A stretch of 64,000 bases of DNA from Acidimicrobiales bacterium. GTDB lineage: Bacteria > Actinomycetota > Acidimicrobiia > Acidimicrobiales > CADCSY01. The notes under the pieces are model-generated. The model was not told the origin of the DNA and did not search any database. It saw only the letters and a list, made by a program, of their open reading frames with translations. Shown in pieces: positions 1 to 64,000 of the stretch. Positions within the stretch are counted from its first letter, which is position 1, and every line of letters starts with the position of its first letter. The translations under genes were made by a program, and so were the position numbers. The DNA lies in assembly GCA_025463335.1 (NCBI GenBank), contig JAOBWJ010000163.1, forward strand, positions 14,671-78,670. Reading direction: 5' to 3'.

Positions 1-1504
1 AGGCGGCCATGCTCGTCTTGTCGCCCCTGGCCAGCAGGTCGTCGGGCAGCCAGAGGGCGGTGTCGACGGCGAGCATCCGGCTGAGCGGCTCACGCGCATC
101 GGTGCGGGCCAGCTCGGCCGCGATGTCGGCCTCCGCGCCGCCGAGATCGACCTCCTGGCGCAGCACCGGATCGACGAGCGCACCGAGCACGTCGTCGTGA
201 GCGAGGGGGAACCAGGCGAGCAGGCGACGGGCCTCGTCGGGCTCGGCCAGGGCCCGCAGCGCGAGCTTGGCCCTGCGAAGCCGCGGGAGTTGGTCGGCCC
301 CGGCGACCATCAGGCTGAGGAGGGCCGCTGGCACCCGGCGGGCGAACGGGGACAGGCGGTCGCCGGAGTAGCGGGCGTAGCCCGCGAACAGCTCGTCGCC
401 TCCTTCCCCGGTCAGCACCATCTTCACGTGGGTGGCGGCGAGCGCGGCCACGAGGTGGTTGGGCAGGCAGGCCTCGTCCACGATCGGCTGATCGAGGTGC
501 CAGACCAACCGCGGCAGTTGCTCGATCAGGTCGCTCGCCGTCATCACCAGCTCGTGATGGTCGGTGCCGTAGCGCTCGGCGACGAGGCGGGCGTACGGCA
601 GCTCGCTGAGGGACGCGTCGTCACCCCCGTAGCCGACGGCGAACGTCTTGACCGGATTGGCGAGGTGGCGCGCCATGAGCGCGACCACGGTGCTCGAGTC
701 CAGGCCGCCGCTGAGCAGGGCGCCGAACGGGACATCGCTCACGAGGTGGGATCGCACGGCGTCGTCGAGGAGGTCGGCGAGACGGAGGACGAGCTCCTCC
801 TCCGAACGGCCTTCGCCCGTCTCGGGAAGGTACGACAGCTGCCACCACCGGCGTTGCACGGGTCCCCGGGAGTCGCAGGTGAGCAGGTGGCCCGGCGGAA
901 GCGCCTGCACGCCCTCGAACAGGGTCCGCGGAGCGGGGACGTACTTCAGGGCCAGCAGACGCACCAGGGCATCGGGGTTCAGCTCTCGACCGACCGACGG
1001 GTCCTGGAGCACGGCCTTGATCTCCGAGCCGAACACCAGGCGGGCGCCGGTGTCGACGAGGTAGAGCGGCTTGATGCCGACTCGGTCGCGGGCCACGAGC
1101 AGGCGGCGCCGCTTGGCGTCCCACAGCGCGAAGGCGAACATGCCCCGCAGCTCGTGGACCAGGTCGTCCCCGAGGTCCTCGTACAGGTGGACCAGCACCT
1201 CGGTGTCGCTCGTCGTGGCGATGCGATGGCCCCGACGACGCAGCCGCTCGGCCAGCTCGCGGTAGTTGTAGATCTCGCCGTTGCAGACGGCCACGACCGA
1301 GCCATCCTCGTTGGCCATCGGTTGATGGCCTCCGGCGATGTCGATGATCGCCAAGCGCCGGCTGCCCAGCGCCACTTCCCGGTCGACGTGCAGCCCGCGG
1401 TCGTCGGGGCCACGGTGCACGATCGACGCCAGCATGGCGCCGACGACGGACGCGTCCGCGGCCCGGCCGCTCGCATATTCGAAGACTCCGGCGATGCCGC
1501 ACAT
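1..1504 (-). CDS. asnB: Asparagine synthase (glutamine-hydrolysing), AsnB/WbpS-like amidotransferase; C-terminus lies outside the window
   Basis: The frame is open to the window edge, so it is absent from the ORF track. The reverse complement of 1490-1504 reads ATG TGC GGC ATC GCC (MCGIA, the N-terminal Cys of class-II amidotransferases). The reverse complement around 661-718 reads LLSGGLDSSTVVALMA (PP-loop SGGLDS). The start lies 3 nt after the stop of the upstream glycosyltransferase. Confidence 0.9.
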   Translation of the reverse strand, partial: MCGIAGVFEYASGRAADASVVGAMLASIVHRGPDDRGLHVDREVALGSRRLAIIDIAGGHQPMANEDGSVVAVCNGEIYNYRELAERLRRRGHRIATTSDTEVLVHLYEDLGDDLVHELRGMFAFALWDAKRRRLLVARDRVGIKPLYLVDTGARLVFGSEIKAVLQDPSVGRELNPDALVRLLALKYVPAPRTLFEGVQALPPGHLLTCDSRGPVQRRWWQLSYLPETGEGRSEEELVLRLADLLDDAVRSHLVSDVPFGALLSGGLDSSTVVALMARHLANPVKTFAVGYGGDDASLSELPYARLVAERYGTDHHELVMTASDLIEQLPRLVWHLDQPIVDEACLPNHLVAALAATHVKMVLTGEGGDELFAGYARYSGDRLSPFARRVPAALLSLMVAGADQLPRLRRAKLALRALAEPDEARRLLAWFPLAHDDVLGALVDPVLRQEVDLGGAEADIAAELARTDAREPLSRMLAVDTALWLPDDLLARGDKTSMAA

Positions 1505-1507
1505 GGA

Positions 1508-2515
1508 TTACGCCCCTCCTGAAGGTGTCGGTGCTCGCCGCGTGGTGGTGACCGCCTCGTAGACCTCGAGGACCCTCGCCGCCACCGCGTCGCACCCGAG
1601 GTGACTGACGCGCGATCGCCCTTCGGTCCGGTGGGGGTCGGCGAGGATGTCCCGCAAGGCTCCCGCGATGGCGACCTCGTCGCCCGCCACCACGGCACAA
1701 CCGGGGGTGTGGCCCACGACCTCGGCCACGTCGCCGACGTTGGTCGCCACGACTGGGAGGTTGCAGGCCATGGCCTGCTTCACCACGTTGGGGGACCCCT
1801 CCTGGTACGACGAGAGGACCAGCGCGTCGCACGCGTTCAGGTACAGCGGAACCCGCGCTTGCGGCTCGTTGTGGACGACGAGCAGCTCCACGTCCGGCCA
1901 CTCCCGATGGATGCGGGCGACGGCGTTCGATGCCAGCTGGAACCGCTTCACGGCGATGTCGGGCGATGCCGCGAACAGGACGTACCGGCGGTCGTCGCGC
2001 AGGCCCAGCTCGGCCCGGGCCTCGGCGTGGTCGAGGGGCCGGAACAGGTCGAGATCGACCTCGTGGGGGATGACGTGCACACCGTCCACCCCGTCGAGTC
2101 GCTCGGCCATCTGGCGGCTCTGCACGATCACCGCGTCCACGTGACGGGCCAAGCGCGCGCTGCCGGCACGGACGAGTCGACTCATCCCGGTCGTCCTGCC
2201 GCTCCGGTCGACCGACCCGAGCAGGTCGTCGCCGTGGAAGGTGACGACCACCGGCACGCGCCACTGGGTTCTGGCCACGGCACCGACGAAGCCGTAGTGG
2301 GCGTGGACGATCTGGATGTCGGGTTCGTCACGGAGTCGGCGCCGCAGCCCGCCAACCGCTTGGGCGTACATCAGCTTGCGCGACTGCCCCTCCAGCACGA
2401 ACGGCTGGGCGTCGACCCCGATGCGCCGCAGCGACTCGACCTGCGTACGGACGAAGGTGCCGAATGCCGGACGCTCGGCCGACGGATACATAGCGGTCGC
2501 GACGAGCGTCTTCAC
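1508..2515 (-). CDS. Glycosyltransferase, GT4-like (GT-B fold)
   Basis: C-terminal 335 codons of track ORF 1508..3922. GTG at 2515 overlaps the upstream stop (GTGA at 2512-2515). N-terminus VKTLVATAMYP; C-terminal signature SSYQEGSPNVVKQAMACNLPVVATNVGD. Confidence 0.85.
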   Translation of the reverse strand: MKTLVATAMYPSAERPAFGTFVRTQVESLRRIGVDAQPFVLEGQSRKLMYAQAVGGLRRRLRDEPDIQIVHAHYGFVGAVARTQWRVPVVVTFHGDDLLGSVDRSGRTTGMSRLVRAGSARLARHVDAVIVQSRQMAERLDGVDGVHVIPHEVDLDLFRPLDHAEARAELGLRDDRRYVLFAASPDIAVKRFQLASNAVARIHREWPDVELLVVHNEPQARVPLYLNACDALVLSSYQEGSPNVVKQAMACNLPVVATNVGDVAEVVGHTPGCAVVAGDEVAIAGALRDILADPHRTEGRSRVSHLGCDAVAARVLEVYEAVTTTRRAPTPSGGA

Positions 2516-3639
2516 CGGCCAGGCTCCTGCGGCACCCCGGTGTCCGTCGCCGGCTGCCGATCGACCAGCAGCCCGTGCGTGAGGATCATGGCCAGGTTGC
2601 GCGGGTAGCTGCGCTGATCGCTCAGGATGCGGTGGTCGCCCAGCGAGTGCGGGAAGCTCCCGTCGTCCCGCTGGAGGGCGGCGACCTGCGCCCACACCCG
2701 CCGGGCCAGCTCTGCCCCGTCGGCGGAGAGTCCGGCGTCGTGGGCGGCGGCGAGGGCGGCGGCCGTCGCCGCGCCGTGGTAGACGACCGTCGGCCGAAGG
2801 TGCAGGCAATCGTGCGGCTGCTGCCCCTCGTTGTCGATCGAGGCGGCAAGGAAGCGGGCAATGCCGGTCGCCGTCGGTCGCAGCGACCCGTCGCCGGTGC
2901 AGGTGTCGTACCGCAGGAGGTCGAGGAGCTGGAAGGCGTTGTACTGGAGGCACTGGAAGTGCTCGAGGCGGCGCGGGACCGGTCCCACCGCGTACGGCAG
3001 CTCGCCGCTGGGCCGCTGGGCCTCCGCGAGGAAGATCGCCATCCGGTTGGTGTCGGCCAGGACGGCGTGGTCTCCCGTGGCCAGCGCCAGCTCGCCCAGG
3101 AGGCGCAGGACGAACGCCGTGTTGTTCGGGACGGGCGGACCGTCGCGGTTGGCGAAGTAGTTCACGGCCAGGCCCTCGCCGATGGTTCGCCACGAGATCT
3201 CGTTCTGCAGGTAGTCGAGCCAGCGACGGGCACCGTCGAGATGCTTCGCGTCGCGCGTGTGGGCGTAGGTCTCGAGGAGACCGAGCGCCGCCCACGTCCC
3301 CTCCGCCGTGGCGATGCGGCCCTTCCACGCCGGGTTCGGATAGTCCCAGGCGCCGTCCGGCCGCTGCCTGCGCACCATCTCGTCGGAGCACCGCGTCGCG
3401 ATCTCCGCGAAATGAGCACCGCCTTCGTCGGCCAACCGCCAGTTGGCGATCACCCAGTACGCCTGACCCTGGAGGTAATAGCGGACATCGCCCCAGGGGA
3501 AGGTCCGCAACGCGCTCTTGACGAACCGTCCGGCGCGGTAGTTGAACCGGACGCCGACGTCGGGGCCGAGCAGAGCGTCGCCGCGCCAATGCGCCGACTC
3601 CAGGTAGCCATGCAGCCGAAGGAGGGCGTCGCTCGTCAC
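2512..3639 (-). CDS. Hypothetical protein with prenyltransferase/terpenoid-cyclase-like repeats (alpha/alpha toroid suspected)
   Basis: Track ORF 2512..3648. I prefer GTG 3639 because it gives the same GTGA stop/start overlap seen at other junctions of this operon (3648 is the alternative). Three Q-x-x-[DS]-G-x-[WFL] repeats: RRQRPDGAWDY, AEAQRPSGELPY, ALQRDDGSFPH. Confidence 0.65.
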   Translation of the reverse strand: MTSDALLRLHGYLESAHWRGDALLGPDVGVRFNYRAGRFVKSALRTFPWGDVRYYLQGQAYWVIANWRLADEGGAHFAEIATRCSDEMVRRQRPDGAWDYPNPAWKGRIATAEGTWAALGLLETYAHTRDAKHLDGARRWLDYLQNEISWRTIGEGLAVNYFANRDGPPVPNNTAFVLRLLGELALATGDHAVLADTNRMAIFLAEAQRPSGELPYAVGPVPRRLEHFQCLQYNAFQLLDLLRYDTCTGDGSLRPTATGIARFLAASIDNEGQQPHDCLHLRPTVVYHGAATAAALAAAHDAGLSADGAELARRVWAQVAALQRDDGSFPHSLGDHRILSDQRSYPRNLAMILTHGLLVDRQPATDTGVPQEPGR

Positions 3640-4772
3640 CGGGCCCACGACCTCTGGCGCCCCAGGAGCAGGTCATAGGTCGCGGCGGTCGAGCGGGCGA
3701 CCCGTGCCGGCGAGCACGCGTCGAGCGAGCGACGGGCGTTGTCCCCGAGGCGACGGCGGAGGTCGTCGTCGGAAAGGACGCGGACGATGGCGTCGGCGAG
3801 CGCCGTCTCATCGCCCGGAGCGACGACGAAGCCCGTGACCCCGTCTTCGACGACTTCGGGCAGACCCCCGACGTCGGTGACCACGACGGGCTTGCCGAAG
3901 GCACAGGCGATTGGAACGACACCGCTCTGCGACGCCTCCAGGTACGGCAGCACGACGACCGCCGACTCGCGGAACAGTGCCGCCTGTTCGTCGGCGGGCA
4001 CGTAGCGATTGATCACGGTGAATCGCTCCGGGTTCGCCATCAGCGCCCGGTAGCGGTCGAACGGCTCGCCCTCGCCGGCGACGACGAACCGGTGCCCGGG
4101 CACCCGGGCCGAGACGAGCGGCTCGGCGCCGATGAGGACGTCGAGCCCCTTGTACGGCCAGATGCGGCCGAAGAAGAGGACGGTGCCGGGATCATCGGTG
4201 TGGTCGTGGTCGTCGCCAGCGCTGGTCTCGACGAGCGGGACGACGAGCGGTATCACGTCGATGCGATCGGGCGAGATCCCGGTCGTCCGCATGACGAGCG
4301 CCCGCGCTCGTTCGGAATGAACGATCAGCCGGTCGGCACGACGGAAGGCGAGCTGCATGAGGCGGGGCGGGGTCTTGCTGGCGCCCCGGTCGCCCAGGTG
4401 TGGCTCGGCGTCATGGACCGTGACCACCAGCGGGACCCGGCCGAGGAACGGCAGCGCCAGGTTGAACCAGAAGTGGCCCTGTTGGAGATGCACCACGTCG
4501 GGTCGTACGCGGCGGACGAGGCCGATCAGTCGAATGCACAGGCCGAGTTGGCGCAGTGGTTGCCGGAGGCGCGGCTTGTCGTAGGTGTGGAGGGCGACTC
4601 GGTCATCGAGGGCGCCGTGACGATCGGCCACCTCCGGCTCGGGGAGGACGAGCGTCACCCGGGCGTGGTCCGCCAGCGCATTCGCGAGGGGGATGCAGAA
4701 GGCGCCGAAGTCGAACGCGAGGAGCACCACGCGCGCGGGCTCACCGGCCTCCGCCTCCGGTGCGCCGCTCAC
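3636..4772 (-). CDS. Glycosyltransferase, GT4-like
   Basis: Track ORF. GTG start overlaps the upstream stop (GTGA at 4769-4772). C-terminal motif LPYLEASQSGVVPIACAFGKPVVVTDVGGLPEVVEDGVTG is typical of the GT4 nucleotide-sugar binding half. Confidence 0.85.
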   Translation of the reverse strand: MSGAPEAEAGEPARVVLLAFDFGAFCIPLANALADHARVTLVLPEPEVADRHGALDDRVALHTYDKPRLRQPLRQLGLCIRLIGLVRRVRPDVVHLQQGHFWFNLALPFLGRVPLVVTVHDAEPHLGDRGASKTPPRLMQLAFRRADRLIVHSERARALVMRTTGISPDRIDVIPLVVPLVETSAGDDHDHTDDPGTVLFFGRIWPYKGLDVLIGAEPLVSARVPGHRFVVAGEGEPFDRYRALMANPERFTVINRYVPADEQAALFRESAVVVLPYLEASQSGVVPIACAFGKPVVVTDVGGLPEVVEDGVTGFVVAPGDETALADAIVRVLSDDDLRRRLGDNARRSLDACSPARVARSTAATYDLLLGRQRSWAR

Positions 4773-6184
4773 GCAGCCACCTCCGCATCCTCACGCTCCA
4801 TGGCGTGCATCCCTGTCAGCAGCGCGGCGATCAGCCACAGGAGCTGCACCTGCGGTCGGCTCTGGAAGATCTCCACCGTCATGTGGAACACCTCGCCGAG
4901 CACGGCTGCGGTCAGGGCCACCGCGGTCGCGGCCAGGACGGGATCGACGGACCGGGCGGCCGCCGCGCCGCGCCGGATGGTCCTGGCCAGGAACCACAGG
5001 AAGGCGAGCAGCGCGGCGGGGCCCGCCCCCGCCAAGACGAGCAGGTACTTGTTGTGGACGGTGTAGAGCCAATGCGTGCTGAACTCAGGTCCGGCCGCGT
5101 CCCGCATGGCCGGGCCGACGTTGTTGGCGCCGACCCCGAACACGGGATGGTCGGCGATCAGGCCCCGGGCCAATGCGACCAGCGGGCCCCGTGACGCCGC
5201 CGAGCCCTGGTCGCCTTTGACGATGCGAGCGAAGATCGTGGGCAGGAGTGGGATGGCCAGCGCGGCCGGGGCTCCCAGGAGCACCGGCCACGATGTCGGC
5301 AGCCAGTCCCGCCGGACGGCGACCGCCGCGACCACTCCCAGCCCGATGGCCGCGCTGATCCACGCCCCGCGGGAGAACGTCAGCAGCAGGGCGAAGCACG
5401 CCACGGGGAACGTCACCATCGCGAGGCGGCGCACCCGTCGGGGTGCCGGCGCCAGCGCCATGACGGCGGCCAGGGGAAGGAGGCCCGCGAAGAAGGTCCC
5501 TGCCGTGTTCGGCGAGCCAACGGTCCCGCCGAAGCGAGGGGTCGTCCCGAGGACGCTCGCGTCCAGGCGGGTCCTGACCGGCAACGGAAGCCCGCCCCAG
5601 CTGGCGATCACGATGAGTGCTTCCATCAGCAGCCCGGCGAGGAGGACGGTGACGACGAAGACGACATCCTCCCGACTCCGGATGTGGCTGGCGACGTACA
5701 CGAACAGCAGCAGCGTTTGGAGGAGAAGGACGACCTCGAAGGCAGCCAGCTGCTTGTCGGCCGCCCCCAGCACCGACACTGCCGTCGCCGCGATGTAGAC
5801 GTAGAGCGGTATCGCCGCGGCGAGCCGGGGGCGGGGCACGTCGGCGCCCATGAGGGCGCCGACCACCCACGATCCGTACAGGCCCACGAGCGCGAAGGTC
5901 GTCAGGGAGATGTCGAACCCGCCGAGCGCGCCGACCAGCTCAGCATCCGGTTTGTGGGAGAGGAGCATTCCCAGCTGCAGCGGGATGTCGATGATGGCGA
6001 TGGCGAGGAGCAAGCGTCGAATGTCGACCGCGCAGAGGATCGCGGGAATGGCGGCGGCGACGAGGACCAGGGCGACAGCGGGGGATCGTGACGTGACCAG
6101 CACCGCCGCGGCGCCGACGACGACCGCCCCGCCGACGGCAGCCGTGGTCTCGGCGGCAAATCCGACGCTGGTCGTGGTCGTCAC
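4769..6184 (-). CDS. O-antigen ligase / Wzy-type polysaccharide polymerase family membrane protein
   Basis: Track ORF. Polytopic, with many hydrophobic segments. The LLTFSRGAWISAAIGL region resembles the Wzy_C/O-antigen ligase core. GTG start overlaps the aminotransferase stop (GTGA at 6181-6184). Confidence 0.8.
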   Translation of the reverse strand: MTTTTSVGFAAETTAAVGGAVVVGAAAVLVTSRSPAVALVLVAAAIPAILCAVDIRRLLLAIAIIDIPLQLGMLLSHKPDAELVGALGGFDISLTTFALVGLYGSWVVGALMGADVPRPRLAAAIPLYVYIAATAVSVLGAADKQLAAFEVVLLLQTLLLFVYVASHIRSREDVVFVVTVLLAGLLMEALIVIASWGGLPLPVRTRLDASVLGTTPRFGGTVGSPNTAGTFFAGLLPLAAVMALAPAPRRVRRLAMVTFPVACFALLLTFSRGAWISAAIGLGVVAAVAVRRDWLPTSWPVLLGAPAALAIPLLPTIFARIVKGDQGSAASRGPLVALARGLIADHPVFGVGANNVGPAMRDAAGPEFSTHWLYTVHNKYLLVLAGAGPAALLAFLWFLARTIRRGAAAARSVDPVLAATAVALTAAVLGEVFHMTVEIFQSRPQVQLLWLIAALLTGMHAMEREDAEVAA

Positions 6185-7302
6185 GTCAACGCTCCACTCG
6201 TCGGTCGGGCCGATGCGAGCAGGGCGTCGACCACGACAGGAATGAGGTCCAGAGGGAGCTGGGGGTACATCGGCAGCGAGAGCAGTCGCTGGGCGGCTCG
6301 CTCGGTGATGGGGTAGCCGCCGGCAGCCACTCGCAGATCGGCGTACGCCCCCTGGCGGTGGATCGGAATGGGGTAGTGGACGCCGGTATCGATGCCGGCC
6401 TCGAGCATGCGTTGTCGTCGGGCGTCGCGCTCGTCGACCTCGATGACGAAGAGGTGCCAGACCGGTTCCACATCGTCGACGACGTGCGGTGGCTCGATGC
6501 CGATTGCTCGGAGCGCCTGCCCGTAGGCCGCCGCTCGCTCGCGCCGCGCCTGGTTCCAGCCGTCGAGGCGACAGAGCTTCACGCGCAGCGCCGCCGCTTG
6601 GAGCGTGTCGAGTCGGTGGTTGAAGCCGCGCACCTCATGCCGGTACTTCTCGCGCTGGCCGTAGTTCCGCAGCAGCCGGACCTCGTCGAGGAGCGCGCCG
6701 TCGTTCGACACGATGGCCCCACCGTCGCCGTAGGCGCCCAGGTTCTTGCTCGGGTAGAAGCTGAACGCGGCGGCGTCGCCCAGTGACCCCGCCCGGCGCC
6801 CCCGGTAGCGGGCGCCGTGCGCTTGGCAGGCGTCCTCGACCACGACCAGCCCATGGCGACGGGCGATGGCCCGGATCGAGTCCATCTCGGCAGGCTGACC
6901 GTAGAGATGCACCGGGACGACAGCCTTCGTCCGCTCGGTGATCGCCGCCTCGAACAGCAGGGGGTCGATGGTGTAGGTGCGTGGATCGACGTCGACCAGC
7001 ACCGGGCTCGCCCCGGTGGCGCTGATGGCGAGGGCCGTGGCGATGAACGTGTTGGCGGCCGTGATCACCTCGTCCTCCGGGCCCACGCCGTAGGCCCGGA
7101 GGATGAGTTCAAGTGCGGACAGGCCCGAGTCGGTGCCGACGGCACCCGCCACCTCGCAGTAGTCGGCCAGCTCCTCCTCGAAGCGCTCGACGTCGTGGCC
7201 GAGCACCAGGTCGGTTCGTCGCAGGGTGTGCACGACCGCGGCCTCGACCTCGTCCCCGACATCGGCCCACTGGGCCATCAGGTCGACGAACCGGACGGTC
7301 AT
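6181..7302 (-). CDS. DegT/DnrJ/EryC1/StrS-family PLP-dependent sugar aminotransferase
   Basis: Track ORF 6181..7452 trimmed to ATG 7302 (MTVRFVDLMAQW), which overlaps the upstream stop (ATGA at 7299-7302). PLP-lysine region FSFYPSKNLGAYGDGGA. Confidence 0.9.
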   Translation of the reverse strand: MTVRFVDLMAQWADVGDEVEAAVVHTLRRTDLVLGHDVERFEEELADYCEVAGAVGTDSGLSALELILRAYGVGPEDEVITAANTFIATALAISATGASPVLVDVDPRTYTIDPLLFEAAITERTKAVVPVHLYGQPAEMDSIRAIARRHGLVVVEDACQAHGARYRGRRAGSLGDAAAFSFYPSKNLGAYGDGGAIVSNDGALLDEVRLLRNYGQREKYRHEVRGFNHRLDTLQAAALRVKLCRLDGWNQARRERAAAYGQALRAIGIEPPHVVDDVEPVWHLFVIEVDERDARRQRMLEAGIDTGVHYPIPIHRQGAYADLRVAAGGYPITERAAQRLLSLPMYPQLPLDLIPVVVDALLASARPTSGALT

Positions 7303-8387
7303 GTCGTCGTCCCCCCTGCTACCTGTACCGGGGCACCACCGAGCGCCAGCGAGCGGTCGACGGCTTCCATCGTGCGCACGACGGACACGCCCCGGGCTCC
7401 ATCGCTGCTGGGCCGTCCGCCCCGGCGCACGCAGTGAAGGAACTCGCCGCACTGGTTGCGCAGCGGCTCGCTGGCGCGGATCGCAGGGCTGATGATGTCG
7501 CCGTCGCGCAGCAGGAGCTGGTGGTCGCCGAAGGCTCGTTCGATGGGATCCACATCGGCGATTGGCACCCGCTTGACCCCCTTCTCGAAGATGCGGACGC
7601 GCTCGAGCGGGTCCAGGTCGTTGAAGACGATCCGCTGCTCACTGCTGACGACCACGACCTGGCGGACCTTGTTGGGATCGGCCCAGCTCACGTGGATGTG
7701 GCCGAGCACACCGCCCGGGAAGCCGAGCGTGATGAACACCACGTCCTCTCGGTCCTTGCTCAAGAGCCGCCCACCGACCGCGCTGGCCCACTCCGCCTGT
7801 GCATCGAGCAAGTAGCCGAAGATCGACACGTCGTGAGGCGCGAGGTCCCACGCGGCGTTGACGTCGTGGCGGATCGGGCCGAGGCTCGTTCGCTGGGCGT
7901 ACAGGTAGTAGACGTCGTCGCGCTTGATGCGCTCCTTCACGGCCCGGACGCCGGCGTTGTAGAGGAAGGTGTGGCCGACGAGGAGCACCAGATCGTGCTC
8001 GGTGCTGATGGCCACCAGCGCCTCCGCGCTCGCCGTGTCGGTCGTGAGCGGCTTCTCCACGAGCACGTGCTTGCCGGCCTCGAGCGCCCGCCTTGCCACG
8101 TCGTAGTGCCGGGTGGCCGTGGTCACGACGATGACCGCATCGACGCCGGGGACTTGCAGGACCTCGTCGACGTCGGTCGTGGCGATGACGTCGGGGAGAT
8201 GTCGAACGACGGCAGCCAGCTGCTCGGGCTGTTCGTCGCAGACCGCGAGAACCCGGGAGTCAGCGAGCTCGTTGAAGAGCCGGACGTAGTTGGCACCCCA
8301 ATAGCCACAACCGATGACAGCGATGCCCGTCGGCGGACTCGGCCAGGCGCTGATCGTTGGCGTGGGCTGCGGGCTGACGATGGTCAC
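7299..8387 (-). CDS. Gfo/Idh/MocA-family NAD(P)-dependent sugar oxidoreductase
   Basis: Track ORF 7299..8531 trimmed to GTG 8387, which overlaps the upstream stop (GTGA at 8384-8387). Rossmann motif IAVIGCGYWG and EKPLT motif. Confidence 0.85.
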   Translation of the reverse strand: MTIVSPQPTPTISAWPSPPTGIAVIGCGYWGANYVRLFNELADSRVLAVCDEQPEQLAAVVRHLPDVIATTDVDEVLQVPGVDAVIVVTTATRHYDVARRALEAGKHVLVEKPLTTDTASAEALVAISTEHDLVLLVGHTFLYNAGVRAVKERIKRDDVYYLYAQRTSLGPIRHDVNAAWDLAPHDVSIFGYLLDAQAEWASAVGGRLLSKDREDVVFITLGFPGGVLGHIHVSWADPNKVRQVVVVSSEQRIVFNDLDPLERVRIFEKGVKRVPIADVDPIERAFGDHQLLLRDGDIISPAIRASEPLRNQCGEFLHCVRRGGRPSSDGARGVSVVRTMEAVDRSLALGGAPVQVAGGTTT

Positions 8388-9139
8388 GCCGCACCCCGTC
8401 GGGAGAGGACGGCAGGAACTGTCCGGAGGAGGAGGGCCAGGTCGTACACCAGCGAGCGTCGGTGCACATAGGCGCGATCCATCTGCATCATCTCCTCGAA
8501 GCCGACGTCGCAACGACCGGCGATCTGCCAAGGCCCGCTGATCCCGGGCTTGCTCTGGAACCGGGGGAGGTGCTCCTCGCCGTAGTGGGCCGCCTCGTAC
8601 AGCGGTACGGGGCGAGGGCCGATGAGGCTCATCTCGCCGGACAACACGTTCAGCAGCTGCGGGAGCTCATCCAGGCTGGTACGTCGCAAGAACCCGCCCA
8701 CCCGGGTGACCCGCCGATCGCCGGAGGGCTTGAACCTGCTCCCCGCCTCGACCGAGGGCAGGTTGGCGACGAAGGCCCGCACCTGTTCGACGTGCACGTT
8801 CTGGTCGGCGCCTTCGACCATCGTTCGGAACTTCCAGATCCGGAACTCCTTCGTCTCCCAGACCCGCGTCCCGTCGACCGAACGTCGACGGGAGCCGAGA
8901 CGTGTCTGGCGGTAGAAGGAGGGACCGGGCGAGTCCAGCCGCACGGCGAGGGCGATGACGAGCATCGGGACCGTCAGCAACAAGAGCAGCACGACCGTCA
9001 CCACCAGGTCGACCGCCCGCTTGGCCACGTCGTAGCCCCGGCGCTGATCCGCCGGCGTCCGCAGTCCGGCGACGATCGGATGACCCAGCGCACTCGCCCC
9101 GGCCGCCGCGTCGGCGATTGTCGTCAGCGGGGGGTTCAC
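8384..9139 (-). CDS. Polyprenyl-phosphate sugar-phosphate transferase (small bacterial sugar transferase, WbaP/PglC-like priming enzyme)
   Basis: Track ORF. One N-terminal TM helix. Signature FYRQTRLG ... KFRTM ... RRTSLDELPQLLNVLSGEMSLIGPRP. GTG start overlaps the upstream stop (GTGA at 9136-9139). Confidence 0.9.
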   Translation of the reverse strand: MNPPLTTIADAAAGASALGHPIVAGLRTPADQRRGYDVAKRAVDLVVTVVLLLLLTVPMLVIALAVRLDSPGPSFYRQTRLGSRRRSVDGTRVWETKEFRIWKFRTMVEGADQNVHVEQVRAFVANLPSVEAGSRFKPSGDRRVTRVGGFLRRTSLDELPQLLNVLSGEMSLIGPRPVPLYEAAHYGEEHLPRFQSKPGISGPWQIAGRCDVGFEEMMQMDRAYVHRRSLVYDLALLLRTVPAVLSRRGAA

Positions 9140-10659
9140 GAGAACACCCTGCGCGACGAATGCCTGCGCGAGGCCGGGGCCACCGCGATGGTCGCGCGCA
9201 CATTCGCTCCCACCACGGACGCCTCGACGGCGGCGTCCCGGATGTCCTCCGCCTTCGTAGAACCGAGCGTCGCCGCCACGATGACGTCGCCGACCTCACC
9301 GGCCACGGCCAGCGCGTCGGATGAGGACTGGAGCGGTGGGGCGACGACGATGACGACGTCGACGATGCAGAGGAGGTCGGTGAGCAGCTTGCCGAACCGG
9401 CTCGGTGCCACGGGCCCGTTGAGCGTGCCGTTCAACAGGCGCACCCCGGGGATCGCCGTCGGGACCAGGGCATCTTCGAGGGTGGCCTGCCCCTTCAGGA
9501 CGGCACCGAGCACGGGGGCCTTCCCGTCGGACGCGAGCTTGGTCGGCCCGGCGTCCGCCCCCCCGAGCTGGACCACGGCGACCGAGTGGTCGATCTCGGC
9601 GATCGCCGCGGCGAGCCCGAAGCCCAGCGCGGGAGCGGCGTCGAGGTGCCCTGCGTCAACGATGACGATGGAGTGGGAGGCGCTATCGCTTATGCCCATC
9701 ACCGAGGCCCGCAGATGTCGGAACTCCTTGCCCAACCGGTCCGACGGCACTGCCATGGCGGAACGAGACACCACACCGGCGGACGGCGCGCCGGCGGCAG
9801 CCGCCGTCTCCTCGGCCGTGTCCACGGTCCGGCGGAGACGCTCGCCCACGAGCACCACGGAGGCCAGCACGGCCAGGGCCCCGGCGACGGCGAGGGCGAC
9901 GGCGCCGGCCAGCGGCACACCCTGCCGCGACGCCGGCGGCTCTGCCCGCTGGACCACAGCCAGCAGGTTGGAACGATCGAGCAGCTGGGCCCGCCAGTCC
10001 TGATAGGCGAGCTCGGCGCGGCTGATGAGGTCCGCCTGCGACGTGACCTGGTCCCTCACCACTCCGAGGCGCGCCGCGGCCGCCGGCTGGGGGAGCTGGG
10101 CCGTGAGCTGTGTCACCTCCGAGCGCGAGGCGGCGAGCTGCGCCCTCAGCGCGGCCAGCCTGTCCTCGAAGGAGGCGTTGATGCGCGTGAGTGTCTGATC
10201 GTCCTGGCGCGCGAGGGTCGCGAGAAGGACCGATGCGGCGGTGTTCGCGGCTCGGGCTGCCGTCGTCCGTGACGAGGAAGTGGCACGGATGTCGAGGAGC
10301 TCGCTGTTCGGCCGGAGGTGGACCGAGATGTCGGGTCGAGCGTCGAGCTTGAGCCGAGCCGCCACCTCGTCGCGAGCCGCCCCCGAGGTGGCGAGCCGGG
10401 CGTAGGTGGTCTCCAGCCGATCGAGGTAGGCGAGCCCGTCCGAACGAACGACGTCGGAGAGGGATCCGGGCGTTACGAGGCGCAAGGTGGTGGAGCCTTC
10501 GTAGCGCTGCGTGCTGGACACGAGGATGAGGCTCATCGCCACTGCTCCCATGACCAGCACGACGCCGAACCACCACCGGCGACGCACGGCGCGAGCGAGC
10601 GACGAAGCAGTCATTTCGACGCGGCCCCCCGGCTTGGTGTGAGTCGGTTGCGAGTGCAT
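9136..10659 (-). CDS. Polysaccharide co-polymerase (Wzz-like) fused to a degenerate BY-kinase-like P-loop domain
   Basis: Track ORF 9136..10749 trimmed to ATG 10659, which has GAGGAGG 4 nt upstream. Two TM segments flank a coiled-coil periplasmic-type region. The C-terminal domain aligns by eye to the CpsD/CapB fold, but Walker A (IVIVDAGHLDAAPALG) and Walker B (VVIVVAPP) are not conserved. Confidence 0.8.
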   Translation of the reverse strand: MHSQPTHTKPGGRVEMTASSLARAVRRRWWFGVVLVMGAVAMSLILVSSTQRYEGSTTLRLVTPGSLSDVVRSDGLAYLDRLETTYARLATSGAARDEVAARLKLDARPDISVHLRPNSELLDIRATSSSRTTAARAANTAASVLLATLARQDDQTLTRINASFEDRLAALRAQLAASRSEVTQLTAQLPQPAAAARLGVVRDQVTSQADLISRAELAYQDWRAQLLDRSNLLAVVQRAEPPASRQGVPLAGAVALAVAGALAVLASVVLVGERLRRTVDTAEETAAAAGAPSAGVVSRSAMAVPSDRLGKEFRHLRASVMGISDSASHSIVIVDAGHLDAAPALGFGLAAAIAEIDHSVAVVQLGGADAGPTKLASDGKAPVLGAVLKGQATLEDALVPTAIPGVRLLNGTLNGPVAPSRFGKLLTDLLCIVDVVIVVAPPLQSSSDALAVAGEVGDVIVAATLGSTKAEDIRDAAVEASVVGANVRATIAVAPASRRHSSRRVFS

Positions 10660-10945
10660 GGTTCCTCCTCGATTGCCGCTAGGTGCCTGTGATCGGTCCT
10701 CGACGTGGCGGAGTCGGTGCGACCTCCGGCCGTCGCAGCGGCCGACCACCTCGAAGACGGATCACTAGGTGGAGTGAACCGGTCACCTCGTCAGTACGAA
10801 AGCCCCCAAGGGCGTGCGCACAGGCCCCCTTATCGGTGGGTGGCGACGGGCGCCTGGGGCCGCACCCTCAGATGCGCCTGCCGCGGTCGGGCGACCAGCC
10901 GTACGGTCCGAACGACGGGTGCACAACGCCTCCAAGAAGGACCGG

Positions 10946-11197
10946 ATGCTGACGATGACACTGGATCCCGCGCATCCCACTGGGCGGCGCATCCACATCC
11001 TCGAACGGCTGGCGGCCACGGCCATAGCCATCCACGCCGTGGAGCTGGAGATGAGCGACGCCTCTCGGCCCCTGCTGCACGACGCGCTCGACGAGCTGCG
11101 GTCCACGATCATCGAGCTCCGAGGATTTCTGACCGAGGACGAGCCCCAAGAGTCCGAGCCCCTCCAGCCCCTCGAGTCGCCGAAGCAGCGTCAGTAG
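10946..11197 (+). CDS. Small hypothetical protein (83 aa), helical, reminiscent of a histidine-kinase DHp hairpin
   Basis: Inner part of track ORF 10814..11197. ATG 10946 has AAGAAGGA 4 nt upstream. Third codon positions are almost all G/C. Sequence ERLAATAIAIHAVELEMSDASRPLLHDALDELRSTIIELRGFL. Confidence 0.5.
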   Translation: MLTMTLDPAHPTGRRIHILERLAATAIAIHAVELEMSDASRPLLHDALDELRSTIIELRGFLTEDEPQESEPLQPLESPKQRQ

Positions 11198-13707
11198 CTG
11201 TAGCTGGAGGTCCCCGTTCGCAGTACCTCGTCGAGCGCCCCCGGCTCGGCGAAGAGGCCACCCTGGCCGAAGGTGCATCCGAGCAGGCGCAGGCGGTCCC
11301 GCTGCGCGATGGTCGTCACTCCGCTGGCGATCGTGTCCATGCCGAGTCCCTGGGCAAGCCCGATCAATGCGGCCACGACGGCGTCGTCCTCGACGTTGGT
11401 GGACATCCCGGCGATGAAGCTGCGATCGATCTTCAGCACGTCGACAGGGAGATCACGAAGATCCCGGAGCCAGGCGTGGCCCGTGCCGAAGTCGTCGATG
11501 GCGAGGGAGACCCCGGCGTCCTTGAACCGCTCGAGCATCCGGCGGGCCGCCCGGGTGGCCTCGACGACGGGGGTCCCCGTGAGTCCGAGTGAGAGGCGTT
11601 GCGGGGCCATGCCCGTCTCGCCCACCAGGTGGAGGAGCGTGTCGGCCATGTCGGGCACCAGCAGGTGGGGCGCGGACAGGTTGACGTAGAGCTGAAGGTC
11701 ACCTCGCCCGGCCAGCGCCCGGCACGCTTCCTGAACGGACCACTCGCCGAGGCGACGAGCGAGGTCGGGGCTCCCTTCGGCCGCCTCGACGAACTCGGCC
11801 GGACTGACCTCGCCGAGCTCCGGATGCGCCCACTTGGCCACGGCCTCGAGGCCGTGCAGCGCCCCGGTGCGGAGGTCGACGAGGGGCTGGTACGCCATTT
11901 GGAGTCGGTCGTGGCGGATGGCATCACGCTGGCTCTGGGCCAGGCTGGAACGGCGGTGGGTGACATCACGGAGGTCGGGTGTGAACACCTGGGATCGTCC
12001 GCCCCCCTGGTGCTTGGCTTCGTACATGGCGGAGTCGGCGTCCTGGAGCACCTGGTCGACGCCCTTCGAGCGGGACGCCACGACGATCCCGATGCTCGCC
12101 GAGGGCTCGATCACGGCGCCGGCGATGGGCAAGGGCTTTCCGAGAGAGGTGTGGATGCGGTCGGCGAGGAGCTCGGCGGCCGCTGGATCGGGCACGGACT
12201 CGGAGATGACGAGGAACTCGTCGCCACCGAAGCGGGCCACCGTGTCGCCCGTCCGCAACGCGGCGTGGATGCGGTCGGCGACGGTTTGGAGGACCACATC
12301 ACCGGCCGCGTGGCCGATCGTGTCGTTGACCTTCTTGAAGCCATCCAGGTCGAGGAAGAGCACGGCCGTCAGGCTGAAGTCGCGGGCGCCCCGTTCCAAG
12401 GCGTGATGCACGCGGTCGAGCGCGAGCGTGCGGTTCGGCAGGCCGGTCAGCGGGTCGTGCAGGGCCTGATGGGTCAGGGCGGTCTCCGCCTGGCGCTGTT
12501 CGGTCACGTCGTAGCAGACGACGACGGCGCCCAGCTTCTCCCCGCCCGAGCTCGACAGCGGCTCGCCCCGGACGACGCAGATTCGCAGCTCCCCGGAGTC
12601 GTCCGGCACTGCGAACTCCATCTCGGGCACGGTCTCACCGCCGAGGGCACGACGAAGGGCGCCGTCGCCGGCGACCGCCTCCCCCGAGCGGAGGTCGACC
12701 ATGTCCCGTGCCAGGGCGGCGAAGGGACCAGCGCCTCGGGCGTCCGTGCTCGAAGCCTCGAAGAAGTTCGCCGCTCGGTTGCGGATCCTCATCCTCCCCT
12801 CGACATCGCAGGCCATGATCCCGGCGTCGATGTTGTCGAGGACGGAGTCGAAGAAGCGACGCTGCTCCTCCAGCGCGCGCCCGAGGGCTGCTCGCTCGAC
12901 CGCGAACCGGACGGTGCGCCGGAGCACCTCGCGGGTTGCCTCCTCGACGGGCACCACGTCGGCGGCGCCAGACGCGAGCGACACCAACTCGGCCGCCTCC
13001 GTGCTGGAACCGATGATGGCCACCACGGGAATGGGTGGACACGCGGCCACGGCGGAGCGAAGCGCCTCGTGCCGACGGATCCCCGGCCCGTCGAGCTCGA
13101 CGATCACGCAGTCGACAGCGGACAGGTCGGCCGAAATGAGGTCGTCGACCGTCGCGACGACGGAGACCTCCAGACCGGCATCGGCAAGCCGGACGACGAC
13201 GTCGGAATCGCCCCCGCTCACGAGCACCACTCGCACGTTCGCGGCCGACTGCGTCGCCGGCACCGCAACCGCGGGCTGGTCGACCGGTCGAGGCCGTGAC
13301 GGGCGGTGCTCAGAGTCGAGGTCGTCCAGCGCACCGGTGACGACGGCCTTTGCCAGGTGGCACAGCGCGGCGAAGGTGGTCGGCTTGTTGGCGTAGGCGG
13401 CTCCCAGGTCCACGGCGAGGGCGCGGTCGCTGGCGGAGACGGACGCGGAGAGCACGACGATCTCCAGATCGGCGACATTCGGCAAGGAGCGGATCGCTCG
13501 CATCACTTCCCGGCCATCGGTCCCCGGCATGTTGAGATCGAGGAGCACCAGGTCAGGGTGGTCGCCATCCTCCAGCCGGGCGAGTGCCTCGTCCCCATCG
13601 GTGAGTATCTCGAGACGGGTCCCGGGTGCAGCCTCGATGAACGCCTCCCTCGTGAGGCTCGCCCATGCGGCGTCATCCTCGATGAGAAGCACCCGGGTGG
13701 CGGTCAT
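11191..13707 (-). CDS. Response regulator with REC, second REC-like domain, PAS, GGDEF (intact, with RxxD I-site) and degenerate EAL domain
   Basis: Track ORF. REC: LVLLDLNMPGTDG. GGDEF: RTGDTVARFGGDEF. EAL domain has EAV, VNLS, DDFGTG and KIDRSF, but LGLTGT replaces E-x-T-E and ASGVTT replaces AEGVET. ATG overlaps the stop of the upstream kinase (ATGA at 13704-13707). Confidence 0.9.
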   Translation of the reverse strand: MTATRVLLIEDDAAWASLTREAFIEAAPGTRLEILTDGDEALARLEDGDHPDLVLLDLNMPGTDGREVMRAIRSLPNVADLEIVVLSASVSASDRALAVDLGAAYANKPTTFAALCHLAKAVVTGALDDLDSEHRPSRPRPVDQPAVAVPATQSAANVRVVLVSGGDSDVVVRLADAGLEVSVVATVDDLISADLSAVDCVIVELDGPGIRRHEALRSAVAACPPIPVVAIIGSSTEAAELVSLASGAADVVPVEEATREVLRRTVRFAVERAALGRALEEQRRFFDSVLDNIDAGIMACDVEGRMRIRNRAANFFEASSTDARGAGPFAALARDMVDLRSGEAVAGDGALRRALGGETVPEMEFAVPDDSGELRICVVRGEPLSSSGGEKLGAVVVCYDVTEQRQAETALTHQALHDPLTGLPNRTLALDRVHHALERGARDFSLTAVLFLDLDGFKKVNDTIGHAAGDVVLQTVADRIHAALRTGDTVARFGGDEFLVISESVPDPAAAELLADRIHTSLGKPLPIAGAVIEPSASIGIVVASRSKGVDQVLQDADSAMYEAKHQGGGRSQVFTPDLRDVTHRRSSLAQSQRDAIRHDRLQMAYQPLVDLRTGALHGLEAVAKWAHPELGEVSPAEFVEAAEGSPDLARRLGEWSVQEACRALAGRGDLQLYVNLSAPHLLVPDMADTLLHLVGETGMAPQRLSLGLTGTPVVEATRAARRMLERFKDAGVSLAIDDFGTGHAWLRDLRDLPVDVLKIDRSFIAGMSTNVEDDAVVAALIGLAQGLGMDTIASGVTTIAQRDRLRLLGCTFGQGGLFAEPGALDEVLRTGTSSYSY

Positions 13708-16193
13708 GCGTTGGCCACTTCCTGCTCGGCGGCGACTGGCTCGACGCCCCCGGCTGCCTCCAGCGTGAAGATGAAGGTCGAACCGTTGCCGACGCTCGAC
13801 TCCACTCGCAGCTCACCGCCGTGGAGATCGACGACTCGGCGGCACACGGCCAGACCGATCCCCATGCCGGTGAACTGATCGGACCGGTGGAGCCGGCGGA
13901 ACATGGCGAAGATCTGGTCCTGGTGTTGCGGTGGGATGCCGATGCCGTTGTCCTTCACCGACACCGTCCAGTGGCTCTGTGTCTGGTTGGGCTCGGCGGT
14001 GATGAGGATCTCCGGCGGCCGCGACGCGTCGCGGAAGCGGATGGCGTTGGCGACCAGGTTCTGCACGAGCTGCAACAACTGGGCCTGGTCGCCGAGGACC
14101 GTCGGTAGTGGGCCGACGTCGATGGTGGCGTGCGCCTCCTCGATCGCGGTGGTGAGGTTGGCCAGCGCGGCGTCGGTGACCACCGCCAGGTTGACCGGAC
14201 CGAGCTCCTGCACATCCTCCCGCAGTCGCGAGAACTCGAGGAGCCCCTCGATGAGCTGGCGCATCCGTTCCACCCCGGCGGCCACCGCTCCCAGGTAGCC
14301 GATGGCCCGTCCGTCGAGCGGCTGACCGAGCGTGTAGCGATGGGTGAGCAGCCCGACGTAGCCGCCCACGACGCGCAGCGGCTCGGAGAGGTCGTGGGAC
14401 ACGATGGACGCGAACTCCTCGAGGTCGCGATTCGAGCGCTCCAGATCGGCCGCGTACGACGCCAGCGCTGCCCGGTCAAGCATCTCGGACGTCATGTCAT
14501 GGGTGATCAGCGATGCCCCATCCGGCTCACCCGGCAATCCGCGGAGCGGCGACAAGGCCACGACGACGTCGACCACCGAGCCGTCGCGTCGACGGTGCCG
14601 CGTGAGGCGCTCGTTGACCGACTCGCCCAAGGCCACCTGGTGCAGCGCGTCGGTCATCTCGGCCTGGTGCTCCTCGGGCACCAGCAAGGCGATCGGCTGC
14701 CCGACCGCCTCTTCTGCCCGCCAGCCGTAGAGCCGTTCGGCGCCCGGGTTCCACGAGGTGATCGTTCCGTCCAGTGACAGAGCGAGGATCGGGTCCTGGG
14801 TCGACGAGACGATCGACGACAGGAGGGCGCGGTCCGCTTCGACGCGTCGGCGCAGGGAAACGTCGCGGATGATGGCGATCAACTGGCTGCGGTCGTCGTC
14901 GGGTCGAAGTGGGCTGATGTCGACCTCGACCGGCACGACCATGCCGTCGGCGCGGATCGCCGAGAGCGCGTCATCGGGCCAGACCGGTGGCTGTGCCCTT
15001 CTCGGGGTCAGGGACCACCCGGGGATCAGTTCGTCGACCTTCCGCCCGACGAGGTACTCGGGCACGACACCGAGCAGGTCGACCGCACGCTGCGAGGCGG
15101 AGGAGATGGTGCCCTCCCGGTCGATGACGAGGATGAGATCCGGAGCACTGGCGATGGTGGCCCGGAGGCGCTCCTCGGACGCGACGAGCGATCGCAGGGC
15201 GCGCTTGGCCGCAGCCGTCCACTGGCGATTCCCGCTGGCAAGGGACGCCACTAGACACGCCAACACCATGGTGAGCGCGAGCCCGATGCCGAGGACCGCG
15301 CTGGTCCGATCGGCGAGCCCCGCGGCCAGGTGGTGCGTTGGCGTCACGACAAGCTTCCAGCTCCGGTCGGCGACCGTGATGGCGAGCGTTCGAGGCGGTC
15401 GAAGGACGCGACCTGGCTGGCCGGCCCTAGCCACGGGCCCGTTCCTGCTGTCGTCATGGATGGCGACGTTGATCCCTTTGGGGAGTCGCAGTTGCTCGAC
15501 GAGCTCCTGGGCGCCAAACGGCAGACTCGACCAGCCCACGACCGCGGCCCGCCGCTGCGTGGGAGACGCGATCGGCGCTCCCGCCGCGAAGACCGGCGCA
15601 TAGATGATGTACGACCCGGACCGCGACGCGCGGGGAAGCAACCGGTCGACGATCGGCGCCGGTGACGAGCTCACGACCGCGGCGCCGCGCTCCGTGGCGG
15701 CAGTGAGCGCCTCGGCGGCGGGCGTGCCCAGCAGGTCGACGCCCCCCGCGGACCGGAAGGGCGCAGCCGGCTCCTCGTAGCGGACCACGGCCAGGTCGTG
15801 AGGCACGCCCGAGCCGGCCGTTGCGAGGCCGGCGCGGATCTGACGGATGTAACCCATTCCGGACACGTCGGGGAAGCGCGCACGGGCCTGAGCGGCGAAA
15901 CGGACGAACTCGTCCCTGGTCAGCTCCGGGGCGAGCGACAGGACGGCGGCCGTCGCCTCGGCCGCGCCGACCCGTGCATCGAGTCGAGATCGCAGCTGGT
16001 CCCGTACGTCGGCGACGGCGGGGTCGATTCGCTCTTTGATCTCGTCGGAGTGACGCTCGCGCTCGACGTCGGCCGCCGCGAAGGTTGCCACCGTCCCCAC
16101 GAGCAGCGCGACGAACGGTGCGACGATGCCGACGATGCGGGCCCAGTGAGGGCCTCCTCGCAGAACCGTCGTAGTCGAGGTCGCGTGGTCCAT
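13704..16193 (-). CDS. Sensor histidine kinase: two TM helices flanking a large extracytoplasmic (CHASE-like) domain, two PAS, HisKA, HATPase_c
   Basis: Track ORF 13704..16610 trimmed to ATG 16193 (MDHATSTTTVL), because the upstream part overlaps the regulator gene in another frame. H-box FASIVSHDLSEPL; N/G boxes NLVANAIRF, DNGIGIP, GMGIGLAV. Confidence 0.85.
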   Translation of the reverse strand: MDHATSTTTVLRGGPHWARIVGIVAPFVALLVGTVATFAAADVERERHSDEIKERIDPAVADVRDQLRSRLDARVGAAEATAAVLSLAPELTRDEFVRFAAQARARFPDVSGMGYIRQIRAGLATAGSGVPHDLAVVRYEEPAAPFRSAGGVDLLGTPAAEALTAATERGAAVVSSSPAPIVDRLLPRASRSGSYIIYAPVFAAGAPIASPTQRRAAVVGWSSLPFGAQELVEQLRLPKGINVAIHDDSRNGPVARAGQPGRVLRPPRTLAITVADRSWKLVVTPTHHLAAGLADRTSAVLGIGLALTMVLACLVASLASGNRQWTAAAKRALRSLVASEERLRATIASAPDLILVIDREGTISSASQRAVDLLGVVPEYLVGRKVDELIPGWSLTPRRAQPPVWPDDALSAIRADGMVVPVEVDISPLRPDDDRSQLIAIIRDVSLRRRVEADRALLSSIVSSTQDPILALSLDGTITSWNPGAERLYGWRAEEAVGQPIALLVPEEHQAEMTDALHQVALGESVNERLTRHRRRDGSVVDVVVALSPLRGLPGEPDGASLITHDMTSEMLDRAALASYAADLERSNRDLEEFASIVSHDLSEPLRVVGGYVGLLTHRYTLGQPLDGRAIGYLGAVAAGVERMRQLIEGLLEFSRLREDVQELGPVNLAVVTDAALANLTTAIEEAHATIDVGPLPTVLGDQAQLLQLVQNLVANAIRFRDASRPPEILITAEPNQTQSHWTVSVKDNGIGIPPQHQDQIFAMFRRLHRSDQFTGMGIGLAVCRRVVDLHGGELRVESSVGNGSTFIFTLEAAGGVEPVAAEQEVANA

Positions 16194-16206
16194 GGGTACG
16201 AACGTG

Positions 16207-16911
16207 CTAGTAGCCGGACGCCTTGGACGGGCCCGTCGGGCGCAACCGTTCGTCACTCGACCCGAGCAGGCCGTAGTGCCGGGCCACGGCAACGGCCTCG
16301 AGCTGTGAGTGGGCGCCGAGCTTGACCAGCACGTTGCGCACGTAGCCGCGGCAGGTGTGGACGCGGATGCCGAGTTGGCGGGCGATCGTCTGCGGGTCGA
16401 TCCCAGCGGCGAGGAGCGCGAGCACCTCTCGTTCCCGTTCCGTGAGGTCGGGCGCCCAGGCCCAGTGCCCGGGGCCTCCCCGCGGCGCCAGCCCGTCGCG
16501 GAGTGAACGGAGGGTCTCGTCGTCCAGCAGGAGCCCGGGCTCGGCGCGCGAGCGCAGCGCGCCGAGCACGACCTCGAGCGGACTGTCCTTGGCCACGAAG
16601 CCGTCAGCACCGGCGGCCATCGTCCGCACGAACGTCTCGATGTCGGCCATCGCCGTCAGGACGACGATGCGTACACCGGGGTACTCCGCCTTGATGCGGC
16701 GGGTGCCCTCGATGCCGTCCATCTCTGGCATGTCGAGATCCATCAGCACGACGTCGATCTCGGTGCCGGCCAGGACCTTGAGTCCTTCCTCGACGGTCGA
16801 GGCGGTGGCCTCGCACGTCATGTCGGGCTCCGTGCCTATGGCCAGGCGGAGGGCGTCCTTGAACGCCCGTTGATCGTCAACACACATGACCCGCAAGATC
16901 GGATCGCTCAT
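16207..16911 (-). CDS. NarL/FixJ (LuxR-type HTH) response regulator
   Basis: Track ORF. REC motifs CVDDQ, VVLMDLDMPEMDG. C-terminal LTEREREVLALLAAGIDPQTIARQLGIRVHTCRGYVRNVLVKLG. Confidence 0.9.
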   Translation of the reverse strand: MSDPILRVMCVDDQRAFKDALRLAIGTEPDMTCEATASTVEEGLKVLAGTEIDVVLMDLDMPEMDGIEGTRRIKAEYPGVRIVVLTAMADIETFVRTMAAGADGFVAKDSPLEVVLGALRSRAEPGLLLDDETLRSLRDGLAPRGGPGHWAWAPDLTEREREVLALLAAGIDPQTIARQLGIRVHTCRGYVRNVLVKLGAHSQLEAVAVARHYGLLGSSDERLRPTGPSKASGY

Positions 16912-16913
16912 GG

Positions 16914-18200
16914 TCAGCCTCCAGGAAGCGTCAGGACGAAGCGCGTGCCCTTGGGAGCACGCGGCTCATGGACGAGGTCTCCGCCGCACGCCCGCGCCAG
17001 CTGCCGGCTGAGCGTCAAGCTGAGCCCGAAGCCGGCGCGGTCGGCGTCTCGACCACGTGAGAAGGGTTGGAAGAGCGTGCCGAGGACCTCCGGGGGGAGG
17101 CCCGGTCCATCGTCTTCCACGACGATGCGTACGACACCCGGGCGTTCCGTCGTGGTCACCGAGACGTGGGGACCGCCGTGGCACAGCGCGTTGCCGAGCA
17201 GCGTGGAGAGGATCTGATCGACGGCCAGGGCGTCGGCCTGTACCACCGAGTCGCCGACTTCGAGCCGGACGGACGTCGTCTGCGGCGTCGATGCCGACCG
17301 CGCAGCAACGGTCGCCTCGGCGAGAGGTGCGACAGCGACGCGTTCGATGGCCAAGGGGCGCTGTCGGCTCTCCAGTTCGTTCAGCTCGAAGAGGTGAACG
17401 AACACATCGCGCAAGCGAGCAGTGTTTCGCTCGACCTCGTTGAGGAGCTGGTCCTGCTGGGCCGTCGTGAGGCGGTCGCGCCGTTCGACGAGCGTCGTGG
17501 CGGCCACCCCGAGCGTGGCGAGCGGACCGCGCAGCTCGTGGGCTGCTCGGGAGATGAAGAGCGCCTGCGCGGCATCCAGCTCCTCGCTGCGGTGCAGGAG
17601 ACGCTCTCGTTCGACGGACTGGCCCAGGAGGAGGCCGACGTCGTTGAGCACAGTGAGGAGCTGCACCGGCACGGCGATCGCGCCGTTCGCTGCGAGGGTC
17701 ACGACGCCGACGATGTCGCTCCCCGTGCGGATCGGGAAGCCGATCCATCGCCGGACGCCCGTCCCATCGCCCCATTCGGCCGCGAACCGTCCGTCGTCGG
17801 CGACCTCGGGGAGGTAGATGATCGTGCGCTCGGCGACCGGGGTGCCGATGAGCGACCGAGCAGGCTCGCCCCGCACTTCCTCGCAGGCCCGCCTGAACCG
17901 TCGAGCGTCGTCGTCGTCGTTCTGCTGCCACGACGACCTCGCCACGAGCTGGCCGTCCTCGAGAACGTGCACCACGGCGACGGACCACCCGAGTCGACCG
18001 CAGATGCTTTCGATCGTCTGGTCGAACACATCATCGACGTCGCGGGCCGCGTCGCAGATCCTCGTGATCCGGTGCAAGAGATCAAGGAGACGCTCGTCGC
18101 TCGTCATCCGCACGGAGGACGACATGAGACGGTCGTCGCCAAGCGCGTTCCCACCTTCGGTCGAACCGAGTTGGTTCCGTCGAGTCGCCGAACTGAGCAT
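16914..18200 (-). CDS. GAF-domain sensor histidine kinase
   Basis: Track ORF 16914..18338. ATG 18200 is preferred (AAGGAA 8 nt upstream); 18125 is possible. H-box FISRAAHELRGPL; ATPase motifs LLGNALCHG, DDGPGLP, GFGLSL. Confidence 0.85.
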   Translation of the reverse strand: MLSSATRRNQLGSTEGGNALGDDRLMSSSVRMTSDERLLDLLHRITRICDAARDVDDVFDQTIESICGRLGWSVAVVHVLEDGQLVARSSWQQNDDDDARRFRRACEEVRGEPARSLIGTPVAERTIIYLPEVADDGRFAAEWGDGTGVRRWIGFPIRTGSDIVGVVTLAANGAIAVPVQLLTVLNDVGLLLGQSVERERLLHRSEELDAAQALFISRAAHELRGPLATLGVAATTLVERRDRLTTAQQDQLLNEVERNTARLRDVFVHLFELNELESRQRPLAIERVAVAPLAEATVAARSASTPQTTSVRLEVGDSVVQADALAVDQILSTLLGNALCHGGPHVSVTTTERPGVVRIVVEDDGPGLPPEVLGTLFQPFSRGRDADRAGFGLSLTLSRQLARACGGDLVHEPRAPKGTRFVLTLPGG

Positions 18201-18402
18201 CAGACGGGTTCCTTGACATTGGGACGGCTTGAGCACCGCCGGATCATTCCCGGATCCGTCGACCCCACACCCACATGCTGCCCGGCAGGGCCGATTCGCA
18301 TGGCTGAGACCGTACGGGCCTAGATGAGAGAATGGCATCCCACATCTGAGGGGTCTCGCAAGGTAGACGCGCCCGACTCATAGGAGAGGACTCGCTACTC
18401 GG

Positions 18403-18487
18403 CGGAGGGGGCGGGATTCGAACCCGCGGGGGCTTGCGCCCCGCCGCTTTTCAAGAGCGGTGCGATCGTCCACTCCGCCACCCCTCC
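18403..18487 (-). tRNA. tRNA-Ser (anticodon UGA)
   Basis: The reverse complement reads GGAGGGG-TG-...-CCGCT CTTGAAA AGCGG-long variable arm CGGGGCGCAAGCCCCC-GCGGG TTCGAAT CCCGC-CCCCTCC-G. It has a 7-bp acceptor stem, a class-II variable arm and a TGA anticodon. CCA is not encoded. Confidence 0.9.
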
Positions 18488-18500
18488 AAGTGTCCTGACG

Positions 18501-19424
18501 TTACCGCTCGATGCTCGACCGGAGGAGCTGCACCCACTCGTCGGCCTGGCGCCAGGCCACCTCGGCATCGCGGCGCCGGCTCTCGCCGTGCTCCCCCGCC
18601 GCCGGGTACGACCCCAGGAACTTCACGTCGGCGATCTTGGCCTTGATGTCGCGCAGGCAATCGGCCACCAGTTCCTCCGCAATGTGGCCTTCGAGGTCGA
18701 TGGCAAAGCAGTACTGGCCCAGGCTCGTCTTCGTCGGGCGGGATTCGAGCTTGGTGAGGTTGATGGCGCGGGCCGCGAACTCCTGAAGGATGGCGAGCAG
18801 GCTGCCGGGCCGATCGAAGCTCTGGAAGCAGACGATCGTCGTCTTGTCGTGGCCGGTGGGCGCCGGGATTCCCTCTTTGGCCACCACCACGAAGCGGGTC
18901 TTGTTCTCCGGGTGGTCCTCGATCTCGGTGGCCAAGAGATCGAGCCCATAGAGCTCGGCGGCCACCGCCGGGGCGATGGCTGCGGTGCCCGGGTGGCCGC
19001 CGTCGCCGACCAAGCGGGCGGCCTCGGCCGTCGAGTTGGCGGCGATCTCCTCCACGCCGGGCAGGTTGGCGGCCAGCCAGCCCCGTACCTGGGCGGTTGC
19101 CACGGGGATCGACATGACCGCCCGGATGTCGGCCAGCGTGCTGCCGGGCGGGGCCAGCAGGTTCTGGTGGATGGGGATCACGATCTCGCGCTGGATGAGG
19201 AGATCGTGCTCGAAGGCCAGGGCATCGATCGACGCGTTGACGGTGCCCTCGATGGCGTTCTCGATGGCCACGAAGCCCAGATCGACCTCGCCCCGCTCGG
19301 TCACGGCCAGCACCTCGGGGATGGAGCCGACGGGTACCAGCTCCCCTTGGGCCAGGTCGTCCTGGCTCAGGAGGGCTTCTTCGGTGAACGTCCCGAGTGG
19401 GCCCAGGAAGGCGATCCGCGGCAT
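18501..19424 (-). CDS. pheA: Prephenate dehydratase (PDT + ACT domains)
   Basis: C-terminal 307 codons of track ORF 18501..20045. ATG 19424 gives the canonical MPRIAFLGPLGTFTEEA N-terminus. ESRP motif (TKLESRPTK) in the ACT region. Confidence 0.9.
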   Translation of the reverse strand: MPRIAFLGPLGTFTEEALLSQDDLAQGELVPVGSIPEVLAVTERGEVDLGFVAIENAIEGTVNASIDALAFEHDLLIQREIVIPIHQNLLAPPGSTLADIRAVMSIPVATAQVRGWLAANLPGVEEIAANSTAEAARLVGDGGHPGTAAIAPAVAAELYGLDLLATEIEDHPENKTRFVVVAKEGIPAPTGHDKTTIVCFQSFDRPGSLLAILQEFAARAINLTKLESRPTKTSLGQYCFAIDLEGHIAEELVADCLRDIKAKIADVKFLGSYPAAGEHGESRRRDAEVAWRQADEWVQLLRSSIER

Positions 19425-20193
19425 GGCGCAGCACAATACGGCGGTGGACGAGAACGCCCTGAGGCGATTGCTGGACGGGGTGCGCTCCGGAGCGGTGCCG
19501 GCCGACGACGCGGTGGCCCTCCTGCGCCGCCTTCCGTGGGCCGATCTCGGCTTCGCCCGGGTCGACCACCACCGGGCGCTACGGCAGGGCGCGGCCGAAG
19601 CGGTGTACGCCCCGGGCAAGACGGCCGAGCAGTGCGCGGCGATCGTGGCCGAGCTGCTGAGTACGCCCGGTTCGCCGGTTGTGCTGACCCGTGCGGAAAA
19701 GGACCAGGTCGACGCGGTCACCGCGATTGCCGCCGACGCCACGGTCACCGGCACCACCGTCACCTGGCGCCACGCGGCGCCGAGGGATGCCGATGTCGTG
19801 GTGCTGACCGCGGGCACTGCTGACCAGCCGGTCGCCGACGAGTGCGCCGCCACGCTCACCGCCATGGGTGCGGCGCCCACCCGCATCGCTGATGTGGGCG
19901 TCGCCGGCCTGCACCGCCTGTTGGCCGAGATCGACCGCATCGCCGCCGCCGACGTCGTGGTGGTCATCGCCGGGATGGAGGGGGCGTTGGCGAGCGTGGT
20001 GGGCGGGATCGCCAGCGGCCCGGTGGTCGCCGTCCCCACGAGCACCGGCTACGGCGCCGCCTTCGAGGGGGTCACCGCCCTCCTCGGCATGCTGGCCTCC
20101 TGTGCCGCCGGCATCACCGTGGTCGGCATCGACAACGGGTTCGGCGCGGCCCTGGCCGTGCACCGGATGCTTACGGTAGGCACCCGTGGCTGA
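19423..20193 (+). CDS. larB: LarB-type nickel-pincer cofactor biosynthesis protein (AIR-carboxylase/PurE-like)
   Basis: Inner part of track ORF 18976..20193. Motifs TAGTADQPVADE, GVAGLHRL, AGMEGALASVVGG, VAVPTSTGYGA, DNGFGAA. ATG 19423 shares the CATG tetranucleotide with the pheA start; GTG 19444 is an alternative. Confidence 0.85.
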   Translation: MAQHNTAVDENALRRLLDGVRSGAVPADDAVALLRRLPWADLGFARVDHHRALRQGAAEAVYAPGKTAEQCAAIVAELLSTPGSPVVLTRAEKDQVDAVTAIAADATVTGTTVTWRHAAPRDADVVVLTAGTADQPVADECAATLTAMGAAPTRIADVGVAGLHRLLAEIDRIAAADVVVVIAGMEGALASVVGGIASGPVVAVPTSTGYGAAFEGVTALLGMLASCAAGITVVGIDNGFGAALAVHRMLTVGTRG

Positions 20194-21406
20194 GCCGCTC
20201 CGCACCATCGCCTGGTTCCACTGCTTCTCCGGCATCGCCGGCGACATGGCGCTCGGCGCGCTGGTCGACGCCGGTGCCGACCTCGACGCCGTCCTCGAGA
20301 TCGTGCGCCGCCTGCCCGTGTCGGGCTGGTCGGTGCACGCCGAGCCCACACTCCGGGGTGGGATCGCCGCCACCCACATGGTCGTCGACGCCCACGAGAC
20401 CACCGTGATCCGCACCTACGCCCACATCACCGGCCTCATCGAGGAGGCCCGGCTCCCCGACCGCGTCCGCGAGCGGGCGGCCGCCATCTTCTTCGCCATC
20501 GCCACCGTTGAGGCCCGCCTCCACCGGCGGAGCATCGAGCAGGTCCACTTCCACGAGGTGGGCAGCCTCGATGCCATCGTCGACGTGGTCGGCGTGGCCG
20601 CCGCCCTGGAGGTGCTCGGGGTCGACGAGGTGGCATCCAGCCCGGTGGCGACCGGCACCGGCATGATCCGGGCCGCCCACGGCCTCTTGCCCAACCCCGC
20701 CCCGGCGGTGGTCGAGCTGTTGGCTGGCGCGCCCACCCACGGTGTCGACCTCCCCGTTGAGCTCACCACGCCCACCGGTGCGGGCATCCTCGCCGCCCTG
20801 TGCCGCACGTGGGGTCCGATGCCGGCGATGACGATCACCCGCAGCGGCTTCGGCGCCGGCACCCGCGACCTCGACGCTCTGCCCAACATGACCCAGGTCG
20901 TGCTGGGCACGGCCGGCGGCACGGCCACCACCGGCCAGCCGGTGGTGCTGCTGGAGGCCAACGTCGACGACGCCACCGGCGAGACACTGGCCCACGCCCT
21001 GGCCATGCTCCTGGAGGCGGGGGCCCACGACGCGTGGGTCACGCCCATCGTCATGAAGAAGGGCCGCCCCGCCCACACCGTCCACGTGCTCGCCGACCCC
21101 GCCCTCGCCGGCCAGCTCGCCGGCGTGCTGCGGGACGAGACCGGCACCCTCGGCGTGCGCGGGACGTCGCTCGAGCGGTGGCCGTCGCCCCGCACGTTCG
21201 AAGAGGTCGAAGTGCACGGTCTGCCGGTACGGGTCAAGGTCGGGGCCGGCCGGGTGAAGGTCGAGCACGACGACGCCGCCCTGGCCGCCCGCCGCATCGG
21301 CCTCCCGCTGCGCGAGGTGGTGTCGCTGGCCGAGGAGGCCTGGCGCCGCGGCCGGGGCGCCGGCACGGTCGTCGAGCTGCCCACGACCCCCGACGACGCC
21401 GGATGA
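20186..21406 (+). CDS. larC: LarC-type nickel insertion protein (DUF111)
   Basis: Track ORF. N-terminus WFHCFSGIAGDMALGALVDAG and HFHEVGSLDAIVDVVG are characteristic of the family. Overlaps the larB end by 8 nt. Confidence 0.85.
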   Translation: MAEPLRTIAWFHCFSGIAGDMALGALVDAGADLDAVLEIVRRLPVSGWSVHAEPTLRGGIAATHMVVDAHETTVIRTYAHITGLIEEARLPDRVRERAAAIFFAIATVEARLHRRSIEQVHFHEVGSLDAIVDVVGVAAALEVLGVDEVASSPVATGTGMIRAAHGLLPNPAPAVVELLAGAPTHGVDLPVELTTPTGAGILAALCRTWGPMPAMTITRSGFGAGTRDLDALPNMTQVVLGTAGGTATTGQPVVLLEANVDDATGETLAHALAMLLEAGAHDAWVTPIVMKKGRPAHTVHVLADPALAGQLAGVLRDETGTLGVRGTSLERWPSPRTFEEVEVHGLPVRVKVGAGRVKVEHDDAALAARRIGLPLREVVSLAEEAWRRGRGAGTVVELPTTPDDAG

Positions 21407-21990
21407 GGCGCATCCTCGCCGCACTCCTCGCCGCCGTCGCCCTCGCCGGCTGTTCGTCGTCGGCGGCCGCACCGAAGGACCAGCTCACCCTGGAGCCGTC
21501 GACCACCACGACGACCACGCCTGCCATCGCCGCCCTCGCCGCCCGCCTCCCCGCGCAGGTGCTCGATGGCTTCACCCGGGCCGACGCTGCGCTCGGCGGC
21601 GGGCCGCTCGATCTGGCGGCCGCGGGCGACGCCAGCACCGACCCCGACGCCGAGCGGGCCCGGCTCCAGCGTCGCAACTTCCGGGAAGGCGTGTCGCGCT
21701 CGTGGGTGGCACCCAATGCCGACACCATCTACATCGCCGTGTACGAGTTCGCCGATACCGCCGGTGCCGCCGGCTATGCCGCCGATCAAGCGGCGCTGCT
21801 CACCGAGCACGGGGCCACCCCGTTTCCCGGCGGCTTCACGACCGTCGAGAAGAGCGGGCAGATCACCCTGACCACCCACGCTGCCATCCGCCAGGTGGGC
21901 AACCGGTGGGCCCTGGTGCTGGTCGCCTCGGAGCAGAACGACCGCACGCCGGCCGATGCCACGGCGATCGCGGCCAGCATCGTCCTCTAG
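21403..21990 (+). CDS. Lipoprotein, function unknown
   Basis: Tail of track ORF 20800..21990. ATG 21403 overlaps the larC stop (ATGA). Signal peptide with lipobox LAGC, followed by a Thr-rich linker. Confidence 0.75.
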   Translation: MRRILAALLAAVALAGCSSSAAAPKDQLTLEPSTTTTTTPAIAALAARLPAQVLDGFTRADAALGGGPLDLAAAGDASTDPDAERARLQRRNFREGVSRSWVAPNADTIYIAVYEFADTAGAAGYAADQAALLTEHGATPFPGGFTTVEKSGQITLTTHAAIRQVGNRWALVLVASEQNDRTPADATAIAASIVL

Positions 21991-22040
21991 GCAGCACGGT
22001 TGCCAAAGGCTCGGACGCCTTCGGCGGGCCTTCGGAACAG

Positions 22041-22991
22041 CTACGGCTTCCTACTTCTGAGGGCAGCCCAGAGCGCCCGGTAGCTCGGGTACTCCAGGCC
22101 CGGCACGACCCACCCGGCCGACTCGAGCTCGCGGTGGAGCTCGGGGAGGTGCCGCCACGGGACGCCGATGTCGACGTGGTGGGCCAGGTGCCACCCAGTG
22201 TTGTACGGCACGATCCAGAACCGGGACGCCGCCGACTGGCGCACGTGGTGCGTGGTGAGGCGCCGGTCGGTCGAGCGGCTCATGCCCCCGTGCTCGGCGA
22301 TCGAGCGCAGCCGGTTGAGGACCCGCCACACCGTGAGCCACGGGGCCAGCCACAGGAAGAGATAGAGCTCGGGTCGGCCCACGGCCGTGCACAGGGCGAG
22401 CAGCACCAGCTGGACACCGATGATCCGCAGGGCGACCGGGCGGGCGGACGGCGATCGCACGGCCTGCAGGAGGGGCCTGAGGTTCTTCCACCCCGAGATG
22501 CCGACGGCGTCGCGAGTGAGCTTGCGCCGGAACGAGTCGCGGGACACCGGGTAGCCCACGTAGAGGCCCATGTCGGGCTCGTCGGGGCCGAGCTCGTCGC
22601 CGTGATGGGCCAGGTGACCTCGGCGATAGACGTCGAGGGGCACGAACGCCGGGTAGGCGAGCAGCCATCGGCCCACGGTGTCGTTGCTCCGCCGGTTGGA
22701 GAACAACAACCGGTGCGCCGCCTCGTGGGCGAGGATCGAGAGGCGGGCGAAGTTGCGGCCGGCCACGAGGAACGCCGCGACCCACACCACCGGGTGGTCG
22801 AGCCACACCGCCGCGGCCACCGACAGGACGATCTGGGCCCAGCAGCCGAAGACGGTGCCGACGTTGGGCAGGTCGTCGATGCGGCGCAGGCTGGCCCGGA
22901 CCTCGGGCACGGGACGACCCGAGCTGGTGAGGCGGCCGGTGGGGAGCACCTCGGGCAGGAGCTCCGGCGGCGGGAGCATGGTCGCAGCCAC
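22041..22991 (-). CDS. Membrane fatty-acid desaturase-family di-iron enzyme
   Basis: Track ORF. Three His boxes: HEAAH, HLAHH, WHLAHH. Hydrophobic segments lie between them. GTG 22991 or ATG 22979. Confidence 0.85.
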   Translation of the reverse strand: MAATMLPPPELLPEVLPTGRLTSSGRPVPEVRASLRRIDDLPNVGTVFGCWAQIVLSVAAAVWLDHPVVWVAAFLVAGRNFARLSILAHEAAHRLLFSNRRSNDTVGRWLLAYPAFVPLDVYRRGHLAHHGDELGPDEPDMGLYVGYPVSRDSFRRKLTRDAVGISGWKNLRPLLQAVRSPSARPVALRIIGVQLVLLALCTAVGRPELYLFLWLAPWLTVWRVLNRLRSIAEHGGMSRSTDRRLTTHHVRQSAASRFWIVPYNTGWHLAHHVDIGVPWRHLPELHRELESAGWVVPGLEYPSYRALWAALRSRKP

Positions 22992-23017
22992 GGCTCGATG
23001 TTACGGTCTCTGATCAC

Positions 23018-23803
23018 GTGAGTACAAGGCGTAACGCCCCGTCGCTGGACCTGCCGCCGCTGACGGCTCGGTCGGTGCTGCTCTCCACCCTCCTCGGGCT
23101 CGACCCGCCGGCCCTGCCCACCGCCCGGCTGGTGGCCACCGCCCGCTTGTTCGGCATCGAGGAGGGCACCGCGCGCGTCGCCCTGTCCCGCATGGTCGCG
23201 GCCGGCGAGGTGGAGCCGGACGACGGGCGCTACCGCCTGGCCGGCCGTCTGCTCGAGCGCCAGCGCCGGCAGGCCGCCGGGCGCAGGGCGCCTGAGGGGC
23301 GCTGGGACGGTGGCTGGCACCTGATCGTGATCATTGCCGCCCGCCGCCCGGCCCACGACCGGACCGACCTCCGCAACCTGCTCGCCGGCGGCCGGCTGGC
23401 CGAGTGGCGGGAAGGGGTGTGGACGCGACCCGACAACCTCCCTAGACCGACGCTGCCCGAGCACCTCGCGGACCACGGCAGGTGGCTGACGGCGGCGCCC
23501 GACACCGACGCAGTGGCCCTGGCCGCCGGGCTCTGGGATCTCGACGCCTGGGCGGCAAGGGCCCGAACGCTGCTCGTCCACCTCGGCAACGGGCGCGCGC
23601 CCCTGGACGCCGGCGACGTCTCCGCCCTCGCGCCCGGCTTCGTCCTGTCGGCAGCCGTGCTCCGCCACCTCGCGGCCGACCCCCTCCTGCCCACCGGCCT
23701 GCTGCCCGACGGGTGGCCGGGACCCGAGTTGCGGGCTGTGTACGACGCCTGGGACGGCGCCTACCGAAGGCTCCTCGCCTCCTGGCACCGCGCCCATCCC
23801 TGA
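23018..23803 (+). CDS. PaaX-like transcriptional regulator
   Basis: Track ORF. N-terminal winged-helix-type region (SVLLSTLLG ... ARLFGIEEGTARVALSRMVAAGEV) and a PaaX-type C-terminal region. Divergent from the desaturase with a 26-bp gap. Confidence 0.7.
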   Translation: MSTRRNAPSLDLPPLTARSVLLSTLLGLDPPALPTARLVATARLFGIEEGTARVALSRMVAAGEVEPDDGRYRLAGRLLERQRRQAAGRRAPEGRWDGGWHLIVIIAARRPAHDRTDLRNLLAGGRLAEWREGVWTRPDNLPRPTLPEHLADHGRWLTAAPDTDAVALAAGLWDLDAWAARARTLLVHLGNGRAPLDAGDVSALAPGFVLSAAVLRHLAADPLLPTGLLPDGWPGPELRAVYDAWDGAYRRLLASWHRAHP

Positions 23804-23935
23804 CGGAGGGCCACTTTTCGCTTCATGATGGTCGACACCTGTCCGATACCTCGTCAGGCGGTGCTCTTTGGGGTGCCGCGAACCGAACGCCACGAACGGG
23901 ACGAACTGCACGTGCTGGTACCGGAAGGGTTCTCG

Positions 23936-26900
23936 ATGCAGCAGCGCCTCGCGAGCGTGCTGGACGAGCTGGACGAGACGGTGTTCCTCGTCGAAGTCGA
24001 ACCCGGTCCCTCCCTGCGCTTCCTCACGCTGAGCGGACGATCCATGCTCCAATCCGACGGTACGCGGGCGAACTACGACGGCTGGCTGGTCGAGGACGTG
24101 CTCCCCGTCGAGAGCGCCGAGCGGGCGTACCACTGGTGGGTCAAGGCCTTCGAGACGAGGACGACCCAGCACTACCAGGCCGAAGCGCCGTTCCCGGACG
24201 GGCGCATCCGAATCTTCGACGTCACCGTCTTCCCCTGGAGCGGGGGCGAGCAGCTCGCCGGTGTGATCCGCGACATCACCAACGAGGCCCGCTCCCGCGA
24301 GCACGTCCAGGCGCGCGACGAGCTCAACCGCGCCGTGCTCGACGCCATCCCCACCGCCACCGCGGTGGTCGACGCCGACGGCGAGATCCGCATGGTGAAC
24401 GCCGCCTGGGTCGTCGATGCCACCGACCTCGAGCTGGCGGTCGCCCTGCCAGGGGACGACTTCCTCGCCAGCGTCGAGCACGTGCCGGGCGCCGCCATGG
24501 CGACCCGACTGGTGCTGGATGGCGACCGGGCGTCGTTTCACACCGACTACCTCGACCGGGGCCGCTGGTTCAGCCTGCGGGTGACGCCGTTCGAAGTCGA
24601 CGGGACCCGAGGCGCCATCCTCACCCGGAGCGATGTCACCGCCCGCGTCAACGAGCAACACGCCGTCGAACAGCTCCACGCCCGCTGGCAGGCCGCCTTC
24701 GCCAGCGCGTCCATCGGGATGGGGTTGGTCAACGGCGAGGGCCGTTTCGTGCAGGTGAACCCCAAGCTGTGTGAGCTCTTCGCCCGCGGCGAGGAGCAGA
24801 TGCTCGCCGTCACGGCGCAGGACGTCACCCCGGCCGACGACGTGAGCCTCCGCGAACGGATCACCCACCTCCCGTCGAGCACGAGCGGCATGGACGGTTT
24901 CGAGAAGCGCTACCTCCGGCCCGACGGCTCGATCATCTGGGTCTGGGTCAACTGGTCGACCGTGCACGACGACGCCGGTGACCTCTACTTCATGCAGTTC
25001 CAGGACATCGGCTCCCGCAAGCGGGCCGAGGCGCGCCTGGCCGACCACCACGCTGTGCTCGAGCTGGTGGCCACCGGCGCCGACCTGGAGACCGTCCTCC
25101 AGAAGGTCGCCGACGTCGGCGAGGCCCACCTCCCCGGCAGCCACTGGGTCCTCATGGCCACCGGGAGCATGGGGTGGTCCGAGCACGTGACCTCCGTGGG
25201 CGTCGATGCGGCCCATGCCCTCGAGCTCGACGAGGCGTACCGCACCTTCGCCCCGACCCGGTGGCGGCAATCGCCCGGCGTGATCGTGATCCCATCCGAC
25301 GGCGGCACGCCGGTCGGCGCCGCCCTGCGCCTGGGTGGCGCCTGGACCCTCCCGGTCGTCGAGGACGGCGGCCAGGTCGCCGGTTTCGTCGTGGTCCACG
25401 ACCCACCCGAGCACGCCGACCCGGAGGACCTCGCCCTCGTCGAGCAGCTCGGCTCGGTCGTGCGCATCGTCCTCCAGCGCGACGCCGCCACCCGGCGCCT
25501 GGCCGAACGCATGCTCGAGGACAGCCTGACCGGCCTGCCCACCCGCACCCTGTTCCACCGCCGAGCCGAGCAGGCCCTCGCCCGCATCGGTCACGGCTCG
25601 CTCGGCGTCGCCGTCCTGAGCGCCGATCTCGACCGCTTCGGGCGCATCAACGAGAGCCTCGGTCACCTGGCCGGCGACGAAGTGCTGACGGAGGTGGCCC
25701 GCCGTCTCCGCAGCGCGGTGCCGTCGCCCGACACGGTGGCCCGGGGCGGGGGCGACGAGTTCCTGGTCCTCGTGGAGGACATCGCCGACGAGGCCGCCGC
25801 CATGGCGCTTGCCGACCGGCTCCTGGCCGAGCTGCGCCGACCCCTCGTCATGGACGACATCGAGTTCACGTGCCCGGCCAGCATCGGCGTGGTGTTCCGC
25901 GACACCGAGGGCAGCAGCGTCGAGATGCTCGAGGGCGACGCCGCCCTGGCCATGGCCGCGGCCAAGGCCAAGGGACGCGACCGCGCCGAACTGTTCACCG
26001 ACGACCTCCGGGTGGCCATGCCACGGCTGAGCCTCGAACGCGAGCTGGCCCAGGCCGTCACCAAGCAGCAGTTCGTCGTCCACTTCCAGCCCGAGGTGGA
26101 GCTGGCCACCAACCGCGTCGTCGGCGTGGAGGCGCTGGTCCGCTGGGACCACCCTGAGCGGGGCCTGCTGCCGCCGGCCGATTTCGTGGGCGCGGCCGAG
26201 GAATCCGGTGTCATCATCGACATCGGGCGCCAGGTCCTCGAGGAGTCGTGCGCCCGGCTGGCCGAATGGTCGGCCGACGACCACCCGCAACTCGCCATCG
26301 CCGTCAACCTCTCGGCCCGCCAGCTGGCCGACCCCGGACTGGTCGAGTTCGTCCGCGCCGTCCTCGAGCGCCATGGCATCGAGCCATCGCGGCTGGTGCT
26401 GGAGATGACCGAGAGCACGCTCGTCGACGACGCCGACCGGGCCAGCGCGGCGTTTGCCGCCCTGCGGGACCTCGGCGTCAGCGTGGCCATCGACGACTTC
26501 GGCACGGGCTACTCGTCGCTGCGCTACCTCAAGCGCTTCCCCGCCGACGTGCTGAAGATCGACCGCTCGTTCGTCGACGGCCTCGGGCTCGACGCCGGCG
26601 ACTCGGCCATCGTCGCCGCCGTGATCCGGCTGGCCCACCGGCTCGACCTCACGGTGATCGCCGAAGGCGTGGAGACGCCCGAGCAGCTGGCCCACCTGAA
26701 GCGGCTCGGCTGCGAACAGGCCCAGGGCTACCTCTGGAGCCGGCCCATGACGGCCGAGGAGATGGGCGCCTTCCTGCAGCGGCCGCTCCCCGAGATCCCC
26801 GATGTCTTGGTGTCCCAGCTCGAGCCGGGTGACGACCGCAGCGAGCTGGATGAGCTGCTCGCGGTGCTGACGCACGAGCTGAGCACGCCGCTGACCGTGA

Positions 26901-27517
26901 TCGGCGGGTACGCCGAGATGCTCGCCGACCGCCTCGACCTCGACGACGCCGACGCCGGCGCCCGGACCGGCGTGGCCGCCATCGAGCGCAACGTCCACAA
27001 CCTGGGCCGGCTGGTGGCCGCCCTCGCCGACGCCCGGGGTCTCGGGAGTGGTGGCGATTCCGTCCGCTTCGATGCCCGCAGGTTCGTCGAGCAGACGATG
27101 GCCGACCTGGCGCCGATCCTCACCGGTCATGAGCTCGAGGTGCGGGCTGCCGAGGGGAACGTCGAGGCCAGCATCACCGCAGACCCGGTGGGCCTCAGCC
27201 AGATCCTCACCAACCTGATCGGCAACGCCACCAAGTTCAGCGAGCCCGGCAACCGGATCGAGGTCAGCGTCGAGACCGACGGCCGCCACGTCCGCATCGC
27301 CGTGGTCGACCACGGCGCCGGCGTCCCGCCGGAGCGGGTGGACGAGCTGTTCGGCCGCTTCGCCAGGCTGGGCTCGACCCGACGTGGCCTCGGACTCGGC
27401 CTCTACCTGTCCCGATCCATCGCCCGCCGCCACGATGGTGACGTGACGTATGAGGCCACCCCGGGCGGTGGCGCTACCTTCGTCGTCACTCTGCCGGCGA
27501 GCACGGAGGAACGATGA
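23936..27517 (+). CDS. Cytoplasmic multidomain sensor: PAS x3, GAF, GGDEF, EAL, HisKA, HATPase_c
   Basis: Track ORF 23825..27517. ATG 23936 is preferred (GGAAGGG 6 nt upstream). GGDEF: ARGGGDEFLVL. EAL: VEALVRW, VNLS, LEMTES, DDFGTGYSS, KIDRSF, AEGVET, QGY. H-box LAVLTHELSTPL. ATPase: NLIGNATKF, DHGAGVP, GLGLGLYL. No TM segment seen. Confidence 0.9.
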   Translation: MQQRLASVLDELDETVFLVEVEPGPSLRFLTLSGRSMLQSDGTRANYDGWLVEDVLPVESAERAYHWWVKAFETRTTQHYQAEAPFPDGRIRIFDVTVFPWSGGEQLAGVIRDITNEARSREHVQARDELNRAVLDAIPTATAVVDADGEIRMVNAAWVVDATDLELAVALPGDDFLASVEHVPGAAMATRLVLDGDRASFHTDYLDRGRWFSLRVTPFEVDGTRGAILTRSDVTARVNEQHAVEQLHARWQAAFASASIGMGLVNGEGRFVQVNPKLCELFARGEEQMLAVTAQDVTPADDVSLRERITHLPSSTSGMDGFEKRYLRPDGSIIWVWVNWSTVHDDAGDLYFMQFQDIGSRKRAEARLADHHAVLELVATGADLETVLQKVADVGEAHLPGSHWVLMATGSMGWSEHVTSVGVDAAHALELDEAYRTFAPTRWRQSPGVIVIPSDGGTPVGAALRLGGAWTLPVVEDGGQVAGFVVVHDPPEHADPEDLALVEQLGSVVRIVLQRDAATRRLAERMLEDSLTGLPTRTLFHRRAEQALARIGHGSLGVAVLSADLDRFGRINESLGHLAGDEVLTEVARRLRSAVPSPDTVARGGGDEFLVLVEDIADEAAAMALADRLLAELRRPLVMDDIEFTCPASIGVVFRDTEGSSVEMLEGDAALAMAAAKAKGRDRAELFTDDLRVAMPRLSLERELAQAVTKQQFVVHFQPEVELATNRVVGVEALVRWDHPERGLLPPADFVGAAEESGVIIDIGRQVLEESCARLAEWSADDHPQLAIAVNLSARQLADPGLVEFVRAVLERHGIEPSRLVLEMTESTLVDDADRASAAFAALRDLGVSVAIDDFGTGYSSLRYLKRFPADVLKIDRSFVDGLGLDAGDSAIVAAVIRLAHRLDLTVIAEGVETPEQLAHLKRLGCEQAQGYLWSRPMTAEEMGAFLQRPLPEIPDVLVSQLEPGDDRSELDELLAVLTHELSTPLTVIGGYAEMLADRLDLDDADAGARTGVAAIERNVHNLGRLVAALADARGLGSGGDSVRFDARRFVEQTMADLAPILTGHELEVRAAEGNVEASITADPVGLSQILTNLIGNATKFSEPGNRIEVSVETDGRHVRIAVVDHGAGVPPERVDELFGRFARLGSTRRGLGLGLYLSRSIARRHDGDVTYEATPGGGATFVVTLPASTEER

Positions 27518-27539
27518 GCCCGACGGTGATGGTGCACCC

Positions 27540-28235
27540 GTGAGCGGGCCCATCCGCGTCCTGGTCGCCGAGGACGACGTCGATCTGCAGGGCTTCCTGC
27601 GCGAGACCCTCGAAGCCGAGGGCATGCAGGTCCAGACTGCGGCCGACGGCGCCGGCACGCTGCTGGCCGTGGGTGCCGACCCGCCGGACATCGTGCTGCT
27701 CGACCTCGACCTGCCCGACCTCGACGGGCTCGACGTCCTGAGCGCGGTGCGCCGCCGGGGCGAGCTCCCCGTCATCGTGCTCACCGGCCGGCGCCTCGAA
27801 CAGGACCGCGTCGCCGGCCTCGAGCGAGGCGCTGACGACTACGTGCTCAAGCCGTTCTCGTCCCGCGAGCTCATCGCCCGCATCCGCACCGTGCTGCGCC
27901 GCGCCGACCACGGCGTGGACGCGACCGAAGCCGATGTGCTCACCCACGAGGGCCTGGTGATCGACCGCACGGCTCGGGAGGTCCTGGTCGAGGGCAGGAA
28001 GGTCGAGCTCACCAAGCGGGAGTTCGACCTCCTCGCGTTCCTGGCCGCCCACCCCCGCCGTGTGTTCTCCCGCCAGGAGCTGTTGAGCGAGGTGTGGGGC
28101 TCGTCCGAGGACTGGCAGGTGCCCGCCACCGTGACGGAGCACGTGCGCCGAGTCCGCCTCAAGCTGGAGACCGACCCCACCAACCCGAAGTGGATCCACA
28201 ACGTGCGAGGCGTCGGCTACCGCTTCGCGAGCTAG
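27540..28235 (+). CDS. OmpR/PhoB-family response regulator
   Basis: Track ORF 27450..28235 trimmed to GTG 27540, the only start codon between the upstream stop and the REC domain. IRVLVAEDD, VLLDLDLPDLDG, and C-terminal winged helix LTKREFDLLAFLA ... VRGVGYRF. Confidence 0.9.
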   Translation: MSGPIRVLVAEDDVDLQGFLRETLEAEGMQVQTAADGAGTLLAVGADPPDIVLLDLDLPDLDGLDVLSAVRRRGELPVIVLTGRRLEQDRVAGLERGADDYVLKPFSSRELIARIRTVLRRADHGVDATEADVLTHEGLVIDRTAREVLVEGRKVELTKREFDLLAFLAAHPRRVFSRQELLSEVWGSSEDWQVPATVTEHVRRVRLKLETDPTNPKWIHNVRGVGYRFAS

Positions 28236-28239
28236 CGAG

Positions 28240-31005
28240 TCAGGGGCTGGTTCGGCGCGGGAGCGTGAGCACCAGCTCCGAGCCTTGGGGCCGGCGGCGC
28301 CGGTAGTGCAGGTCCCCGCCGTGCGCCCGGGCGAGGCGGCGGGAGATGAACAGGCCGAGGCCCACGCCCTTCTTGTTCCGCTCCAAGCGGGCGAACTTCC
28401 GGAAGATGTCGCCCGCCCGCTCGGGGGCCACACCCGGTCCCTCGTCAGCCACGATCACGGTGACCTCGTCCTCGTCGGCCTCGAACCACACCACGATCGG
28501 GGTCCCGGGCGGGCTGAACTTGTGGGCGTTGGTCAGCAGGTTGACGATGATTTGCTCGACCCGGCGTCCGTCGGCCTCCACGTGCACGGCCGCCGCGCCC
28601 GCCAATTCGACGACGCGGTCCTCGGGCACCGCAAGGTGCACCACGTCCTCCACCAGCTCGACCAGGTCGAACGGCGTGACGCGAAGGCTGACGGTGCCGG
28701 CATCGAGCTGCTGGGCGTCGGCCAGGGTGGCGACCAGGTGCTCGATGCGCTCCGCGTTCCGGGCCACGGCCGCCACCACCTCGGCGGCCTTGGGGATGTC
28801 GGCCACCAGCGTGGCCAGGCGTTCACACTGGCCCTTGACGACGGTGAGGGGCGTGACCAGCTCGTGGGTCAACACCGAGAGCACCTCGCCCGTGGACAGG
28901 ACGGCCGGCTCCTCGGCCTGGGCCAGGGCCGCCGCAACCGGATGGGTGGCGGTGGTTGGCGCCCAGCCCGACGCCAGCTGCACGGCGTCGCCGGGCGGGC
29001 ACGGCATCGACCACCGATAGCCCTGGGCCAGCTCGCAGCCGATGCGCTCGAGCTCGGCCAACTGTCCATCGGTCTCCACGCCCTCCGCAACCACGACCAA
29101 CCCGAGGGCCCGGCCCAGGTCGACGACGGCTTTCACGATGACCGCGTCCTCACTCTCGCGGTCGAGACCGGCAACGAACGAGCGGTCGATCTTCAGGAAG
29201 TCGACCGGGAACCGCTTCAGGTAGGCCAGCGACGAATGGCCGGTGCCGAAGTCGTCGATCGCGAGCTGCACGCCGAGGGCCTTGAGCTCTCGCAGGGTGG
29301 CCAGCGAGACCTCGGCGTCCTCCATGAGTGTGGACTCGGTGATCTCGAGCGAGAGCCGGGACGGCTCCAGCTGGTGGCGGGCCAACGTCTCGCCCACGGT
29401 GGCGACGAGGTGGGGGTCGGCGATCTGGCGAGCCGACAGGTTGACACTGATCGTGATGGGGTGCTCGGGCAGCTCGTCGCGCCACGCCGCCAGCTGCCGT
29501 CCGGCTTCGTCCAGCACCCACGCCCCGATGGGGACGATGAGAAAGGTGTCTTCGGCCACGTCCATGAACGAGCTCGGCAACAGCATGCCGAGCTCGGGGT
29601 GGTCCCATCGCAGGAGGGCCTCGAAACCGGTGAGGGCACCGTCGCTGAGTCGCACGATCGGCTGGTAGTGGAGGACGAGCTCGCCGCGATCGAGCGCGTG
29701 TCGCAGCTCGCTGGCCACCTGGGCCTTGCGCAGCGCCTCGGAGCGCATGCCGTGATCGAACAGTTCGATGCGGCCCCGGCCTCGATCCTTGGCGTGGTAC
29801 ATGGCCGCGTCGGCGTCACGTAGCAGCGTCGACGCGGTCTCCCCCGGCACCCCGGTGCCGAGCACGATCCCGACGCTGGGCGTGACGTAGAACGCGCGGC
29901 CCGCGACCAGGAAGGGATGGGACACGGAGGCGGTGAGGCGCTCGGCCAGGGCCACGGCCTCGGCCGGGCCGGTCAGCTGCTCGCAGCACACGGCGAACTC
30001 GTCGCCGCCCATGCGAGCCACCGTGTCCTCGGAGCGGAGCACGCCTTCGAACAACGAGCCCACCGCCTGGAGGATCTCGTCGCCGGCGTGGTGCCCGTAC
30101 GTGTCGTTGACGATCTTGAACCGGTCGAGGTCGACGAAGAGCACGGCGATGGTCCCCGGATGCCGGCGCAGACGGGTCAGCGCCCGGTCGAGCCGGTCGA
30201 GGAACAGTGCGCGGTTCGGGAGACCGGTCAGGGGGTCGTGCAGGGCCTGGTGCGCGAGTGTCACCTGAAGGGCACGACGCTCGGAGTTGTCCATCGACGC
30301 CCCGACCAAGCCGTGGAAGCCGATCTCCGGCGCATCGAGCTTCTCGAGGGTAGCGAGGATGGGGATGGCCGTCCCGTCCTTGCGGCTGGTGACGAACTCG
30401 CCACTCCACCTGCCGTCCTCGGCGACGGTGGCGAGGATCGAGGTGCGGAGCTCGGACGGCGCCGCGATCGTCAGCTCGTTGATGTCGTGGCCGAGCGCTT
30501 CTTCCGGCTGGTAGCCGTACAGCTCGGTGGCCCGTCGGTTCCACAGCACGACGACGCTTGCGTCGTCTGTGACCACCACCGCCGTTGGGAGGGAGTCGAG
30601 CAGCCGGGTCTCGAGGGACCCGGCCACCGCGGCCCGCCGCTGGGCGGTGACGTCATCGCCCGAGATGACGATCGCCCGGACCGCGGGATCGTGGAGCAGG
30701 TTGACCACGGTCAGGTCGAGCTCCCGCCAGGCGCCCACGAGGGGGCGGGCCCGAACCCGCAGCTCGACGCGCTCGTCCGGGGCGGCCGTGGCGGCGGCGA
30801 AGGCATCCATGGCCCGGTCGAGGTCGGCTGGGTGGATGTTGCGGAAACCCGACTCGCCCATCACGGCGTCATCGGTCGTGCCCAGCAGCAGCTTGGTCTG
30901 TTCCGACACGTGCAGGACCCGCGCGTCGGCATCGAGGAGGCAGAAGATCTCCGACCCCGCGTCCGGGACGTCACGCGCCACCGCGCCCTCGTCCGTCGTC
31001 GTCAT
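28240..31005 (-). CDS. Cytoplasmic multidomain sensor: PAS x2, GGDEF (RxxD I-site), EAL, HisKA, HATPase_c
   Basis: Track ORF. Purine-rich AAGAAGGTGGG lies directly upstream of ATG 31005. GGDEF: RSEDTVARMGGDEFAV. EAL: FEALLRW, VNLS, LEITES, DDFGTGHSS, KIDRSF, AEGVET, QGY. H-box LSVLTHELVTPL. ATPase: NLLTNAHKF, DEGPGV, GVGLGLF. Confidence 0.9.
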   Translation of the reverse strand: MTTTDEGAVARDVPDAGSEIFCLLDADARVLHVSEQTKLLLGTTDDAVMGESGFRNIHPADLDRAMDAFAAATAAPDERVELRVRARPLVGAWRELDLTVVNLLHDPAVRAIVISGDDVTAQRRAAVAGSLETRLLDSLPTAVVVTDDASVVVLWNRRATELYGYQPEEALGHDINELTIAAPSELRTSILATVAEDGRWSGEFVTSRKDGTAIPILATLEKLDAPEIGFHGLVGASMDNSERRALQVTLAHQALHDPLTGLPNRALFLDRLDRALTRLRRHPGTIAVLFVDLDRFKIVNDTYGHHAGDEILQAVGSLFEGVLRSEDTVARMGGDEFAVCCEQLTGPAEAVALAERLTASVSHPFLVAGRAFYVTPSVGIVLGTGVPGETASTLLRDADAAMYHAKDRGRGRIELFDHGMRSEALRKAQVASELRHALDRGELVLHYQPIVRLSDGALTGFEALLRWDHPELGMLLPSSFMDVAEDTFLIVPIGAWVLDEAGRQLAAWRDELPEHPITISVNLSARQIADPHLVATVGETLARHQLEPSRLSLEITESTLMEDAEVSLATLRELKALGVQLAIDDFGTGHSSLAYLKRFPVDFLKIDRSFVAGLDRESEDAVIVKAVVDLGRALGLVVVAEGVETDGQLAELERIGCELAQGYRWSMPCPPGDAVQLASGWAPTTATHPVAAALAQAEEPAVLSTGEVLSVLTHELVTPLTVVKGQCERLATLVADIPKAAEVVAAVARNAERIEHLVATLADAQQLDAGTVSLRVTPFDLVELVEDVVHLAVPEDRVVELAGAAAVHVEADGRRVEQIIVNLLTNAHKFSPPGTPIVVWFEADEDEVTVIVADEGPGVAPERAGDIFRKFARLERNKKGVGLGLFISRRLARAHGGDLHYRRRRPQGSELVLTLPRRTSP

Positions 31006-31064
31006 CCCACCTTCTTCTCGTCACGATCGGGCTCGACGTTGAGCAATCGACGCAGGTTTCCCCC

Positions 31065-31895
31065 ATGAAGCGGCGACCGACCTTCAGCCACCACACTGGA
31101 GCGATCGACGCCCGACCCGCCCCCCGTACGCCGACCCCGGCCGCCCGCCTGCGCACGGTCCTCGTCGACGACGTCGAGGACATCCGGGCCCTCCTGCGCC
31201 TCGTGATGGAGCAGGACGGCCGGTTCGAGGTGGTGGGCGAGGCGGCGGATGGCAGGGAGGCCATCGCCCTCGTCACCGAGCACCAGCCCGACGTCGTCGT
31301 ACTCGACCTGACGATGCCGATCATGGACGGCCTCACGGCGCTGCCGACGCTGCGTCAGGCCGCTCCCGGGGTGCGGGTCGTGATCCTCTCCAGCTTCCCG
31401 GTCGACCAGATGGGCCCGGTCGCCGAGCAGGCCGGCGCCGTCGGCTATCTGGAGAAGGGCCGCAACGTGCCGACGCTGGCCGCCGACATCCACCGGCTGG
31501 CCACGGTGCTCGAGGCGGTGGAGGCGGTGCTCGAGAAGGAGCTGCCGGCCGAGCCCCGCAGCGCCGGCCGGGCGCGGGAGGCGGTGACCTCCGCCCTCGT
31601 GACCGAGGTGCCCGACGCCGCCCTCGACACGCTCGTGCTGCTCACCAGCGAGCTGGTCACCAACGTGGTGGCCCACGCCCGCACGTCGTGCCACCTCGGC
31701 GTCGAGCTGTTCCCCGACGTGGTCCGGGTCAGCGTCTCCGACGAGGACGACCGGCCGCTCCGGCCCCGGCACGCCAGCGCTGACGCCGAGTCCGGCCGGG
31801 GCCTGGGGCTGGTGGCGATGCTGAGCTCGAACTGGGGGATCATCACCCACGAACGGGGCAAGACGGTCTGGTTCGAGGTCCCCCGGGGCGCCTAG
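31065..31895 (+). CDS. REC domain fused to RsbW/SpoIIAB-like ATP-binding (HATPase_c_2) anti-sigma-type serine kinase domain
   Basis: Track ORF. REC: VLVDDVEDIR, VVVLDLTMPIMDG. C-terminal LLTSELVTNVVAHA and GRGLGLVAMLSSNWG match the RsbW-type N and G boxes. The start codon is uncertain because no clear SD is present. Confidence 0.8.
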   Translation: MKRRPTFSHHTGAIDARPAPRTPTPAARLRTVLVDDVEDIRALLRLVMEQDGRFEVVGEAADGREAIALVTEHQPDVVVLDLTMPIMDGLTALPTLRQAAPGVRVVILSSFPVDQMGPVAEQAGAVGYLEKGRNVPTLAADIHRLATVLEAVEAVLEKELPAEPRSAGRAREAVTSALVTEVPDAALDTLVLLTSELVTNVVAHARTSCHLGVELFPDVVRVSVSDEDDRPLRPRHASADAESGRGLGLVAMLSSNWGIITHERGKTVWFEVPRGA

Positions 31896-32299
31896 CTCGC
31901 CGGCTCGAGGACGACGACCGGGATCTGGCGGGCGCCGGCGGTCTTCTCGTACTCGGCAAAGCCGGGCATCTCCTGCTTCTGGCGCTCCCACAGGCGATCG
32001 CGCTCGTCGCCCTCGGCGACCCGGGCTACGACGTCACGCGTCTCGGTGCCGATCTCGAGGCGAACCGACGGGTTGGCCACCAGGTTGTGGAACCAGTCGG
32101 GGTGGGTCGGCGCCCCGGCCTTCGAGGCGAAGATGATCACGTCGTCGCCATCGACGCGTGCCACCAGGGGCGTCTGCCGCGCCACGCCGCTCTTTGCCCC
32201 GGTGTGGTGGACGATCACCATGTCGGCATCGCCGAACTGGGCCACCTTCCCGGCGTTGGCCCGGAACTCGTCGATCACCTGCTGGTTCCAATCACTCAT
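31892..32299 (-). CDS. Deazaflavin (F420)-dependent nitroreductase-family small oxidoreductase (DDN-like)
   Basis: C-terminal 135 codons of track ORF 31892..33121. ATG 32299 gives MSDWNQQVIDEFRANAGKV ... HHTGAKSG ... PDWFHNL, as in DDN/DUF385 proteins. Confidence 0.8.
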   Translation of the reverse strand: MSDWNQQVIDEFRANAGKVAQFGDADMVIVHHTGAKSGVARQTPLVARVDGDDVIIFASKAGAPTHPDWFHNLVANPSVRLEIGTETRDVVARVAEGDERDRLWERQKQEMPGFAEYEKTAGARQIPVVVLEPAS

Positions 32300-32323
32300 T
32301 CCGTCGACCGTAGCCTCCACGTC

Positions 32324-32869
32324 ATGCGGTGCTTCGGCGACGGTGATCCGATCTACGAGCGGTACCACGACGAGGAGTGGGGCGTGGCCGTGCGCGACGA
32401 GCGGGGGCTGTACGAGCGCATCTCGCTCGAGGCGTTCCAGTCCGGCCTGTCGTGGATCACCATCCTCCGCAAGCGAGAGGGCTTCCGGGCCGCGTTCGCC
32501 GGCTTCGATCCCGAGGTGGTGGCCGAGTACGGGCCGGCCGACGTCGAGCGGTTGCTGGGAGACGCCGCCATCGTGCGCAACCGGGCCAAGATCGGGGCGA
32601 CCATCGCCAACGCCCGGGCCGTGCTCGACCTCCGCGATGCCGGCACGTCGCTGCCCGACCTGCTCTGGTCGTTCGCCCCCACGACGCCCAACGCTCCTGC
32701 CGAGCGGCTCCACGACGTGCCGTCGACGACGCCCGAGTCCAAGGCCCTGGCCAAGGCGCTCAAGGCCCGCGGCTTCCGCTTCGTGGGCCCGACCACGGCC
32801 TACGCCGCCATGCAGGCGTGCGGGCTCGTCGACGACCACCTCGCAACCTGCCAAGTGCGGCGCCTGTAG
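32324..32869 (+). CDS. tag: DNA-3-methyladenine glycosylase I
   Basis: Inner part of track ORF 32087..32869. ATG 32324 gives MRCFGDGDPIYERYHDEEWG ... LEAFQSGLSWITILRKRE ... FVGPTTAYAAMQACGLVDDH. Confidence 0.9.
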   Translation: MRCFGDGDPIYERYHDEEWGVAVRDERGLYERISLEAFQSGLSWITILRKREGFRAAFAGFDPEVVAEYGPADVERLLGDAAIVRNRAKIGATIANARAVLDLRDAGTSLPDLLWSFAPTTPNAPAERLHDVPSTTPESKALAKALKARGFRFVGPTTAYAAMQACGLVDDHLATCQVRRL

Positions 32870-32909
32870 GCGTCGCGCGAGGTCCCGGCGCAAGGAGGCA
32901 GCACGTTTT

Positions 32910-33182
32910 TCAGTCGACCGGTTCGAGCATGACCTCGTCGACGTAGCACCACAGCCACCGCTCCCCGGGCTGGAACGAGCGGATGATCGGGTGCTGGGTG
33001 CCACCGAAGTGCTTGGTGGCGTGCTTGCCGGGCGACTGGTCGCAGCAGCCGACGTGACCACACGACATGCACATCCGAAGGTGGACCCAGTCACGCCGGC
33101 CGGCAGCCAGGCAGTCCTCACAGCCGGGCGCCGAGGGCGTCACGTCACGCATCTGGCCGAGGTGGGAGCAGACCTCCATCAC
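32910..33182 (-). CDS. UBP-type zinc-finger protein
   Basis: Track ORF. Cys/His-rich: CEDC ... HLRMCMSCGHVGCCD ... KHATKHF. Confidence 0.75.
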   Translation of the reverse strand: MMEVCSHLGQMRDVTPSAPGCEDCLAAGRRDWVHLRMCMSCGHVGCCDQSPGKHATKHFGGTQHPIIRSFQPGERWLWCYVDEVMLEPVD

Positions 33183-33188
33183 GGCAAC

Positions 33189-33629
33189 CTAGGTTCCCGC
33201 CGGCGCCTTGGCCAGCGCCCCCTCGAGCCATTGGCGCAGGGCCGCGGCCGGGGCGGCGCCGGTCTGGCGGGCCACCACCTCGCCGTGGTCGAGGACCACG
33301 AGGGTGGGGATGCCCTGGACCTCGAAGCGCCGGGCCACCGAGGGCGACTGGTCGACGTCGACCTTCACCAGCTTGACCTTGCCGGCGAACTCCCGGGCCA
33401 GCTCCTCGAGCGCTGGGCTCACCGCCCGGCACGGCCCGCACCACGGCGCCCACAGGTCGAGCAGCACCGGCAGACCGGACTTCACGGCCACGTCGGTGAA
33501 GGTGGCGTCGTCGGCTTCGGCCAGCCACGGGAGCGGGTTGTGGCAGTTGCCGCAGCGCGGGATGCCCTCGCTCGCCGCCGGCACCCGGTTCTTGGTGCCG
33601 CAGTGCGGGCACACCACTACGTCGGTCAT
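33189..33629 (-). CDS. trxC: Thioredoxin with N-terminal zinc-finger extension (Trx2 type)
   Basis: C-terminal 146 codons of track ORF 33189..33746. ATG 33629 has GAGGAGG 5 nt upstream. Two CxxC pairs (CPHC, CGNC), then the WCGPC active site. Confidence 0.9.
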   Translation of the reverse strand: MTDVVVCPHCGTKNRVPAASEGIPRCGNCHNPLPWLAEADDATFTDVAVKSGLPVLLDLWAPWCGPCRAVSPALEELAREFAGKVKLVKVDVDQSPSVARRFEVQGIPTLVVLDHGEVVARQTGAAPAAALRQWLEGALAKAPAGT

Positions 33630-33639
33630 CGAAGCCTCC

Positions 33640-34473
33640 TCACGGCAGCGGCACCAGCAGCACGGGCGAGACCGACCGCCGGACCACGACGGCCGGCTCG
33701 CTGTTGTCGAGCAGGTGGTGGATGCCCGCGCGGGCGTGGGCGCCAACGACGACCAGCGACGCCGGGTTGAACCGCAGGTACGTCACCACCCCGTCGGCCG
33801 GGCGGATCGGATCCCACACGGTCACGGGCTCGACCTCGACCGGGCTGCTCGACGCGTAGGGCTCGACCACCTGGCGCAGACGGTCCTCCACGTCGCCCGA
33901 CGGGCCGAACCGGCGGCGGACCGGCCCGGCGCCCACCGGCTCCGGCACCGGCTCGGCCACGGTGACGGCCCGGACCGGCTCCCGAAGCAGTCGGCCCCAG
34001 CCCAGGGCCGCCGGGAGCACGGTGACGACCGAGGCCGACGTGGGGTCGACCGCTGCCACCACGCCCTCCCCCGGCCACGCCTGGTCGACCTCGGGCCCGA
34101 CGACGACGATCGGGTCGTGGCCCCGGGCCACCACGTCGACTGCCACCGAGCCCAACAGGGCGGCAGATCGGCCCCGGCCGTGACTGGCCATGCAGGCCAC
34201 CGCCGAGCCCAGCCGCCGGAGCGTCTCGTGGATCTCGCCGGCCGGGTCGCGGTCGACCACGACCGCGCGACGGACCCGCCGGCCCGGCAGCTCGACATCG
34301 GCGAGCGCTCGCTCCCGCTCGGGGATCTCCTCGACCGTGTCGACGGTGCTGAGCAGGTGGATCTCGGCATCGAGCGCCCCCGCCAACCAGTCGGCGATCG
34401 GCAGGGCGAGCAGCGAGAAGCTCGAGCCGTCGAGGGGCACCACGACTGCGGTGATGGACTCGGGCACGTTCAT
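33640..34473 (-). CDS. Universal stress protein, tandem USP domains
   Basis: Track ORF. Two USP-like halves, each ending in G-x-H/S-G-R/A-type and VPVLLV-type motifs (MASHGRGRSAALLGSVA; VVGAHARAGIHHLL ... SPVLLVP). Confidence 0.8.
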   Translation of the reverse strand: MNVPESITAVVVPLDGSSFSLLALPIADWLAGALDAEIHLLSTVDTVEEIPERERALADVELPGRRVRRAVVVDRDPAGEIHETLRRLGSAVACMASHGRGRSAALLGSVAVDVVARGHDPIVVVGPEVDQAWPGEGVVAAVDPTSASVVTVLPAALGWGRLLREPVRAVTVAEPVPEPVGAGPVRRRFGPSGDVEDRLRQVVEPYASSSPVEVEPVTVWDPIRPADGVVTYLRFNPASLVVVGAHARAGIHHLLDNSEPAVVVRRSVSPVLLVPLP

Positions 34474-34522
34474 GTCCGCTTGATCTCCTGGTCGCTGAGG
34501 TGGTGCTCGGGGGTGGCGAAGG

Positions 34523-35101
34523 TCATGGCATGACCGTCCGAGTGAACGGGCGACGACCCGTGCGGGGATCGAGCTGGCGCAGCCGCCATGCCAGCGCGAG
34601 GCGCACGACGCCGGCGAAGATCGCGTACCAGCCGATCAGCCACGTGATCACCAGGGCGCCGGCGCCCGGGGTGATCACGAGGAGGACGGCGAACAGCACC
34701 GACAGCACGCCGGCCACGGCCAGGAGCCACTCGCCGCGAAGCTCACGCCGCAGCCGCACCGCGGCCACGATCTCGAGCACGCCGGTGACGAACGCCCACC
34801 CGGCGACGACGAAGAGCAGAGCCAGGGCGGTGATGCCGGGCCAAACGAACGTGATGATGCCGGCGGCCACGCCGGCCAGGCCGATGAGGACGACGAGGGC
34901 CTTGGATGTCCCGTCGTGCGACCCGCTGGTGAAGGCGGCGACCAGCATCGACACGCCGTCGATCAGGGCCAAGGCGCCGAACAGCAGGATCAGCGCGGTG
35001 AGCGTGAGTCCCGGCCAGATCAGGGTGACCAGACCGAACAGCACGGCGGCGGCGCCTCGAATGGCGAAGCTCCGGCGGTCACCGACGTCGTACAGGATCA
35101 T
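34523..35101 (-). CDS. HdeD/DUF308-family membrane protein
   Basis: Track ORF 34523..35128 trimmed to ATG 35101 (GGAGG 8 nt upstream). Six hydrophobic segments with repeated G-x-x-x-I/L-x-G-I/V patterns. Confidence 0.75.
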   Translation of the reverse strand: MILYDVGDRRSFAIRGAAAVLFGLVTLIWPGLTLTALILLFGALALIDGVSMLVAAFTSGSHDGTSKALVVLIGLAGVAAGIITFVWPGITALALLFVVAGWAFVTGVLEIVAAVRLRRELRGEWLLAVAGVLSVLFAVLLVITPGAGALVITWLIGWYAIFAGVVRLALAWRLRQLDPRTGRRPFTRTVMP

Positions 35102-35153
35102 CGCGGCAACCTCCACGTTTGGCCGCACGGGTTGGGATCGCCGAACCCCTCCA

Positions 35154-37802
35154 TCAGACGCCGACCAGCTCCTGCTCGGGCGCCGCGGTCGGGGCGTCTC
35201 CCCAGGTGATGACCAGCTCGCCGTCCCGGACCTCGACCCGGATCACGGCGCCCTCCTGGATGGCACCCCCGAGCAGGGCCCGGCCGATCCGGGTCTCCAC
35301 CTCGTGGGCGATGAAGCGCTTGAGCGGGCGGGCGCCGTACACCGGGTCGTAGCCCTCGTGGGCGATGAGGCGCAGCGCGTCCTCCGTCACCTCCATCGAC
35401 ATCCGCTGGTCGGCCAGGCGGCTGCGCACGTCATCGAGCTGGAGGTCGACGATGCGCTCGATCTCCTGTTCGGTGAGCGGCTTGAACAGCACGATGTCGT
35501 CGATGCGGTTGAGGAACTCGGGGCGGAAGTGGCCCCGCAACTCGGCCATGACGCGGGCCTCGGCGTCGGCTGCGATCTGGCCGTCGGGGGTGAGCCCGTC
35601 GAGCAGGTAGATCGAGCCGATGTTCGACGTCATGATGATCACGGTGTTGCGGAAGTCGACCGTCCGGCCCTGGGCGTCGGTCAGCCGGCCGTCGTCGAGG
35701 ACCTGCAGCAGCGTGTTGAACACGTCGGCGTGGGCCTTCTCGATCTCGTCGAACAACAGCACCGAGTAGGGCTTGCGCCGCACGGCCTCGGTGAGCTGGC
35801 CACCCTCCTCGTAGCCCACGTAGCCCGGAGGGGCACCGACCAGGCGGCTCACCGTGTGCCGCTCCTGGTACTCGCTCATGTCGATGCGGACGATGTTCTC
35901 CTCGGTGTCGAACAGCGCCTCGGCCAGGGCCTTGGCCAGCTCGGTCTTCCCGACGCCGGTCGGGCCGAGGAAGACGAACGAACCGATCGGGCGGCGGGGG
36001 TCCTTGATGCCCGATCGGGCCCGGATGATGGCGTCGGTCACCAGCTGCACGGCCTGGTCCTGGCCGATGATCCGCTCGTGGAGGATCTCGTCGAGCCGGA
36101 GCAACTTCTGCCGCTCCCCCTCCTGGAGGCGGCTCACCGGGATGCCGGTCCACCGGGAGACGATGTTGGCGATCTCGGCCTCGGTCACCTCCTCGCGGAG
36201 CAGCCGGTGGGTCCCTTGCTTGGCGGCCAACCGCTCCTCCTCGGCCTTGAGCTGGCGCTCGAGCTCGGGCAGCTTCCCGTGGCGCAACTCGGCGGCCGTG
36301 TTGAGGTCGTAGGCCCGCTCGGCGGCGTCGGCCTGCTGGCGGATGCGCTCGATCTCCTCGCGCAGCGACTGCACCTTCTTGAGGGCGTGGCGCTCGGCCT
36401 CCCACTGGGCTCGCATGGCGTCGGCCTCCGAGCGCAGGTCGGCCAGCTCCCTGCGCAGTTCCTCCAGCCGGTCCTTGCTGGCCCTGTCCTTCTCCTTGGC
36501 GAGCGCCGCCTCCTCGATCTCGAGGCGGGTCACGCGCCGCGTCAGCTCGTCGAGCTCGGCCGGCATCGAGTCGATCTCGGTGCGCAGCATGGCGCACGCC
36601 TCGTCGACCAGGTCGATGGCCTTGTCCGGGAGGAACCGGTCGGAGATGTAACGATGGGACAGGACCACGGCGGCGACCAGGGCGGTGTCCTGGATCCCGA
36701 CGCCGTGGAAGACCTCGAAGCGCTCACGCAGGCCGCGGAGGATGGAGATGGCGTCCTCCTCGCTCGGCTCGTCGACCAGTACGGGCTGGAACCGGCGCTC
36801 GAGGGCCGCGTCCTTCTCGATGTGCTTGCGGTACTCGTCGAGCGTGGTCGCGCCGATGAGGTGCAGCTCGCCGCGGGCCAGCATGGGCTTGAGCATGTTG
36901 CCGGCGTCCATGGCTCCCTCGGCGGCGCCGGCGCCCACCACGTTGTGGACCTCGTCGATGAACAGAAGGATCCGACCCTCGGCCGCCGTGACCTCGGTGA
37001 GCACGGCCTTCAGGCGCTCTTCGAACTCGCCGCGGTACTTGGCCCCGGCCACCAGGGAGCCCATGTCGAGCGCGAACACCGTCTTGTCCCTGAGCCCCTC
37101 GGGCACGTCGCCGCGCATGATCCGTTGGGCCAAGCCCTCGACGATGGCCGTCTTGCCCACGCCCGGATCACCGATCAGCACCGGGTTGTTCTTGGTCTTG
37201 CGGGAGAGGATCTGGACGGTGCGACGGATCTCGGCATCGCGGCCGATGACCGGGTCGAGCCGGCCGGAACGGGCGTCGGCCACCAGATCCCGCCCGTACT
37301 TCTCGAGCGCCTCGTACGCCACCTCGGGCATGGCCGACGTCACCCGCTGGTTGCCTCGTATCGACGTCAACGCCTGGAGGAAGGCGTCCCGCGTGATCCC
37401 GTGCTGGGCCAGCAGCCGGCCGGCAGCGGTGGACGAGCCCTCGTCGAGGAGGGCCACGACGAGGTGCTCGACGGAGACGTAGTCGTCCTTCAGCCGCTTG
37501 GCCTGCTGCTCGGCGCTGTCCAGCAGGCGGGACAGGCGTTGGGTGATGAACACCTGACCGGGCGAAGCGCCCGGGCCCGTGACCTTCGGCCGTCGGGCCA
37601 GCTCGGCCTCCAGGTCGGCCTTCAGCCGGTCGGGGTCGGCGCCGGCCGCGGCGAGCAGCCGGGGCGTCAGGCCCTCCGGTTGGTCGAGCAGGGCGAGGAG
37701 GAGGTGCTCCCCATCCACCTCGGTGTGCCCGAAGCGCAGGGCCTTGGTCTGGGCGTCCTGCAGCGCCTCTTGCGACTTCTGGGTCAGGCGCTCGAGATCC
37801 AC
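35154..37802 (-). CDS. clpB: ATP-dependent chaperone/disaggregase ClpB
   Basis: Track ORF. Canonical N-terminus [18 protein letters not shown]. Two AAA+ modules ([15 protein letters not shown]; [17 protein letters not shown]) and a coiled-coil middle domain. Confidence 0.95.
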
Positions 37803-38104
37803 GGCGATCCTCCGGTTCGTGGTCGGGTGCGAAGGGCGGCTTCCAGCACTTCGATGCGGTCGAGCAGATCCACCACCACACCGAGGGCGGCGTAGTTGAG
37901 CGACAGGCCGGCGCGGAGCCGCTCCAGGCGGGCGGCGGCCGCGAGCTGGGCGGGGGGGAACCGCAGCTCGCCGGCCGGGCCCCGCGTCGCCTCCAACAAG
38001 CCCAGGGCGACGAGGCGTCGTACGAGCTCGGGATGCAGCCCGCTCGCTCGGGCGAAGGTCTCGAGGTCGAGGCGGGTGCGGCGCACCAGCACCGTTGTCG
38101 TCAT
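37784..38104 (-). CDS. MerR-type chaperone-operon regulator/modulator (CbpM-like or HspR-like)
   Basis: C-terminal 106 codons of track ORF 37784..38356. ATG 38104 overlaps the J-protein stop (ATGA). [27 protein letters not shown] ... fits a MerR-type HTH in the CbpM arrangement. The 3' end overlaps the clpB start by 19 nt. Confidence 0.65.
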
Positions 38105-39024
38105 CGTGATCTCCGGGGGTCGAAGCTGGATACGCGGGCCAGCTCCTCGAACAGGCGTTGCTCGTCGTCCGACAGCTTCCTCGGCACCACCATGCGGACC
38201 TCTGCGTAGAGGTCGCCGGGCGTGCCCTTCGGGTCGGGGATGCCCCTTCCCTTGAGTCGCAGACGCCGACCCGATGAGGTGCCGGCCGGCACCTTCACGG
38301 TGGCCGTCCCGCCCGGGTAGTGCACCGGCGCCGAGGTGCCGAGCGCCCCCTCCCACGGCGCGATCGGGAGCTCGACGTAGACGTCGCGACCCTCCACCCG
38401 GTAGCGCTTGCTCGGCGCCAGGTCGACGATGAGATAGAGGTCGCCGGGCGGTCCGCCGCCCGGGCCTCTCGAACCCTGGCCGCGAAGCCGGATGCGCTGG
38501 CCGTCGACCACGCCGGCGGGGATGTTCACGTCGAGGCGACGGGGACCGTCGGGGCCCGTGAGGGTGATCGTCCGCGTGGCGCCGCGGTAGGCGTCCTCGA
38601 GGGGCAGCTCGACCTCGACCTCCTGGTTGGCACCGCGTACCGGGGCACGGGGCCGGCGCCGGCCGCCGCCGAACATCTCGCCGAACAAGTCAGACAGGTC
38701 GATGTCGTCGAAGTCGGTCGACGACCACTGGACCCGCTGACCGCCCGCCGGCGCCCGGCCCCGCTGGGCCCATTGCGCGGCGTCGACGCCCTCGGGCACC
38801 TGGCGGAAGTCGTGGCCGAAGGCGTCGTATCGCTTGCGCGTGTCGGGGTCGGACAGGACGTCGTAGGCCTCGGCCACCTCGGCGAACCTCGCCTCGGCCG
38901 TCGGGTCCTTGTTCACGTCGGGGTGGTAGGTCCGGGCCAACTTGCGGTAGGCGCGCTGGATCTCCTCGGAGCTGGCGCCTCGGCCGACGCCGAGCACGTC
39001 GTAGAAGTCGGCCCGGTCGGCCAC
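38101..39024 (-). CDS. J-domain co-chaperone, class II (CbpA/DnaJ-like, no zinc-finger domain)
   Basis: Track ORF. J domain DFYDVLGV ... [13 protein letters not shown]. Gly-rich linker and two C-terminal beta domains. No CxxCxGxG repeats are present in the translation. Confidence 0.9.
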
Positions 39025-39546
39025 CTAGCGCCCCTGGGCGACGATCACGCCGGCCGGACGCAACACCGACCCGGCTCTGCCGTAGCCGGGGTGAACGGCG
39101 GTCACGATGGAGTTGGCCGGCGCCTCGCTGGCGACCGAACCGACGGCCTCGTGGCGTTCGGGGTCGAAGGCCTCACCGATGTCGTCGTAACGGGGGTAGC
39201 CGAGCTGGGCCAGGACCCCCAGCGCCTGGTCGAGCACGGCGCTGACGCCTTCGAGCACGGCATCGGCGGCCCGCTCCTCGTCCGCGTACTGCAGCGAGCG
39301 CTCGAGGTTGTCGACGACCGGCAACCACTGGGCAGCCACCCGCTCGCGCTCAGCGGCGCGCTCTCGGGCGACCTCCCGTTGGAACCGCTTGCGGAGGTTG
39401 TCCAGGTCGGCCAGCGCCCGCACCAGCGCTTCGTCCGGCGGTGGCCCGGCATCGTCCGGCGGTCGGCTCGCCTCGTCGGGCGGGCGAGCCTGTTCCTCCA
39501 CGACCTCGGGCGAATCCTCCCGGGCCTCGGTCTCCGGCTCGGCCAT
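39025..39546 (-). CDS. grpE: Nucleotide exchange factor GrpE
   Basis: Track ORF. ALADLDNLRKRFQRE and a C-terminal beta domain. Positioned between dnaK and the J-protein gene with gaps of 2 and 0 nt. Confidence 0.9.
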   Translation of the reverse strand: MAEPETEAREDSPEVVEEQARPPDEASRPPDDAGPPPDEALVRALADLDNLRKRFQREVARERAAERERVAAQWLPVVDNLERSLQYADEERAADAVLEGVSAVLDQALGVLAQLGYPRYDDIGEAFDPERHEAVGSVASEAPANSIVTAVHPGYGRAGSVLRPAGVIVAQGR

Positions 39547-39548
39547 GG

Positions 39549-41432
39549 CTAGCTCACGGTGAAGTCGGCGTCGATGACGTCGTCATCGGACGAGGACTGG
39601 GGCTGGTCGGTGAGGTCGACGTCGGGCCCGGCACCACCGCCGGTCGCGGCACCCAGGGAGTGGAACACCTGCTGGAGCTCGCCGATCAGCGGCCGGACAG
39701 TGTCGAGCGGCGCAGCTTCCTTCACGGCGTTGCGGGCCTGCTCCACGAGCTGCTCGGCCCGGGCCTTCTCGTGCATCGGCGCCTGGTCGCCCAGCTCGGA
39801 CAGCCGACGCTCGACCTGGTACGCGATGGCGTCGAGCTCGTTGCGAGCGTCGATCTCCTCACGGATCCGTGCGTCCTCCGCCCGATGCTCCTCGGCCTCC
39901 TTCACCATGCGGTCGATGTCGGCGGAGTCGAGGTTCGAGCTCTCGGTGATGGTCACCCCCTGCTCGGCCCCGGTGTCCTTGTCCCGCGCCGTCACGTGGA
40001 GGATCCCGTTGGCGTCGATCTCGGACGTCACGTCGATCTGGGTCTCGCCCCGGCGCGACGGCCGGAGGCCTTCAAGGCGGAACCGCCCGAGGACCCGGTT
40101 GTCGGCGGCCCGTTCCCGCTCACCCTGGAGCACGACGACGTCGACGGCCTGCTGGTTGTCCTCGGCCGTGCTGAACGTCTCCGTGCGCCGGGCCGGGATC
40201 GTCGTGTTGCGGTCGATGAGCTTGGTCATGACCCCGCCCATGGTTTCCACGCCGAGCGACAGCGGCGTGACGTCGAGCAGCAGGACGTCCTTGACCTCGC
40301 CCTTGATGATCGCCGCCTGGATGGCCGCTCCGACTGCCACGACCTCGTCGGGGTTCACCGTCATGTTCGGGTCCTTGCCACCCGTGAGGCGGCGGACCAG
40401 GTTCTGCACGGCGGGCATACGGGTCGACCCGCCGACGAGAATGACCTCGTCGATGTCGTTGGCCGTGACCTTGGCATCGGCCATGGCCTGCTGCACCGGT
40501 CCCATGCACCGATCGAGCAGATCAGCGGTGATCTCCTCGAACGTCGAGCGCATGATCGTCATCACCAGGTGCTTGGGCCCAGAGGCGTCGGCGGTGATGA
40601 ACGGCAGGTTCACCTGCGTCTGGGTCACCTGCGACAGCTCGACCTTGGCCTTCTCGGCCGCCTCGAACAGGCGTTGCAGGGCCTGCGGGTCCTGGCGCAG
40701 GTCGATGCCGTTGTCGCGCTGGAACTCGTCGGCCATGAGGTCGACGAGCCGGCGGTCGAAGTCGTCACCGCCGAGATGAGTGTCGCCGGAGGTGGCCCGC
40801 ACCTCGACCACGCCCTCGCCCACGTCGAGGATGCTGACGTCGAACGTGCCGCCGCCGAGGTCGAACACCAGCACGGTCTCGTCCGACCGCTGGTCCAGTC
40901 CGTACGCCAGGGCCGCCGCGGTGGGCTCGTTTATGATGCGGAGCACCTCGAGACCGGCGATCTTGCCGGCATCGCGCGTGGCCTGGCGCTGGGCGTCGTT
41001 GAAGTAGGCGGGAACGGTGATGACCGCCTCGGTCACCCGCTCACCGAGGAACTTCGAGGCGTCCTCCGCCAGCTTGCGCAGGATCATCGCCGAGATCTCC
41101 TCGGGGGCGTAGAGCTTGTCGCGCACCTTGACGCGGACGGCTCCGTCGGGTCCGTCCACCACGTCGAAGGGCACGGTCTCGATCTCGCTCTGGACCTCGT
41201 CGATCTTGCGGCCGATGAACCGCTTGATCGACGAGATCGTCCCCTTCGGGTTCAGGATCGCCTGGCGGCGGGCCACCTGGCCGACGAGACGCTCACCGTT
41301 GTCGGTGAACGCCACGACCGACGGGGTGGTGCGCTGTCCCTCGGCGTTGGGGATGACGGTGGGCTGGCCGCCCTCGACGGTCGCGATGACCGAGTTGGTC
41401 GTGCCCAGGTCGATGCCGACTGCCTTGGCCAT
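39549..41432 (-). CDS. dnaK: Hsp70 chaperone DnaK
   Basis: Track [28 protein letters not shown] and other Hsp70 signatures. Confidence 0.97.
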
Positions 41433-41441
41433 GTGTCCTCC

Positions 41442-41942
41442 TCAGGTCCCGCTGGAGGCGGGCTGTTGGGACTGTGCTTGGGCGGTCACCTGCTGCTGCT
41501 GTTGCTCACGGGACTGGGCCGTCACCTCTTGCTGCTCGTGTTCGTGACCAGCCACCATCACCTTCCGGGGCCTCGATTGCTCGGCCACGGGGATCATGAG
41601 CGTCAGCACGCCGTTGTCGTAGGAGGCCTCGACGTTCTCGGGGTCGAGGTTGTCCCCCAGCAAGAGCTCACGGGTGAACGTGCCCTGCGGTCGCTCGTTG
41701 ATCAGGACCTCCTGGCCCTCGGCCGGTTGCCACCGGCGCTCGACGCGCAGGGTGACCACGTTGCGCTCGACCGTGAGGTCGATGGCCTCGGGGTCGACGC
41801 CCGGGATGTCGAACTGGACGACGAGCTGGTCGCCCTCGCGGTAGGCGTCCATCGGGATCGTGTGGGCGCGGGGCTCACCCGGCTGGCCGAGCAGCTGGCC
41901 CACGCGGTCGAGTTCACGGAACGGATCGAAGCGCATCAACAT
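41442..41942 (-). CDS. Small heat-shock protein (Hsp20/alpha-crystallin) with Gln-rich C-terminal extension
   Basis: C-terminal 166 codons of track ORF 41442..42143. ATG 41942 has GAGGAG 6 nt upstream. Alpha-crystallin core MDAYREGDQLVVQFDIPGV ... ASYDNGVLTLMIPV. Only 9 nt upstream of dnaK. Confidence 0.9.
   Translation of the reverse strand: MLMRFDPFRELDRVGQLLGQPGEPRAHTIPMDAYREGDQLVVQFDIPGVDPEAIDLTVERNVVTLRVERRWQPAEGQEVLINERPQGTFTRELLLGDNLDPENVEASYDNGVLTLMIPVAEQSRPRKVMVAGHEHEQQEVTAQSREQQQQQVTAQAQSQQPASSGT
41480..41536 (-). repeat. In-frame 36-nt imperfect tandem duplication inside the hsp20 C-terminal tail
   Basis: GGGCGGTCACCTGCTGCTGCT (41480-41500) and GGGCCGTCACCTCTTGCTGCT (41516-41536) are 36 nt apart. 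They encode ...QQQVTAQA... and ...QQEVTAQS.... Confidence 0.5.
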
Positions 41943-41955
41943 GGAGATCTCCTCG

Positions 41956-42648
41956 TCAGGGGTTCGGCTGGGAAGCAGGGCGCCGGCGCACGGCCAGCAC
42001 GGTCCGGTCGTCGGCCGGGTCGCCCAGAGCGACGAGGCGGCGGCACAGGTGGTCGAGGGGGGCGTGGCGCGACCGGAGGGCCGTGGCGGCGAGACGGGCC
42101 AGCCCCCGGTCCAACTGGTTGTCGTGATGGTCGACGACGCCATCGGTGTAGAGGACGAGCGTGTCGCCCGGCTGGAGGCACACCGTCTGCACCACCGGCT
42201 CGGCCCGCTCGTACGGCGCGCCCAGCGGCGGCTGCAGGTTCTCGGTCAGGAACCGCACCGAGCCGTCAGCGCGCAGGACCAGCGGGGGCGGGTGGCCGGC
42301 ATTGGCCACGACGATCCGCCCATCCGACGTCACCGCCGTGCATACGACTGTCGCGAAGATGCCGTCGAGCAGCTCCAGCACCGGGCGGAGGTTGGCCAGC
42401 AGGTCGGCGGGTGCTGCGCCGCTCCGGGCCAGGCGGCGCAGGGCTGGGCGCAGGGCGTCCTTCACGGGGCGGGCCTGTGGTCCGTGACCGGCGGCGTCGC
42501 CGACGACCACGGCCATCGCGCCGTCCGGCAAGGTCAGCAGGTCACTCCAGTCACCGGACACGCCCGACAGGTCGGCCGGGAGCTCGCGGACGGCAGCGGC
42601 GAAACCGCCTCGCCCGACCTCGAGCTCGACCGCCCCGACTGCGCTCAC
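41956..42648 (-). CDS. SpoIIE/PP2C-family serine phosphatase, catalytic domain only
   Basis: Track ORF. GDWSD ... VVVGDAAGHG ... VANAGHPPPLV ... LVLYTDGV ... DDRTVLAV matches the SpoIIE/RsbU pattern. GTG start overlaps the stop of the small upstream ORF (GTGA). Confidence 0.8.
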   Translation of the reverse strand: MSAVGAVELEVGRGGFAAAVRELPADLSGVSGDWSDLLTLPDGAMAVVVGDAAGHGPQARPVKDALRPALRRLARSGAAPADLLANLRPVLELLDGIFATVVCTAVTSDGRIVVANAGHPPPLVLRADGSVRFLTENLQPPLGAPYERAEPVVQTVCLQPGDTLVLYTDGVVDHHDNQLDRGLARLAATALRSRHAPLDHLCRRLVALGDPADDRTVLAVRRRPASQPNP

Positions 42649-42854
42649 GCCGGACCCAGCTGTGACGTCAGCCGCAGCAGCTCGTCCTCGTCGGCTTCCA
42701 GCCGGGCCAGCGTCAGGCCGAGGAACCCTGCGTCCACGCCGATGTCGGCCGCCGCCCGGCCGAGCCCCTCGAGGGCCTGCAGCAGGCCGGCCATCCGCGT
42801 GTGGTGCTCCCGAACAGCATGAAGCACAGGTTCAACTGCATCCGCTCCGGCCAT
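42645..42854 (-). CDS. Small hypothetical protein (69 aa), helical
   Basis: Last 69 codons of track ORF 42645..43124, from ATG 42854. The stop overlaps the phosphatase start. No recognisable motif and no clear SD. Confidence 0.35.
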   Translation of the reverse strand: MAGADAVEPVLHAVREHHTRMAGLLQALEGLGRAAADIGVDAGFLGLTLARLEADEDELLRLTSQLGPA

Positions 42855-42925
42855 CGAAGGCAGGTTCGCGCCGGCCGTGAGGGGCGCACATCCCGCGAAC
42901 GCGTGGTCCCGAACCCCCGGTGCGG

Positions 42926-44659
42926 TCAGTCGGCCAGCGTCAGGGCCCTCAGCGTCTGCCAGGAACGGGTGGCCAGCTGGAGGTTGAACGCCGTCTCCGG
43001 CACCCCGAGGTCGTGCCCGCTGACCTCGCGGATTCGTCTGAGGCGGTACTTCAGCGTGCTGCGGTGGACGTTGAGGGCCCGGGCCGCGGTCTCGTGGTGC
43101 CGACCGCTGTCGAGGAACCGGCACAAGGTCAACACCAGCTCACCTCCTCGGTGGGCGTCGTAGTCCAGCAGAGCGCCCAACCACTCCCGGACGAAGCGAT
43201 CGATGCCGGCCGTGTCCTGCACGTTGGCGAGGATGCGGTAGACGCCAAGGTCGTCGAACGAGGTGGCCTGCTCGCTGTTACCGGCGATGTCCTGCACCTT
43301 CATGGCCAGCACGGCCTCCCCGTAGGACCGCGGGAAGTCGGCCGGCCGCCCACAACTCCCTCCGACGCCCACTTGGCACATCGTGCGACCCAGCTCGCCG
43401 GCTACCGCCAGCCGGAACTGCTCCCAGTCGGTATCGGTGTGGGCCAGGACGACGACGGCGCGACCACGACTCACCAGGAGCTCGCCGATGCCGGCGTCAC
43501 GCGACACCCGTCGCACGGCATGGAAGAAGACGTCGCTGCTCTTCTCCGGAGGTTGGCACCGCACGACGGCGACCCGGTGAGGCCGTCCGAGGTCATAGCC
43601 AAGGGCCTGGGCCCGCTCCTGGGCCCGCTCCTCGTCCATGCCGGTGAGCAGCTCCTCCACGAGATCGCGGCCGACCCGCACCTCGGTCTCGGCCATGCTC
43701 TGCAGGCGGGCCAGCTCCACGGCCAGGACAACCGCGCCGTGCTCGAGCGCGACGTGGGCCACCTCCCCGGCCGTACCGGTGGGATCGATCAGCACGAGCA
43801 CGCCGAGCACGTCGATGGCCGGGCGCGCCAACGCCAGCAAGCGGCCGCCGTGGCGCAGCGATGGGCCCTCTTCGGCCAGGCGGCCGAGGAGCTGCTCCCG
43901 GCTGGACGGATCGTCCTTCGGGTACGGGTCGGGCCGGGCGGGCCCGGCCCACGCCCGGAGGTTGCCGTACCGGTCCTCAACGGCGACCGAGTATCCGGTG
44001 AGTTCGTGCAGCGCCCTGGCGATGCCCTCCTGACCCTCGCCGGTCATGGCCACGCGCGTGAGGCGATCGTGGATGGCCGTGGTCTGCTCGAGGGTGGCGA
44101 CGGCGTGGGCCAACACCGCGTTGGCGCCGCGCAGCTCGGCGGCCGTGGCCCGTTCGCGAGCGTGGGCGCGTGTGTTCGCCAGGGCAATGCCCATCTGCTG
44201 AGCCAGCACCCGGAGCAGGAACTGCTCTGCCGCGCTCGGTGCGACATCCGCCCCCGCCACCAGATAGCCGAACGGGCCCTCCAGGCTGCGCAAGGGATAC
44301 GCCCACGCCCAGCCGTCAGGGGGGACGGTGATCTGGCCCCCGCCGGCCCCCAGCGCCACGAGCTGCGCCTCCACCTCTCGCCGCCCCGGATCGGTGCTGC
44401 ACGGCCCGGCCGGCAAGCACCACTCGCCTTCATCTGACAGGTACACGCCGTCCATTCGCCCCGGCACGAGCGACCGCACCGACGTGGCCGCCAGCTCCAG
44501 GAGCTGGGGCACGTCACCGCTCTCCACCATCAACATGGAGAGCACGAGCAGGCTCTGGAGGTTGGAGAGCTGCTCACGAACGGCCGGGTCATCAGCCAAT
44601 GCCGACCCCGCTCCCACCGCGCGATCGAGGGGGAGTCCGACGTTCGTCGTGTTACCCAC
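42926..44659 (-). CDS. PucR/CdaR-family transcriptional regulator with N-terminal GAF-like sensor regions
   Basis: Track ORF. GTG 44659 has GAGGAGG 5 nt upstream. C-terminal HTH ETAARALNVHRSTLKYRLRRIREVSG is typical of PucR_C. Confidence 0.8.
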   Translation of the reverse strand: MGNTTNVGLPLDRAVGAGSALADDPAVREQLSNLQSLLVLSMLMVESGDVPQLLELAATSVRSLVPGRMDGVYLSDEGEWCLPAGPCSTDPGRREVEAQLVALGAGGGQITVPPDGWAWAYPLRSLEGPFGYLVAGADVAPSAAEQFLLRVLAQQMGIALANTRAHARERATAAELRGANAVLAHAVATLEQTTAIHDRLTRVAMTGEGQEGIARALHELTGYSVAVEDRYGNLRAWAGPARPDPYPKDDPSSREQLLGRLAEEGPSLRHGGRLLALARPAIDVLGVLVLIDPTGTAGEVAHVALEHGAVVLAVELARLQSMAETEVRVGRDLVEELLTGMDEERAQERAQALGYDLGRPHRVAVVRCQPPEKSSDVFFHAVRRVSRDAGIGELLVSRGRAVVVLAHTDTDWEQFRLAVAGELGRTMCQVGVGGSCGRPADFPRSYGEAVLAMKVQDIAGNSEQATSFDDLGVYRILANVQDTAGIDRFVREWLGALLDYDAHRGGELVLTLCRFLDSGRHHETAARALNVHRSTLKYRLRRIREVSGHDLGVPETAFNLQLATRSWQTLRALTLAD

Positions 44660-44842
44660 GCCGCCTCCTCTCGTGTGCTTCGGAGCGTAGCCATCTGTCC
44701 TTCAGGGACGCACGGGCCTCCCCCCAAAGAGCCACTCGACCACAGACCGCGCGGCACTCGTCGGTCTGGCGGAAACCAGCGGGCTCGGTTTCGTCCCAGC
44801 GGGACATGGCCGCCGGGATGCGCCCGAAGGAGGCTGGACGCT

Positions 44843-46426
44843 GTGTCCACCTGCATCGACAGTGCTGCCCCAATCGAACCCGACGCGATCGATGATGCCG
44901 TCGCCGTCGTGGAGACCTTGGTGTTGGACGGCCGCTACGGCGATGCCGCCGAGGTCGCTCAGTCCGCCCTCCGGCATGACCGCGTTCTGGCCGAGGAGGG
45001 GGCCCGGCTCCGACTCGCCCTCTCGACCCTGCTCTTCGTGAGCGGCCAGCCCGGCGCCGTCGATGAGGCTGACATCGTCCTCGCGCAGCCCGATCTGCCC
45101 GACGAGCTCCACGTGCGAGCCGAGCTGGCCCGGCTGCTGGGCCTCCTCGCGGCCGACGAGCTGGACGCTGCCCGGGGCCAGGCCCAGATCATGCTCGCTG
45201 AGAGCAACCCCGCGGCCATCGCCGGCGCCCTGCTCGCCTTCGGCTTGCTGGCGTGGGACGACGGGCGGGTCAACGACAGCATCAGCTTCGTCAAGGCCGC
45301 GGTGCAGCGGGCCGACGGCGGGGCCGAGGAAGCGCGCCGCATCCATCCCCGCGTTGCCCTGACGGCGATGCTCATCGCGGTCGGCGAGCTCCGCGAGGCG
45401 GCCGACTGCCTGACCGCCGCCCGGGACGAGATCGACGAGGTCGGCGACGTCCTCTGGAACGACGCCCCACACGTCTTCCTGGCCTGCCTCCACGTGGCCG
45501 AGGGCCACCTCGACCAGGCCGTGGCCGAGGTGGAGCAGGCGCTGGCCGAGTCGGAGTCGCTGGGCACCACGCTCCTGGTCCCCCTGGCCCATTTCACCTG
45601 CGCCCACGTGGCCTTGCTGCGGGGCGACCTCGATGAGGCGGCCCGCCAGCTCCGGGCCGTGCCGCCAGGCGCGGGACCCCGGATCGGGTACGGCCGGGCC
45701 CTGCGGGTGTGGGTGGAGGCGCGTCTCGAGGCCGGCCGCCACGGGCTTCGAACGGTCGTCGTCGACGATGCCGCCGACCTCTATGCCGCGCCGGTCGCCC
45801 ATTGGCGCCTGTTCGTCGAGGAGCCGGCGTCCGCCGCCTGGTTCGTCCGGGCCGCGCTCGCTGCGGGCCGGACGAAGGAAGCGGCCACGGTCGCCAGCTG
45901 TGCCGAGCTGGTCGCCGCCATGAACCCCGGGGTCGGGACCGTGGCCGCCAGCGCCGACCACGCCCGCGGGGTGCTCGACCGCGATGCCGACGTGCTGGAC
46001 CGCGCCGCCGCCGGCCACACACGGGCGTGGGCCAAGGCGTCGGCCATGGAGGAGGCAGCCGTCGTGTTGCTCGACCGCGGCGACGAGGCGGGCGCCCGGG
46101 AGCGGTTGGCCGCCGCCGTCACCCACTACGAGGCGGCAGGCGCCACGCACGACGCTGCCCGGGTGCGGGGTCGGCTGCGCCATGTCGCCACTCGGCCGAC
46201 AGGGCGAGACGGGCGCCCGGTGCGGGGCTGGGCCAGCCTCACCGACACCGAGGGACACGTGGCCGATCTCGTGGCCTCGGGTCTCACCAACCCCGAGGTG
46301 GGCGAGCGGGTCTACCTCTCGCGCCACACCATCGACTTCCACCTGCGCCAGATCTACCGCAAGCTCGAGATCCATTCCCGGGTCGAGCTCGCCCGCCTGG
46401 TCACTCGGCGCGACCTGCGCCCGTAG
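44843..46426 (+). CDS. LuxR-family regulator with long all-helical (TPR-like) N-terminal region, no P-loop
   Basis: Track ORF 44675..46426 trimmed to GTG 44843 (GAAGGAGG 9 nt upstream). C-terminal LTDTEGHVADLVASGLTNPEVGERVYLSRHTIDFHLRQIYRKL. No Walker A motif is visible. Confidence 0.8.
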   Translation: MSTCIDSAAPIEPDAIDDAVAVVETLVLDGRYGDAAEVAQSALRHDRVLAEEGARLRLALSTLLFVSGQPGAVDEADIVLAQPDLPDELHVRAELARLLGLLAADELDAARGQAQIMLAESNPAAIAGALLAFGLLAWDDGRVNDSISFVKAAVQRADGGAEEARRIHPRVALTAMLIAVGELREAADCLTAARDEIDEVGDVLWNDAPHVFLACLHVAEGHLDQAVAEVEQALAESESLGTTLLVPLAHFTCAHVALLRGDLDEAARQLRAVPPGAGPRIGYGRALRVWVEARLEAGRHGLRTVVVDDAADLYAAPVAHWRLFVEEPASAAWFVRAALAAGRTKEAATVASCAELVAAMNPGVGTVAASADHARGVLDRDADVLDRAAAGHTRAWAKASAMEEAAVVLLDRGDEAGARERLAAAVTHYEAAGATHDAARVRGRLRHVATRPTGRDGRPVRGWASLTDTEGHVADLVASGLTNPEVGERVYLSRHTIDFHLRQIYRKLEIHSRVELARLVTRRDLRP

Positions 46427-46468
46427 GCCCTACCGCTGCACGTCGTCGAGCGCACCTAACGTCGCCCC

Positions 46469-46780
46469 ATGGGCATCACCGTGCACGACGCCAAGCGAGC
46501 TCGCACCAACCTCGAGGAGGCGCTGGAGTCGGCAGTCACGTTCCTCTCCCGGCATCCCGAGCACGCCGCGCTGGCGGCCAGCGCCGGGTCGATCGCACAG
46601 CGACTGGCCGCCACCACGGTCGGAGGCCGGGAGGCCGACCCGGCCGATCCCGGCGCCGTCGCCCTGCTCAACGATGCGGTGGCCGTGGGCAACGACGTGC
46701 TGGCCCAGACCGACGCGGGCCGCAAGGTCCCCCGGCTCACCAGCCGCATCGAGGACGCCGGCAAGCTGCTCGCCGGCTGA
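46469..46780 (+). CDS. Hypothetical protein (103 aa)
   Basis: Track ORF. G/C-rich third positions. No SD, but a TAACGT hexamer ends 7 nt before the ATG, compatible with a leaderless transcript. Confidence 0.5.
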   Translation: MGITVHDAKRARTNLEEALESAVTFLSRHPEHAALAASAGSIAQRLAATTVGGREADPADPGAVALLNDAVAVGNDVLAQTDAGRKVPRLTSRIEDAGKLLAG

Positions 46781-46787
46781 CGGCGGG

Positions 46788-47459
46788 TCAGACTCGTTCG
46801 TGTTGATGAGTGGCGCGTCGTGATCGCCGACGGCGCCACCAGTACACCCCTCCGATCACGAGAAGCACGCCCAGGAACGCCCACGTGCCGATTCCCAGGT
46901 AGTGATCCACGACGCGATAGCTCTCACCGGCGAGGTAGCCGAGCCCCACGTGCAGCACGCCGACCACGACCGCCCCGGCGACGTTCCACTTGAGGAAGCG
47001 GCGGTAGGGCATCCGGGCCTCCCCGGCCAGGGCCGGGACGATGGCTCGAACCACCGCCACCCAGCGCCCGAAGAAGATGGCCCTCCCACCGCGGTCTCGC
47101 AGGTAGTGGTCGGCTCGCTCCCATCGCTGGTCGCCCACGGCTCGACCGATGAAGCCGCTGCGCAACCGCGGGCCAAGATGACGCCCGAGCTCATAGCCGA
47201 TCGAGTCACCCACGATGGCGCCGACGACGGCGACGAGCATGTAGATGCCGACGCTGCCTTCCCCTCGCGATGCGAGCACGCCGGCGAACAGCAGCATGGT
47301 CTCGCCGGGGACCACCAACCCGACGAGCAGGGCCGATTCCGCCGCCGACGCGAGGAACACGATGAGGTAGATCCAGCCACCGATGTTCGACGGAATGGCA
47401 TTGAGCAGGAACTGCAACATCCGATCGGAGTATCGCAGCGACGACGACGACTGCGGCAC
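46788..47459 (-). CDS. DedA-family membrane protein
   Basis: Track ORF. VPGETMLLFAGVLA ... GDSIGYELGR ... FFGRWVAVVRAIVPALAG motifs. ATG 47420 is an alternative start. Confidence 0.8.
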   Translation of the reverse strand: MPQSSSSLRYSDRMLQFLLNAIPSNIGGWIYLIVFLASAAESALLVGLVVPGETMLLFAGVLASRGEGSVGIYMLVAVVGAIVGDSIGYELGRHLGPRLRSGFIGRAVGDQRWERADHYLRDRGGRAIFFGRWVAVVRAIVPALAGEARMPYRRFLKWNVAGAVVVGVLHVGLGYLAGESYRVVDHYLGIGTWAFLGVLLVIGGVYWWRRRRSRRATHQHERV

Positions 47460-47535
47460 GGACGTCTGAGCAAAGCCGGTCCGAGAGCCAGGACCTGGTC
47501 GGGCCGGTCAGCGCCTGCGGTACGAGATGGGGAGG

Positions 47536-48177
47536 TCACCTCTCCACCTTCAACGACGGATCGGGCAGGCCGGGCAGCAGGGTGGCAACGAGACCGTCTG
47601 CGTGCGCCTCGACCCAGGCGAGGTCGGTGGGCTCAGCGCCGGTGAGCAGCCGGGCCTCGGGTGCGTTGACGAACGGCAGCGAGGCAGCGCCGACGATCAC
47701 GTAGTGGACCATGGCGGGATCGATCGGCGCGGCGATGCCGGCGTCGCGCAGCCGCTGCCACACGTCCCGTATGGCGTCGTACATCGGGCGGACGTGGCGC
47801 TCGACCATCCAGCGGAGGCGGTCGCTGTCCTCGGTGGCCTCGTGCACCATGATCCGGTTGAGCTCGGGGTGGGCGGCGGCGAAGCGGACGAACCGTCGGA
47901 CCGCCTCGGCGAACGTCGCGGCCAGCCGGGCGGGGTCGTCGGTGCCGTCGGGCCGCGGCAGGTCGGCCAGCTCCTCGCCGAGCCTGCCGAAGAGGTGGTC
48001 GACGGCAGCGGCCCACAGCGCCTCCTTCGAGTCGAAGTGGTAGTTGATCTGGGGCTGGTGGGCGTCGACCCGCTGCGCGATCGACCGGGTCGACGCGCCG
48101 TCGAACCCCTTGGCACCGAACTCCACCAGCGCGGAATCGAGCAGTCGCTGGCGGATGTCCTCTCGTGTTCGGCGCAC
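47536..48177 (-). CDS. TetR-family transcriptional regulator
   Basis: Track ORF. N-terminal HTH LLDSALVEFGAKGFDGASTRSIAQRVDAHQPQINYHF. Confidence 0.9.
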   Translation of the reverse strand: MRRTREDIRQRLLDSALVEFGAKGFDGASTRSIAQRVDAHQPQINYHFDSKEALWAAAVDHLFGRLGEELADLPRPDGTDDPARLAATFAEAVRRFVRFAAAHPELNRIMVHEATEDSDRLRWMVERHVRPMYDAIRDVWQRLRDAGIAAPIDPAMVHYVIVGAASLPFVNAPEARLLTGAEPTDLAWVEAHADGLVATLLPGLPDPSLKVER

Positions 48178-48182
48178 CAGCC

Positions 48183-48204
48183 CATGTTATCATCCGATAA
48201 CATG
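48183..48204. promoter_or_regulatory. Perfect 22-bp palindrome CATGTTATC-ATCC-GATAACATG, candidate TetR operator
   Basis: Read directly at 48183-48204: 9-bp arms, 4-nt spacer, AT-rich in a GC-rich genome. Lies 6 nt from the TetR start (48177) and covers both candidate ATGs of the divergent PPOX gene. Confidence 0.5.
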
Positions 48205-48771
48205 CAGATCCTGCCACTGGAGACGGAGCCGTTCACGCCGTCCACGGACCGCGACATGCTCCCGTCGGAGCGGCGGACGTTCGTCCGAACCCACCGCACC
48301 TGCATCTTCGGAACCGCTCGGCGGGCCGACGGCCCGGCGATGTCGGTCGTGTACTACGTGCCGACCGACGGCGACGAGCTGCTGGTGTCGACCATGCGTG
48401 ACCGCGGCAAGGCCAAGGCGGTCGACCGACTCGGCAAGGTCAGCCTGTGCGTGCTCGACGAGCGCTGGCCCTTCACCTACCTGCAGGTCTACTGCGATGC
48501 CTCGGTCGACGACGACCCGGACGTCGTGGTCGACGTGATGATGGCGGTGGCCGGCCGCATGTCGGGCGAACCGCTGGCCGAGGACGCTCGGCCGTTCGTC
48601 GCCGCCATGGCCGCCGAAGAGCGCCGGGTGGTCCTGCGCTGCCGGCCCTACGCCACCTTCGCCCAGCCGCCCCGGCACCTCCATCGCAACGACCAGGCCG
48701 AGCCGATCACCCACTGGGTCTCGGCCTCGGTGCCCTGGGACGCCCCCGACCCCACCGAGGTGCCGACATGA
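48202..48771 (+). CDS. PPOX-class (pyridoxamine-5'-phosphate-oxidase-like) probable F420-dependent enzyme
   Basis: Tail of track ORF 47527..48771. In-frame ATGs at 48184 and 48202 both lie inside the palindrome. FVRTHRTCIFGTARRADGPAMSVVYY ... KVSLCVLDERWPFTYLQV resembles the split-barrel PPOX family. Confidence 0.75.
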   Translation: MQILPLETEPFTPSTDRDMLPSERRTFVRTHRTCIFGTARRADGPAMSVVYYVPTDGDELLVSTMRDRGKAKAVDRLGKVSLCVLDERWPFTYLQVYCDASVDDDPDVVVDVMMAVAGRMSGEPLAEDARPFVAAMAAEERRVVLRCRPYATFAQPPRHLHRNDQAEPITHWVSASVPWDAPDPTEVPT

Positions 48772-49640
48772 GGCTGGCCAACCTTGGTGGGCGCGCGACG
48801 CTCGTTGTGCCCGGGCGCGACGATCGGGGCGTCGACATCGCCGAGGTCTCCGGCGGCAAGTTCGGACCTGACGTGCAGGGCCTCTACGACCAGTGGGACG
48901 CCTTCCGGGCCTTCGCCTCCGCCCTCGACCTGAGCGCCGCGGCGTCGGTGAAGCTGGACGAGGCCGACCTGCGAGCGCCGGTGCCGGCGCCCCGGCAGGT
49001 GTTCGGCATTGGGCTCAACTACCGGTCCCACGCCGCCGAGTCCGGCATGGACCTGCCCACCGTGCCTGCCACGTTCACCAAGTTCCCGGCGAGCATCACC
49101 GGCCCCTTCGCTGACGTCGAGCTGCCCAACGGCACCGTCGACTGGGAGGTGGAACTGGTCGTCGTCGTCGGGCGCCGAGCCGACCGGGTGGCCGCCACCG
49201 ACGGCTGGTCGCACGTCGCCGGGCTCACGGTCGGCCAGGACCTGTCCGACCGGACCCTGCAGTTCGCCGCCGGCGGCCAGTTCAGCCTGGGCAAGTCACA
49301 CCGGGGCTTCGCCCCGCTCGGCCCCTGGGTGATCACGCCCGACGAGCTCGACGACCCCGACGACCTGGCGCTCGGCTGCAGCATCGACGGCGAGACCATG
49401 CAGGACGCCCGCACCAGCGACCTGCTCTTCGCGGTGTCGGACCTGGTCGCCGAGCTGTCGGCCGTCGTTCCGCTGCTGCCCGGCGACATCATCTTCACCG
49501 GCACACCGGCCGGCGTCGGCTTCACCCGCCAACCGCCCCGCTTCCTCCAGCCCGGCGAGACCCTCACGAGCTGGGTCGAGGGCATCGGCACCATCCGCAC
49601 CCGCTTCACCGCCCCGACCGGGGGTCGCGTTGCTGGGTGA
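48768..49640 (+). CDS. Fumarylacetoacetate hydrolase (FAH)-family hydrolase/decarboxylase
   Basis: Tail of track ORF 48447..49640. ATG 48768 overlaps the upstream stop (ATGA). FGIGLNYRSHA ... DWEVELVVVVG ... GDIIFTGTPAGVG. Confidence 0.9.
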   Translation: MRLANLGGRATLVVPGRDDRGVDIAEVSGGKFGPDVQGLYDQWDAFRAFASALDLSAAASVKLDEADLRAPVPAPRQVFGIGLNYRSHAAESGMDLPTVPATFTKFPASITGPFADVELPNGTVDWEVELVVVVGRRADRVAATDGWSHVAGLTVGQDLSDRTLQFAAGGQFSLGKSHRGFAPLGPWVITPDELDDPDDLALGCSIDGETMQDARTSDLLFAVSDLVAELSAVVPLLPGDIIFTGTPAGVGFTRQPPRFLQPGETLTSWVEGIGTIRTRFTAPTGGRVAG

Positions 49641-50529
49641 CCTGGAGCTGGGGTACCTCGGCGTCGAAGTACCGGACGTGGCGGCCTTCGGCGGGTTCCT
49701 GGCCGACGTCGTGGGTCTCGTGCCGGGCGACGATCCCGCCACCTGGCGCAACGACAGCAAGACACGGCGGATCGTCGTGACCAAGGGCCCGAGGGCCGAC
49801 GCCAGCTTCCTCGGGTTCGAGGCCGCCGGCCCCGACGAATGGGCAGCGACGGTGGCCAGGTTGGAGCACGTCGGCTACCGCGTGGTGCACGCCACCACCG
49901 AGGAGGCCGACCTCCGCCGGGTCGACCGGCTGGCGTCCGTCGAGTCCCCCTGGGGTGTCCCGGTCGAGGTGGCCCTCGGCCTCGCCGAGGCCGAGCAGCC
50001 GTTCGCCTCACCGCTGGTCGCCGGCGGGTTCGTGACCGAGGGCGAGGGGTTCGGCCACGTCGTGTTCGCCACCACCGAGTTCGAGGCGTCACACCGCTTC
50101 GTGACCGAGGGGCTCGGACTGCGCCAGACCGACTGGGTCGAGACCGAGATCGCCGCCGGGATCGAGCTGGAGATCCGCTTCTACCACTGCAACCCCCGGC
50201 ACCATTCGCTGGGGCTGGCCCGGGCACCGTTCGACCTGCCGCAGCGGCTGCACCACCTGATGGTCGAGGTCGCCGACCGCAACGACGTCGGCTACGCCTT
50301 CGACCGAGCTTGGAACGCCGGTTGTGTCGTCGCCAGCGGCCTCGGTCATCACCCCAACGACGAGATGTTCAGCTTCTACGTCGCGTCGCCGGCCGGCTTC
50401 CAGGTCGAGGTCGGCCACGGCGCCCGACTGGTCACCGAGGGCTGGAACCAGAACCGCCGCTACGACCGCATCAGCACCTGGGGCCACCAACCGATCCAAC
50501 CGCCCCACGAAGCACCGAAGGTCAGCTGA
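49630..50529 (+). CDS. Two-domain extradiol ring-cleavage dioxygenase (VOC superfamily, BphC/catechol-2,3-dioxygenase-like)
   Basis: Track ORF (TTG start, 11-nt overlap with the FAH gene). LGYLGVEVPDVAAF ... GFGHVVF ... FYHCNPRHHSLGL ... LHHLMVEV ... GHHPNDEMFSFY, as in type I extradiol dioxygenases. Confidence 0.85.
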   Translation: MLGDLELGYLGVEVPDVAAFGGFLADVVGLVPGDDPATWRNDSKTRRIVVTKGPRADASFLGFEAAGPDEWAATVARLEHVGYRVVHATTEEADLRRVDRLASVESPWGVPVEVALGLAEAEQPFASPLVAGGFVTEGEGFGHVVFATTEFEASHRFVTEGLGLRQTDWVETEIAAGIELEIRFYHCNPRHHSLGLARAPFDLPQRLHHLMVEVADRNDVGYAFDRAWNAGCVVASGLGHHPNDEMFSFYVASPAGFQVEVGHGARLVTEGWNQNRRYDRISTWGHQPIQPPHEAPKVS

Positions 50530-50611
50530 TCCGAGAACCCAGGGCCGTCGGACACCAGCCGCCACGTCGGGCGACTACCGCGCCCGCTCACGATGAGGTT
50601 GAAATCTCAAG

Positions 50612-50633
50612 GGCTTGTAGGTGAAAACAAGCC
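50612..50633 (-). terminator. Hairpin just downstream of tRNA-Leu (GGCTTGT-N8-ACAAGCC)
   Basis: 7-bp perfect stem read in the sequence, 4 nt beyond the tRNA CCA end on the minus strand. Followed by CTTGAGATTTC, so only a weak U tract. Confidence 0.3.
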
Positions 50634-50637
50634 GTGA

Positions 50638-50723
50638 TGGTGGGCGAGGGGGGACTTGAACCCCCACGTCCTTACGGACACTGGCACCTGAAGCCAGCGC
50701 GTCTGCCATTCCGCCACTCGCCC
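50638..50723 (-). tRNA. tRNA-Leu (anticodon CAG), CCA encoded
   Basis: The reverse complement reads GGGCGAG-TG-GCGGAATGGCAGACGC-G-CTGGC TTCAGGT GCCAG-TGTCCGTAAGGACGT-GGGGG TTCAAGT CCCCC-CTCGCCC-A-CCA. Confidence 0.9.
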
Positions 50724-50794
50724 GAGAAGCTCGGACAGGCTAGCTCACCCGGCGGGGGTCCCTGCAGGGGGTTGCTGGGTAGTGTCTGCCTTCG

Positions 50795-51454
50795 ATGGGC
50801 CTGAAGGGGTTCGAACGGCGCCTGGAGCGCCTGGTAGAGGGCGTCTTCACGCGCGCCTTCAAGTCGTCGCTGCGTCCGGTGGAGCTGGGACGGCGCCTGA
50901 TCCGGGAGATGGACGACCAGCGCACGGTGAACGTGCAGGGCAACGTGGCCGCGCCCAACCACTTCACGATCACCCTCGGACCCGACGACTACGCGCAGTT
51001 CGCCGAGATCGAGGAGAGCCTGCTGCGGGCGCTGGCCGACGAGGCCCGCACCCACGCCCGCGAGGAGAACTACGTCTTCATGGGCCCCGTCGAGGTCCAT
51101 CTGAACAAGGACGCCGACCTCGGCGTGGGCTCGTTCGGGCTGTCGGCCCGGTTCAAGGAGGGTGCTGGCGGCACGGCCGGCGGTTCGGTCGTGCTCGGCG
51201 ACGGCCGCCGATTCCCGCTCAGCGACGTGCCCCTCACCATCGGCCGGGCCACCGACGCCACCGTCCGGGTGAGCGACACCAGCGTGAGCCGGCGCCACGC
51301 CGAGATCCGCCCCTCCGGCGGGGGCTGGACGGTCGTCGACCTGGGCTCCACCAACGGCACCCGCGTCAACGGTGCCCCGATCACCGAGCACCGCCTGCAG
51401 GATGGCGACACCGTCACCGTCGGGGACGCCACGATGCGGTTCGAGGCCGGGTAG
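50795..51454 (+). CDS. fhaA: FhaA-type protein (DUF3662 N-domain + C-terminal FHA domain)
   Basis: Track ORF. MGLKGFERRLERLVEGVF N-terminus. FHA: LTIGRATDATVRVSDTSVSRRHAEI ... DLGSTNGTRVNG. Conserved position next to tRNA-Leu. Confidence 0.85.
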   Translation: MGLKGFERRLERLVEGVFTRAFKSSLRPVELGRRLIREMDDQRTVNVQGNVAAPNHFTITLGPDDYAQFAEIEESLLRALADEARTHAREENYVFMGPVEVHLNKDADLGVGSFGLSARFKEGAGGTAGGSVVLGDGRRFPLSDVPLTIGRATDATVRVSDTSVSRRHAEIRPSGGGWTVVDLGSTNGTRVNGAPITEHRLQDGDTVTVGDATMRFEAG

Positions 51455-51921
51455 TGCCCGAACCGCTCCTCGCGATCCTCAAGCTCTGTGCCCTGGCGCT
51501 GCTCTACCTCTTCTTCCTCCGGGTGATCCGGGCCGTCTGGGCTGAGGTCGCGCCCGCTCGGGCCGGCGCCGCCCCGGCGCCGGTGCCCAAGCCCAAGGCC
51601 GCCCGGCGGACGAGCAGCCGGCGAGGCAAGGGGGGCGACGCACTCGTGGTGGTCGAGCCCAAGGAGCAGAAGGGCCAGCGCTACGCCCTCGAGGACGAGG
51701 TCACCATGGGCCGGGCGGCGGGCTGCACGGTCACCCTCGACGACAGCTACGCCTCGCAGCTCCACGCCCGGGTGTTCCGCCGCGACGACGGTCTCCACGT
51801 GGAGGACCTGGGGTCGACCAACGGGACCTACGTCAACGGCAAGAAGGTCACCGCTCCCCTACCGATCAACCGGGGTGACCGGGTGAAGGTCGGCGCCACC
51901 GTGTTCGAGGTTCAAGCATGA
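51454..51921 (+). CDS. fhaB: FhaB/FipA-type membrane-anchored FHA protein
   Basis: Tail of track ORF 50782..51921. GTG 51454 shares G with the fhaA TAG stop. One TM helix, then FHA (VTMGRAAGCTVTLDDSYASQLHARV ... DLGSTNGTYVNG). Confidence 0.8.
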   Translation: MPEPLLAILKLCALALLYLFFLRVIRAVWAEVAPARAGAAPAPVPKPKAARRTSSRRGKGGDALVVVEPKEQKGQRYALEDEVTMGRAAGCTVTLDDSYASQLHARVFRRDDGLHVEDLGSTNGTYVNGKKVTAPLPINRGDRVKVGATVFEVQA

Positions 51922-53156
51922 AGCTCGACTGGGCAGCGGCCAGCGATACCGGCCAGGTGCGGGCCAACAACCAGGACTCCGCCGTGGCCGAGGATGGCCT
52001 GTTCGCGGTGGCCGACGGCATGGGCGGCCACGCCGCGGGCGAGGTGGCCAGCCGGGTCGCGGTCGAGGCCCTGCGGGTCAGCGCCGAAGGCAACGGGCTG
52101 GTCGAGGCCGTGCGCGCCGCCAACCAAGCCGTGATCGACCGGGCCGACACCGATCCTGCGCTCCGGGGCATGGGCACGACGATGGTGGCCATCGCCCGCG
52201 AGGGCGAGCAGGTCGTGATGGTCAACGTCGGGGACTCCCGCGGTTACCTGTTCCGCGACGGCCAGCTCCAGCAGATCACCGAGGACCACAACCTGGTGGC
52301 CCAGCTCTTGCGGGAGGGTCGACTCACGCGCGAGGAGGCGCGGGTCCACCCCCAGCGCAACATCATCACCCGCGTCCTCGGCAACGACCCCGACGTCGAG
52401 ATCGACGTGTTCACCGTCGACGCCTTCCGCGGCGACCGCTTCCTGCTGTGCTCCGACGGCCTGTTCAACGAGGTCGACGACGACGCCGTGGCCGACGTGC
52501 TGCGCAACCACCGAGACCCCCAAGCAGTGGCCGACGAGCTCGTGCGGCGGGCCAATGCCGGCGGTGGCCGCGACAACATCACGGTGGTCGTGGTCGACGT
52601 GCTCGACGACAACGACCGGTCACGGGCCGCCTCGGTCGCCCTCGCCGGAGCGGCCGCCACCTCGGTGGCCGAGCCCATCCCCGCCGCACCGACCGAGTCG
52701 GCCCGGCGCGCCAGGCGCGCCGACGATTCCATCTCCGTCGAGCCACCCCGGCCCCGCTGGGTCACCTGGCGGTCGGTCCTGTTCGCTCTGGCCATGCTGC
52801 TGGTGATCGGATCCATCGCCGGCTCGTTCTGGTGGTTCGGGCGCAACACGTTCTACGTCGGCGTCGATGGCGACCAGGTGGCGATCTTTCGTGGCCGCCC
52901 CAGCGGGTTGCTGTGGCTCGACCCGACCGTCGAGCAGCGCACCACGCTGACCCTGTCCGATGTGCCCGCCGCCCGTCGTGACGACGTCGAGAAGGGCAAG
53001 GACCAGGCCGACCTCGCCACCGCCCGCCGCTATGTCGTCAACCTGCGCCAGCAGGCGGCCGAGGAGCGGGCCGCCACGACACCCACCTCCTCGTCGACCA
53101 CGACGACCACTGCCCCGTCCCCCGGCACGCCAACGACCACCACCAGCACGCCGTGA
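51918..53156 (+). CDS. pstP: PP2C Ser/Thr phosphatase with C-terminal TM anchor
   Basis: Track ORF. DTGQVRANNQDS, ADGMGGHAAGEVAS, LLCSDGL, GGRDNITVVVVD. One TM helix and a Thr/Pro-rich tail. Confidence 0.9.
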   Translation: MKLDWAAASDTGQVRANNQDSAVAEDGLFAVADGMGGHAAGEVASRVAVEALRVSAEGNGLVEAVRAANQAVIDRADTDPALRGMGTTMVAIAREGEQVVMVNVGDSRGYLFRDGQLQQITEDHNLVAQLLREGRLTREEARVHPQRNIITRVLGNDPDVEIDVFTVDAFRGDRFLLCSDGLFNEVDDDAVADVLRNHRDPQAVADELVRRANAGGGRDNITVVVVDVLDDNDRSRAASVALAGAAATSVAEPIPAAPTESARRARRADDSISVEPPRPRWVTWRSVLFALAMLLVIGSIAGSFWWFGRNTFYVGVDGDQVAIFRGRPSGLLWLDPTVEQRTTLTLSDVPAARRDDVEKGKDQADLATARRYVVNLRQQAAEERAATTPTSSSTTTTTAPSPGTPTTTTSTP

Positions 53157-54478
53157 CGTCGTGGGTGCGTCGCAACACCGAGCTCGGTCTCATCGTGCTC
53201 GGTGCCGTGATCACCGCCGGGCTCTACGTCCTGGCCAGCATCGGGCGCACCGCCAGCCTCCCGGCCAACATCATTCCGTTCCTGCTCATCGTGCTGGCCC
53301 TGCTGGCCGCCGGCCACCTCGCCATGCGCCGCCTGGCGCCCGGTGCCGACGGCGTGCTCCTCCCCATCGCCGGCCTGCTCAACGGCATCGGCTACGTGAT
53401 GATCGCCCGGCTCGACCAGCGCCTGGCTGGGCTCCAGGCCACCTGGACCCTCATCGGTGTGGCCGCCTTCATCGGCACCCTGATCGTGGTCCGACGGGTG
53501 CGTGATCTCGAGCGCTACCGCTACACGTTCATGCTGCTCGGCGTCGGCCTGCTGCTCCTGCCCCTGTTGCCGGGCATCGGCCGCAACATCAACGGCGCCC
53601 GCATCTGGGTCAGCCTCGGGCCCCTCAACTTCCAGCCCGGAGAGTTCGCCAAGATCGCCCTGGCCATCTTCTTCGCGTCCTACCTGGTGGAGAAGCGCGA
53701 GGTGCTCGGCATCGCCGCACGCCGGGTCGGGCCCCTCGCCCTCCCCGAGATCCGCCACTTCGGGCCGGTGCTCTTGGCGTGGGCCGCCTCGCTGTTGGTG
53801 ATGGTGGCCGAGAAGGACCTCGGCTCGTCGCTGCTGTTCTTCGCCCTGTTCATCACCCTGCTGTGGGTGGCCACCGAGCGGGCGTCGTACCTGGCCGTGG
53901 GCCTGGTCATGTTCTCGGCCGGCGCCGTCATCGCCTGGCGGGTCTTCGCCCACGTGCAGGAGCGCGTCGACATCTGGCTGCACCCCTTCGCCGACCCGTC
54001 GGGCAGCGGCTACCAGGTGGTGCAGGCCACCTTCGCCCTGGCCTGGGGCGGCATCGCCGGTACCGGTCTTGGTCTCGGCAACCCCGGACGCATCCCCGCC
54101 GCCGCGACCGACTTCATCTTCGCCGCCATCGGCGAGGAGCTCGGCCTGCTCGGCTCGGCCGCCATCGTCGTCGCCTTCCTTCTGATGGTCGGCGCCGGTC
54201 TGCGCATCGCTCTCCGGGCCGACAGCCCGTTCGAGACGCTGCTGGCCACCGGCCTCACCACCATCCTGGGCGTGCAGGCGTTCATCATCATGGGCGGCGT
54301 CATCCGCCTGGTCCCCCTCACCGGCATCACGCTGCCGTTCGTCTCCTACGGCGGCTCGTCGCTGGTGGCCAACTACATCCTGCTGGCCCTGCTCCTGCGG
54401 ATCTCGGCCGGGGACGCCGCCGCCGCGCCGGCCCCCGGGGCCGACGACGAGACCACGTTCGGAACGTTGCGCCGATGA
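53153..54478 (+). CDS. rodA: FtsW/RodA/SpoVE (SEDS) family peptidoglycan polymerase
   Basis: Track ORF. Polytopic. FQPGEFAKIAL, TDFIFAAIGEELG, PLTGITLPFVSYGGSS. Confidence 0.9.
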   Translation: MTSWVRRNTELGLIVLGAVITAGLYVLASIGRTASLPANIIPFLLIVLALLAAGHLAMRRLAPGADGVLLPIAGLLNGIGYVMIARLDQRLAGLQATWTLIGVAAFIGTLIVVRRVRDLERYRYTFMLLGVGLLLLPLLPGIGRNINGARIWVSLGPLNFQPGEFAKIALAIFFASYLVEKREVLGIAARRVGPLALPEIRHFGPVLLAWAASLLVMVAEKDLGSSLLFFALFITLLWVATERASYLAVGLVMFSAGAVIAWRVFAHVQERVDIWLHPFADPSGSGYQVVQATFALAWGGIAGTGLGLGNPGRIPAAATDFIFAAIGEELGLLGSAAIVVAFLLMVGAGLRIALRADSPFETLLATGLTTILGVQAFIIMGGVIRLVPLTGITLPFVSYGGSSLVANYILLALLLRISAGDAAAAPAPGADDETTFGTLRR

Positions 54479-55941
54479 AGCGCCAGGTACGCCGGTTGGG
54501 CGTGGCCATGCTCGTGCTCTACGCCGTCTTGTTCATCCAGCTCAACGTCGTCCAGGTCGTGCGGGCCAACGACTACAACAGCAACCCGGCCAACATCCGG
54601 GCCGTCACCCGCGACTACGGCCGCCCGCGGGGTCAGATCCTCGCCGCCGACGGCACCTTGTTGGCCCGCTCGGTGGCCGACAACAGCCACTTCAAGCGTC
54701 GCCGGGAGTACCCGGAGCACGGCCTGTTCGCCGCCATCACCGGCTCCTTCTCCTTCACCTTCGGCAGCGACGGCGTCGAGAAGACCTACAACGACGAGCT
54801 GTCCGGCCGCTCGACCAACGGCTCGGTCAAGAACTTCGTCGACCTCCTCACCGACCAGCAGCACACGAACGACGTCGTCGTCACGGTCAACAAGGCCGTG
54901 CAGCAGGCGGCCAAGGACGCCCTCGGCGACCGGGCCGGCTCGGTGGTGGCCATCGACCCCCGCGACGGCTCGATCCTCGCCCTCTGGAGCTTCCCCACCT
55001 ACGACCCCGAGCCCATCTCCCAGACCGACCAGGCCGCCGCCCGTCAGGCCCGCACCCTGCTCCTGCTCGACCCGAACAAGCCCCTCCTGCCCCGCAGCTT
55101 CCGCGAGACGTTCTTCCCTGGCTCCACCTTCAAGGTGGTGACGGCGTCGGCCGGGCTGTCCTCCGGCAAGGTCACGCCCGAGCAACCGGTGTACCCGACC
55201 GAGACGCAGTTCGTCCCGCCCAACACCACCCGCCCCATCCGCAACTTCGGCGGCGAACGCTGCGGCGGCAACCTCTTCGACATCCTCCGGGTGTCGTGCA
55301 ACACCTCCTTCGCCCGCATGGGGGTCGACCTCGGGGCCGAGACGCTGGTCGGCCAGGCCCAGGCCTTCGGCTTCGGGGAGACCCCACCGCTCGACCTGCC
55401 CAACCCGGCGGCGGCGTCGATCTCGGGCGTCGACTTCTTCAAGCAGAACGTCGCGCTGCTGGCCCAGACGGCGATCGGGCAGAACACGGTCCGGGCCACG
55501 CCGCTCCAGATGGCCATGGTCGCTGCCGGCATCGCCAACAACGGCGTGGTCATGACGCCGCACGTGCTCAAGGAGGTGCGCGACGACCAGGGCAACGTCG
55601 TGCGCCGCTACAACCCGAGCCCCTGGAAGACGGCGGTCACGCCCCAGGTGGCCGCCACCGTGCGCGACGCCATGGTCCAAGTGGCCCAACGAGGCACGGC
55701 GACGCGCCTCCAGGTTCCGGGCGTGCCCACGGCCGGCAAGACCGGCACGGCCCAGATCGGCAACGGCAAGTCGCACGCCTGGATCATCGGCTTCGCCCCC
55801 GCCACCGCTCCCCGGGTGGCCATCGCCGTCATCGTGGAGTCCCAATCGGGCGCCAGCGAGGCAACCGGCGGGCGGGTCGCCGCCCCCATCGGGCAGAAGG
55901 TCCTCCAGGCTGCCCTCAATGCCGTACCTGCCGCACCCTAA
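54475..55941 (+). CDS. pbpA: Class B penicillin-binding protein (transpeptidase)
   Basis: Tail of track ORF 53779..55941. ATG 54475 overlaps the rodA stop (ATGA). Catalytic motifs PGSTFKVVTA, SCNT, KTGTA. Confidence 0.9.
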   Translation: MKRQVRRLGVAMLVLYAVLFIQLNVVQVVRANDYNSNPANIRAVTRDYGRPRGQILAADGTLLARSVADNSHFKRRREYPEHGLFAAITGSFSFTFGSDGVEKTYNDELSGRSTNGSVKNFVDLLTDQQHTNDVVVTVNKAVQQAAKDALGDRAGSVVAIDPRDGSILALWSFPTYDPEPISQTDQAAARQARTLLLLDPNKPLLPRSFRETFFPGSTFKVVTASAGLSSGKVTPEQPVYPTETQFVPPNTTRPIRNFGGERCGGNLFDILRVSCNTSFARMGVDLGAETLVGQAQAFGFGETPPLDLPNPAAASISGVDFFKQNVALLAQTAIGQNTVRATPLQMAMVAAGIANNGVVMTPHVLKEVRDDQGNVVRRYNPSPWKTAVTPQVAATVRDAMVQVAQRGTATRLQVPGVPTAGKTGTAQIGNGKSHAWIIGFAPATAPRVAIAVIVESQSGASEATGGRVAAPIGQKVLQAALNAVPAAP

Positions 55942-55953
55942 GGTTCACCCCGC

Positions 55954-57906
55954 ATGGCCGACCAGGAGACACGCGTCTACAACGGGCGGTACGAGCTCCA
56001 TCGGCGCATCGCCCGGGGCGGGATGGCCGACGTCTACCTGGCCCGTGACCTGCTCCTCGATCGTCCGGTGGCGCTGAAGATCCTCTTCCCGGAGTTCTCC
56101 ACCGACGAGGCCTTCGTCGAGCGCTTCCGCCGCGAGGCGCAGTCGGCCGCCAACCTGAGCCACCCGAACATCGTCTCGGTCTACGACTGGGGCGAGGAGG
56201 ACGGCACGTACTTCATCGTCATGGAGTACGTGGAGGGCCGCAGCCTGGCCCAGATCCTCCGCGACGAGGGGGCGCTGCTCCCCGACCGAGCGGCCGACAT
56301 CACGACCGACATCGCCGCCGCCCTGGGGTTCGCTCATCGCAACGGCGTCATCCACCGGGACGTGAAGCCGGGCAACGTGCTCATGTCGCCGCTGGGCCAG
56401 GTCAAGGTCACCGACTTCGGCATCGCCCGGGCCGTCAGCACCCAGGACAACCTCACGCAGACCGGCACGGTCATGGGCACCGCGACCTACTTCTCCCCCG
56501 AGCAGGCGCGGGGCGAGTCGGTCGACCCCCGCAGCGACGTGTACTCGCTGGGCGTGGTCCTCTACGAGCTGCTCACCGGCGAACCGCCGTTCACCGGAGA
56601 CAACCCGGTCTCGGTGGCCTACAAGCACGTGCAGGAGCAGGCCGAGCGGCCAACCCATCGCAACCCGCGAATCCCCGTGGCCCTCGAGGCCGTGGTCATG
56701 AAGGCGCTGGCCAAGAACCCGGCCAACCGCTACGCCTCGGCCGACGACCTGGCTGCCGACCTTCGGCGCTACCGCGATGGGCGTCCCGTGCTGGCCGAAG
56801 GCATCCTCCCCGACGAGGAGCTGACCTCGGCCGTGTCTGCGGCCACCGTGGCCAGCGCCTACGCCGGCGGTGCCACCATGGCGGTGCCGAGGACCGACGG
56901 CACCCGGGCCGTGCCGGTCGGCGCCCAGGAGGAGTGGCACGAGGAGCCGCCCAAGCGCTCGCCCACGTTCCTCATCGTGTTGGGCGTGCTGCTCGTGCTG
57001 CTGGTGGCCCTGCTGGTGCTGTTCGCCCGCAACCTCGGCGTCGGCAACAGCACCGCCCAGGTGGCCGTGCCCACGGTGGTCGGGCTGACCCAAGACCAAG
57101 CCACGACCAAGCTCCAGGACGCCGGCTTCACCGTCGACCCCAAGTCCGAGTCCCAGCCCGACAAAGCCCCCGACATCGTCCTGCGCCAGGACCCCGAGGC
57201 CGGCACCAAGATCAAGAAGGGCGACAAGGTCACGATCGTCGTGAACTCCGGTCAGCCCTCGGTGTCGGTGCCCGACCTGGTCGGCAAGACCCGGCCCGAG
57301 GCGGACAAGCTCCTGAGCGACGCCGGCCTGGTCGGCGACTTCCAACCACAAGCCGACGACACCGTTCCCGAGGGGGGGGTCATCTCCCAGAACCCGTCCA
57401 GCGGCGACCTGCCCAAGGGCTCGACGGTCACCGTCACCTACTCGAGCGGGGCCGGTGAGACCCAGGTCCCAGACGTCACCGGGCTGACCGCGACCGATGC
57501 CGCCAACCAACTGGGCCGGGCCGGGTTCCAGGTCGTGACCGCGGATGAAGCCAGCTCGACGGTCGAGAAGGGTCTGGTCATCCGCACCAACCCGGCGGCC
57601 GACGCCACCCTGCAGAAGGGCGAGAAGGTCACGGTCTTCGTGTCGTCGGGTCCGTCGACCTCGACCGTGCCGAGCGTGATCGACCTGAGCCCTGAGCAAG
57701 CCGTGGCCACGCTGCGGGCCGATGGCTTCGTCGTGCAGCAGCAGACGCGCACCACGCTCGACCCGAACGAGGACGGCTTGGTGATCGGCCAGTCGCCCGA
57801 GGGGGACAGTCAAGCCTCGGCCGGCTCGACGGTGACGATCTACATCGGCCGCTTCGTCGGCAGTTCGTCGACGACCTCGTCGACGACTCCCACCAGCACG
57901 CCCTAA
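55954..57906 (+). CDS. pknB: Ser/Thr protein kinase with TM helix and four PASTA domains
   Basis: Track ORF. VALKIL, HRDVKPGN, DFGIA, SPEQ. Four repeats start VPTVVGL, VPDLVGK, VPDVTGL, VPSVIDL. Confidence 0.95.
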   Translation: MADQETRVYNGRYELHRRIARGGMADVYLARDLLLDRPVALKILFPEFSTDEAFVERFRREAQSAANLSHPNIVSVYDWGEEDGTYFIVMEYVEGRSLAQILRDEGALLPDRAADITTDIAAALGFAHRNGVIHRDVKPGNVLMSPLGQVKVTDFGIARAVSTQDNLTQTGTVMGTATYFSPEQARGESVDPRSDVYSLGVVLYELLTGEPPFTGDNPVSVAYKHVQEQAERPTHRNPRIPVALEAVVMKALAKNPANRYASADDLAADLRRYRDGRPVLAEGILPDEELTSAVSAATVASAYAGGATMAVPRTDGTRAVPVGAQEEWHEEPPKRSPTFLIVLGVLLVLLVALLVLFARNLGVGNSTAQVAVPTVVGLTQDQATTKLQDAGFTVDPKSESQPDKAPDIVLRQDPEAGTKIKKGDKVTIVVNSGQPSVSVPDLVGKTRPEADKLLSDAGLVGDFQPQADDTVPEGGVISQNPSSGDLPKGSTVTVTYSSGAGETQVPDVTGLTATDAANQLGRAGFQVVTADEASSTVEKGLVIRTNPAADATLQKGEKVTVFVSSGPSTSTVPSVIDLSPEQAVATLRADGFVVQQQTRTTLDPNEDGLVIGQSPEGDSQASAGSTVTIYIGRFVGSSSTTSSTTPTSTP

Positions 57907-58493
57907 CGGGCCGGAGTGGCTGCCCGGGCCAGGAAGTTCCGGAGCATGTCGTGGCCGGCCACGGTCAGGATCGACTCCGGGTGGAACTGCACACCCTCGA
58001 CGTCGAGCTCGCGGTGCCGTAGCCCCATGACGATGCCATCGTCGGTGCGGGCCGTGATCTCGAGCACCTCGGGGATGTTCTCGACCACCAACGAGTGGTA
58101 GCGGGTGGCTTCGAGCGGGTCGGGCAGGCCGGCGAACACCCCGGCCCCTTCGTGGCGGATCAGCGAGGTCTTCCCGTGCATGATCTCGGGCGCCCGCACG
58201 ACATCACCCCCGAACACCTGGCCGATGCACTGGTGGCCGAGGCACACGCCGAAGATCGGCAGCCGGCCGGCGTAGGTGCGGATCACCTCGTTGGAGAGGC
58301 CGGCGTCCTCGGGCCGACCCGGTCCGGGGGAGATCAGGATGGCGTCGGGCGCCAGGGTCTCGACGTCGTCGAGCGTGAACTGATCGGCCCGGTGCACGAC
58401 CGGATCAGCGCCCAGCTCACCCAGGTACTGGACCAGGTTGTAGACGAACGAGTCGTAGTTGTCGACGACGAGAACGCGGGGCCCGGTGCTCAC
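57903..58493 (-). CDS. trpG: Glutamine amidotransferase subunit of anthranilate / aminodeoxychorismate synthase
   Basis: C-terminal 196 codons of track ORF 57903..58643, from GTG 58493. VLVVDNYDSFVYNLVQYL, GVCLGHQ, QFHPES. Confidence 0.9.
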   Translation of the reverse strand: MSTGPRVLVVDNYDSFVYNLVQYLGELGADPVVHRADQFTLDDVETLAPDAILISPGPGRPEDAGLSNEVIRTYAGRLPIFGVCLGHQCIGQVFGGDVVRAPEIMHGKTSLIRHEGAGVFAGLPDPLEATRYHSLVVENIPEVLEITARTDDGIVMGLRHRELDVEGVQFHPESILTVAGHDMLRNFLARAATPAR

Positions 58494-58533
58494 GCGGCGA
58501 GGGTACCGCCGGGCCGACGTAGTCTCTGCGGGT

Positions 58534-58857
58534 ATGGCAGAGCGCAAGCCGGGAGCGGCCTCCCGTCGCACCACACCCAAGGGCGGGCGAACCACCCCCA
58601 AAGGTGGGCAGCACACCCCCGTCGGGCGCCCGTCCTCCGCCACCGAGTCGGGGCGCTACACCCCGCCGATTCCCCGCGACCAGAAGGTCAGCCCCATGTG
58701 GGTGCCGGTCCTGATGTTCACCCTGCTGGGTCTTGGCGTGCTGGTGATCATCCTCAACTACGTGAACCTGCTGCCGGGCGATGCCAGCAACGGCTACCTG
58801 CTCCTCGGGCTGCTGCTGATCACCGGCGGCTTCGTCACCGCGACCAGCTACCACTAG
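58534..58857 (+). CDS. crgA: Cell-division membrane protein CrgA
   Basis: Inner part of track ORF 58459..58857, from ATG 58534. Basic N-terminus, YTPP, and two TM helices (MWVPVLMFTLLGLGVLVIILNY; YLLLGLLLITGGFVTATSY). Conserved position near trpG/pknB. Confidence 0.85.
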   Translation: MAERKPGAASRRTTPKGGRTTPKGGQHTPVGRPSSATESGRYTPPIPRDQKVSPMWVPVLMFTLLGLGVLVIILNYVNLLPGDASNGYLLLGLLLITGGFVTATSYH

Positions 58858-58885
58858 CTGCGCCCAGCCCCATTTGAGGGTTGAT

Positions 58886-58908
58886 GTTCGGCCGATCTGC
58901 GGCTGAAC
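58886..58908 (+). terminator. Hairpin after crgA (GTTCGGCCG-atctg-CGGCTGAAC)
   Basis: 9-bp stem with one G-U pair, 29 nt after the crgA stop. No U tract. Confidence 0.3.
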
Positions 58909-58943
58909 GCCGGGTTACGAGTGAGTTACACGCGTGTGAGTCT

Positions 58944-58968
58944 CCCCAGGGTTGTCCACAACCTGGGG
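58944..58968. terminator. Hairpin between convergent crgA and the small minus-strand ORF (CCCCAGGGTTGT-CC-ACAACCTGGGG)
   Basis: Roughly 11-bp stem with a one-base bulge, read directly. An alternative pairing GTTGTCC (58951-58957) / GGACAAC (58967-58973) also exists. Ends 8 nt before the stop of the minus-strand ORF. Confidence 0.35.
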
Positions 58969-58975
58969 ACAACGC

Positions 58976-59233
58976 TCACTCCTCGGCCGAGGCGACCAGA
59001 TCCATCTCGTCCATGCAGTGCCGGGGCGGGCTCGGGTCCTCGTTGGCGGCCGTGGTGACCCGTAGCTCGAGGCCACAGATCGGGCACCGGTACCGCAACT
59101 TCACCCGCCGCAGCTCGCCCGCGGGCGGGGGCTCGGGCATGGGGCGGACCATGCCCTTCAGCACGGCGATGCCAGCTCGGAAGATCAGGTAGCCAGCGGC
59201 GACGGCCACGAGCACGGAGACCAGTTGGCCCAT
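58976..59233 (-). CDS. Small membrane-anchored protein with CxxC ... HC motif (85 aa)
   Basis: Track ORF. G/C-rich third positions. N-terminal TM helix, then RCPICG ... RHC. Starts 9 nt after the thiolase-like gene stop. Confidence 0.5.
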   Translation of the reverse strand: MGQLVSVLVAVAAGYLIFRAGIAVLKGMVRPMPEPPPAGELRRVKLRYRCPICGLELRVTTAANEDPSPPRHCMDEMDLVASAEE

Positions 59234-59242
59234 GGCGCCACG

Positions 59243-60397
59243 CTACGCCTGCTCGAGCAGAACCGCCGCTCCCAAGCCACCGAGGCCGGCCGTGGCGGCT
59301 ACGCCCCACCGGTCGACGAGGCCGTGGGCCAGGGTGGCGACCAGTCGCGCCCCCACCGCACCGGTCGGCTCGCCGAGGGCGATGCCACCGCCCGACGGGT
59401 TGGCCTCCACGCCGAGCGCCCGCTCGAAGGCGACCAGCGCGGCGGCGAAGGGCTCTCCCACCTCGAACCTCGCGACATCCCCTGAAGCGATGCCGGCCGC
59501 CGCCAGGACCCGGGACGCGGCGGCCGCGGCGCCGCCGAGCATGGCCAGCGGATCGGTGCCGACCACGACCGCCGCCCGCACCCAGGCCAGCGGGGTGTGG
59601 CCGAGGGCGGCGGCGGCCGTTTCCGACATGACCAGCACCGCCGCCGCCCCGTCACCGATGGCCGCGCTGTTGGCGGCCGTGACCATGCCGTCCAGGGCGA
59701 ACGAGGCCTTGGCCTGGGCCAACTCCTCGATGGCCAGGGCCGGCCGCGGAAGTTCGTCGGTGGTCACCGTGGTCCCCGGTCGGACGACCTCACCCCTGTC
59801 CCGGTCGAGCACCCGCGACGCCACCGGTACCACCTCGGGCCCGGTGCCGGCACCGGCGCGGACGTGGGAGCGGAGGGCCACCTCGTCGAGCGCGGCCCGG
59901 TCGAGCCCGAGCTTCACGGCCAGGGCTTCGGCGGCCACGCCGGCCGGCACCAGCCCGCCCGCGTCGCGGTAGCGCTCGACGACCCCAGGGCCGAACGGCA
60001 TCGAACCGGGGACGAGCGTGGCCCCGAGGGGCGTGGTCGACATGACCTCGACGCCGCCGGCCACCACCACCTCGCACGCGCCAGACGCCACCGCCCGGAC
60101 AGCATCCGCCACGGCGGCCAGCGACGACACCGCCTGGCGGTCGACCGTTCCGGCCGGAACGGTGTCGGGCCAGCCGGCCGCCAGCACCGCGCTGCGAGCC
60201 ACGTTGAAGCCCTGGTTCCCGACCGGCATGGCACAGCCGAGCACCACGTCGTCGACCAGGGCCGGGTCCAGCCCGGTGCGCTCGGCCAGCATCCGGAGCA
60301 CTTCGGCGGCGAGGTCGGCCGGGTGCCAGCCCGAGAGTCGCCCACCCCGGCCGCCGATCGGTGTGCGCACGGCATCGACGACGAGCACGGGACGCAC
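59243..60397 (-). CDS. Thiolase-fold protein lacking the canonical catalytic Cys/Asn/His/Cys residues
   Basis: C-terminal 384 codons of track ORF 59243..60925, from GTG 60397 (60388 is the alternative). Aligns by eye along its whole length with acetyl-CoA acetyltransferases (VDAVRTPIGG, AGGVEVMS, GGGIALG-x-P-x-GA-x-GARL). VDRQAVSSL replaces VNR-x-C-x-SGL, GEPFA replaces NEAFA, LGEP replaces LGHP, and ATAGLGGLG replaces C-x-GGG-x-G. Confidence 0.8.
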   Translation of the reverse strand: MRPVLVVDAVRTPIGGRGGRLSGWHPADLAAEVLRMLAERTGLDPALVDDVVLGCAMPVGNQGFNVARSAVLAAGWPDTVPAGTVDRQAVSSLAAVADAVRAVASGACEVVVAGGVEVMSTTPLGATLVPGSMPFGPGVVERYRDAGGLVPAGVAAEALAVKLGLDRAALDEVALRSHVRAGAGTGPEVVPVASRVLDRDRGEVVRPGTTVTTDELPRPALAIEELAQAKASFALDGMVTAANSAAIGDGAAAVLVMSETAAAALGHTPLAWVRAAVVVGTDPLAMLGGAAAAASRVLAAAGIASGDVARFEVGEPFAAALVAFERALGVEANPSGGGIALGEPTGAVGARLVATLAHGLVDRWGVAATAGLGGLGAAVLLEQA

Positions 60398-60449
60398 GGT
60401 CGGCGAGGGTAGTTCTCGATGACGGTGACACGAACGGCCCGGGGGGAGG

Positions 60450-61691
60450 ATGGCGGCTGACTCCGGTGTCATCGAGAATGAGTGTCCCGGTATGTCCACT
60501 TCCTCCACCGATCGCGACGTCGCGCGCTCCGCCGAGCGGTACGAGCGCCTGCTCGAGGTGCAGTCGCTGTTGGCCCGGGTGAGCCGGGAGGTCGGCCCGG
60601 GCCTGAACCTCGACCAGGTGCTGGACACGGTCCTGACGGCCACGCGCTCCCTCGTGGAGTTCGACGGCGGCGTCATCTCGCTGATCGAGGGCGATGAGCT
60701 GGTGATGGTCGCCCACGACCCGGCGCCGAGCGGCAACGGGACCCTCCGGACGCCGACCACGACAGGCATCGCCGGCCGGGTGCTGGCCAGCGGGACGAGC
60801 GCCGTGTCGGAGGACCTCCGCACGGACGACCGCGTGTCCCCCGAGCTCCGCGAGGTCGTGCTCCGTCGCGGCATCGCGTCGTACCTGTGCGTGCCGCTCG
60901 TCAACATGGGCGCAGTCATCGGCACTCTTCAGCTCCACGCGTCGCGCCCGGCGGCGTTCGACGACGAACACCGGGTCCTGCTCGAGGGCCTGGCCATCCA
61001 GGTCGCCGGGGCCATCGAGAGCGCCCGGCGTTACGAGATGATCACCCAGCTCGAGGTGCTCAAGAGCGACTTCATCGCCCGCGTCTCCCATGAGCTGCGC
61101 ACCCCGATCACGATCATGTCCGGCTTCGTGAGCACGCTCCTGACCAACAACGAGCGTCTCGACGGCGACTCCCGTCAGCGCATGCTCGAACGGGTCGACG
61201 TGGCCACCGCCCGCTTGTCGGGGCTCATCGACCAGTTGCTCATGCTCTCCCGCCTCGAAGCCGGGGTCATCGCCACCACCATGGAGACCGTCGAGGCGGC
61301 CCGGGTGCTGGAGGAGGTGCGCCGCCAGGCCGAGCAGCCCGAGGCCGTCGAGGTGGCCTGTGCCGACGGTCTGCTCCTGACCACCGACCCAAGCCTCCTG
61401 CTGCGGGCCCTCGGCTTCCTGGTCGACAACTCGCTGAAGTACGCCGGCTCGTGCCGCATCGAGGCCAGCAACGACGTCATCGAGGTGACCGACCACGGAC
61501 CGGGCATCCCGCCCGATCAGCGATCCCGTGTGTTCGAGCAGTTCACCCGGGCCAACGAGGACACCACGGTGCCGGGGATGGGCATCGGGCTTCCCATGGC
61601 TCGCACCCTGCTGCACGCGGCCGGTGCCGACCTGACCATCGCCGAACCGCCCGACGGCGTCGGCACTCGGATGGTTGTCCGCTTCACCTGA
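60450..61691 (+). CDS. GAF-domain sensor histidine kinase (no adjacent regulator)
   Basis: Track ORF. GAF region, then H-box FIARVSHELRTPIT and ATPase motifs FLVDNSLKY, DHGPGIP, GMGIGLPM. ATG 60492 is an alternative start. Confidence 0.85.
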   Translation: MAADSGVIENECPGMSTSSTDRDVARSAERYERLLEVQSLLARVSREVGPGLNLDQVLDTVLTATRSLVEFDGGVISLIEGDELVMVAHDPAPSGNGTLRTPTTTGIAGRVLASGTSAVSEDLRTDDRVSPELREVVLRRGIASYLCVPLVNMGAVIGTLQLHASRPAAFDDEHRVLLEGLAIQVAGAIESARRYEMITQLEVLKSDFIARVSHELRTPITIMSGFVSTLLTNNERLDGDSRQRMLERVDVATARLSGLIDQLLMLSRLEAGVIATTMETVEAARVLEEVRRQAEQPEAVEVACADGLLLTTDPSLLLRALGFLVDNSLKYAGSCRIEASNDVIEVTDHGPGIPPDQRSRVFEQFTRANEDTTVPGMGIGLPMARTLLHAAGADLTIAEPPDGVGTRMVVRFT

Positions 61692-61733
61692 GCGCCGCAC
61701 TGGTTCGCCGGATGTGTCCGCTGACACACTTCC

Positions 61734-63524
61734 GTGATGACCTCAGCCAGCGTGATCGATGCCCGCGCCGAGGGCCGAACCGTGGTCTCGATGTTCCTCG
61801 AGACGCTTGCCGCCAAGCCCGACCAGATCGCCCTCCGCTGGCGGACGGGTGACGCCTGGGGGGCGCTGACGTGGGCCGAGGTCGCCGACCGGGCGGCCCA
61901 CGTGGCCGGGGGGCTGGCCGCCGCCGGCGTCGACAGCGGCGACCGGGTGCTGCTCATGATGCGCAACCGGCCCGAATTCCACGTGGCCGACCTCGGCGCC
62001 CTGCTCGCCGGGGCCACGCCGATCTCGATCTACAACTCATCGTCCGCCGAGCAGATCGCCTACCTCGCCGGCCACGCCAAGGCCCGGGTGGCCATCGTGG
62101 AGGACGAGGGGTTCCTCGCCCGCATCCAGCAGGCCCGGGCCCAGCTCCCGGCCCTCGAGCAGGTGTTCCTCATCGACGGCGAGGCCGGCGGCGACATCCG
62201 CCCGTGGCACGAGCTGTTCGCCACCGGGCCCGTCGGCCTCGACTCGGGGTCGGCGCGCAATCATCCCGACGGGCTGGCCACGGTGATCTACACCTCGGGC
62301 ACGACCGGCCCGCCCAAGGGCGTGCAGATCACCCATCGCAACGTGGTGTGGACGGTCGAGAGCTACCGGCACTTGGTCGGCGACATCGAGGACCTCCGCA
62401 CGGTGTCCTACCTGCCCATGGCCCACATCGCCGAGCGGGTCAGTTCGCACTACCTGGCGCTGGCGTGCGGGTTCGACGTGGCCACCTGCCCCGATGCCTC
62501 ACAGCTCGGCGCCTACTGCCGCGAGGTCCGGCCCGAGACCATCTTCGGCGTGCCGCGCGTGTGGGAGAAGATGCACGCCTCCGTCCGGGCCGGCCTGGCC
62601 GCCGACCCGGCCAAGGCGGCGGGCTTCGAGCAGGCCCTCGGCGTGGCCCTCCCGCTGCAGCTGGCCCGCCGCACCCGGGAGCTCACGGCCGACGAGCAGG
62701 CCACCCTCGACGGGCTCGACGGCGCCGTCTTCCGTGCGGTTCGGGAGAGGCTCGGCCTCGACGCCGCCCGCTTCGCAGTGAGTGGTGCCGCCCCCATCTC
62801 GGTCGAGGTGCTCGAGTGGTTCGTCGCCATCGGCGTGCCGTTCTCGGAGATCTACGGCATGTCGGAGAACACCGGCCCGCTCACCTGGGAGCCGTGGCGG
62901 ATCCGGCCCGGCACCGTGGGACGAGCCATGCCCGGCGTGGACGTGCGCCTGGCCGACGACGGCGAGGTGGTGGCCAGCGGCGGGCTCGTCTTCCCCGGCT
63001 ACCTCGATGACCCGGCCAAGACGGCCGAGGCCCTCGACGTCGAGGGCTGGCTCCACACCGGCGACATCGGCGTGCTCGACGACGACGGCTACCTCCGTAT
63101 CGTCGATCGCAAGAAGGAGCTGATCATCACCGCCGGCGGCAAGAACATCAGCCCGGCCAACCTCGAGTCCGCCCTGCGCACCATCCCCCTCGTCGGCCAG
63201 GCCGCCGCCATCGGGGACCAGCGCAGGTTCATCGCCGCCCTCCTGGTCCTCGACCCCGACGGCGCCCGGGCGTGGGCCGCCAACCACGGGAAGGACGACG
63301 CCTCGCTCGCCGAGCTGGCCGCCGACCCGGAGCTGATCGCCGAGGTGGCCAAGGGCGTGGAGGAGGCCATGGCCGACTTCAACCACGCCGAACAGGTCAA
63401 GCGCTTCACCGTGCTGGCCGAGGAGTGGCTGCCCGACTCCGAGGAGCTCACGCCCACCTCCAAGCTCAAGCGGCGCGGCATCCACGCCAAGTACGCCGCC
63501 CAGATCGAGGCGATGTACGAGTAG
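61734..63524 (+). CDS. Long-chain acyl-CoA synthetase (AMP-forming, FadD-like)
   Basis: Track ORF. AMP-binding signature YTSGTTGPPKGV; TGDIG ... DRKKELIITAGGKNISP. Confidence 0.9.
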   Translation: MMTSASVIDARAEGRTVVSMFLETLAAKPDQIALRWRTGDAWGALTWAEVADRAAHVAGGLAAAGVDSGDRVLLMMRNRPEFHVADLGALLAGATPISIYNSSSAEQIAYLAGHAKARVAIVEDEGFLARIQQARAQLPALEQVFLIDGEAGGDIRPWHELFATGPVGLDSGSARNHPDGLATVIYTSGTTGPPKGVQITHRNVVWTVESYRHLVGDIEDLRTVSYLPMAHIAERVSSHYLALACGFDVATCPDASQLGAYCREVRPETIFGVPRVWEKMHASVRAGLAADPAKAAGFEQALGVALPLQLARRTRELTADEQATLDGLDGAVFRAVRERLGLDAARFAVSGAAPISVEVLEWFVAIGVPFSEIYGMSENTGPLTWEPWRIRPGTVGRAMPGVDVRLADDGEVVASGGLVFPGYLDDPAKTAEALDVEGWLHTGDIGVLDDDGYLRIVDRKKELIITAGGKNISPANLESALRTIPLVGQAAAIGDQRRFIAALLVLDPDGARAWAANHGKDDASLAELAADPELIAEVAKGVEEAMADFNHAEQVKRFTVLAEEWLPDSEELTPTSKLKRRGIHAKYAAQIEAMYE

Positions 63525-63530
63525 GAGGCT

Positions 63531-64000
63531 TCAGACCGTCAGCCCGAACTGGGGGAGGGCGGCGGTGCGGGTGCGCAGCAGGTCCTCCATCTCCGCCGAC
63601 CGCAGAGGCCGGGAGAAGTGCCAGCCCTGGGCCAGCGTGCACTGGAGGTCGGCGAGGGCGGCCCGCTGGTCGGGGCGCTCGACGCCCTCGGCGATCGTCT
63701 CCAGGTTGAGGCTGCGGGCCAACCGCAGGATGGCCTGCACCAGCGCCGTGTCCTCCTCGCTCCGACCCAGGCCATCGATGAACGAGCGGTCGATCTTGAG
63801 CACGTCGATGGGCAGGTGACGCAGGTACGCCAGCGACGAGTAGCCGGTGCCGAAGTCGTCGATGGCCAGGCGCACGCCCAAGGCCCGCAGCGCCTCCAAC
63901 GTCTTGATGCCGAGTGACTCGTTGCGGAGCAGGAACCGCTCGGTGATCTCGATGACCAGATGCTCGGGTGGCAGGCCGGAGACCTCGAGCGCCAGCTCCA
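63531..64000 (-). CDS. EAL-domain phosphodiesterase, C-terminal part only (N-terminus outside the window)
   Basis: Track ORF 63531..63899 begins at an internal TTG. The frame stays open to 64000, where the reverse complement reads ...PEHLVIEITERFLL. Motifs EITE, DDFGTGYSS, KIDRSF, AEGVE, QGW. Confidence 0.85.
   Translation of the reverse strand, partial: ELALEVSGLPPEHLVIEITERFLLRNESLGIKTLEALRALGVRLAIDDFGTGYSSLAYLRHLPIDVLKIDRSFIDGLGRSEEDTALVQAILRLARSLNLETIAEGVERPDQRAALADLQCTLAQGWHFSRPLRSAEMEDLLRTRTAALPQFGLTV

Follow-up and report, generated by a model that had tools for sequence, protein, structure and literature searches.

Two paralogous genes in a 64,000-nucleotide stretch of Acidimicrobiales DNA (the window, meaning the whole stretch that was analysed) encode proteins in which a GGDEF-EAL module is followed, on the same polypeptide, by a complete histidine kinase. 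The question raised by this locus is whether such a fusion converts c-di-GMP turnover directly into phosphotransfer or sends one signal to two outputs. A first-pass annotation had placed the two genes on either side of an OmpR-type regulator gene, beside a gene for a REC-RsbW-like protein, and had proposed a hard-wired link between second-messenger turnover and two-component signalling. Its ORFs and spacings agree with the coordinates: the regulator gene lies 22 nt 3' of that for protein 1, the stop codons of the convergent regulator and protein 2 genes are 4 nt apart, and 59 nt separate the start of protein 2 from the divergent REC-RsbW-like gene. The window also holds a kinase gene followed by a REC-GGDEF-EAL gene (11191..16610, minus strand). 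The features of the locus are as follows.

23936..27517, plus strand: protein 1, 1193 aa from the ATG at 23936, with an alternative upstream ATG at 23825 (Pfam, AlphaFold, orthologue lengths)
23936..25006, plus strand: three PAS domains of protein 1, residues 1-113, 137-233 and 257-357 (Pfam PAS_4, PAS and PAS_9; AlphaFold secondary structure)
25085..25399, plus strand: putative GAF-like domain of protein 1, residues 384-488 (sub-threshold Pfam GAF_2 and GAF; AlphaFold alpha/beta fold, pLDDT 61-82)
25520..25984, plus strand: GGDEF domain of protein 1, GGDEF motif intact (Pfam, 6e-35)
26039..26746, plus strand: EAL domain of protein 1 with the full catalytic motif set, read in the translation (Pfam, 2.5e-79)
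26780..26833, plus strand: tether of protein 1, RPLPEIPDVLVSQLEPGD, residues 949-966, modelled by AlphaFold without secondary structure
26834..27034, plus strand: DHp (HisKA) hairpin of protein 1, helices 967-1002 and 1007-1033 (Pfam HisKA; AlphaFold)
27062..27499, plus strand: CA domain of protein 1 with N, G1, F and G2 boxes (Pfam HATPase_c, 7e-27; motif conservation)
27540..28235, plus strand: OmpR-family response regulator, REC plus winged helix (Pfam)
28240..31005, minus strand: protein 2, 921 aa (Pfam, AlphaFold)
28258..28677, minus strand: CA domain of protein 2 (Pfam HATPase_c, 1.9e-23; AlphaFold)
28699..28893, minus strand: DHp hairpin of protein 2, helices 705-733 and 738-769 (AlphaFold; Pfam HisKA)
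28894..28968, minus strand: tether of protein 2, GWAPTTATHPVAAALAQAEEPAVLS, residues 680-704, modelled by AlphaFold without regular secondary structure
29002..29709, minus strand: EAL domain of protein 2 (Pfam, 7e-75)
29773..30246, minus strand: GGDEF domain of protein 2, motif intact, with an RxxD I-site (RSED) (Pfam, 1.4e-45)
31065..31895, plus strand: REC plus HATPase_c_2 (RsbW-like) protein, divergent from protein 2 (Pfam)

A start for protein 1 at 23936 or slightly upstream is favoured because its orthologues are 1190-1203 aa long. The domain order is PAS-PAS-PAS-(GAF-like)-GGDEF-EAL-linker-DHp(HisKA)-CA(HATPase) in protein 1 and PAS-PAS-GGDEF-EAL-linker-DHp-CA in protein 2, and the AlphaFold models have mean pLDDT values of 85.3 and 89.5, respectively. 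With protein 1 numbered from the upstream ATG (1230 aa), Pfam places GGDEF at 566-720, EAL at 739-974, HisKA at 1008-1067 (1e-8; 35.5 bits against a cut-off of 26.9) and HATPase_c at 1120-1225. Protein 2, which is 100% identical to an Acidimicrobiales MAG protein at NCBI, has PAS at 134-226, GGDEF at 254-411, EAL at 433-668, HisKA at 706-770 (2.5e-8; 34.3 bits against 26.9) and HATPase_c at 812-918. Both the fusion architecture and the paralogy described in the first-pass annotation were thus confirmed, the latter by a collinear alignment of 690 residues, from GGDEF through EAL and linker to the kinase, with 44% identity. The GAF domain that it assigned to protein 1 fared less well. Residues 384-488, judged by eye, look like a putative GAF-like alpha/beta fold in the model, but their Pfam scores fall below the gathering scores (23.0 against 28.6 and 21.3 against 22.4).

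Every activity considered here is predicted from motifs. All of the GGDEF, EAL and kinase motifs listed in the annotation were found in the translations. The EAL, N, ExTE, DDFGTG, K, EGVE and QG motifs are complete in both proteins, the motif set of an active c-di-GMP phosphodiesterase, with catalysis itself predicted; the EAL fold superposes on the EAL structures of MucR, MorA and PdeA at 1.4-1.9 A. Both GGDEF domains carry the active-site motif of a diguanylate cyclase, again with catalysis predicted, and the I-site position of protein 1 reads PSPD, without RxxD. The C-terminal 230 residues of each protein proved to be a canonical HisKA-class kinase core by Pfam and by sequence matches in the PDB, the best of which are the histidine kinase 8u4x (3e-26), SrrB and KdpD. 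The CA domains of both have N, G1, F and G2 boxes, and the phospho-acceptors in DHp helix 1 are His980 of protein 1 (codon 26873-26875) and His714 of protein 2 (codon 28864-28866). An E/DxxT/N motif next to the phospho-His is the mark of a bifunctional kinase/phosphatase, and both proteins have one (HELST in protein 1, HELVT in protein 2). Neither contains a TM segment, as annotated: Kyte-Doolittle averages over 19-mers peak at 1.58 and 2.00, and the stretches concerned sit within the EAL core and include charged residues.

The regulator at 27540..28235 matches Response_reg (4e-27) and Trans_reg_C (3e-25), and its REC domain retains the acidic pocket, phospho-Asp, T/S and K in translation. It reached no NCBIfam equivalog cut-off, the best being MtrA, at 205 bits against 300. 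The two-component context proposed for the fused genes was likewise found elsewhere, in that an OmpR-type regulator gene adjoins the fused gene in five of six loci examined and lies within 2.5 kb of it in the sixth (L086). In the window, the regulator forms an operon with protein 1 and is convergent with protein 2, and in loci L001, L084 and L085 the fused gene and the regulator are convergent with overlapping stops. At equivalent positions in loci L001 and L002, the regulator has counterparts of 94% and 72% identity and the REC-RsbW-like protein counterparts of 82% and 69%. The latter is a conserved neighbour and possibly a second phosphoacceptor.

How the kinase is joined to the EAL domain bears directly on the question of gating. 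In the annotation, the DHp helix emerged directly from the EAL domain, which the AlphaFold models do not support: the last EAL helix is followed by 18 residues in protein 1, four of them Pro, and by 25 in protein 2, three of them Pro, that are predicted to lack secondary structure. The pLDDT in 10-residue blocks over the junction is 89 and 50 in protein 1 (block 961-970 at 50, residues 964-971 below 50) and 67, 44 and 53 in protein 2, where the runs were of monomers only and low linker values are not proof of disorder in a dimer; at pTM values of 0.50-0.61, the arrangement of the domains relative to each other is not fixed by the models. The first DHp helix begins only 13 (protein 1) or 9 (protein 2) residues N-terminal to the His and, therefore, has no signalling-helix extension. 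In contrast, the sensor-to-GGDEF junctions are continuous helices in both proteins, running from the GAF-like domain into GGDEF in protein 1 (496-526) and from the sensor into GGDEF in protein 2 (241-255). The annotated distance of about 40-50 residues between EAL and H-box was accurate, because 43 and 46 residues separate the Pfam EAL end from the phospho-His; counted from QGY, they are 50 and 53. Across 94 family members, the central linker ranges from 12 to 65 residues with a flat distribution modulo 7, its Pro content is 12.3% against a background of 4.8%, and at least one Pro is present in 90. As modelled, the kinase is attached by a predicted flexible, Pro-rich tether of variable length, not by a rigid signalling helix. 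Within each group of orthologues the sequence of the linker is retained, and the segment could be used for docking. A canonical PAS/HAMP-type signalling helix continuous with DHp helix 1 was considered and rejected, as the linkers are non-helical, low in pLDDT and without heptad periodicity.

An exhaustive search covering 1.84 billion cluster representatives placed the proteins in a family whose frequency the annotation had left to be counted. Among the best 146 matches, about 100 clusters (50% identity) have EAL running straight into the kinase, and the same search returned 14 hybrid-type representatives, such as HK-REC-REC-GGDEF-EAL. The architecture is rare in absolute terms, yet at least about 100 clusters have it, and its members from named organisms, the isolate Iamia majanohamensis among them, are all Acidimicrobiales or Actinomycetia. 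Searches of the literature, the PDB and NCBIfam found no paper, solved structure or family for the EAL-kinase fusion: sequence and structure searches revealed no PDB chain that spans both parts, and NCBIfam equivalogs gave partial matches only, far under their cut-offs. Within those sources, the annotation's statement that no characterised example was known holds, and the family is so far uncharacterised. At least 101 of 111 members keep the EAL and kinase motifs intact, against only 38 of 95 with a canonical GGDEF; more than 90% retain the substrate-binding and catalytic residues of EAL, together with the kinase motifs. By the collinear clusters and this pattern of conservation, the family is real and selection acts on EAL plus kinase. 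About 104 fused clusters have kinase modules that fall in a single clade, split from other kinases in 46 of 60 neighbour-joining bootstraps. The spacing from QG to His has a median of 53 residues and is mostly 47-60; this fairly narrow range and retention in more than 100 clusters suggest that the covalent EAL-kinase link is itself under selection. Such selection is not needed by a purely independent dual-output model, and counts against the explanation favoured below.

In loci L002 and L003, the kinase occurs without the fusion. At the equivalent syntenic place, with flanking PDT (82% identity), LarB (80%) and LarC (82%) and accompanied by the regulator (72%) and the REC-RsbW-like protein (69%), they encode 233-aa sensorless HisKA kinases (P0272 and P0273). 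Their DHp-CA is orthologous to that of protein 1, with 47.5% identity to its kinase and a near-identical DHp helix 1; unlike protein 1, they have no PAS, GGDEF or EAL and just 20 residues before the phospho-His. Of 60 neighbour-joining bootstraps, 59 join them to the protein-1 line and separate them from protein 2 and the majority of fused members. Because the sensorless kinase nests in the protein-1 clade, the kinase module can persist alone, and the hard-wired link is weakened by an orthologue that stands alone beside the same regulator and REC-RsbW-like neighbour.

On balance, we lean towards reading proteins 1 and 2 as soluble dual-output sensors, with cytoplasmic PAS domains, helix-driven GGDEF and EAL domains and a tethered, largely autonomous transmitter that serves the adjacent regulator. 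The sensors would control c-di-GMP synthesis and hydrolysis as is known for the PAS-GGDEF-EAL enzymes DosP, RbdA and MorA. The transmitter would act as a DHp-dimerised kinase/phosphatase whose target would be the OmpR-type regulator and perhaps, in addition, the REC domain of the REC-RsbW-like protein. A single input would in this way set both the level of the second messenger and transcription. Neither torque nor piston motion of a helix can pass along the tether, which makes dimerisation or avidity the likeliest basis for any communication between the EAL domain and the kinase. The DHp dimer would keep the two GGDEF/EAL halves in contact or, alternatively, rearrangement of the EAL dimer would alter how the kinase halves meet. 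Local proximity would offer a further route, and a rigid allosteric helix would not. The sequence of DHp helix 1 does not vary inside either paralogue line but is not the same in the two, and both kinases keep the phosphatase motif. They are likely to deliver separate signals to the regulator that they share and not to form heterodimers.

The main alternative is that c-di-GMP occupancy or turnover at EAL (or GGDEF) allosterically gates the kinase/phosphatase, or the reverse, making each protein a hard-wired converter to a phosphorelay. We consider this unlikely, although the fusion is old and retained, as the single kinase clade indicates, its EAL residues and kinase motifs are conserved together, its QG-to-His spacing is concentrated, and c-di-GMP is known to regulate some histidine kinases, namely CckA (PMC5026420), RavS (PMC6707612) and SgmT (PMC3509222). 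The lack of a continuous helix, the Pro-rich, length-variable linkers of low pLDDT, the start of DHp helix 1 so close to the His and the EAL-less orthologues that keep the same partners all argue against it. In a more specific form, the EAL (or GGDEF) dimer would rearrange in response to substrate and so alter the assembly of the tethered DHp-CA halves, which we hold to be improbable because the tether is flexible and the sensorless orthologues are viable. If true, the level of c-di-GMP or pGpG would set phosphorylation of the OmpR-type regulator without a separate c-di-GMP receptor, and the REC-controlled RsbW-like anti-sigma kinase might be phosphorylated likewise. Such a converter is compatible with the persistence of the fusion across more than 100 clusters, with the joint conservation of EAL and kinase catalytic residues and with the fairly limited spread of the spacing.

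GGDEF catalysis requires two domains to meet, and dimers are the most active form of EAL domains. The kinase module might, therefore, mainly serve the c-di-GMP enzymes, its DHp four-helix bundle acting as a dimerisation scaffold, permanent or possibly phosphorylation-dependent, that sets the balance of diguanylate cyclase and phosphodiesterase, with regulator signalling secondary. In both proteins the modelled DHp hairpin is well formed and is the sole obvious obligate dimeriser C-terminal to EAL. We nevertheless judge this role quite improbable, since the conserved ATP-binding boxes, phospho-His and phosphatase motif would be superfluous, the regulator is conserved beside the fused gene, and plain PAS-GGDEF-EAL relatives, the great majority of homology-search matches, do without a kinase. 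An artefact, in which a frameshift, assembly chimera or missed stop joined a PAS-GGDEF-EAL gene to a small kinase gene, might be imagined from the existence of stand-alone small kinases of this type and from a Tepidiphilus MAG in which a GGDEF-EAL ORF and a kinase ORF are parted only by an in-frame stop and one codon. Its probability is negligible: the window has two independent, uninterrupted copies with coding-type GC3 (0.91-0.92), many independent assemblies, the complete genome of Iamia majanohamensis among them, carry orthologues, and about 100 distinct clusters among the best 146 matches share the collinear join, so that this origin is effectively refuted.

Several known systems resemble the dual-output arrangement that we favour in one part or another. 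The PAS-GGDEF-EAL enzymes, E. coli DosP and P. aeruginosa RbdA/PA0861, PA0575, MucR and MorA, match the N-terminal 670-950 residues of the window proteins, with a sensor, a helix, and GGDEF and EAL domains with intact motifs. PDB sequence matches to this part reach 4e-117 (5m3c) and 3e-110 (4rnh), and the top Foldseek matches are DosP, PA0861, PA0575 and MorA. Unlike the window proteins, these enzymes have no C-terminal DHp-CA transmitter. SgmT of Myxococcus xanthus reportedly has the order GAF-HK-REC-GGDEF, with a degenerate GGDEF that is a c-di-GMP receptor and no EAL; its kinase would, thus, be N-terminal to the nucleotide domain, whereas in the window GGDEF-EAL precedes the kinase, with motifs intact and no REC between. 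SgmT works with the DNA-binding regulator DigR, and it shares with the window system both the presence of a histidine kinase and a GGDEF-type domain on one polypeptide and the tie between c-di-GMP and a DNA-binding response regulator (PMC3509222). CckA (PMC5026420) and RavS (PMC6707612) have in common with it the concept that c-di-GMP level alters kinase/phosphatase balance or phosphotransfer specificity; there, c-di-GMP binds the kinase itself and, unlike what is predicted for the window proteins, its synthesis and breakdown fall to separate proteins. HK-GGDEF 'monster' proteins were recorded in Galperin's 2005 census (PMC1183210). Finally, kinase and REC-GGDEF-EAL gene pairs and hybrid HK-REC-GGDEF(-EAL) proteins use the same domain vocabulary to link two-component signalling to c-di-GMP. 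In these, information flows from kinase to REC to enzyme, whereas the window proteins carry the kinase C-terminal to EAL, with no intervening REC and with a DNA-binding regulator as partner.

Open reading frames re-derived from the window (G+C ~71%) and Pfam searches bore out the genes, gaps and strands of the first-pass annotation, together with its PAS, GGDEF, EAL, HisKA and HATPase domains; the GAF domain that it had placed in protein 1 was detected below threshold only.

Fused proteins and adjacent regulators, with domains from Pfam
23936..27517, + strand: protein 1, with PAS domains, a sub-threshold GAF, GGDEF, EAL, HisKA and HATPase_c
27540..28235, + strand: OmpR-type regulator
28240..31005, - strand: protein 2, with PAS, GGDEF, EAL, HisKA and HATPase_c
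31065..31895, + strand: REC domain fused to an RsbW-like HATPase_c_2 domain

Neither fused protein has a transmembrane segment. Their C-terminal ~230 residues, previously read as a kinase core, are indeed an ordinary HisKA-class core, for which the best PDB sequence matches were the histidine kinase 8u4x (3e-26), SrrB and KdpD, and the H-E-x-x-T phosphatase motif is retained in both. The GGDEF cyclase site is also intact in both, and protein 2 additionally carries an RxxD I-site. The proteins are paralogues with 44% identity over 690 residues, and because this identity is collinear through the GGDEF domain, EAL domain, linker and kinase, the fusion predates the duplication. An Acidimicrobiales MAG has a protein 100% identical to protein 2, which is labelled there simply 'diguanylate cyclase domain'.

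A phmmer search with the EAL, linker and kinase part of protein 2 (residues 433-921) was conducted against 1.84 billion cluster representatives, each standing for one 50%-identity cluster, and the best 146 matches were parsed for architecture with our own domain queries. Approximately 100 of these 146 representatives have the EAL domain followed directly by the kinase in one collinear match. The arrangements among them were GGDEF-EAL-HK (42 representatives), PAS-GGDEF-EAL-HK (18), EAL-HK (15, many of which are fragments), REC-GGDEF-EAL-HK (10) and, in a few, EAL-HK fusions with an additional C-terminal REC, while the opposite, classical hybrid order (e.g. HK-REC-REC-GGDEF-EAL) accounted for 14 of the best 146. 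All organism-named EAL-kinase members are from Acidimicrobiales or Actinomycetia, and one, WP_272735542.1, comes from a completely sequenced isolate, Iamia majanohamensis. The number of collinear clusters and the names attached to them show a real, lineage-enriched family with at least ~100 clusters, mostly from uncultured Acidimicrobiales, rather than a one-off. An annotation or assembly artefact was considered as the source of the fusion and rejected.

The first-pass annotation knew of no characterised protein with this domain order. Our literature search likewise found no paper describing an EAL-to-kinase fusion, only census remarks that EAL or GGDEF domains are sometimes found together with kinase domains (PMC9756655, PMC1183210); the architecture is not singular. 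No PDB chain spans EAL and kinase, and no NCBIfam equivalog cut-off was reached for the fusion. A word-indexed search with the kinase and linker of protein 1 missed long fused proteins, including orthologues of protein 1 itself, and revealed sensorless kinases. A contig profile search with the EAL+kinase alignment picked up generic EAL patterns (DDFGTGYS, EALxRWxHP), and 78 of 80 loci among the matches listed matched in the EAL part only. The sole full-length match among those listed came from a Tepidiphilus MAG (L010, 3598..7620) and proved to consist of two ORFs divided by an in-frame stop, with a kinase of another subtype. The stop ends a dCache-PAS-PAS-GGDEF-EAL ORF, and an ATG one codon on in the same frame starts a 269-aa HisKA-HATPase ORF, which is followed by a GAF-PAS-HD-GYP protein. 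This locus is an independent proteobacterial juxtaposition, which could represent two separate genes, a fusion that has become a pseudogene, or an error in sequencing.

The EAL motifs (EAL, ExTE, DDFGTG, K and EGVE) and the kinase motifs (H, N, G1 and G2) are intact in 101-109 of 111 fused members; of the 95 members with a GGDEF domain, only 38 have the canonical motif. What the family conserves as its core is a phosphodiesterase plus a kinase, and proteins 1 and 2 are among the minority in which the cyclase site is intact as well.

The first-pass annotation further held that the DHp helix, within the HisKA hairpin bearing the phospho-acceptor His, emerges directly from the EAL domain, and this part of its interpretation failed. 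AlphaFold monomer models based on alignments of 119 and 96 sequences predicted the domains confidently (mean pLDDT 89.5 for protein 2 and 85.3 for protein 1). In the protein 2 model, residues 680-704 have no regular secondary structure (pLDDT of 67, 44 and 53 in 10-residue blocks), DHp helix 1 begins at 705 and the His is at 714. The corresponding segment of protein 1, residues 949-966, is likewise modelled without regular structure (block pLDDT of 89 and 50, and values <50 at residues 964-971), with helix 1 beginning at 967 and the His at 980. The linker sequences of the two proteins are RPLPEIPDVLVSQLEPGD and GWAPTTATHPVAAALAQAEEPAVLS. Across 94 family members, the central linker varies from 12 to 65 residues and contains 12.3% proline, compared to 4.8% in whole proteins, with at least one proline in 90 of the 94; the QG-to-His distance among family members shows no modulo-7 preference. 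The sensor-to-GGDEF junction, in contrast, is modelled as a continuous helix (protein 1, 496-526; protein 2, 241-255). The c-di-GMP enzymes are thus connected to their sensors in the customary manner, and the kinase hangs on a tether. Retention of the fusion and the fairly narrow QG-to-His spacing are consistent with the earlier proposal that c-di-GMP turnover or occupancy gates phosphotransfer, but such gating cannot be based on a helix that leaves the EAL domain, and we regard it as unlikely. Overall, the first-pass observations stood and their interpretation did so only in part.

A locus from an Actinomycetia MAG (L001) keeps the whole cluster, consisting of a fatty-acid desaturase, a PaaX-like gene, the protein 1 orthologue, the regulator, the protein 2 orthologue and the REC-RsbW-like gene, with two additional genes inserted, and orthologues of both fused proteins share contigs in several metagenomes. 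At two other loci (L084 and L085), where the fused members are ~37-47% identical to the window proteins, the fused gene again has an OmpR-type regulator converging on its 3' end. The stops are separated by 4 nt in the window (28236..28239) and overlap by 20 nt in L084 (4497..4516) and 17 nt in L085 (8587..8603), and because they abut or overlap, there is no space for terminators. This convergent arrangement is found again in distant members and may entail transcriptional interference or antisense effects. In the cultured isolate I. majanohamensis (L086, CP116942.1), the fused member is an 823-aa GGDEF-EAL-HisKA-HATPase protein (5001..7472), and the opposite strand encodes, 1.5-2.5 kb upstream, an OmpR-type regulator and a single-domain REC. 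The REC-RsbW-like fusion is conserved beside the regulator in the window, in L001 (6764..7522) and in the metagenome contig L002 (7438..8223), with 69-82% identity to the window copy, even where the kinase is sensorless; this hints that a phosphorelay feeds into an anti-sigma or partner-switching kinase.

The long metagenome contigs L002 and L003 share with the window its flanking genes, namely prephenate dehydratase (82% identical), LarB (80%) and LarC (82%). The place of protein 1 is taken in both by a minimal 233-aa histidine kinase consisting of DHp and the catalytic ATP-binding (CA) domain (6001..6702 in each), with its His at residue 21 and, thus, only 20 residues ahead of it. The kinase gene is preceded by a MauE/DoxX membrane protein gene and followed by a window-type regulator (72%) and a REC-RsbW-like protein (69%); no counterpart of protein 2 was found at this locus. 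DHp helix 1 of the minimal kinase is nearly identical to that of protein 1. In a neighbor-joining tree of 232 kinase modules with 60 bootstraps, all fused modules formed one clade, split from other PAS/GAF kinases in 46/60, and in 59/60 the sensorless kinases joined the protein 1 line, separate from protein 2 and from the majority of fused members. The parsimonious reading is that an old fusion arose once and that one lineage secondarily lost PAS-GGDEF-EAL. On either evolutionary reading, the DHp-CA module forms with the regulator and the REC-RsbW-like protein a unit that is maintained in the absence of the c-di-GMP enzymes. In DHp helix 1, the paralogues diverge at ~+9 to +16 past the His, a difference that does not by itself tell whether protein 2 serves the OmpR regulator or the REC-RsbW-like protein.

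Several other genes of the window were also annotated.

Other genes in the window
11191..13707, - strand: REC-PAS-GGDEF-EAL protein
13704..16610, - strand: CHASE-PAS-PAS-HisKA-HATPase kinase, 4-nt overlap with the REC-PAS-GGDEF-EAL gene
16207..16911, - strand: REC-GerE (NarL-type) regulator
16914..18338, - strand: GAF-HisKA-HATPase kinase, directly upstream of the REC-GerE gene
19414..20172, + strand: LarB (AIRC), a tblastn match
20186..21406, + strand: LarC
31892..33121, - strand: 409-aa ORF, only its C-terminal ~125 residues matching F420H2-dependent quinone reductase
33640..34473, - strand: tandem universal stress protein
35154..37802, - strand: ClpB
38101..39024, - strand: DnaJ
39549..41441, - strand: DnaK
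41442..42245, - strand: HSP20-domain protein
42926..44701: GGDEF_2 and PucR-HTH regulator, after the stress cluster

The classical kinase/REC-PAS-GGDEF-EAL pair (11191..16610, -) lies 7 kb from the fused proteins, placing both directions of two-component/c-di-GMP coupling within one 20-kb stretch; with the GAF-HisKA/REC-GerE pair included, four histidine kinases and three GGDEF-EAL proteins occur in ~20 kb. LarB and LarC constitute a nickel-pincer cofactor gene pair. In the same region (18501..21406), the prephenate dehydratase-ACT ORF (514 aa, -) is over-extended, its Pfam domain starting at residue 211 and its orthologue having 308 aa. The quinone reductase ORF probably starts far downstream of the listed GTG, because its L001 orthologue has 136 aa. 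The genes from 33640 to 42245 (-) form a stress cluster.

The domain content, the motifs, the kind of linker, the gene context and the self-sufficiency of the kinase module are established here, and what follows on activities, partners and cross-talk is our inference, in which proteins 1 and 2 are most likely dual-output sensors. The PAS (and GAF-like) inputs would set c-di-GMP synthesis and hydrolysis through the helical junction, as in DosP, RbdA and MorA, the closest solved relatives, in which sensors likewise control GGDEF/EAL via a helix. The tethered, DHp-dimerised kinase/phosphatase would act on the regulator encoded next to it, and perhaps on the REC domain of the RsbW-like protein as well, and any coupling between EAL and kinase would operate through dimerisation, avidity or proximity. 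The fusion family is apparently unstudied, and its named members all fall in a mostly uncultured group. If its two halves communicate, they would provide the most direct known coupling of second-messenger turnover to gene regulation. Without such communication, the family is a dual-output sensor in clean, naturally occurring form, and it would also illustrate the gain or loss of an input module by a sensorless kinase. Because natural versions with and without this module occupy one syntenic locus, and I. majanohamensis is a cultured host, the question is experimentally testable. The family is an uncharacterised variant assembled from well-known signalling parts. c-di-GMP and two-component systems are usually linked by a kinase that phosphorylates a REC-GGDEF/EAL enzyme, or by free c-di-GMP that binds a kinase (CckA, RavS, SgmT), whereas in the window proteins a complete kinase shares one chain with the enzymes for c-di-GMP synthesis and breakdown.

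Follow-up and report, generated by a model that had tools for sequence, protein, structure and literature searches.

A conserved stress-box promoter most likely drives the chaperone genes of a putative stress super-operon in an Acidimicrobiales MAG

We analyzed a 64-kb window (the whole stretch of DNA under study) of an Acidimicrobiales MAG, in which chaperone genes follow a PucR-family regulator on the minus strand. ORF calls and Pfam searches bore out the gene order and gaps from PucR to clpB that an earlier note on this DNA had given. They also revealed that the collinear string runs on past clpB, through genes missed in that note, to position 32910. In minus-strand order, the genes are:

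42926-44659, minus strand: PucR, with GGDEF_2 and HTH_30 domains (Pfam), followed by a 71-nt gap
42645-42854, minus strand: small ORF, 69 aa, with a 4-nt GTGA overlap with the SpoIIE/PP2C gene
41956-42648, minus strand: SpoIIE/PP2C phosphatase, 230 aa (Pfam SpoIIE 9.5e-41), followed by 13 nt
41442-41942, minus strand: hsp20, small heat-shock protein (Pfam HSP20 8.3e-21), followed by 9 nt
39549-41432, minus strand: dnaK (NCBIfam DnaK equivalog, 941.9 bits vs cut-off 648), followed by 2 nt
39025-39546, minus strand: grpE (Pfam GrpE 4e-30), followed by 0 nt
38101-39024, minus strand: J-protein of CbpA/class II type, with a 4-nt overlap with the MerR_2 gene
37784-38104, minus strand: MerR_2 protein (PF13591, 5.2e-12), with a 19-nt overlap with clpB
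35154-37802, minus strand: clpB (TIGR03346, 1339.5 bits vs cut-off 1232)
34523-35101, minus strand: DUF308 membrane protein (Pfam), start ATG at 35101 after GGAGG, alternative GTG at 35128
33640-34473, minus strand: universal stress protein, tandem Usp (Pfam)
33189-33629, minus strand: thioredoxin-2-type thioredoxin (Pfam), 10 nt after Usp
32910-33182, minus strand: zf-UBP zinc-finger protein (Pfam), final gene of the string

From the small ORF onward no intergenic gap exceeds 52 nt, and the operon strand showed no terminator-like site between 34000 and 46000. Parts of the extension recur in relatives, all of which are metagenomic contigs: DUF308 also follows clpB in L145 and L147, Usp is kept after clpB in L142, L143, L145 and L147, and thioredoxin-2 is conserved in L142 and L147. 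This arrangement suggests that the chaperone genes lie midway in a stress super-operon of ~10 kb and 12 genes (small ORF, PP2C, hsp20, dnaK, grpE, cbpA-like J-protein, cbpM/dafA-like gene, clpB, DUF308, usp, trx2, zf-UBP) and would have no promoter of their own. A single transcript would run from the small ORF through zf-UBP, starting from a promoter in the 71-nt gap after PucR. The extent of the super-operon, its start site and its heat induction are all predictions, and an internal promoter may lie within the PP2C or hsp20 coding sequence.

The earlier note had seen no HAIR or CIRCE element and had proposed a regulatory logic other than HspR/HrcA. The mismatch scan that it called for agreed, giving no match to either element in the whole 64-kb window with up to three mismatches allowed, and neither HspR/HAIR nor HrcA/CIRCE logic is visible. 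What the 71-nt gap does contain is a pair of promoter-like elements:

42889-42907, minus strand: stress box ACCACGCGTTCGCGGGATG, 19 bp, promoter upstream element, 29.4 bits
42862-42867, minus strand: -10-like hexamer GAACCT, 21 nt after the box

The box is the sole strong match in the 64 kb, the next best scoring 12.3 bits, while shuffles yielded about 0.25 weak box matches that also have a -10 hexamer. Because GAACCT lies 21 nt beyond the box and the small-ORF ATG another 7 nt downstream of GAACCT, we predict that transcription begins with the A of the ATG at 42854 and that the mRNA is leaderless; no Shine-Dalgarno sequence precedes the small ORF of the window. On this prediction the box would cover about -53 to -35, centered near -44, its 3′ end lying 34 nt before the predicted start.

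The earlier note had also drawn attention to an inverted repeat in this gap, GTTCGCG (42900-42894)-N23-CGCGAAC (42870-42864). The repeat is present, but its frequency is that of chance: perfect inverted repeats of at least 7 bp occur in 20% of local 71-nt windows and in 26% of gap shuffles. RNA of the gap is less stable than its shuffles (z = +1.69). We rejected the repeat as a hairpin and regard it as a by-product of the box, which supplies the left arm, and the -10 region, which supplies the right.

A total of 27 box-plus-(-10) sites were identified, with regulon content read from metagenomic contigs. They define a promoter class with a 19-bp consensus box, ACCACGCGATCgcGGGATG, that ends ~35 nt before the start site and is followed after 20-21 nt by a weak (G/C)ANNNT -10 hexamer. 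NANNNT was found at offset 20 or 21 in 19 of 20 sites and in all seven later sites (chance, ~4.5% per site), and its first position was G or C, not T, in 18 of the 20. The start codon 6-7 nt past the hexamer coincides with an independently annotated start in four cases (L145, 5789 and 3603; L149, 6445; L151, 6971). The box itself is an imperfect palindrome with asymmetrically conserved half-sites and matches five of the six MalT core positions. Untrained sites precede genes for BON, hsp20/DUF1931, G6PD, HtrA-like protease, NfeD protease, DUF5335, zf-UBP and PP2C proteins. Members of the window's string also carry stress boxes of their own elsewhere, namely zf-UBP in L004 (8847) and L151 (7005) and PP2C orthologues in L004, L149, L151 and L152; the luxR-PP2C operons of L002 and L003 have no box.

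At the dnaK loci of the window, L005, L097 and L098, 20-40 nt separate the PucR stop codon from the box. In L143 (6478), L145 (5738) and L147 (6294) the box stands immediately ahead of the dnaK operon or of the small ORF that leads it, with neither PucR nor PP2C present, and a weak box of 14 bits precedes hsp20-dnaK in L142. The small ORF, PP2C and hsp20 genes are probable insertions between the ancestral promoter and dnaK. The earlier note had suggested that the chaperones are expressed from a promoter upstream of, or inside, the phosphatase gene, coupled to a Ser/Thr-phosphorylation or PucR-dependent input. The only recognizable chaperone-gene promoter indeed lies upstream of that gene, in the 71-nt gap flagged there; the PucR dependence did not stand. 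Because the same box precedes the dnaK operon in the PucR-less, PP2C-less L143, L145 and L147, PucR and the phosphatase are not the defining input.

PucR is an optional insert at the dnaK operon. It belongs to the PucR/CdaR family, EtnR1 type, with a weak GAF-like N-terminus, GGDEF_2 and HTH_30. A MEDS gene lies directly upstream in ~40 of 55 orthologous PucR loci, and the MEDS-PucR pair is known as the EtnR2/EtnR1-type regulatory system of Actinobacteria (PMC11197473). The window PucR shares with EtnR1 its architecture (about 570 aa, a GAF-like region and a PucR helix-turn-helix) and mostly MEDS-paired orthologues. Unlike EtnR1/EtnR2, it has no MEDS partner and adjoins stress genes instead of alkene catabolism genes, and its putative operator, GTCC-N5-GGAC, is newly proposed here. 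This palindrome and the divergent gene that it precedes are located as follows:

44697-44709: palindrome GTCCTTCAGGGAC (GTCC-N5-GGAC), 37 nt before the pucR start codon
44793-44805: palindrome GTCCCAGCGGGAC (GTCC-N5-GGAC), 37 nt before the luxR start codon
44843-46426, plus strand: LuxR-family regulator, 527 aa, divergent from PucR, with a C-terminal GerE helix-turn-helix (Pfam 2.8e-13)

The luxR start is a GTG preceded by GAAGGAGG. Two of the three GTCC-N5-GGAC copies in the 64-kb window fall within the 183-nt pucR/luxR intergenic region, and the 37-nt distance to luxR is fixed in the window, L149 and L002. The motif is 24-fold enriched upstream of MEDS/PucR operons (P = 3e-19) and is also enriched downstream of them (P = 1.6e-11), making it a candidate operator of the PucR family. 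PucR might still drive or gate the chaperones, whether bound within the gap or through transcription reading on from pucR, and the phosphatase might be an operon-specific Ser/Thr-phosphorylation input, as the earlier note would have it. Four independent loci (window, L005, L097 and L098) do have PucR immediately ahead of a dnaK-type operon, PucR, LuxR and PP2C orthologues are repeatedly clustered, and no terminator-like site or stable hairpin separates pucR from the small ORF, so that read-through is possible. Nevertheless, we consider this reading very doubtful, given that dnaK operons without PucR retain the box, more than 40 (about 45) PucR-orthologue loci lack it, and the 71-nt gap holds no copy of the PucR-tracking palindrome. 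If PucR has an input at all, it most likely acts indirectly, via the neighboring LuxR-family regulator: PucR would control LuxR through the GTCC-N5-GGAC copies before luxR and pucR, and LuxR would then activate the box promoter.

The LuxR gene is the constant neighbor of the dnaK operon at every dnaK locus examined, with orthologues of 40-54% identity adjoining it in L005, L097, L142, L143, L145 and L147. Those of L143 and L147 carry AAA_16 and TPR domains and are LAL/MalT-like; Pfam detected no AAA_16 domain in the window's copy. In Actinoplanes sp. SE50/110, a MalT-like LuxR activator uses a GGATGA-containing motif that overlaps the -35 region, its 3′ end 34.4 ± 1 nt from the start, and the E. 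coli MalT box is GGGGA(T/G)GAGG (PMC7567727). The Acidimicrobiia system resembles this MalT/LAL class II activation in several respects: a large LuxR-family gene adjoins its target, the motif is predicted to overlap the -35 region and to end, on its 3′ side, ~34-35 nt short of the start, the motif contains GGATG where the MalT core is GGA(T/G)GA, core promoters are weak, and many sites cluster in one genomic region. It differs in that the targets are genes for chaperones and general stress instead of those for sugar or amino-acid metabolism, in that the box reads ACCACGCGATC..GGGATG rather than TCATCC-N5-GGATGA, and in that the window regulator has no detectable ATPase domain and its binding to the box is a prediction. 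From gene neighborhood and analogy, we infer that a class II activator would bind the box and that this activator is most likely the large neighbor of the LuxR family (MalT/LAL-like). The MerR_2 protein, which co-occurs with the box as faithfully as LuxR, could be an alternative binder.

In Streptomyces and Mycobacterium, the dnaK-grpE-dnaJ-hspR operon is autoregulated via HspR and HAIR. The window's operon shares the order dnaK, grpE, J-protein, MerR-like gene and the inclusion of clpB and hsp20 in one regulon; it differs in having no HAIR site, a MerR_2/CbpM-type protein that fails the HspR model, a J-protein without a zinc finger, clpB fused into the operon, and a different, phased upstream box. 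The identification of the MerR-like gene as hspR was not upheld: the protein scored 19.8 bits with the NCBIfam HspR model, whose cut-off is 105, and its nearest solved relatives are CbpM and DafA. A profile of 24 MerR_2 orthologues matched CbpM (3ucs, 2e-5) and DafA (9dvi, 5.7e-4), and the best fold match of the protein model was CbpM. The protein is closest to CbpM/DafA, and it may bind DNA. The J-protein has only Pfam DnaJ and DnaJ_C domains, without a Pfam zinc-finger match, and scores similarly against DnaJ and curved-DNA-binding-protein models. The arrangement recalls the Thermus thermophilus cluster dnaK-grpE-dnaJ-dafA(-clpB) and the E. coli cbpA-cbpM pair, in which a small MerR-like modulator likewise comes after a zinc-finger-less J-protein, with clpB following. 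However, sequence similarity to CbpM/DafA is weak and below the NCBIfam CbpM cut-off, J-protein modulation or DNA binding is putative here, and the window's cluster also takes in regulatory and general-stress genes. CbpM, whose structure has been described (PMC4063869), shares an evolutionary link with HspR, and a cbpA-hspR pair occurs in H. pylori (PMC4063869; PMC7074700).

That link lends some weight to another reading, in which the MerR_2 protein would be an HspR that has diverged and the near-palindromic box of 19 bp its operator in place of HAIR. As in Streptomyces or Helicobacter, the operon would be autorepressed until unfolded proteins titrate DnaK or the CbpA-like co-chaperone. The gene occupies the hspR position of dnaK-grpE-dnaJ-hspR operons, 21 of the 24 orthologues give sub-threshold matches to the NCBIfam HspR model (best E = 2.9e-9), the protein has a MerR-type winged helix with DNA-bound MerR-like domains among its top fold matches, protein and box co-occur in every dnaK locus, and a box before dnaK, clpB (inside the operon) and hsp20 amounts to a classical HspR-type regulon. 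We nonetheless judge it unlikely. Besides the low HspR score, the protein is Pfam MerR_2, not MerR_1, profile searches retrieved only CbpM and DafA as solved relatives, and its model has a single long, CbpM-like helix. Moreover, the strict 20-21 nt between box and a weak -10 that never has the usual initial T fits an activator-dependent promoter, not a repressed strong one, half-site conservation is asymmetric, and the regulon reaches well beyond chaperones (G6PD, BON, Usp, PP2C, oxidoreductase).

A further reading takes box and -10 as the promoter of an alternative general-stress sigma factor (SigB/SigF-like) and gives the PP2C an RsbU- or RsbX-like role in partner switching or feedback. The Bacillus SigB general-stress module has a feedback phosphatase, RsbX, and the window's PP2C is similarly stand-alone, without a sensor domain, and encoded inside the regulon that it may reset. 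In 26 orthologues D51, D169 and D213 are invariant, presumably as metal-binding aspartates, and in L002 and L003 the orthologues sit within a luxR-PP2C operon. The motif is asymmetric and always faces the gene, the -10 departs from the canonical form by mostly starting with G or C, the SpoIIE-type PP2C belongs to the core of the regulon, and Usp, YflT, BON, hsp20 and G6PD resemble general-stress regulons, Usp and YflT being shared with the SigB module. One further gene counts in favor of this reading:

31065-31895: gene with REC and RsbW-like HATPase_c_2 domains

Sigma-70-family spacers are 15-19 nt, whereas here the contiguous block covers 19 bp, from about -53 to -35, and is followed by an unconserved 20-21 nt spacer, a geometry known for no member of that family and not SigB-type. 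No sigma, anti-sigma or STAS genes were seen in roughly ten loci examined, and the constant neighbor is the LuxR gene instead. An alternative-sigma-factor promoter is accordingly improbable. Under LuxR activation, the sensor-less PP2C, itself a regulon member, would instead give RsbX-like feedback. The small ORF, translationally coupled to the PP2C by its GTGA overlap as read from the sequence, is the first gene after the box, as are its homologues in L005, L145, L147 and L004. Its product is modeled as a two-helix hairpin (pLDDT 90) and has no Pfam family; a fold search gave no informative match, and the only 16 homologues found are all annotated "hypothetical".

Weighing these readings jointly, we lean, if only slightly, toward a model in which one stress-box promoter serves the super-operon, activated by LuxR, with PucR one level higher and PP2C in feedback. 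Our findings suggest that the chaperones are most likely driven by one conserved promoter in the 71-nt gap, not by HspR/HrcA sites, and that this promoter belongs to a class that is conserved in Acidimicrobiia and apparently not previously described.

Genes on either side of dnaK form an unbroken minus-strand string, and ORF calls reproduced the gene order, start codons and gaps listed in the earlier note, with Pfam and NCBIfam confirming each identity. The string proved longer than had been reported: four further same-strand genes lie 3′ of clpB, with gaps of no more than 52 nt. In the direction of transcription, the features are:

42926-44659, minus strand: PucR regulator gene, then 71 nt
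42645-42854, minus strand: small ORF of 69 aa, GTGA overlap onto the phosphatase gene
41956-42648, minus strand: stand-alone SpoIIE/PP2C phosphatase gene (PP2C), then 13 nt
41442-41942, minus strand: hsp20, then 9 nt
39549-41432, minus strand: dnaK, then 2 nt
39025-39546, minus strand: grpE, then 0 nt
38101-39024, minus strand: J-protein gene, 4-nt overlap onto the MerR-like gene
37784-38104, minus strand: MerR-like gene (MerR_2 family), 19-nt overlap onto clpB
35154-37802, minus strand: clpB
34523-35101, minus strand: DUF308 gene
33640-34473, minus strand: tandem Usp gene
33189-33629, minus strand: thioredoxin-2 gene
32910-33182, minus strand: zf-UBP protein gene; the next gene is convergent

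Given the gaps of at most 52 nt and the convergent next gene, twelve genes stand behind the 71-nt gap, too closely packed to leave space for a classical intergenic promoter. Additional promoters within the operon would be a rival source of chaperone transcripts; a scan of 34-46 kb for sigma-70 consensus sites and intrinsic terminators found neither on the operon strand, a scan that is uninformative in an actinobacterium at the window's 71% G+C.

Bacterial heat-shock control is usually described in terms of sigma-32, HrcA/CIRCE, HspR/HAIR, CtsR or RNA thermometers. Inspection by eye of 41940-44842 had found neither HAIR (CTTGAGT-N7-ACTCAAG) nor CIRCE (TTAGCACTC-N9-GAGTGCTAA), and mismatch-tolerant scans of the whole 64-kb window agreed, returning no match to either element at up to three mismatches, including 5′ of dnaK and clpB. 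An inverted repeat in the 71-nt gap, GTTCGCG-N23-CGCGAAC (42864-42900), had also been singled out. It is present but unremarkable on its own: perfect inverted repeats of at least 7 bp occur in ~20% of 71-nt windows here and in 26% of shuffles of the gap. Its interpretation as a hairpin, attenuator or thermometer was dropped, as the gap RNA was less stable than its own shuffles (z = +1.69) and an Rfam scan of 32-47 kb returned nothing relevant. The left arm of the repeat lies inside a 19-bp promoter element, here called the stress box, and the right arm overlaps the -10 region. Because its arms are pieces of these two elements, the repeat is partly conserved in one related metagenomic locus (L005) and absent elsewhere.

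The sequence 20-40 nt past the PucR stop is conserved across loci whose proteins are only ~55% identical. A weight matrix built from this sequence gave a single match in the window, ACCACGCGTTCGCGGGATG at 42889-42907 on the minus strand (29.4 bits; next best, 12.3). Strong matches outside the training set were found 5′ of the dnaK operon in three loci that lack PucR (L143, 6478; L145, 5738; L147, 6294). Other untrained sites precede genes for BON, hsp20/DUF1931, G6PD, HtrA-like and NfeD proteases, a cNMP-binding oxidoreductase, DUF5335, zf-UBP and the small-ORF family, and PP2C itself (L004, L149, L151, L152). Box sites score at least 18 bits, against at most 16 bits for the background in 3.9 Mb; the box 5′ of hsp20-dnaK in L142 is weak (14 bits). 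Two contigs without a dnaK operon, L004 (boxes at 2070, 2964, 5883, 8847 and 8913) and L151 (5821, 7005 and 7030), carry three to five boxes within a few kb, 5′ of PP2C, BON, DUF5335, zf-UBP and small-ORF genes, with back-to-back divergent boxes between zf-UBP and the small ORF. These clusters suggest a sizeable regulon that includes bidirectional promoter pairs.

The box is followed at a constant distance by a second element. A hexamer NANNNT, mostly (G/C)A.GCT, begins 20 or 21 nt past the box in 26 of 27 sites (19/20 aligned and 7/7 later ones), an event with a chance of ~4.5% per site. In the window this -10-like hexamer is GAACCT (42862-42867), and the ATG of the small ORF (42854) follows 7 nt on, with no Shine-Dalgarno sequence. 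Many box sites likewise have ATG or GTG 6-7 nt past the hexamer, and in four cases (L145, 5789 and 3603; L149, 6445; L151, 6971) this codon is an independently annotated start. A start codon at such a distance from the -10 is a signature of leaderless actinobacterial mRNAs, and the transcript of the window promoter is predicted to be leaderless, starting at the small-ORF ATG. Placing the hexamer at -12 to -7 puts the box at ~-53 to -35. The two halves of the box, ACCACGCGA and TCGCGGGAT, form an imperfect palindrome centred near -44. In L097 (4540-4663) and L098 (2828-2940), where dnaK directly follows PucR, the predicted 5′ leader is ~95-130 nt long and has blocks common to both loci, such as GCCTCGGAAGAACGCG and GCCTCGAAGCAACGCG; it could hold a further regulatory element.

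Two known promoter types were considered for the box and rejected. A ClgR-like site, whose motif we take to be GTTCGC-N5-GCG, is out because L097 and L098 lack GTTCGC. A SigB-like promoter (GTTT-N14-GGGTAT, with GGGATG as the -10) would place its -35 at an unconserved position, and it is the hexamer 20-21 nt 3′ of the box that is conserved.

A metagenome scan with a PucR alignment, mapped by tblastn, yielded 55 PucR loci, ~40 of which are simple operons of PucR and a MEDS gene without chaperones. Looking up MerR_2 orthologues on long contigs added four dnaK operons that lack PucR (L143, L145, L147 and L142). The arrangements around dnaK were as follows:

L005 and L006: luxR divergent from PucR, then small ORF, PP2C and dnaK
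L097: luxR divergent from PucR, then dnaK-grpE-J-MerR_2-clpB; no small ORF, PP2C or hsp20
L098: PucR, then dnaK
L143: luxR, then dnaK and the rest of the operon
L145: luxR, small ORF and yflT, then dnaK
L147: luxR and small ORF, then dnaK
L142: luxR, further on BON, G6PD, hsp20 and hsp20, then dnaK

Comparison of loci with and without PucR identifies dnaK-grpE-J-MerR_2-clpB-(DUF308)-Usp-(Trx) as a conserved Acidimicrobiia cluster; that grpE and clpB are kept with dnaK/J in this class was already noted (PMC10490939). In all loci examined, the constant neighbour of the cluster is a LuxR-family gene, not PucR. The arrangement in the window is explained by a conserved, sequence-predicted promoter in the 71-nt gap, which bears out part of what the earlier note had proposed, namely that chaperone transcription begins before the phosphatase gene and follows neither the HspR nor the HrcA paradigm. 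Its other suggestion, a coupling to PucR or the phosphatase, did not hold, the determinant being a box that also occurs in relatives lacking PucR and PP2C; PucR as the box-binding protein was rejected on its distribution.

Some of these loci have peculiarities of their own. In L005, from an Acidimicrobiaceae MAG, the PP2C frame (5500-6345) runs ~90 nt into dnaK (start 6254), which may be a genuine overlap or reflect a mistake in assembly or frame, and zf-UBP occupies the place after luxR. In the window this place (46469-46780, plus strand) is taken by a 103-aa ORF that has coding-like GC3 but belongs to no Pfam family and is without a match among the related loci. The dnaK-adjoining LuxR gene of L142 (209-2849) is split into an AAA_16 ORF of 792 aa and a separate GerE ORF of 97 aa, maybe a frameshift or pseudogene. 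L145 carries a DosS/DosR-like pair, a GAF-GAF-HisKA_3 kinase and a NarL/LuxR-type response regulator (16466-18267), 3 kb 3′ of its stress cluster.

The box is most plausibly served by the LuxR-family neighbour, which in the window lies divergent from PucR and would act by class II activation. The window protein has a GerE helix-turn-helix and no AAA_16 domain by Pfam; its orthologues in L143 and L147 carry AAA_16, and that in L143 also has TPR repeats. Regulators of the LAL/MalT type usually combine the GerE helix-turn-helix with an NTPase domain and TPR repeats, and the orthologues suggest a MalT/LAL-like neighbour. An unusual alternative sigma factor reading these promoters is one competing explanation, and a repressor bound at the box another. 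The promoters lack a -35 hexamer, their -10 hexamer almost never begins with T, and the spacing from box to -10 is constant, a combination that speaks for class II activation over repression or a sigma factor. Precedent comes from Actinoplanes, in which a MalT-like LuxR activator recognizes TCATCC-N5-GGATGA; this motif overlaps the -35, and its 3′ end lies 34.4 ± 1 nt from the start, while the MalT box of E. coli is GGGGA(T/G)GAGG (PMC7567727). The window box has GGGATG at its 3′ end and stops 34 nt short of the predicted start at the leaderless ATG, and so fits MalT/LAL class II geometry (box over the -35, 3′ end ~34-35 nt from the start), on this predicted start only.

One candidate repressor would be the MerR-like protein, acting at the box as a divergent HspR. 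The gene does sit in the hspR position at the end of the dnaK operon, but its product reaches only 19.8 bits with the NCBIfam HspR model, whose cut-off is 105, and belongs to Pfam MerR_2 (PF13591, 5.2e-12), the CbpM family, not MerR_1. PF13591 is common to more than 1000 homologues, many named 'chaperone modulator CbpM' by NCBI and JGI; with the NCBIfam CbpM model itself, the protein stays below the cut-off (21 bits; cut-off, 138). A profile of 24 orthologues found only two relevant solved relatives, CbpM (3ucs, 2e-5) and DafA (9dvi, 5.7e-4), and the predicted fold, a winged helix plus one long helix, has CbpM as its top match. The adjacent J-protein has Pfam DnaJ and DnaJ_C domains only and no zinc finger. 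Together, the family assignment, the profile and fold matches and the zinc-finger-less partner make the pair look like CbpA/CbpM. On the other side, CbpM and HspR are evolutionarily linked (PMC4063869), and 21 of the 24 orthologues match the HspR model, all below its cut-off, so the MerR_2 protein may yet bind DNA. Our analysis corrects the tempting annotation of such genes as hspR. The order in Thermus, dnaK-grpE-dnaJ-dafA-clpB, is the same as the window's dnaK-grpE-J-protein-modulator-clpB.

PucR probably acts one tier above the box promoter. The window protein has the architecture of EtnR1 (GGDEF_2, 1.4e-19; HTH_30, 1.6e-17; weak GAF_2), and PucR and MEDS pairs are an established type of two-protein regulator in Actinobacteria, EtnR1/EtnR2 (PMC11197473). 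Unlike that pair, the window PucR has no adjacent MEDS partner, which is present in ~40 of the 55 orthologous loci. MEDS/PucR operons are enriched for the palindrome GTCC-N5-GGAC on both flanks, 24-fold within the 200 nt upstream (P = 3e-19) and 20-fold within the 150 nt downstream (P = 1.6e-11). Only three copies occur in the 64-kb window, two of them in the 183-nt pucR/luxR intergenic region:

44697-44709: GTCC-N5-GGAC, 37 nt before the pucR start
44793-44805: GTCC-N5-GGAC, 37 nt before the luxR start

The distance to the luxR start is fixed at 37 nt in three loci (the window, L149 and L002). The palindrome, often paired, recurs at MEDS/PucR and adjacent luxR promoter regions in L002 (8603 and 8677), L149 (3286) and L098 (844 and 898), and is also found in L105, L113, L116 and L126. 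GTCC-N5-GGAC is a candidate operator of the EtnR1-like PucR family, for which the EtnR1/EtnR2 study gives no binding site (PMC11197473). The simplest reading is a cascade, in which PucR would autoregulate and control luxR, and LuxR would activate the box promoters.

PucR, the LuxR-family gene and PP2C recur together around PP2C orthologues (~45-50% identity). Patterns back-translated from the PP2C alignment proved too common for a scan of genome contigs, which brought up nothing but generic PP2Cs of Streptomyces and genera like it. PP2C is a bare catalytic domain in which D51, D169 and D213, presumably the metal-binding aspartates, are invariant across orthologues. It belongs to the box regulon at six of eight orthologous loci, the other two having a luxR-PP2C operon, a distribution consistent with an RsbX-like role, in which a phosphatase encoded within the regulon feeds back on it; PP2C probably provides such feedback. 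In contrast to SigB-type partner switching, which has linked genes for a sigma factor, an anti-sigma kinase and a STAS antagonist, none of these was found among annotated neighbours in the window or in ~10 related loci. The small-ORF family comprises 16 hypothetical proteins. In five loci the small ORF is the gene that comes first past the box, and in the window and L005 it shows translational coupling to PP2C. It is predicted to form a two-helix hairpin (pLDDT 90), and a fold search with this plain hairpin gave seryl-tRNA synthetase arms and designed coiled coils as top matches, with no functional lead.

Other signalling genes lie elsewhere in the window. A conserved actinobacterial cell-division signalling cluster (50795-57906, plus strand) includes a kinase and another PP2C, unrelated to the first, at a distance of 10 kb from the stress operon:

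50795-51454, plus strand: FhaA (FhaA_N and FHA)
51918-53156, plus strand: PstP-like PP2C
53153-54478, plus strand: FtsW/RodA
55954-57906, plus strand: PASTA Ser/Thr kinase (PknB-like)

Two very large fusions of PAS, GGDEF and EAL domains with a HisKA/HATPase_c histidine kinase (23825-27517, plus strand; 28240-31005, minus strand), an unusual combination of c-di-GMP enzyme and kinase, are flanked by an OmpR-type response regulator (27450-28235) and a protein with receiver and RsbW-like HATPase_c_2 domains (31065-31895).

We tentatively propose, as a possibility that still falls short of being probable, that heat-shock and general-stress control in Acidimicrobiia would rely on a MalT-like LuxR activator at the box near -44, under a PucR(/MEDS) tier working through GTCC-N5-GGAC on luxR, with PP2C and the leaderless helical-hairpin protein closing a feedback, and with no HspR/HrcA repression or dedicated sigma factor. 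We infer every functional step of this model from comparative sequence, which yielded two DNA elements, the promoter box and a distinct operator associated with PucR, together with a candidate activator, a putative cascade and a regulon list. Literature searches on PucR with dnaK, and on Acidimicrobiia with dnaK and LuxR, found no description of this system; if true, the circuit of LuxR box, PucR tier and PP2C feedback would represent an architecture of chaperone control not described before in bacteria. Soil, freshwater, marine and acid environments are rich in Acidimicrobiia, which, to our knowledge, have almost never been studied genetically. If confirmed, our findings would provide this deep actinobacterial class with an activator-based chaperone circuit, and the box could be used to annotate stress regulons in MAGs.

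Follow-up and report, generated by a model that had tools for sequence, protein, structure and literature searches.

A thiolase II homologue with all four catalytic residues replaced, encoded beside a small predicted membrane protein in Acidimicrobiales

The pseudo-thiolase locus and its conserved surroundings

The sequence analysed here, referred to as the window, is a 64-kb stretch of DNA of ~71% GC from an Acidimicrobiales MAG. Its reverse strand carries a gene for a thiolase II-like protein of 384 residues, called the pseudo-thiolase below, followed by a small gene that encodes an 85-residue protein of an uncharacterised family. The genes and features of the locus are as follows.

55954..57906, forward strand: PknB-type Ser/Thr kinase with PASTA domains
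57903..58493, reverse strand: glutamine amidotransferase of trpG/pabA type, 196 aa from an inferred start; it served as the yardstick of evolutionary rate
58534..58857, forward strand: crgA, ~107 aa from an inferred start, facing the small gene in convergent orientation; identified by the Pfam CrgA model on homologous neighbours and by tblastn
58931..58985, reverse strand: stable hairpin overlapping the stop codon of the small gene (-24.8 kcal/mol, z = -2.6 versus shuffles)
58976..59233, reverse strand: small gene, 85-aa protein of an uncharacterised family, described from alignments, an AF2 model and a homologue search
59234..59242, reverse strand: 9-nt spacer between the stop codon of the pseudo-thiolase gene and the ATG of the small gene
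59243..60397, reverse strand: pseudo-thiolase, 384 aa, described from Pfam and NCBIfam matches, PDB alignments, an AF2 model, Foldseek and dN/dS
60450..61691, forward strand: GAF-HisKA-HATPase sensor kinase, divergent from the pseudo-thiolase across a 52-nt intergenic region
61734..63524, forward strand: AMP-binding acyl-CoA synthetase, a neighbour of the thiolase gene in both the dead and the canonical lineages

The pseudo-thiolase reading frame opens with a GTG codon and closes with a stop codon at 59243-59245. Its product is 100% identical to the GenBank entry MCU1378864.1 ('thiolase family protein'), in which the start is placed three codons later. On the far side of crgA and trpG, pknB is part of a conserved fhaA-PP2C-rodA-pbpA-pknB cell-division/elongation cluster.

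The same arrangement is present at seven loci, that of the window included, of the dead clade, as the close relatives without catalytic residues are termed here. An acyl-CoA synthetase gene comes first at these loci, in most cases with a GAF histidine kinase gene after it; the pseudo-thiolase follows in divergent orientation, and after it come a gene for a protein of 81-86 aa, crgA, trpG, pknB, pbpA, rodA, PP2C and FHA. A thiolase gene occupies the identical position, upstream of the small gene and crgA/trpG, in about 55 Acidimicrobiia loci. About 44 Acidimicrobiia genomes outside the dead clade have a canonical Cys/Asn/His/Cys thiolase there, in the same synteny and in some cases with the GAF kinase gene. 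The lineages with a same-position thiolase are Ilumatobacteraceae, Microthrixaceae, Acidimicrobiaceae and acIV, and the Acidimicrobiia thiolases of this locus are 42-50% identical to the pseudo-thiolase. Because a canonical thiolase stands at the same position in related genomes, the simplest reading is that the pseudo-thiolase descends from the active thiolase of this locus. A tblastn search of the 64-kb window found no second thiolase gene, and the flanks of the other dead-clade loci hold no further one.

Thiolase fold and replaced active-site residues

The pseudo-thiolase shows full-length homology to PF00108 and PF02803. The Pfam Thiolase_N model matches at 1.6e-54 over profile positions 1-259 of 260 and Thiolase_C at 1.1e-18 over positions 2-122 of 123, and the NCBIfam model TIGR01930 aligns end to end with 294.6 bits, above its cut-off of 240.55. 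These full-profile matches bear out the original prediction, which had traced thiolase II sequence blocks through the whole protein. The NCBIfam equivalog models all score far under their cut-offs. The best sub-models, PRK06504 and PRK07801, are the same two that are best for the canonical thiolases of the same locus, although the canonical proteins reach 472 bits against TIGR01930 versus 295 for the pseudo-thiolase.

A thiolase fold is predicted with high confidence by an AF2 model built from 62 aligned sequences (mean pLDDT 93.4, pTM 0.94). Compared by Foldseek with the solved thiolases 8gqg, 8gqf and 2wu9, the model gives TM scores of 0.90-0.93 and an rmsd of ~2 Å; in the Foldseek alignments, the best PDB matches are 32-39% identical to the pseudo-thiolase. 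The protein thus shares its two-domain architecture, length and predicted fold with canonical degradative thiolase II enzymes (acetyl-CoA C-acyltransferases, TIGR01930), such as KAT2 of A. thaliana (2c7y/2wu9), FadA of Salmonella (3goa) and the P. aeruginosa enzyme (8gqg), as well as its chromosomal position with the canonical thiolase II of Acidimicrobiia.

In contrast, the residues of the active site are not shared. Thiolase chemistry requires Cys89, His348, Cys378 and Asn316 (Zoogloea numbering). In the pseudo-thiolase, the alignments place the following residues at these positions.

60131..60133, reverse strand: Ala89 (codon GCG) at the nucleophile Cys89 of the CxS motif
59456..59458, reverse strand: Gly314 (codon GGA) at Asn316 of the NEAF motif (oxyanion hole 1)
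59369..59371, reverse strand: Glu343 (codon GAG) at His348 of the GHP motif
59288..59290, reverse strand: Ala370 (codon GCC) at the acid/base Cys378 of the CxG motif

The register of these assignments was set by phmmer alignments to KAT2 (2c7y, 2wu9) and FadA (3goa). Three MAFFT alignments agree with it, one of which includes the Zoogloea thiolase with its numbering checked against PDB 1m4s. This concordance rules out a mis-registered alignment. The original prediction had called the same four replacements (Cys to Ala at the nucleophile, Asn to Gly, His to Glu and Cys to Ala) from a register drawn by eye, and had named that register beforehand as its point of failure. The HMM and multiple alignments confirm all four, and none of them places Cys/His/Cys at the catalytic positions.

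Across the 39 full-length members of the dead clade used for residue counts, position 89 is Gly (31) or Ala (8), position 316 is Gly (21), Ala (15), Cys (2) or Ser (1), and position 348 is Glu in all 39, in a GEPTG motif. Position 378 is variable, with Val, Ala, Gly or Pro. The canonical same-locus orthologues, in comparison, carry Cys89, Asn316 and His348 in 43 of 43 sequences and Cys378 in 42 of 43. The pattern is not due to chance, since the positions concerned are otherwise invariant, or nearly so for Cys378, at the same locus.

The changes extend beyond the catalytic four to other residues that are invariant in the canonical proteins: Gly90 is replaced by Val, Ser247 by Ala, Ser353 by Val, Glu379 by Gly and Gly380 by Leu (Leu372 of the pseudo-thiolase, at a position that varies across the dead clade). 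Ser247, the pantetheine contact in thiolases, is replaced along with Gly90, Ser353, Gly380 and the catalytic four in 39 of 39 clade members. Retained in the pseudo-thiolase are Leu148, Arg220, Phe235, Glu317, Phe319 and the Gly/Pro framework of the GxPxGxxG loop. Measured against thiolase II, the protein therefore has the homology and the predicted fold but lacks each of Cys89, Asn316, His348 and Cys378/Gly380. With all four catalytic residues replaced, Claisen or thiolytic chemistry by the pseudo-thiolase is, as judged from its sequence, very unlikely. The CxS, NEAF, GHP and CxG fingerprints of thiolases are listed in PMC3406046.

Relatives, constraint and evolutionary rate

A search of 5.8 billion proteins returned 41 relatives of the pseudo-thiolase with 58-100% identity, all of which lack the catalytic residues and come from metagenomes or from Acidimicrobiales/Actinomycetia MAGs; 39 relatives lie between 58 and 91% identity. 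The next-nearest proteins, at ~50% identity, are canonical Cys/Asn/His/Cys thiolases. When the pseudo-thiolase was used to query GTDB species genomes, at least 80 loci were found with 42-50% identity, and Cys/Asn/His/Cys is intact in 77 of 80 among the matches listed. No dead-clade member is among the listed GTDB matches; the relatives there are at most 50% identical and are canonical same-locus thiolases. In a neighbour-joining (NJ) tree, the clade of the window has a bootstrap support of 92/100.

The 39 dead-clade sequences share 76 invariant positions, and although they are divergent, none has a disrupted reading frame. About 18 positions are fixed in the dead clade only, including Glu343, Arg310, His178, His358, T122 and T127-L128-V129-P130, and several of these sites lie near the old active-site motifs. 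An acidic residue that never varies where the His used to be, and the other newly fixed residues with it, could mean new chemistry or ligand binding instead of a pure scaffold, which counts against the explanation favoured below.

The best-conserved stretch of the dead clade lies at the start of the loop domain, as seen from conservation and the AF2 model.

59945..60061, reverse strand: residues 113-151 (AGGVEVMSTTPLGATLVPGSMPFGPGVVERYRDAGGLVP)

This stretch contains the dead-clade-fixed residues T122, T127, L128, V129 and P130, and over residues 121-140 the dead clade is more conserved (0.86) than the canonical orthologues (0.79). It is also the part of the model with the lowest confidence (pLDDT 66-83). 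Such low confidence might fit a loop on the surface that takes on order only upon binding.

Degenerate forms also occur outside the dead clade. When a dead-clade profile was run against 1.84 billion representative proteins, ~55 of the best 150 matches, which were examined, proved to lack one or more catalytic residues. Their residue sets at positions 89/316/348/378 include A/H/D/A (the top match), C/H/H/A, C/H/H/S, C/G/H/A, A/H/A/A and S/V/L/P, and Ser247 is replaced by Ala in nearly all of them. Two degenerate forms carry organism names, and both are from Acidimicrobiales/Acidimicrobiia MAGs. The top match (P0241) and P0252 show the same synteny with the small gene present, and A/H/D/A and C/G/H/A versions occupy the same locus with the small gene. 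In an NJ tree computed without the motif columns, all degenerate forms group together and the members that keep Cys89/His348 are basal. This placement suggests that the loss of Cys89 and His348 came after that of Ser247, Asn316 and Cys378. A single origin of all degenerate forms was considered and set aside, as the bootstrap support is just 42/100 and long-branch attraction is possible.

Selection on the pseudo-thiolase was assessed from pairwise NG86 estimates of dN/dS among six dead-clade loci, in which dS is approximate at 71% GC. The values for each gene are as follows.

Pseudo-thiolase: 0.18-0.38
pknB: 0.22-0.69
Acyl-CoA synthetase: 0.20-0.46
GAF kinase: 0.16-0.55
Small gene: 0.07-0.31
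trpG: 0.05-0.21

The dN/dS of the pseudo-thiolase resembles that of its neighbours and the GC3 of its reading frame is 0.906, which together indicate purifying selection. On these values, along with the intact reading frames of 39 relatives, a decaying pseudogene was rejected. With the catalytic residues lost and purifying selection in place, the protein has both hallmarks of a pseudoenzyme.

Its rate of change has risen nonetheless. Within the dead clade, thiolase protein distances are 3.5-3.9 times those of TrpG, versus 0.67-0.79 times among 44 canonical same-locus orthologues, so that the pseudo-thiolase protein evolves ~5x faster than the active orthologues. Most of this relaxation falls in the C-terminal third with its NEAF, GHP and CxG loops: the frequency of the top residue is 0.61-0.69 there, compared with 0.85-0.99 in the canonical proteins. 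The N-terminal half is still conserved. Constraint on the pseudo-thiolase is relaxed, not lost.

The small protein and the role of the pair

The 85-residue protein is predicted to start with a helix spanning residues 2-28, which a PEPPPxGE linker joins to a small beta domain (AF2 model, pLDDT 84). The helix is likely a membrane anchor. In the beta domain, a C50xxC53 pair and H72-C73 are all invariant and likely form a C2HC zinc ribbon. Across the loci examined, the protein is 51-92% identical and 81-86 aa long. Pfam and NCBIfam hold no family for it, and of 286 homologues detected, all are unnamed ('hypothetical') but one, which is called 'rubredoxin'. A Foldseek search with the model returned nothing significant (best E = 0.43), and the nominal matches were zinc-ribbon or desulforedoxin modules. 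Assignment to DUF35, rubredoxin or another known family was rejected in view of the Pfam, NCBIfam and Foldseek results. The original prediction had described a membrane-anchored CxxC protein encoded 9 nt after the pseudo-thiolase; the reading frame and its spacing are as described, and the membrane anchor corresponds to the predicted helix.

The 9-nt spacer is consistent with one transcription unit for the pseudo-thiolase and the small gene. The two genes are paired in other genomes as well: in all 62 loci that hold both, the small gene is co-oriented downstream of the thiolase gene, with a median gap of 16.5 nt and a gap of 150 nt or less in 55 of the 62. A scan for consensus sigma-70 promoters and T-run terminators found nothing. 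The hairpin at 58931..58985, which has no T-run, is a possible terminator shared with the convergent crgA. The constant co-orientation, the short gaps and the 3' hairpin support a two-gene unit that is older than the loss of catalysis.

Some loci depart from this pattern. At L004 and L005/6, the thiolase gene is relocated and the small gene is still beside crgA; at L091, the small gene is missing and crgA directly adjoins a thiolase-like gene that is very degenerate; and at L090, a degenerate thiolase copy near gyrA has no adjoining small gene. Based on these exceptions, the pairing may in part be due to a gene order that is frozen close to the origin of replication. The earlier suggestion that the 85-residue protein is a partner of the pseudo-thiolase is thus borne out as far as genomic association goes, in the shared orientation and the short gaps, but it is weakened by the small gene staying by crgA where the thiolase gene has been displaced.

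Taken together, the pseudo-thiolase is probably a pseudoenzyme derived from a degradative-type thiolase and kept for a non-catalytic role, most likely as a dimer that may act in concert with the small membrane protein. The original prediction had already read it as a non-catalytic protein of thiolase fold, possibly a scaffold or partner subunit, or else as an enzyme of different chemistry; the non-catalytic view gains support from the replacement of all four residues, the dN/dS of 0.18-0.38 and the intact reading frames. The ancestor would have been a degradative-type thiolase of the kind that most Acidimicrobiia still encode directly upstream of a small zinc-ribbon-like membrane protein, beside crgA-trpG-pknB. 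Five residues would then have disappeared in one Acidimicrobiales lineage, namely the nucleophilic and the acid/base Cys, the activating His, the oxyanion-hole Asn and the pantetheine-binding Ser, and with them presumably thiolysis and Claisen condensation. Conservation persists in the fold, in the N-terminal half and at the start of the loop domain, and Glu343, Arg310 and His178 stand out among the newly fixed residues; it is this combination of fold, conserved regions and newly fixed residues that argues for retention in a non-catalytic role. That role could be that of a structural or ligand-binding dimer held at the membrane by the presumably co-transcribed small protein, a proposal drawn from the gene association.

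In a more specific and speculative form, to which we attach a low probability, the pair would be a membrane-tethered non-enzymatic module of the crgA-pknB-pbpA-rodA locus, for example an acyl-CoA/lipid-status sensor or a scaffold. The ancestral active thiolase would already have had a second job, and the dead clade would keep only that one. The sister lineages (Cys-His-His, Ala-His-Asp and others) would then represent further functional experiments on the same scaffold.

We regard as unlikely that the protein is a re-purposed enzyme which carries out another reaction (decarboxylation, retro-aldol cleavage or hydrolysis) through Glu343 and possibly Arg310, His178 or His358. The invariance of Glu343 (39/39) and the ~18 sites fixed in the dead clade only, several of them near the old motifs, would fit such an enzyme, as would the sister degenerate lineages, which repeatedly show His316 with Asp/Glu348, or Cys-His-His, and so resemble alternative catalytic sets. 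There are also precedents in the Sal/Ltp2 aldolases, which re-use the thiolase fold, and in TbSLP (PMC12329534). However, position 316 is mostly Gly or Ala, positions 89, 378 and 380 are small, hydrophobic or variable, and Ser247 is Ala. Moreover, the protein evolves ~5x faster than its active orthologues and is most relaxed in the catalytic loops near the C-terminus, which fits the loss of an active site better than the making of a new one.

It is similarly doubtful, and we think improbable, that the pseudo-thiolase is the non-catalytic subunit of a KS-CLF-like heteromer whose active member, a thiolase paralogue or another enzyme of beta-oxidation, is encoded elsewhere in the genome. The N-terminal domain and a loop-domain segment contribute to oligomer contacts in thiolases and are conserved here, and an acyl-CoA synthetase gene is still a neighbour. 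Yet known inactive partners are normally encoded adjoining the active one, and neither the 64-kb window nor the dead-clade flanks hold a second thiolase. A slowly decaying relic that persists through co-transcription in a conserved operon would account for the fivefold faster protein evolution and for the high variety at active-site positions in the wider group. Such a relic is highly improbable, as dN/dS is like that of bona fide neighbours, no reading frame is disrupted in 39 sequences although dS between dead-clade members reaches 0.5-1.0, and the 76 invariant residues include newly fixed ones. The preferred reading of a retained, non-catalytic pseudoenzyme can be set beside several characterised systems.

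In type II polyketide synthases, the CLF of the KS-CLF pair is a thiolase-superfamily member that has lost the nucleophilic Cys and acts as a non-condensing partner; it has a defined Gln at the Cys position and is encoded beside the active KS. The pseudo-thiolase resembles CLF in the absence of the nucleophilic Cys. In contrast to CLF, it has no adjoining competent paralogue in the 64-kb window or in the flanks of the dead-clade loci, so the KS-CLF model in its adjacent form was rejected.

Complexes of DUF35 proteins with thiolase-fold proteins include Ltp2-ChsH2, Sal-Shy, BbsAB, PhlABC and the archaeal thiolase/HMGCS/DUF35 assembly, in which the DUF35 domains act as scaffolds or cleft shapers and one has a Cys3His1 site (PMC12329534). 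The present gene pair is comparable in that a thiolase-fold gene is joined by a small Cys/His zinc-finger candidate, the 85-residue protein having C-x2-C...H-C in a predicted beta domain. The zinc ribbon and OB fold of a DUF35 partner are not both present, however: the 85-residue protein lacks the OB fold, carries a predicted membrane helix and is not matched by the Pfam DUF35 models at E<=1. The thiolase partners in the DUF35 complexes are of SCP2/Ltp type and catalytically active, whereas the pseudo-thiolase has lost the catalytic residues.

The closest characterised analogue in kind is MsTLP1, a thiolase-fold protein that carries a thiolase annotation although it does not conserve the CxS, NEAF, GHP, CxG and VMG fingerprints, and that is inactive and of unknown function (PMC3406046). 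MsTLP1 is 15% identical to the Zoogloea thiolase, falls near the SCP2-thiolases, is monomeric and has an extra C-terminal beta-barrel domain (PMC3406046). The two proteins share a thiolase fold with lost fingerprints. The pseudo-thiolase is nevertheless not of the TLP1 type: it is a plain 384-residue homologue to which no further domain is attached, and it is most closely related to thiolase II proteins, whereas MsTLP1 belongs to a different subfamily. No paper on the pseudo-thiolase family or the 85-residue protein family was found in the literature searched.

In practice, the finding matters most for annotation, since these proteins are systematically mislabelled as active enzymes of beta-oxidation. 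The proteins are named 'thiolase family protein' or 'acetyl-CoA acetyltransferase' at NCBI and 'acetyl-CoA acyltransferase' at JGI, and with these active-enzyme names and a passing TIGR01930 score, reconstructions count a beta-oxidation step that the gene almost certainly cannot perform. Metabolic reconstructions of soil and freshwater Acidimicrobiales MAGs are affected. Since one conserved place in the chromosome is occupied by versions that range from active through partly degenerate to fully dead, the locus also provides an unusually clean series for the study of the passage from enzyme to pseudoenzyme. Finally, the conserved operon with a putative zinc-binding membrane protein near cell-division genes offers a testable lead to a non-metabolic role of the thiolase fold.

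The small-protein family beside crgA

58976-59233 (-), small gene, with homologues in loci L001-L089
58931-58985 (-), hairpin, folding energy compared with that of shuffled sequences

The product of the small gene and its homologues in L001-L089, the compared loci from other genomes and metagenomes, form an uncharacterized family; its members are 81-86 aa long and have a helix at the N-terminus followed by a PEPPPxGE linker. A CxxC...RHC motif is invariant in this family and is likely to form a C2HC zinc ribbon. Throughout the class Acidimicrobiia, the small-protein gene adjoins crgA. Neither Pfam nor NCBIfam has a model for the family, and almost every homologue is annotated as "hypothetical". 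In the window, the small gene and crgA converge around a hairpin that overlaps the small gene's stop codon and is stable, with a folding energy of -24.8 kcal/mol (z = -2.6). This hairpin, which was not picked up in a scan for consensus terminators, may be a bidirectional terminator that lacks a T-run.

Signaling genes and synonymous divergence

60398-60449, intergenic region between the sensor kinase and thiolase-like genes
60450-61691 (+), GAF-HisKA-HATPase sensor kinase gene
63531-63899 (-), GAF-GGDEF-EAL cyclic-di-GMP protein gene, EAL end only
L001 2663-4732, L088 2701-4770 and L089 730-2874, GAF-GGDEF-EAL genes elsewhere

Only 52 nt separate the divergent kinase and thiolase-like genes in the window, where the kinase is an orphan with no response regulator gene next to it. 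Most loci of the dead clade, the relatives without the four catalytic residues, carry this kinase gene; in L005 and L006, which encode canonical thiolases, it sits between the thiolase and small genes. The GAF-GGDEF-EAL gene, of which the window covers just the EAL end, is a conserved outer neighbor in dead-clade loci, past the acyl-CoA synthetase gene. When genomes are compared in pairs, dS of the thiolase-like gene (59243-60397) is 0.43-1.0 and consistently exceeds that of the neighboring genes from those pairs, which is about 0.3-0.6; weaker codon bias is one possible cause.

Degenerate thiolase II homologues in other lineages

L091 6001-7594 (GCA_044220495.1), thiolase-like gene region

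In other Acidimicrobiia, the same locus holds thiolase II homologues that are degenerate and have radiated broadly (found among P0241-P0390, the best 150 matches to the dead-clade profile, and in L089, L090 and L091). The most degenerate of those examined, from the lower-GC lineage of L091, has Ser/Val/Leu/Pro at positions 89/316/348/378 and only a weak Thiolase_C match; its gene immediately adjoins crgA, with the small gene absent in between. Among the degenerate members of P0241-P0390, changes of Asn316 to His and His348 to Asp or Glu are recurrent, and some members have Cys-His-His, a set similar to the KAS I/II triad. The degenerate homologues of other Acidimicrobiia may be enzymes of altered chemistry, not dead proteins.
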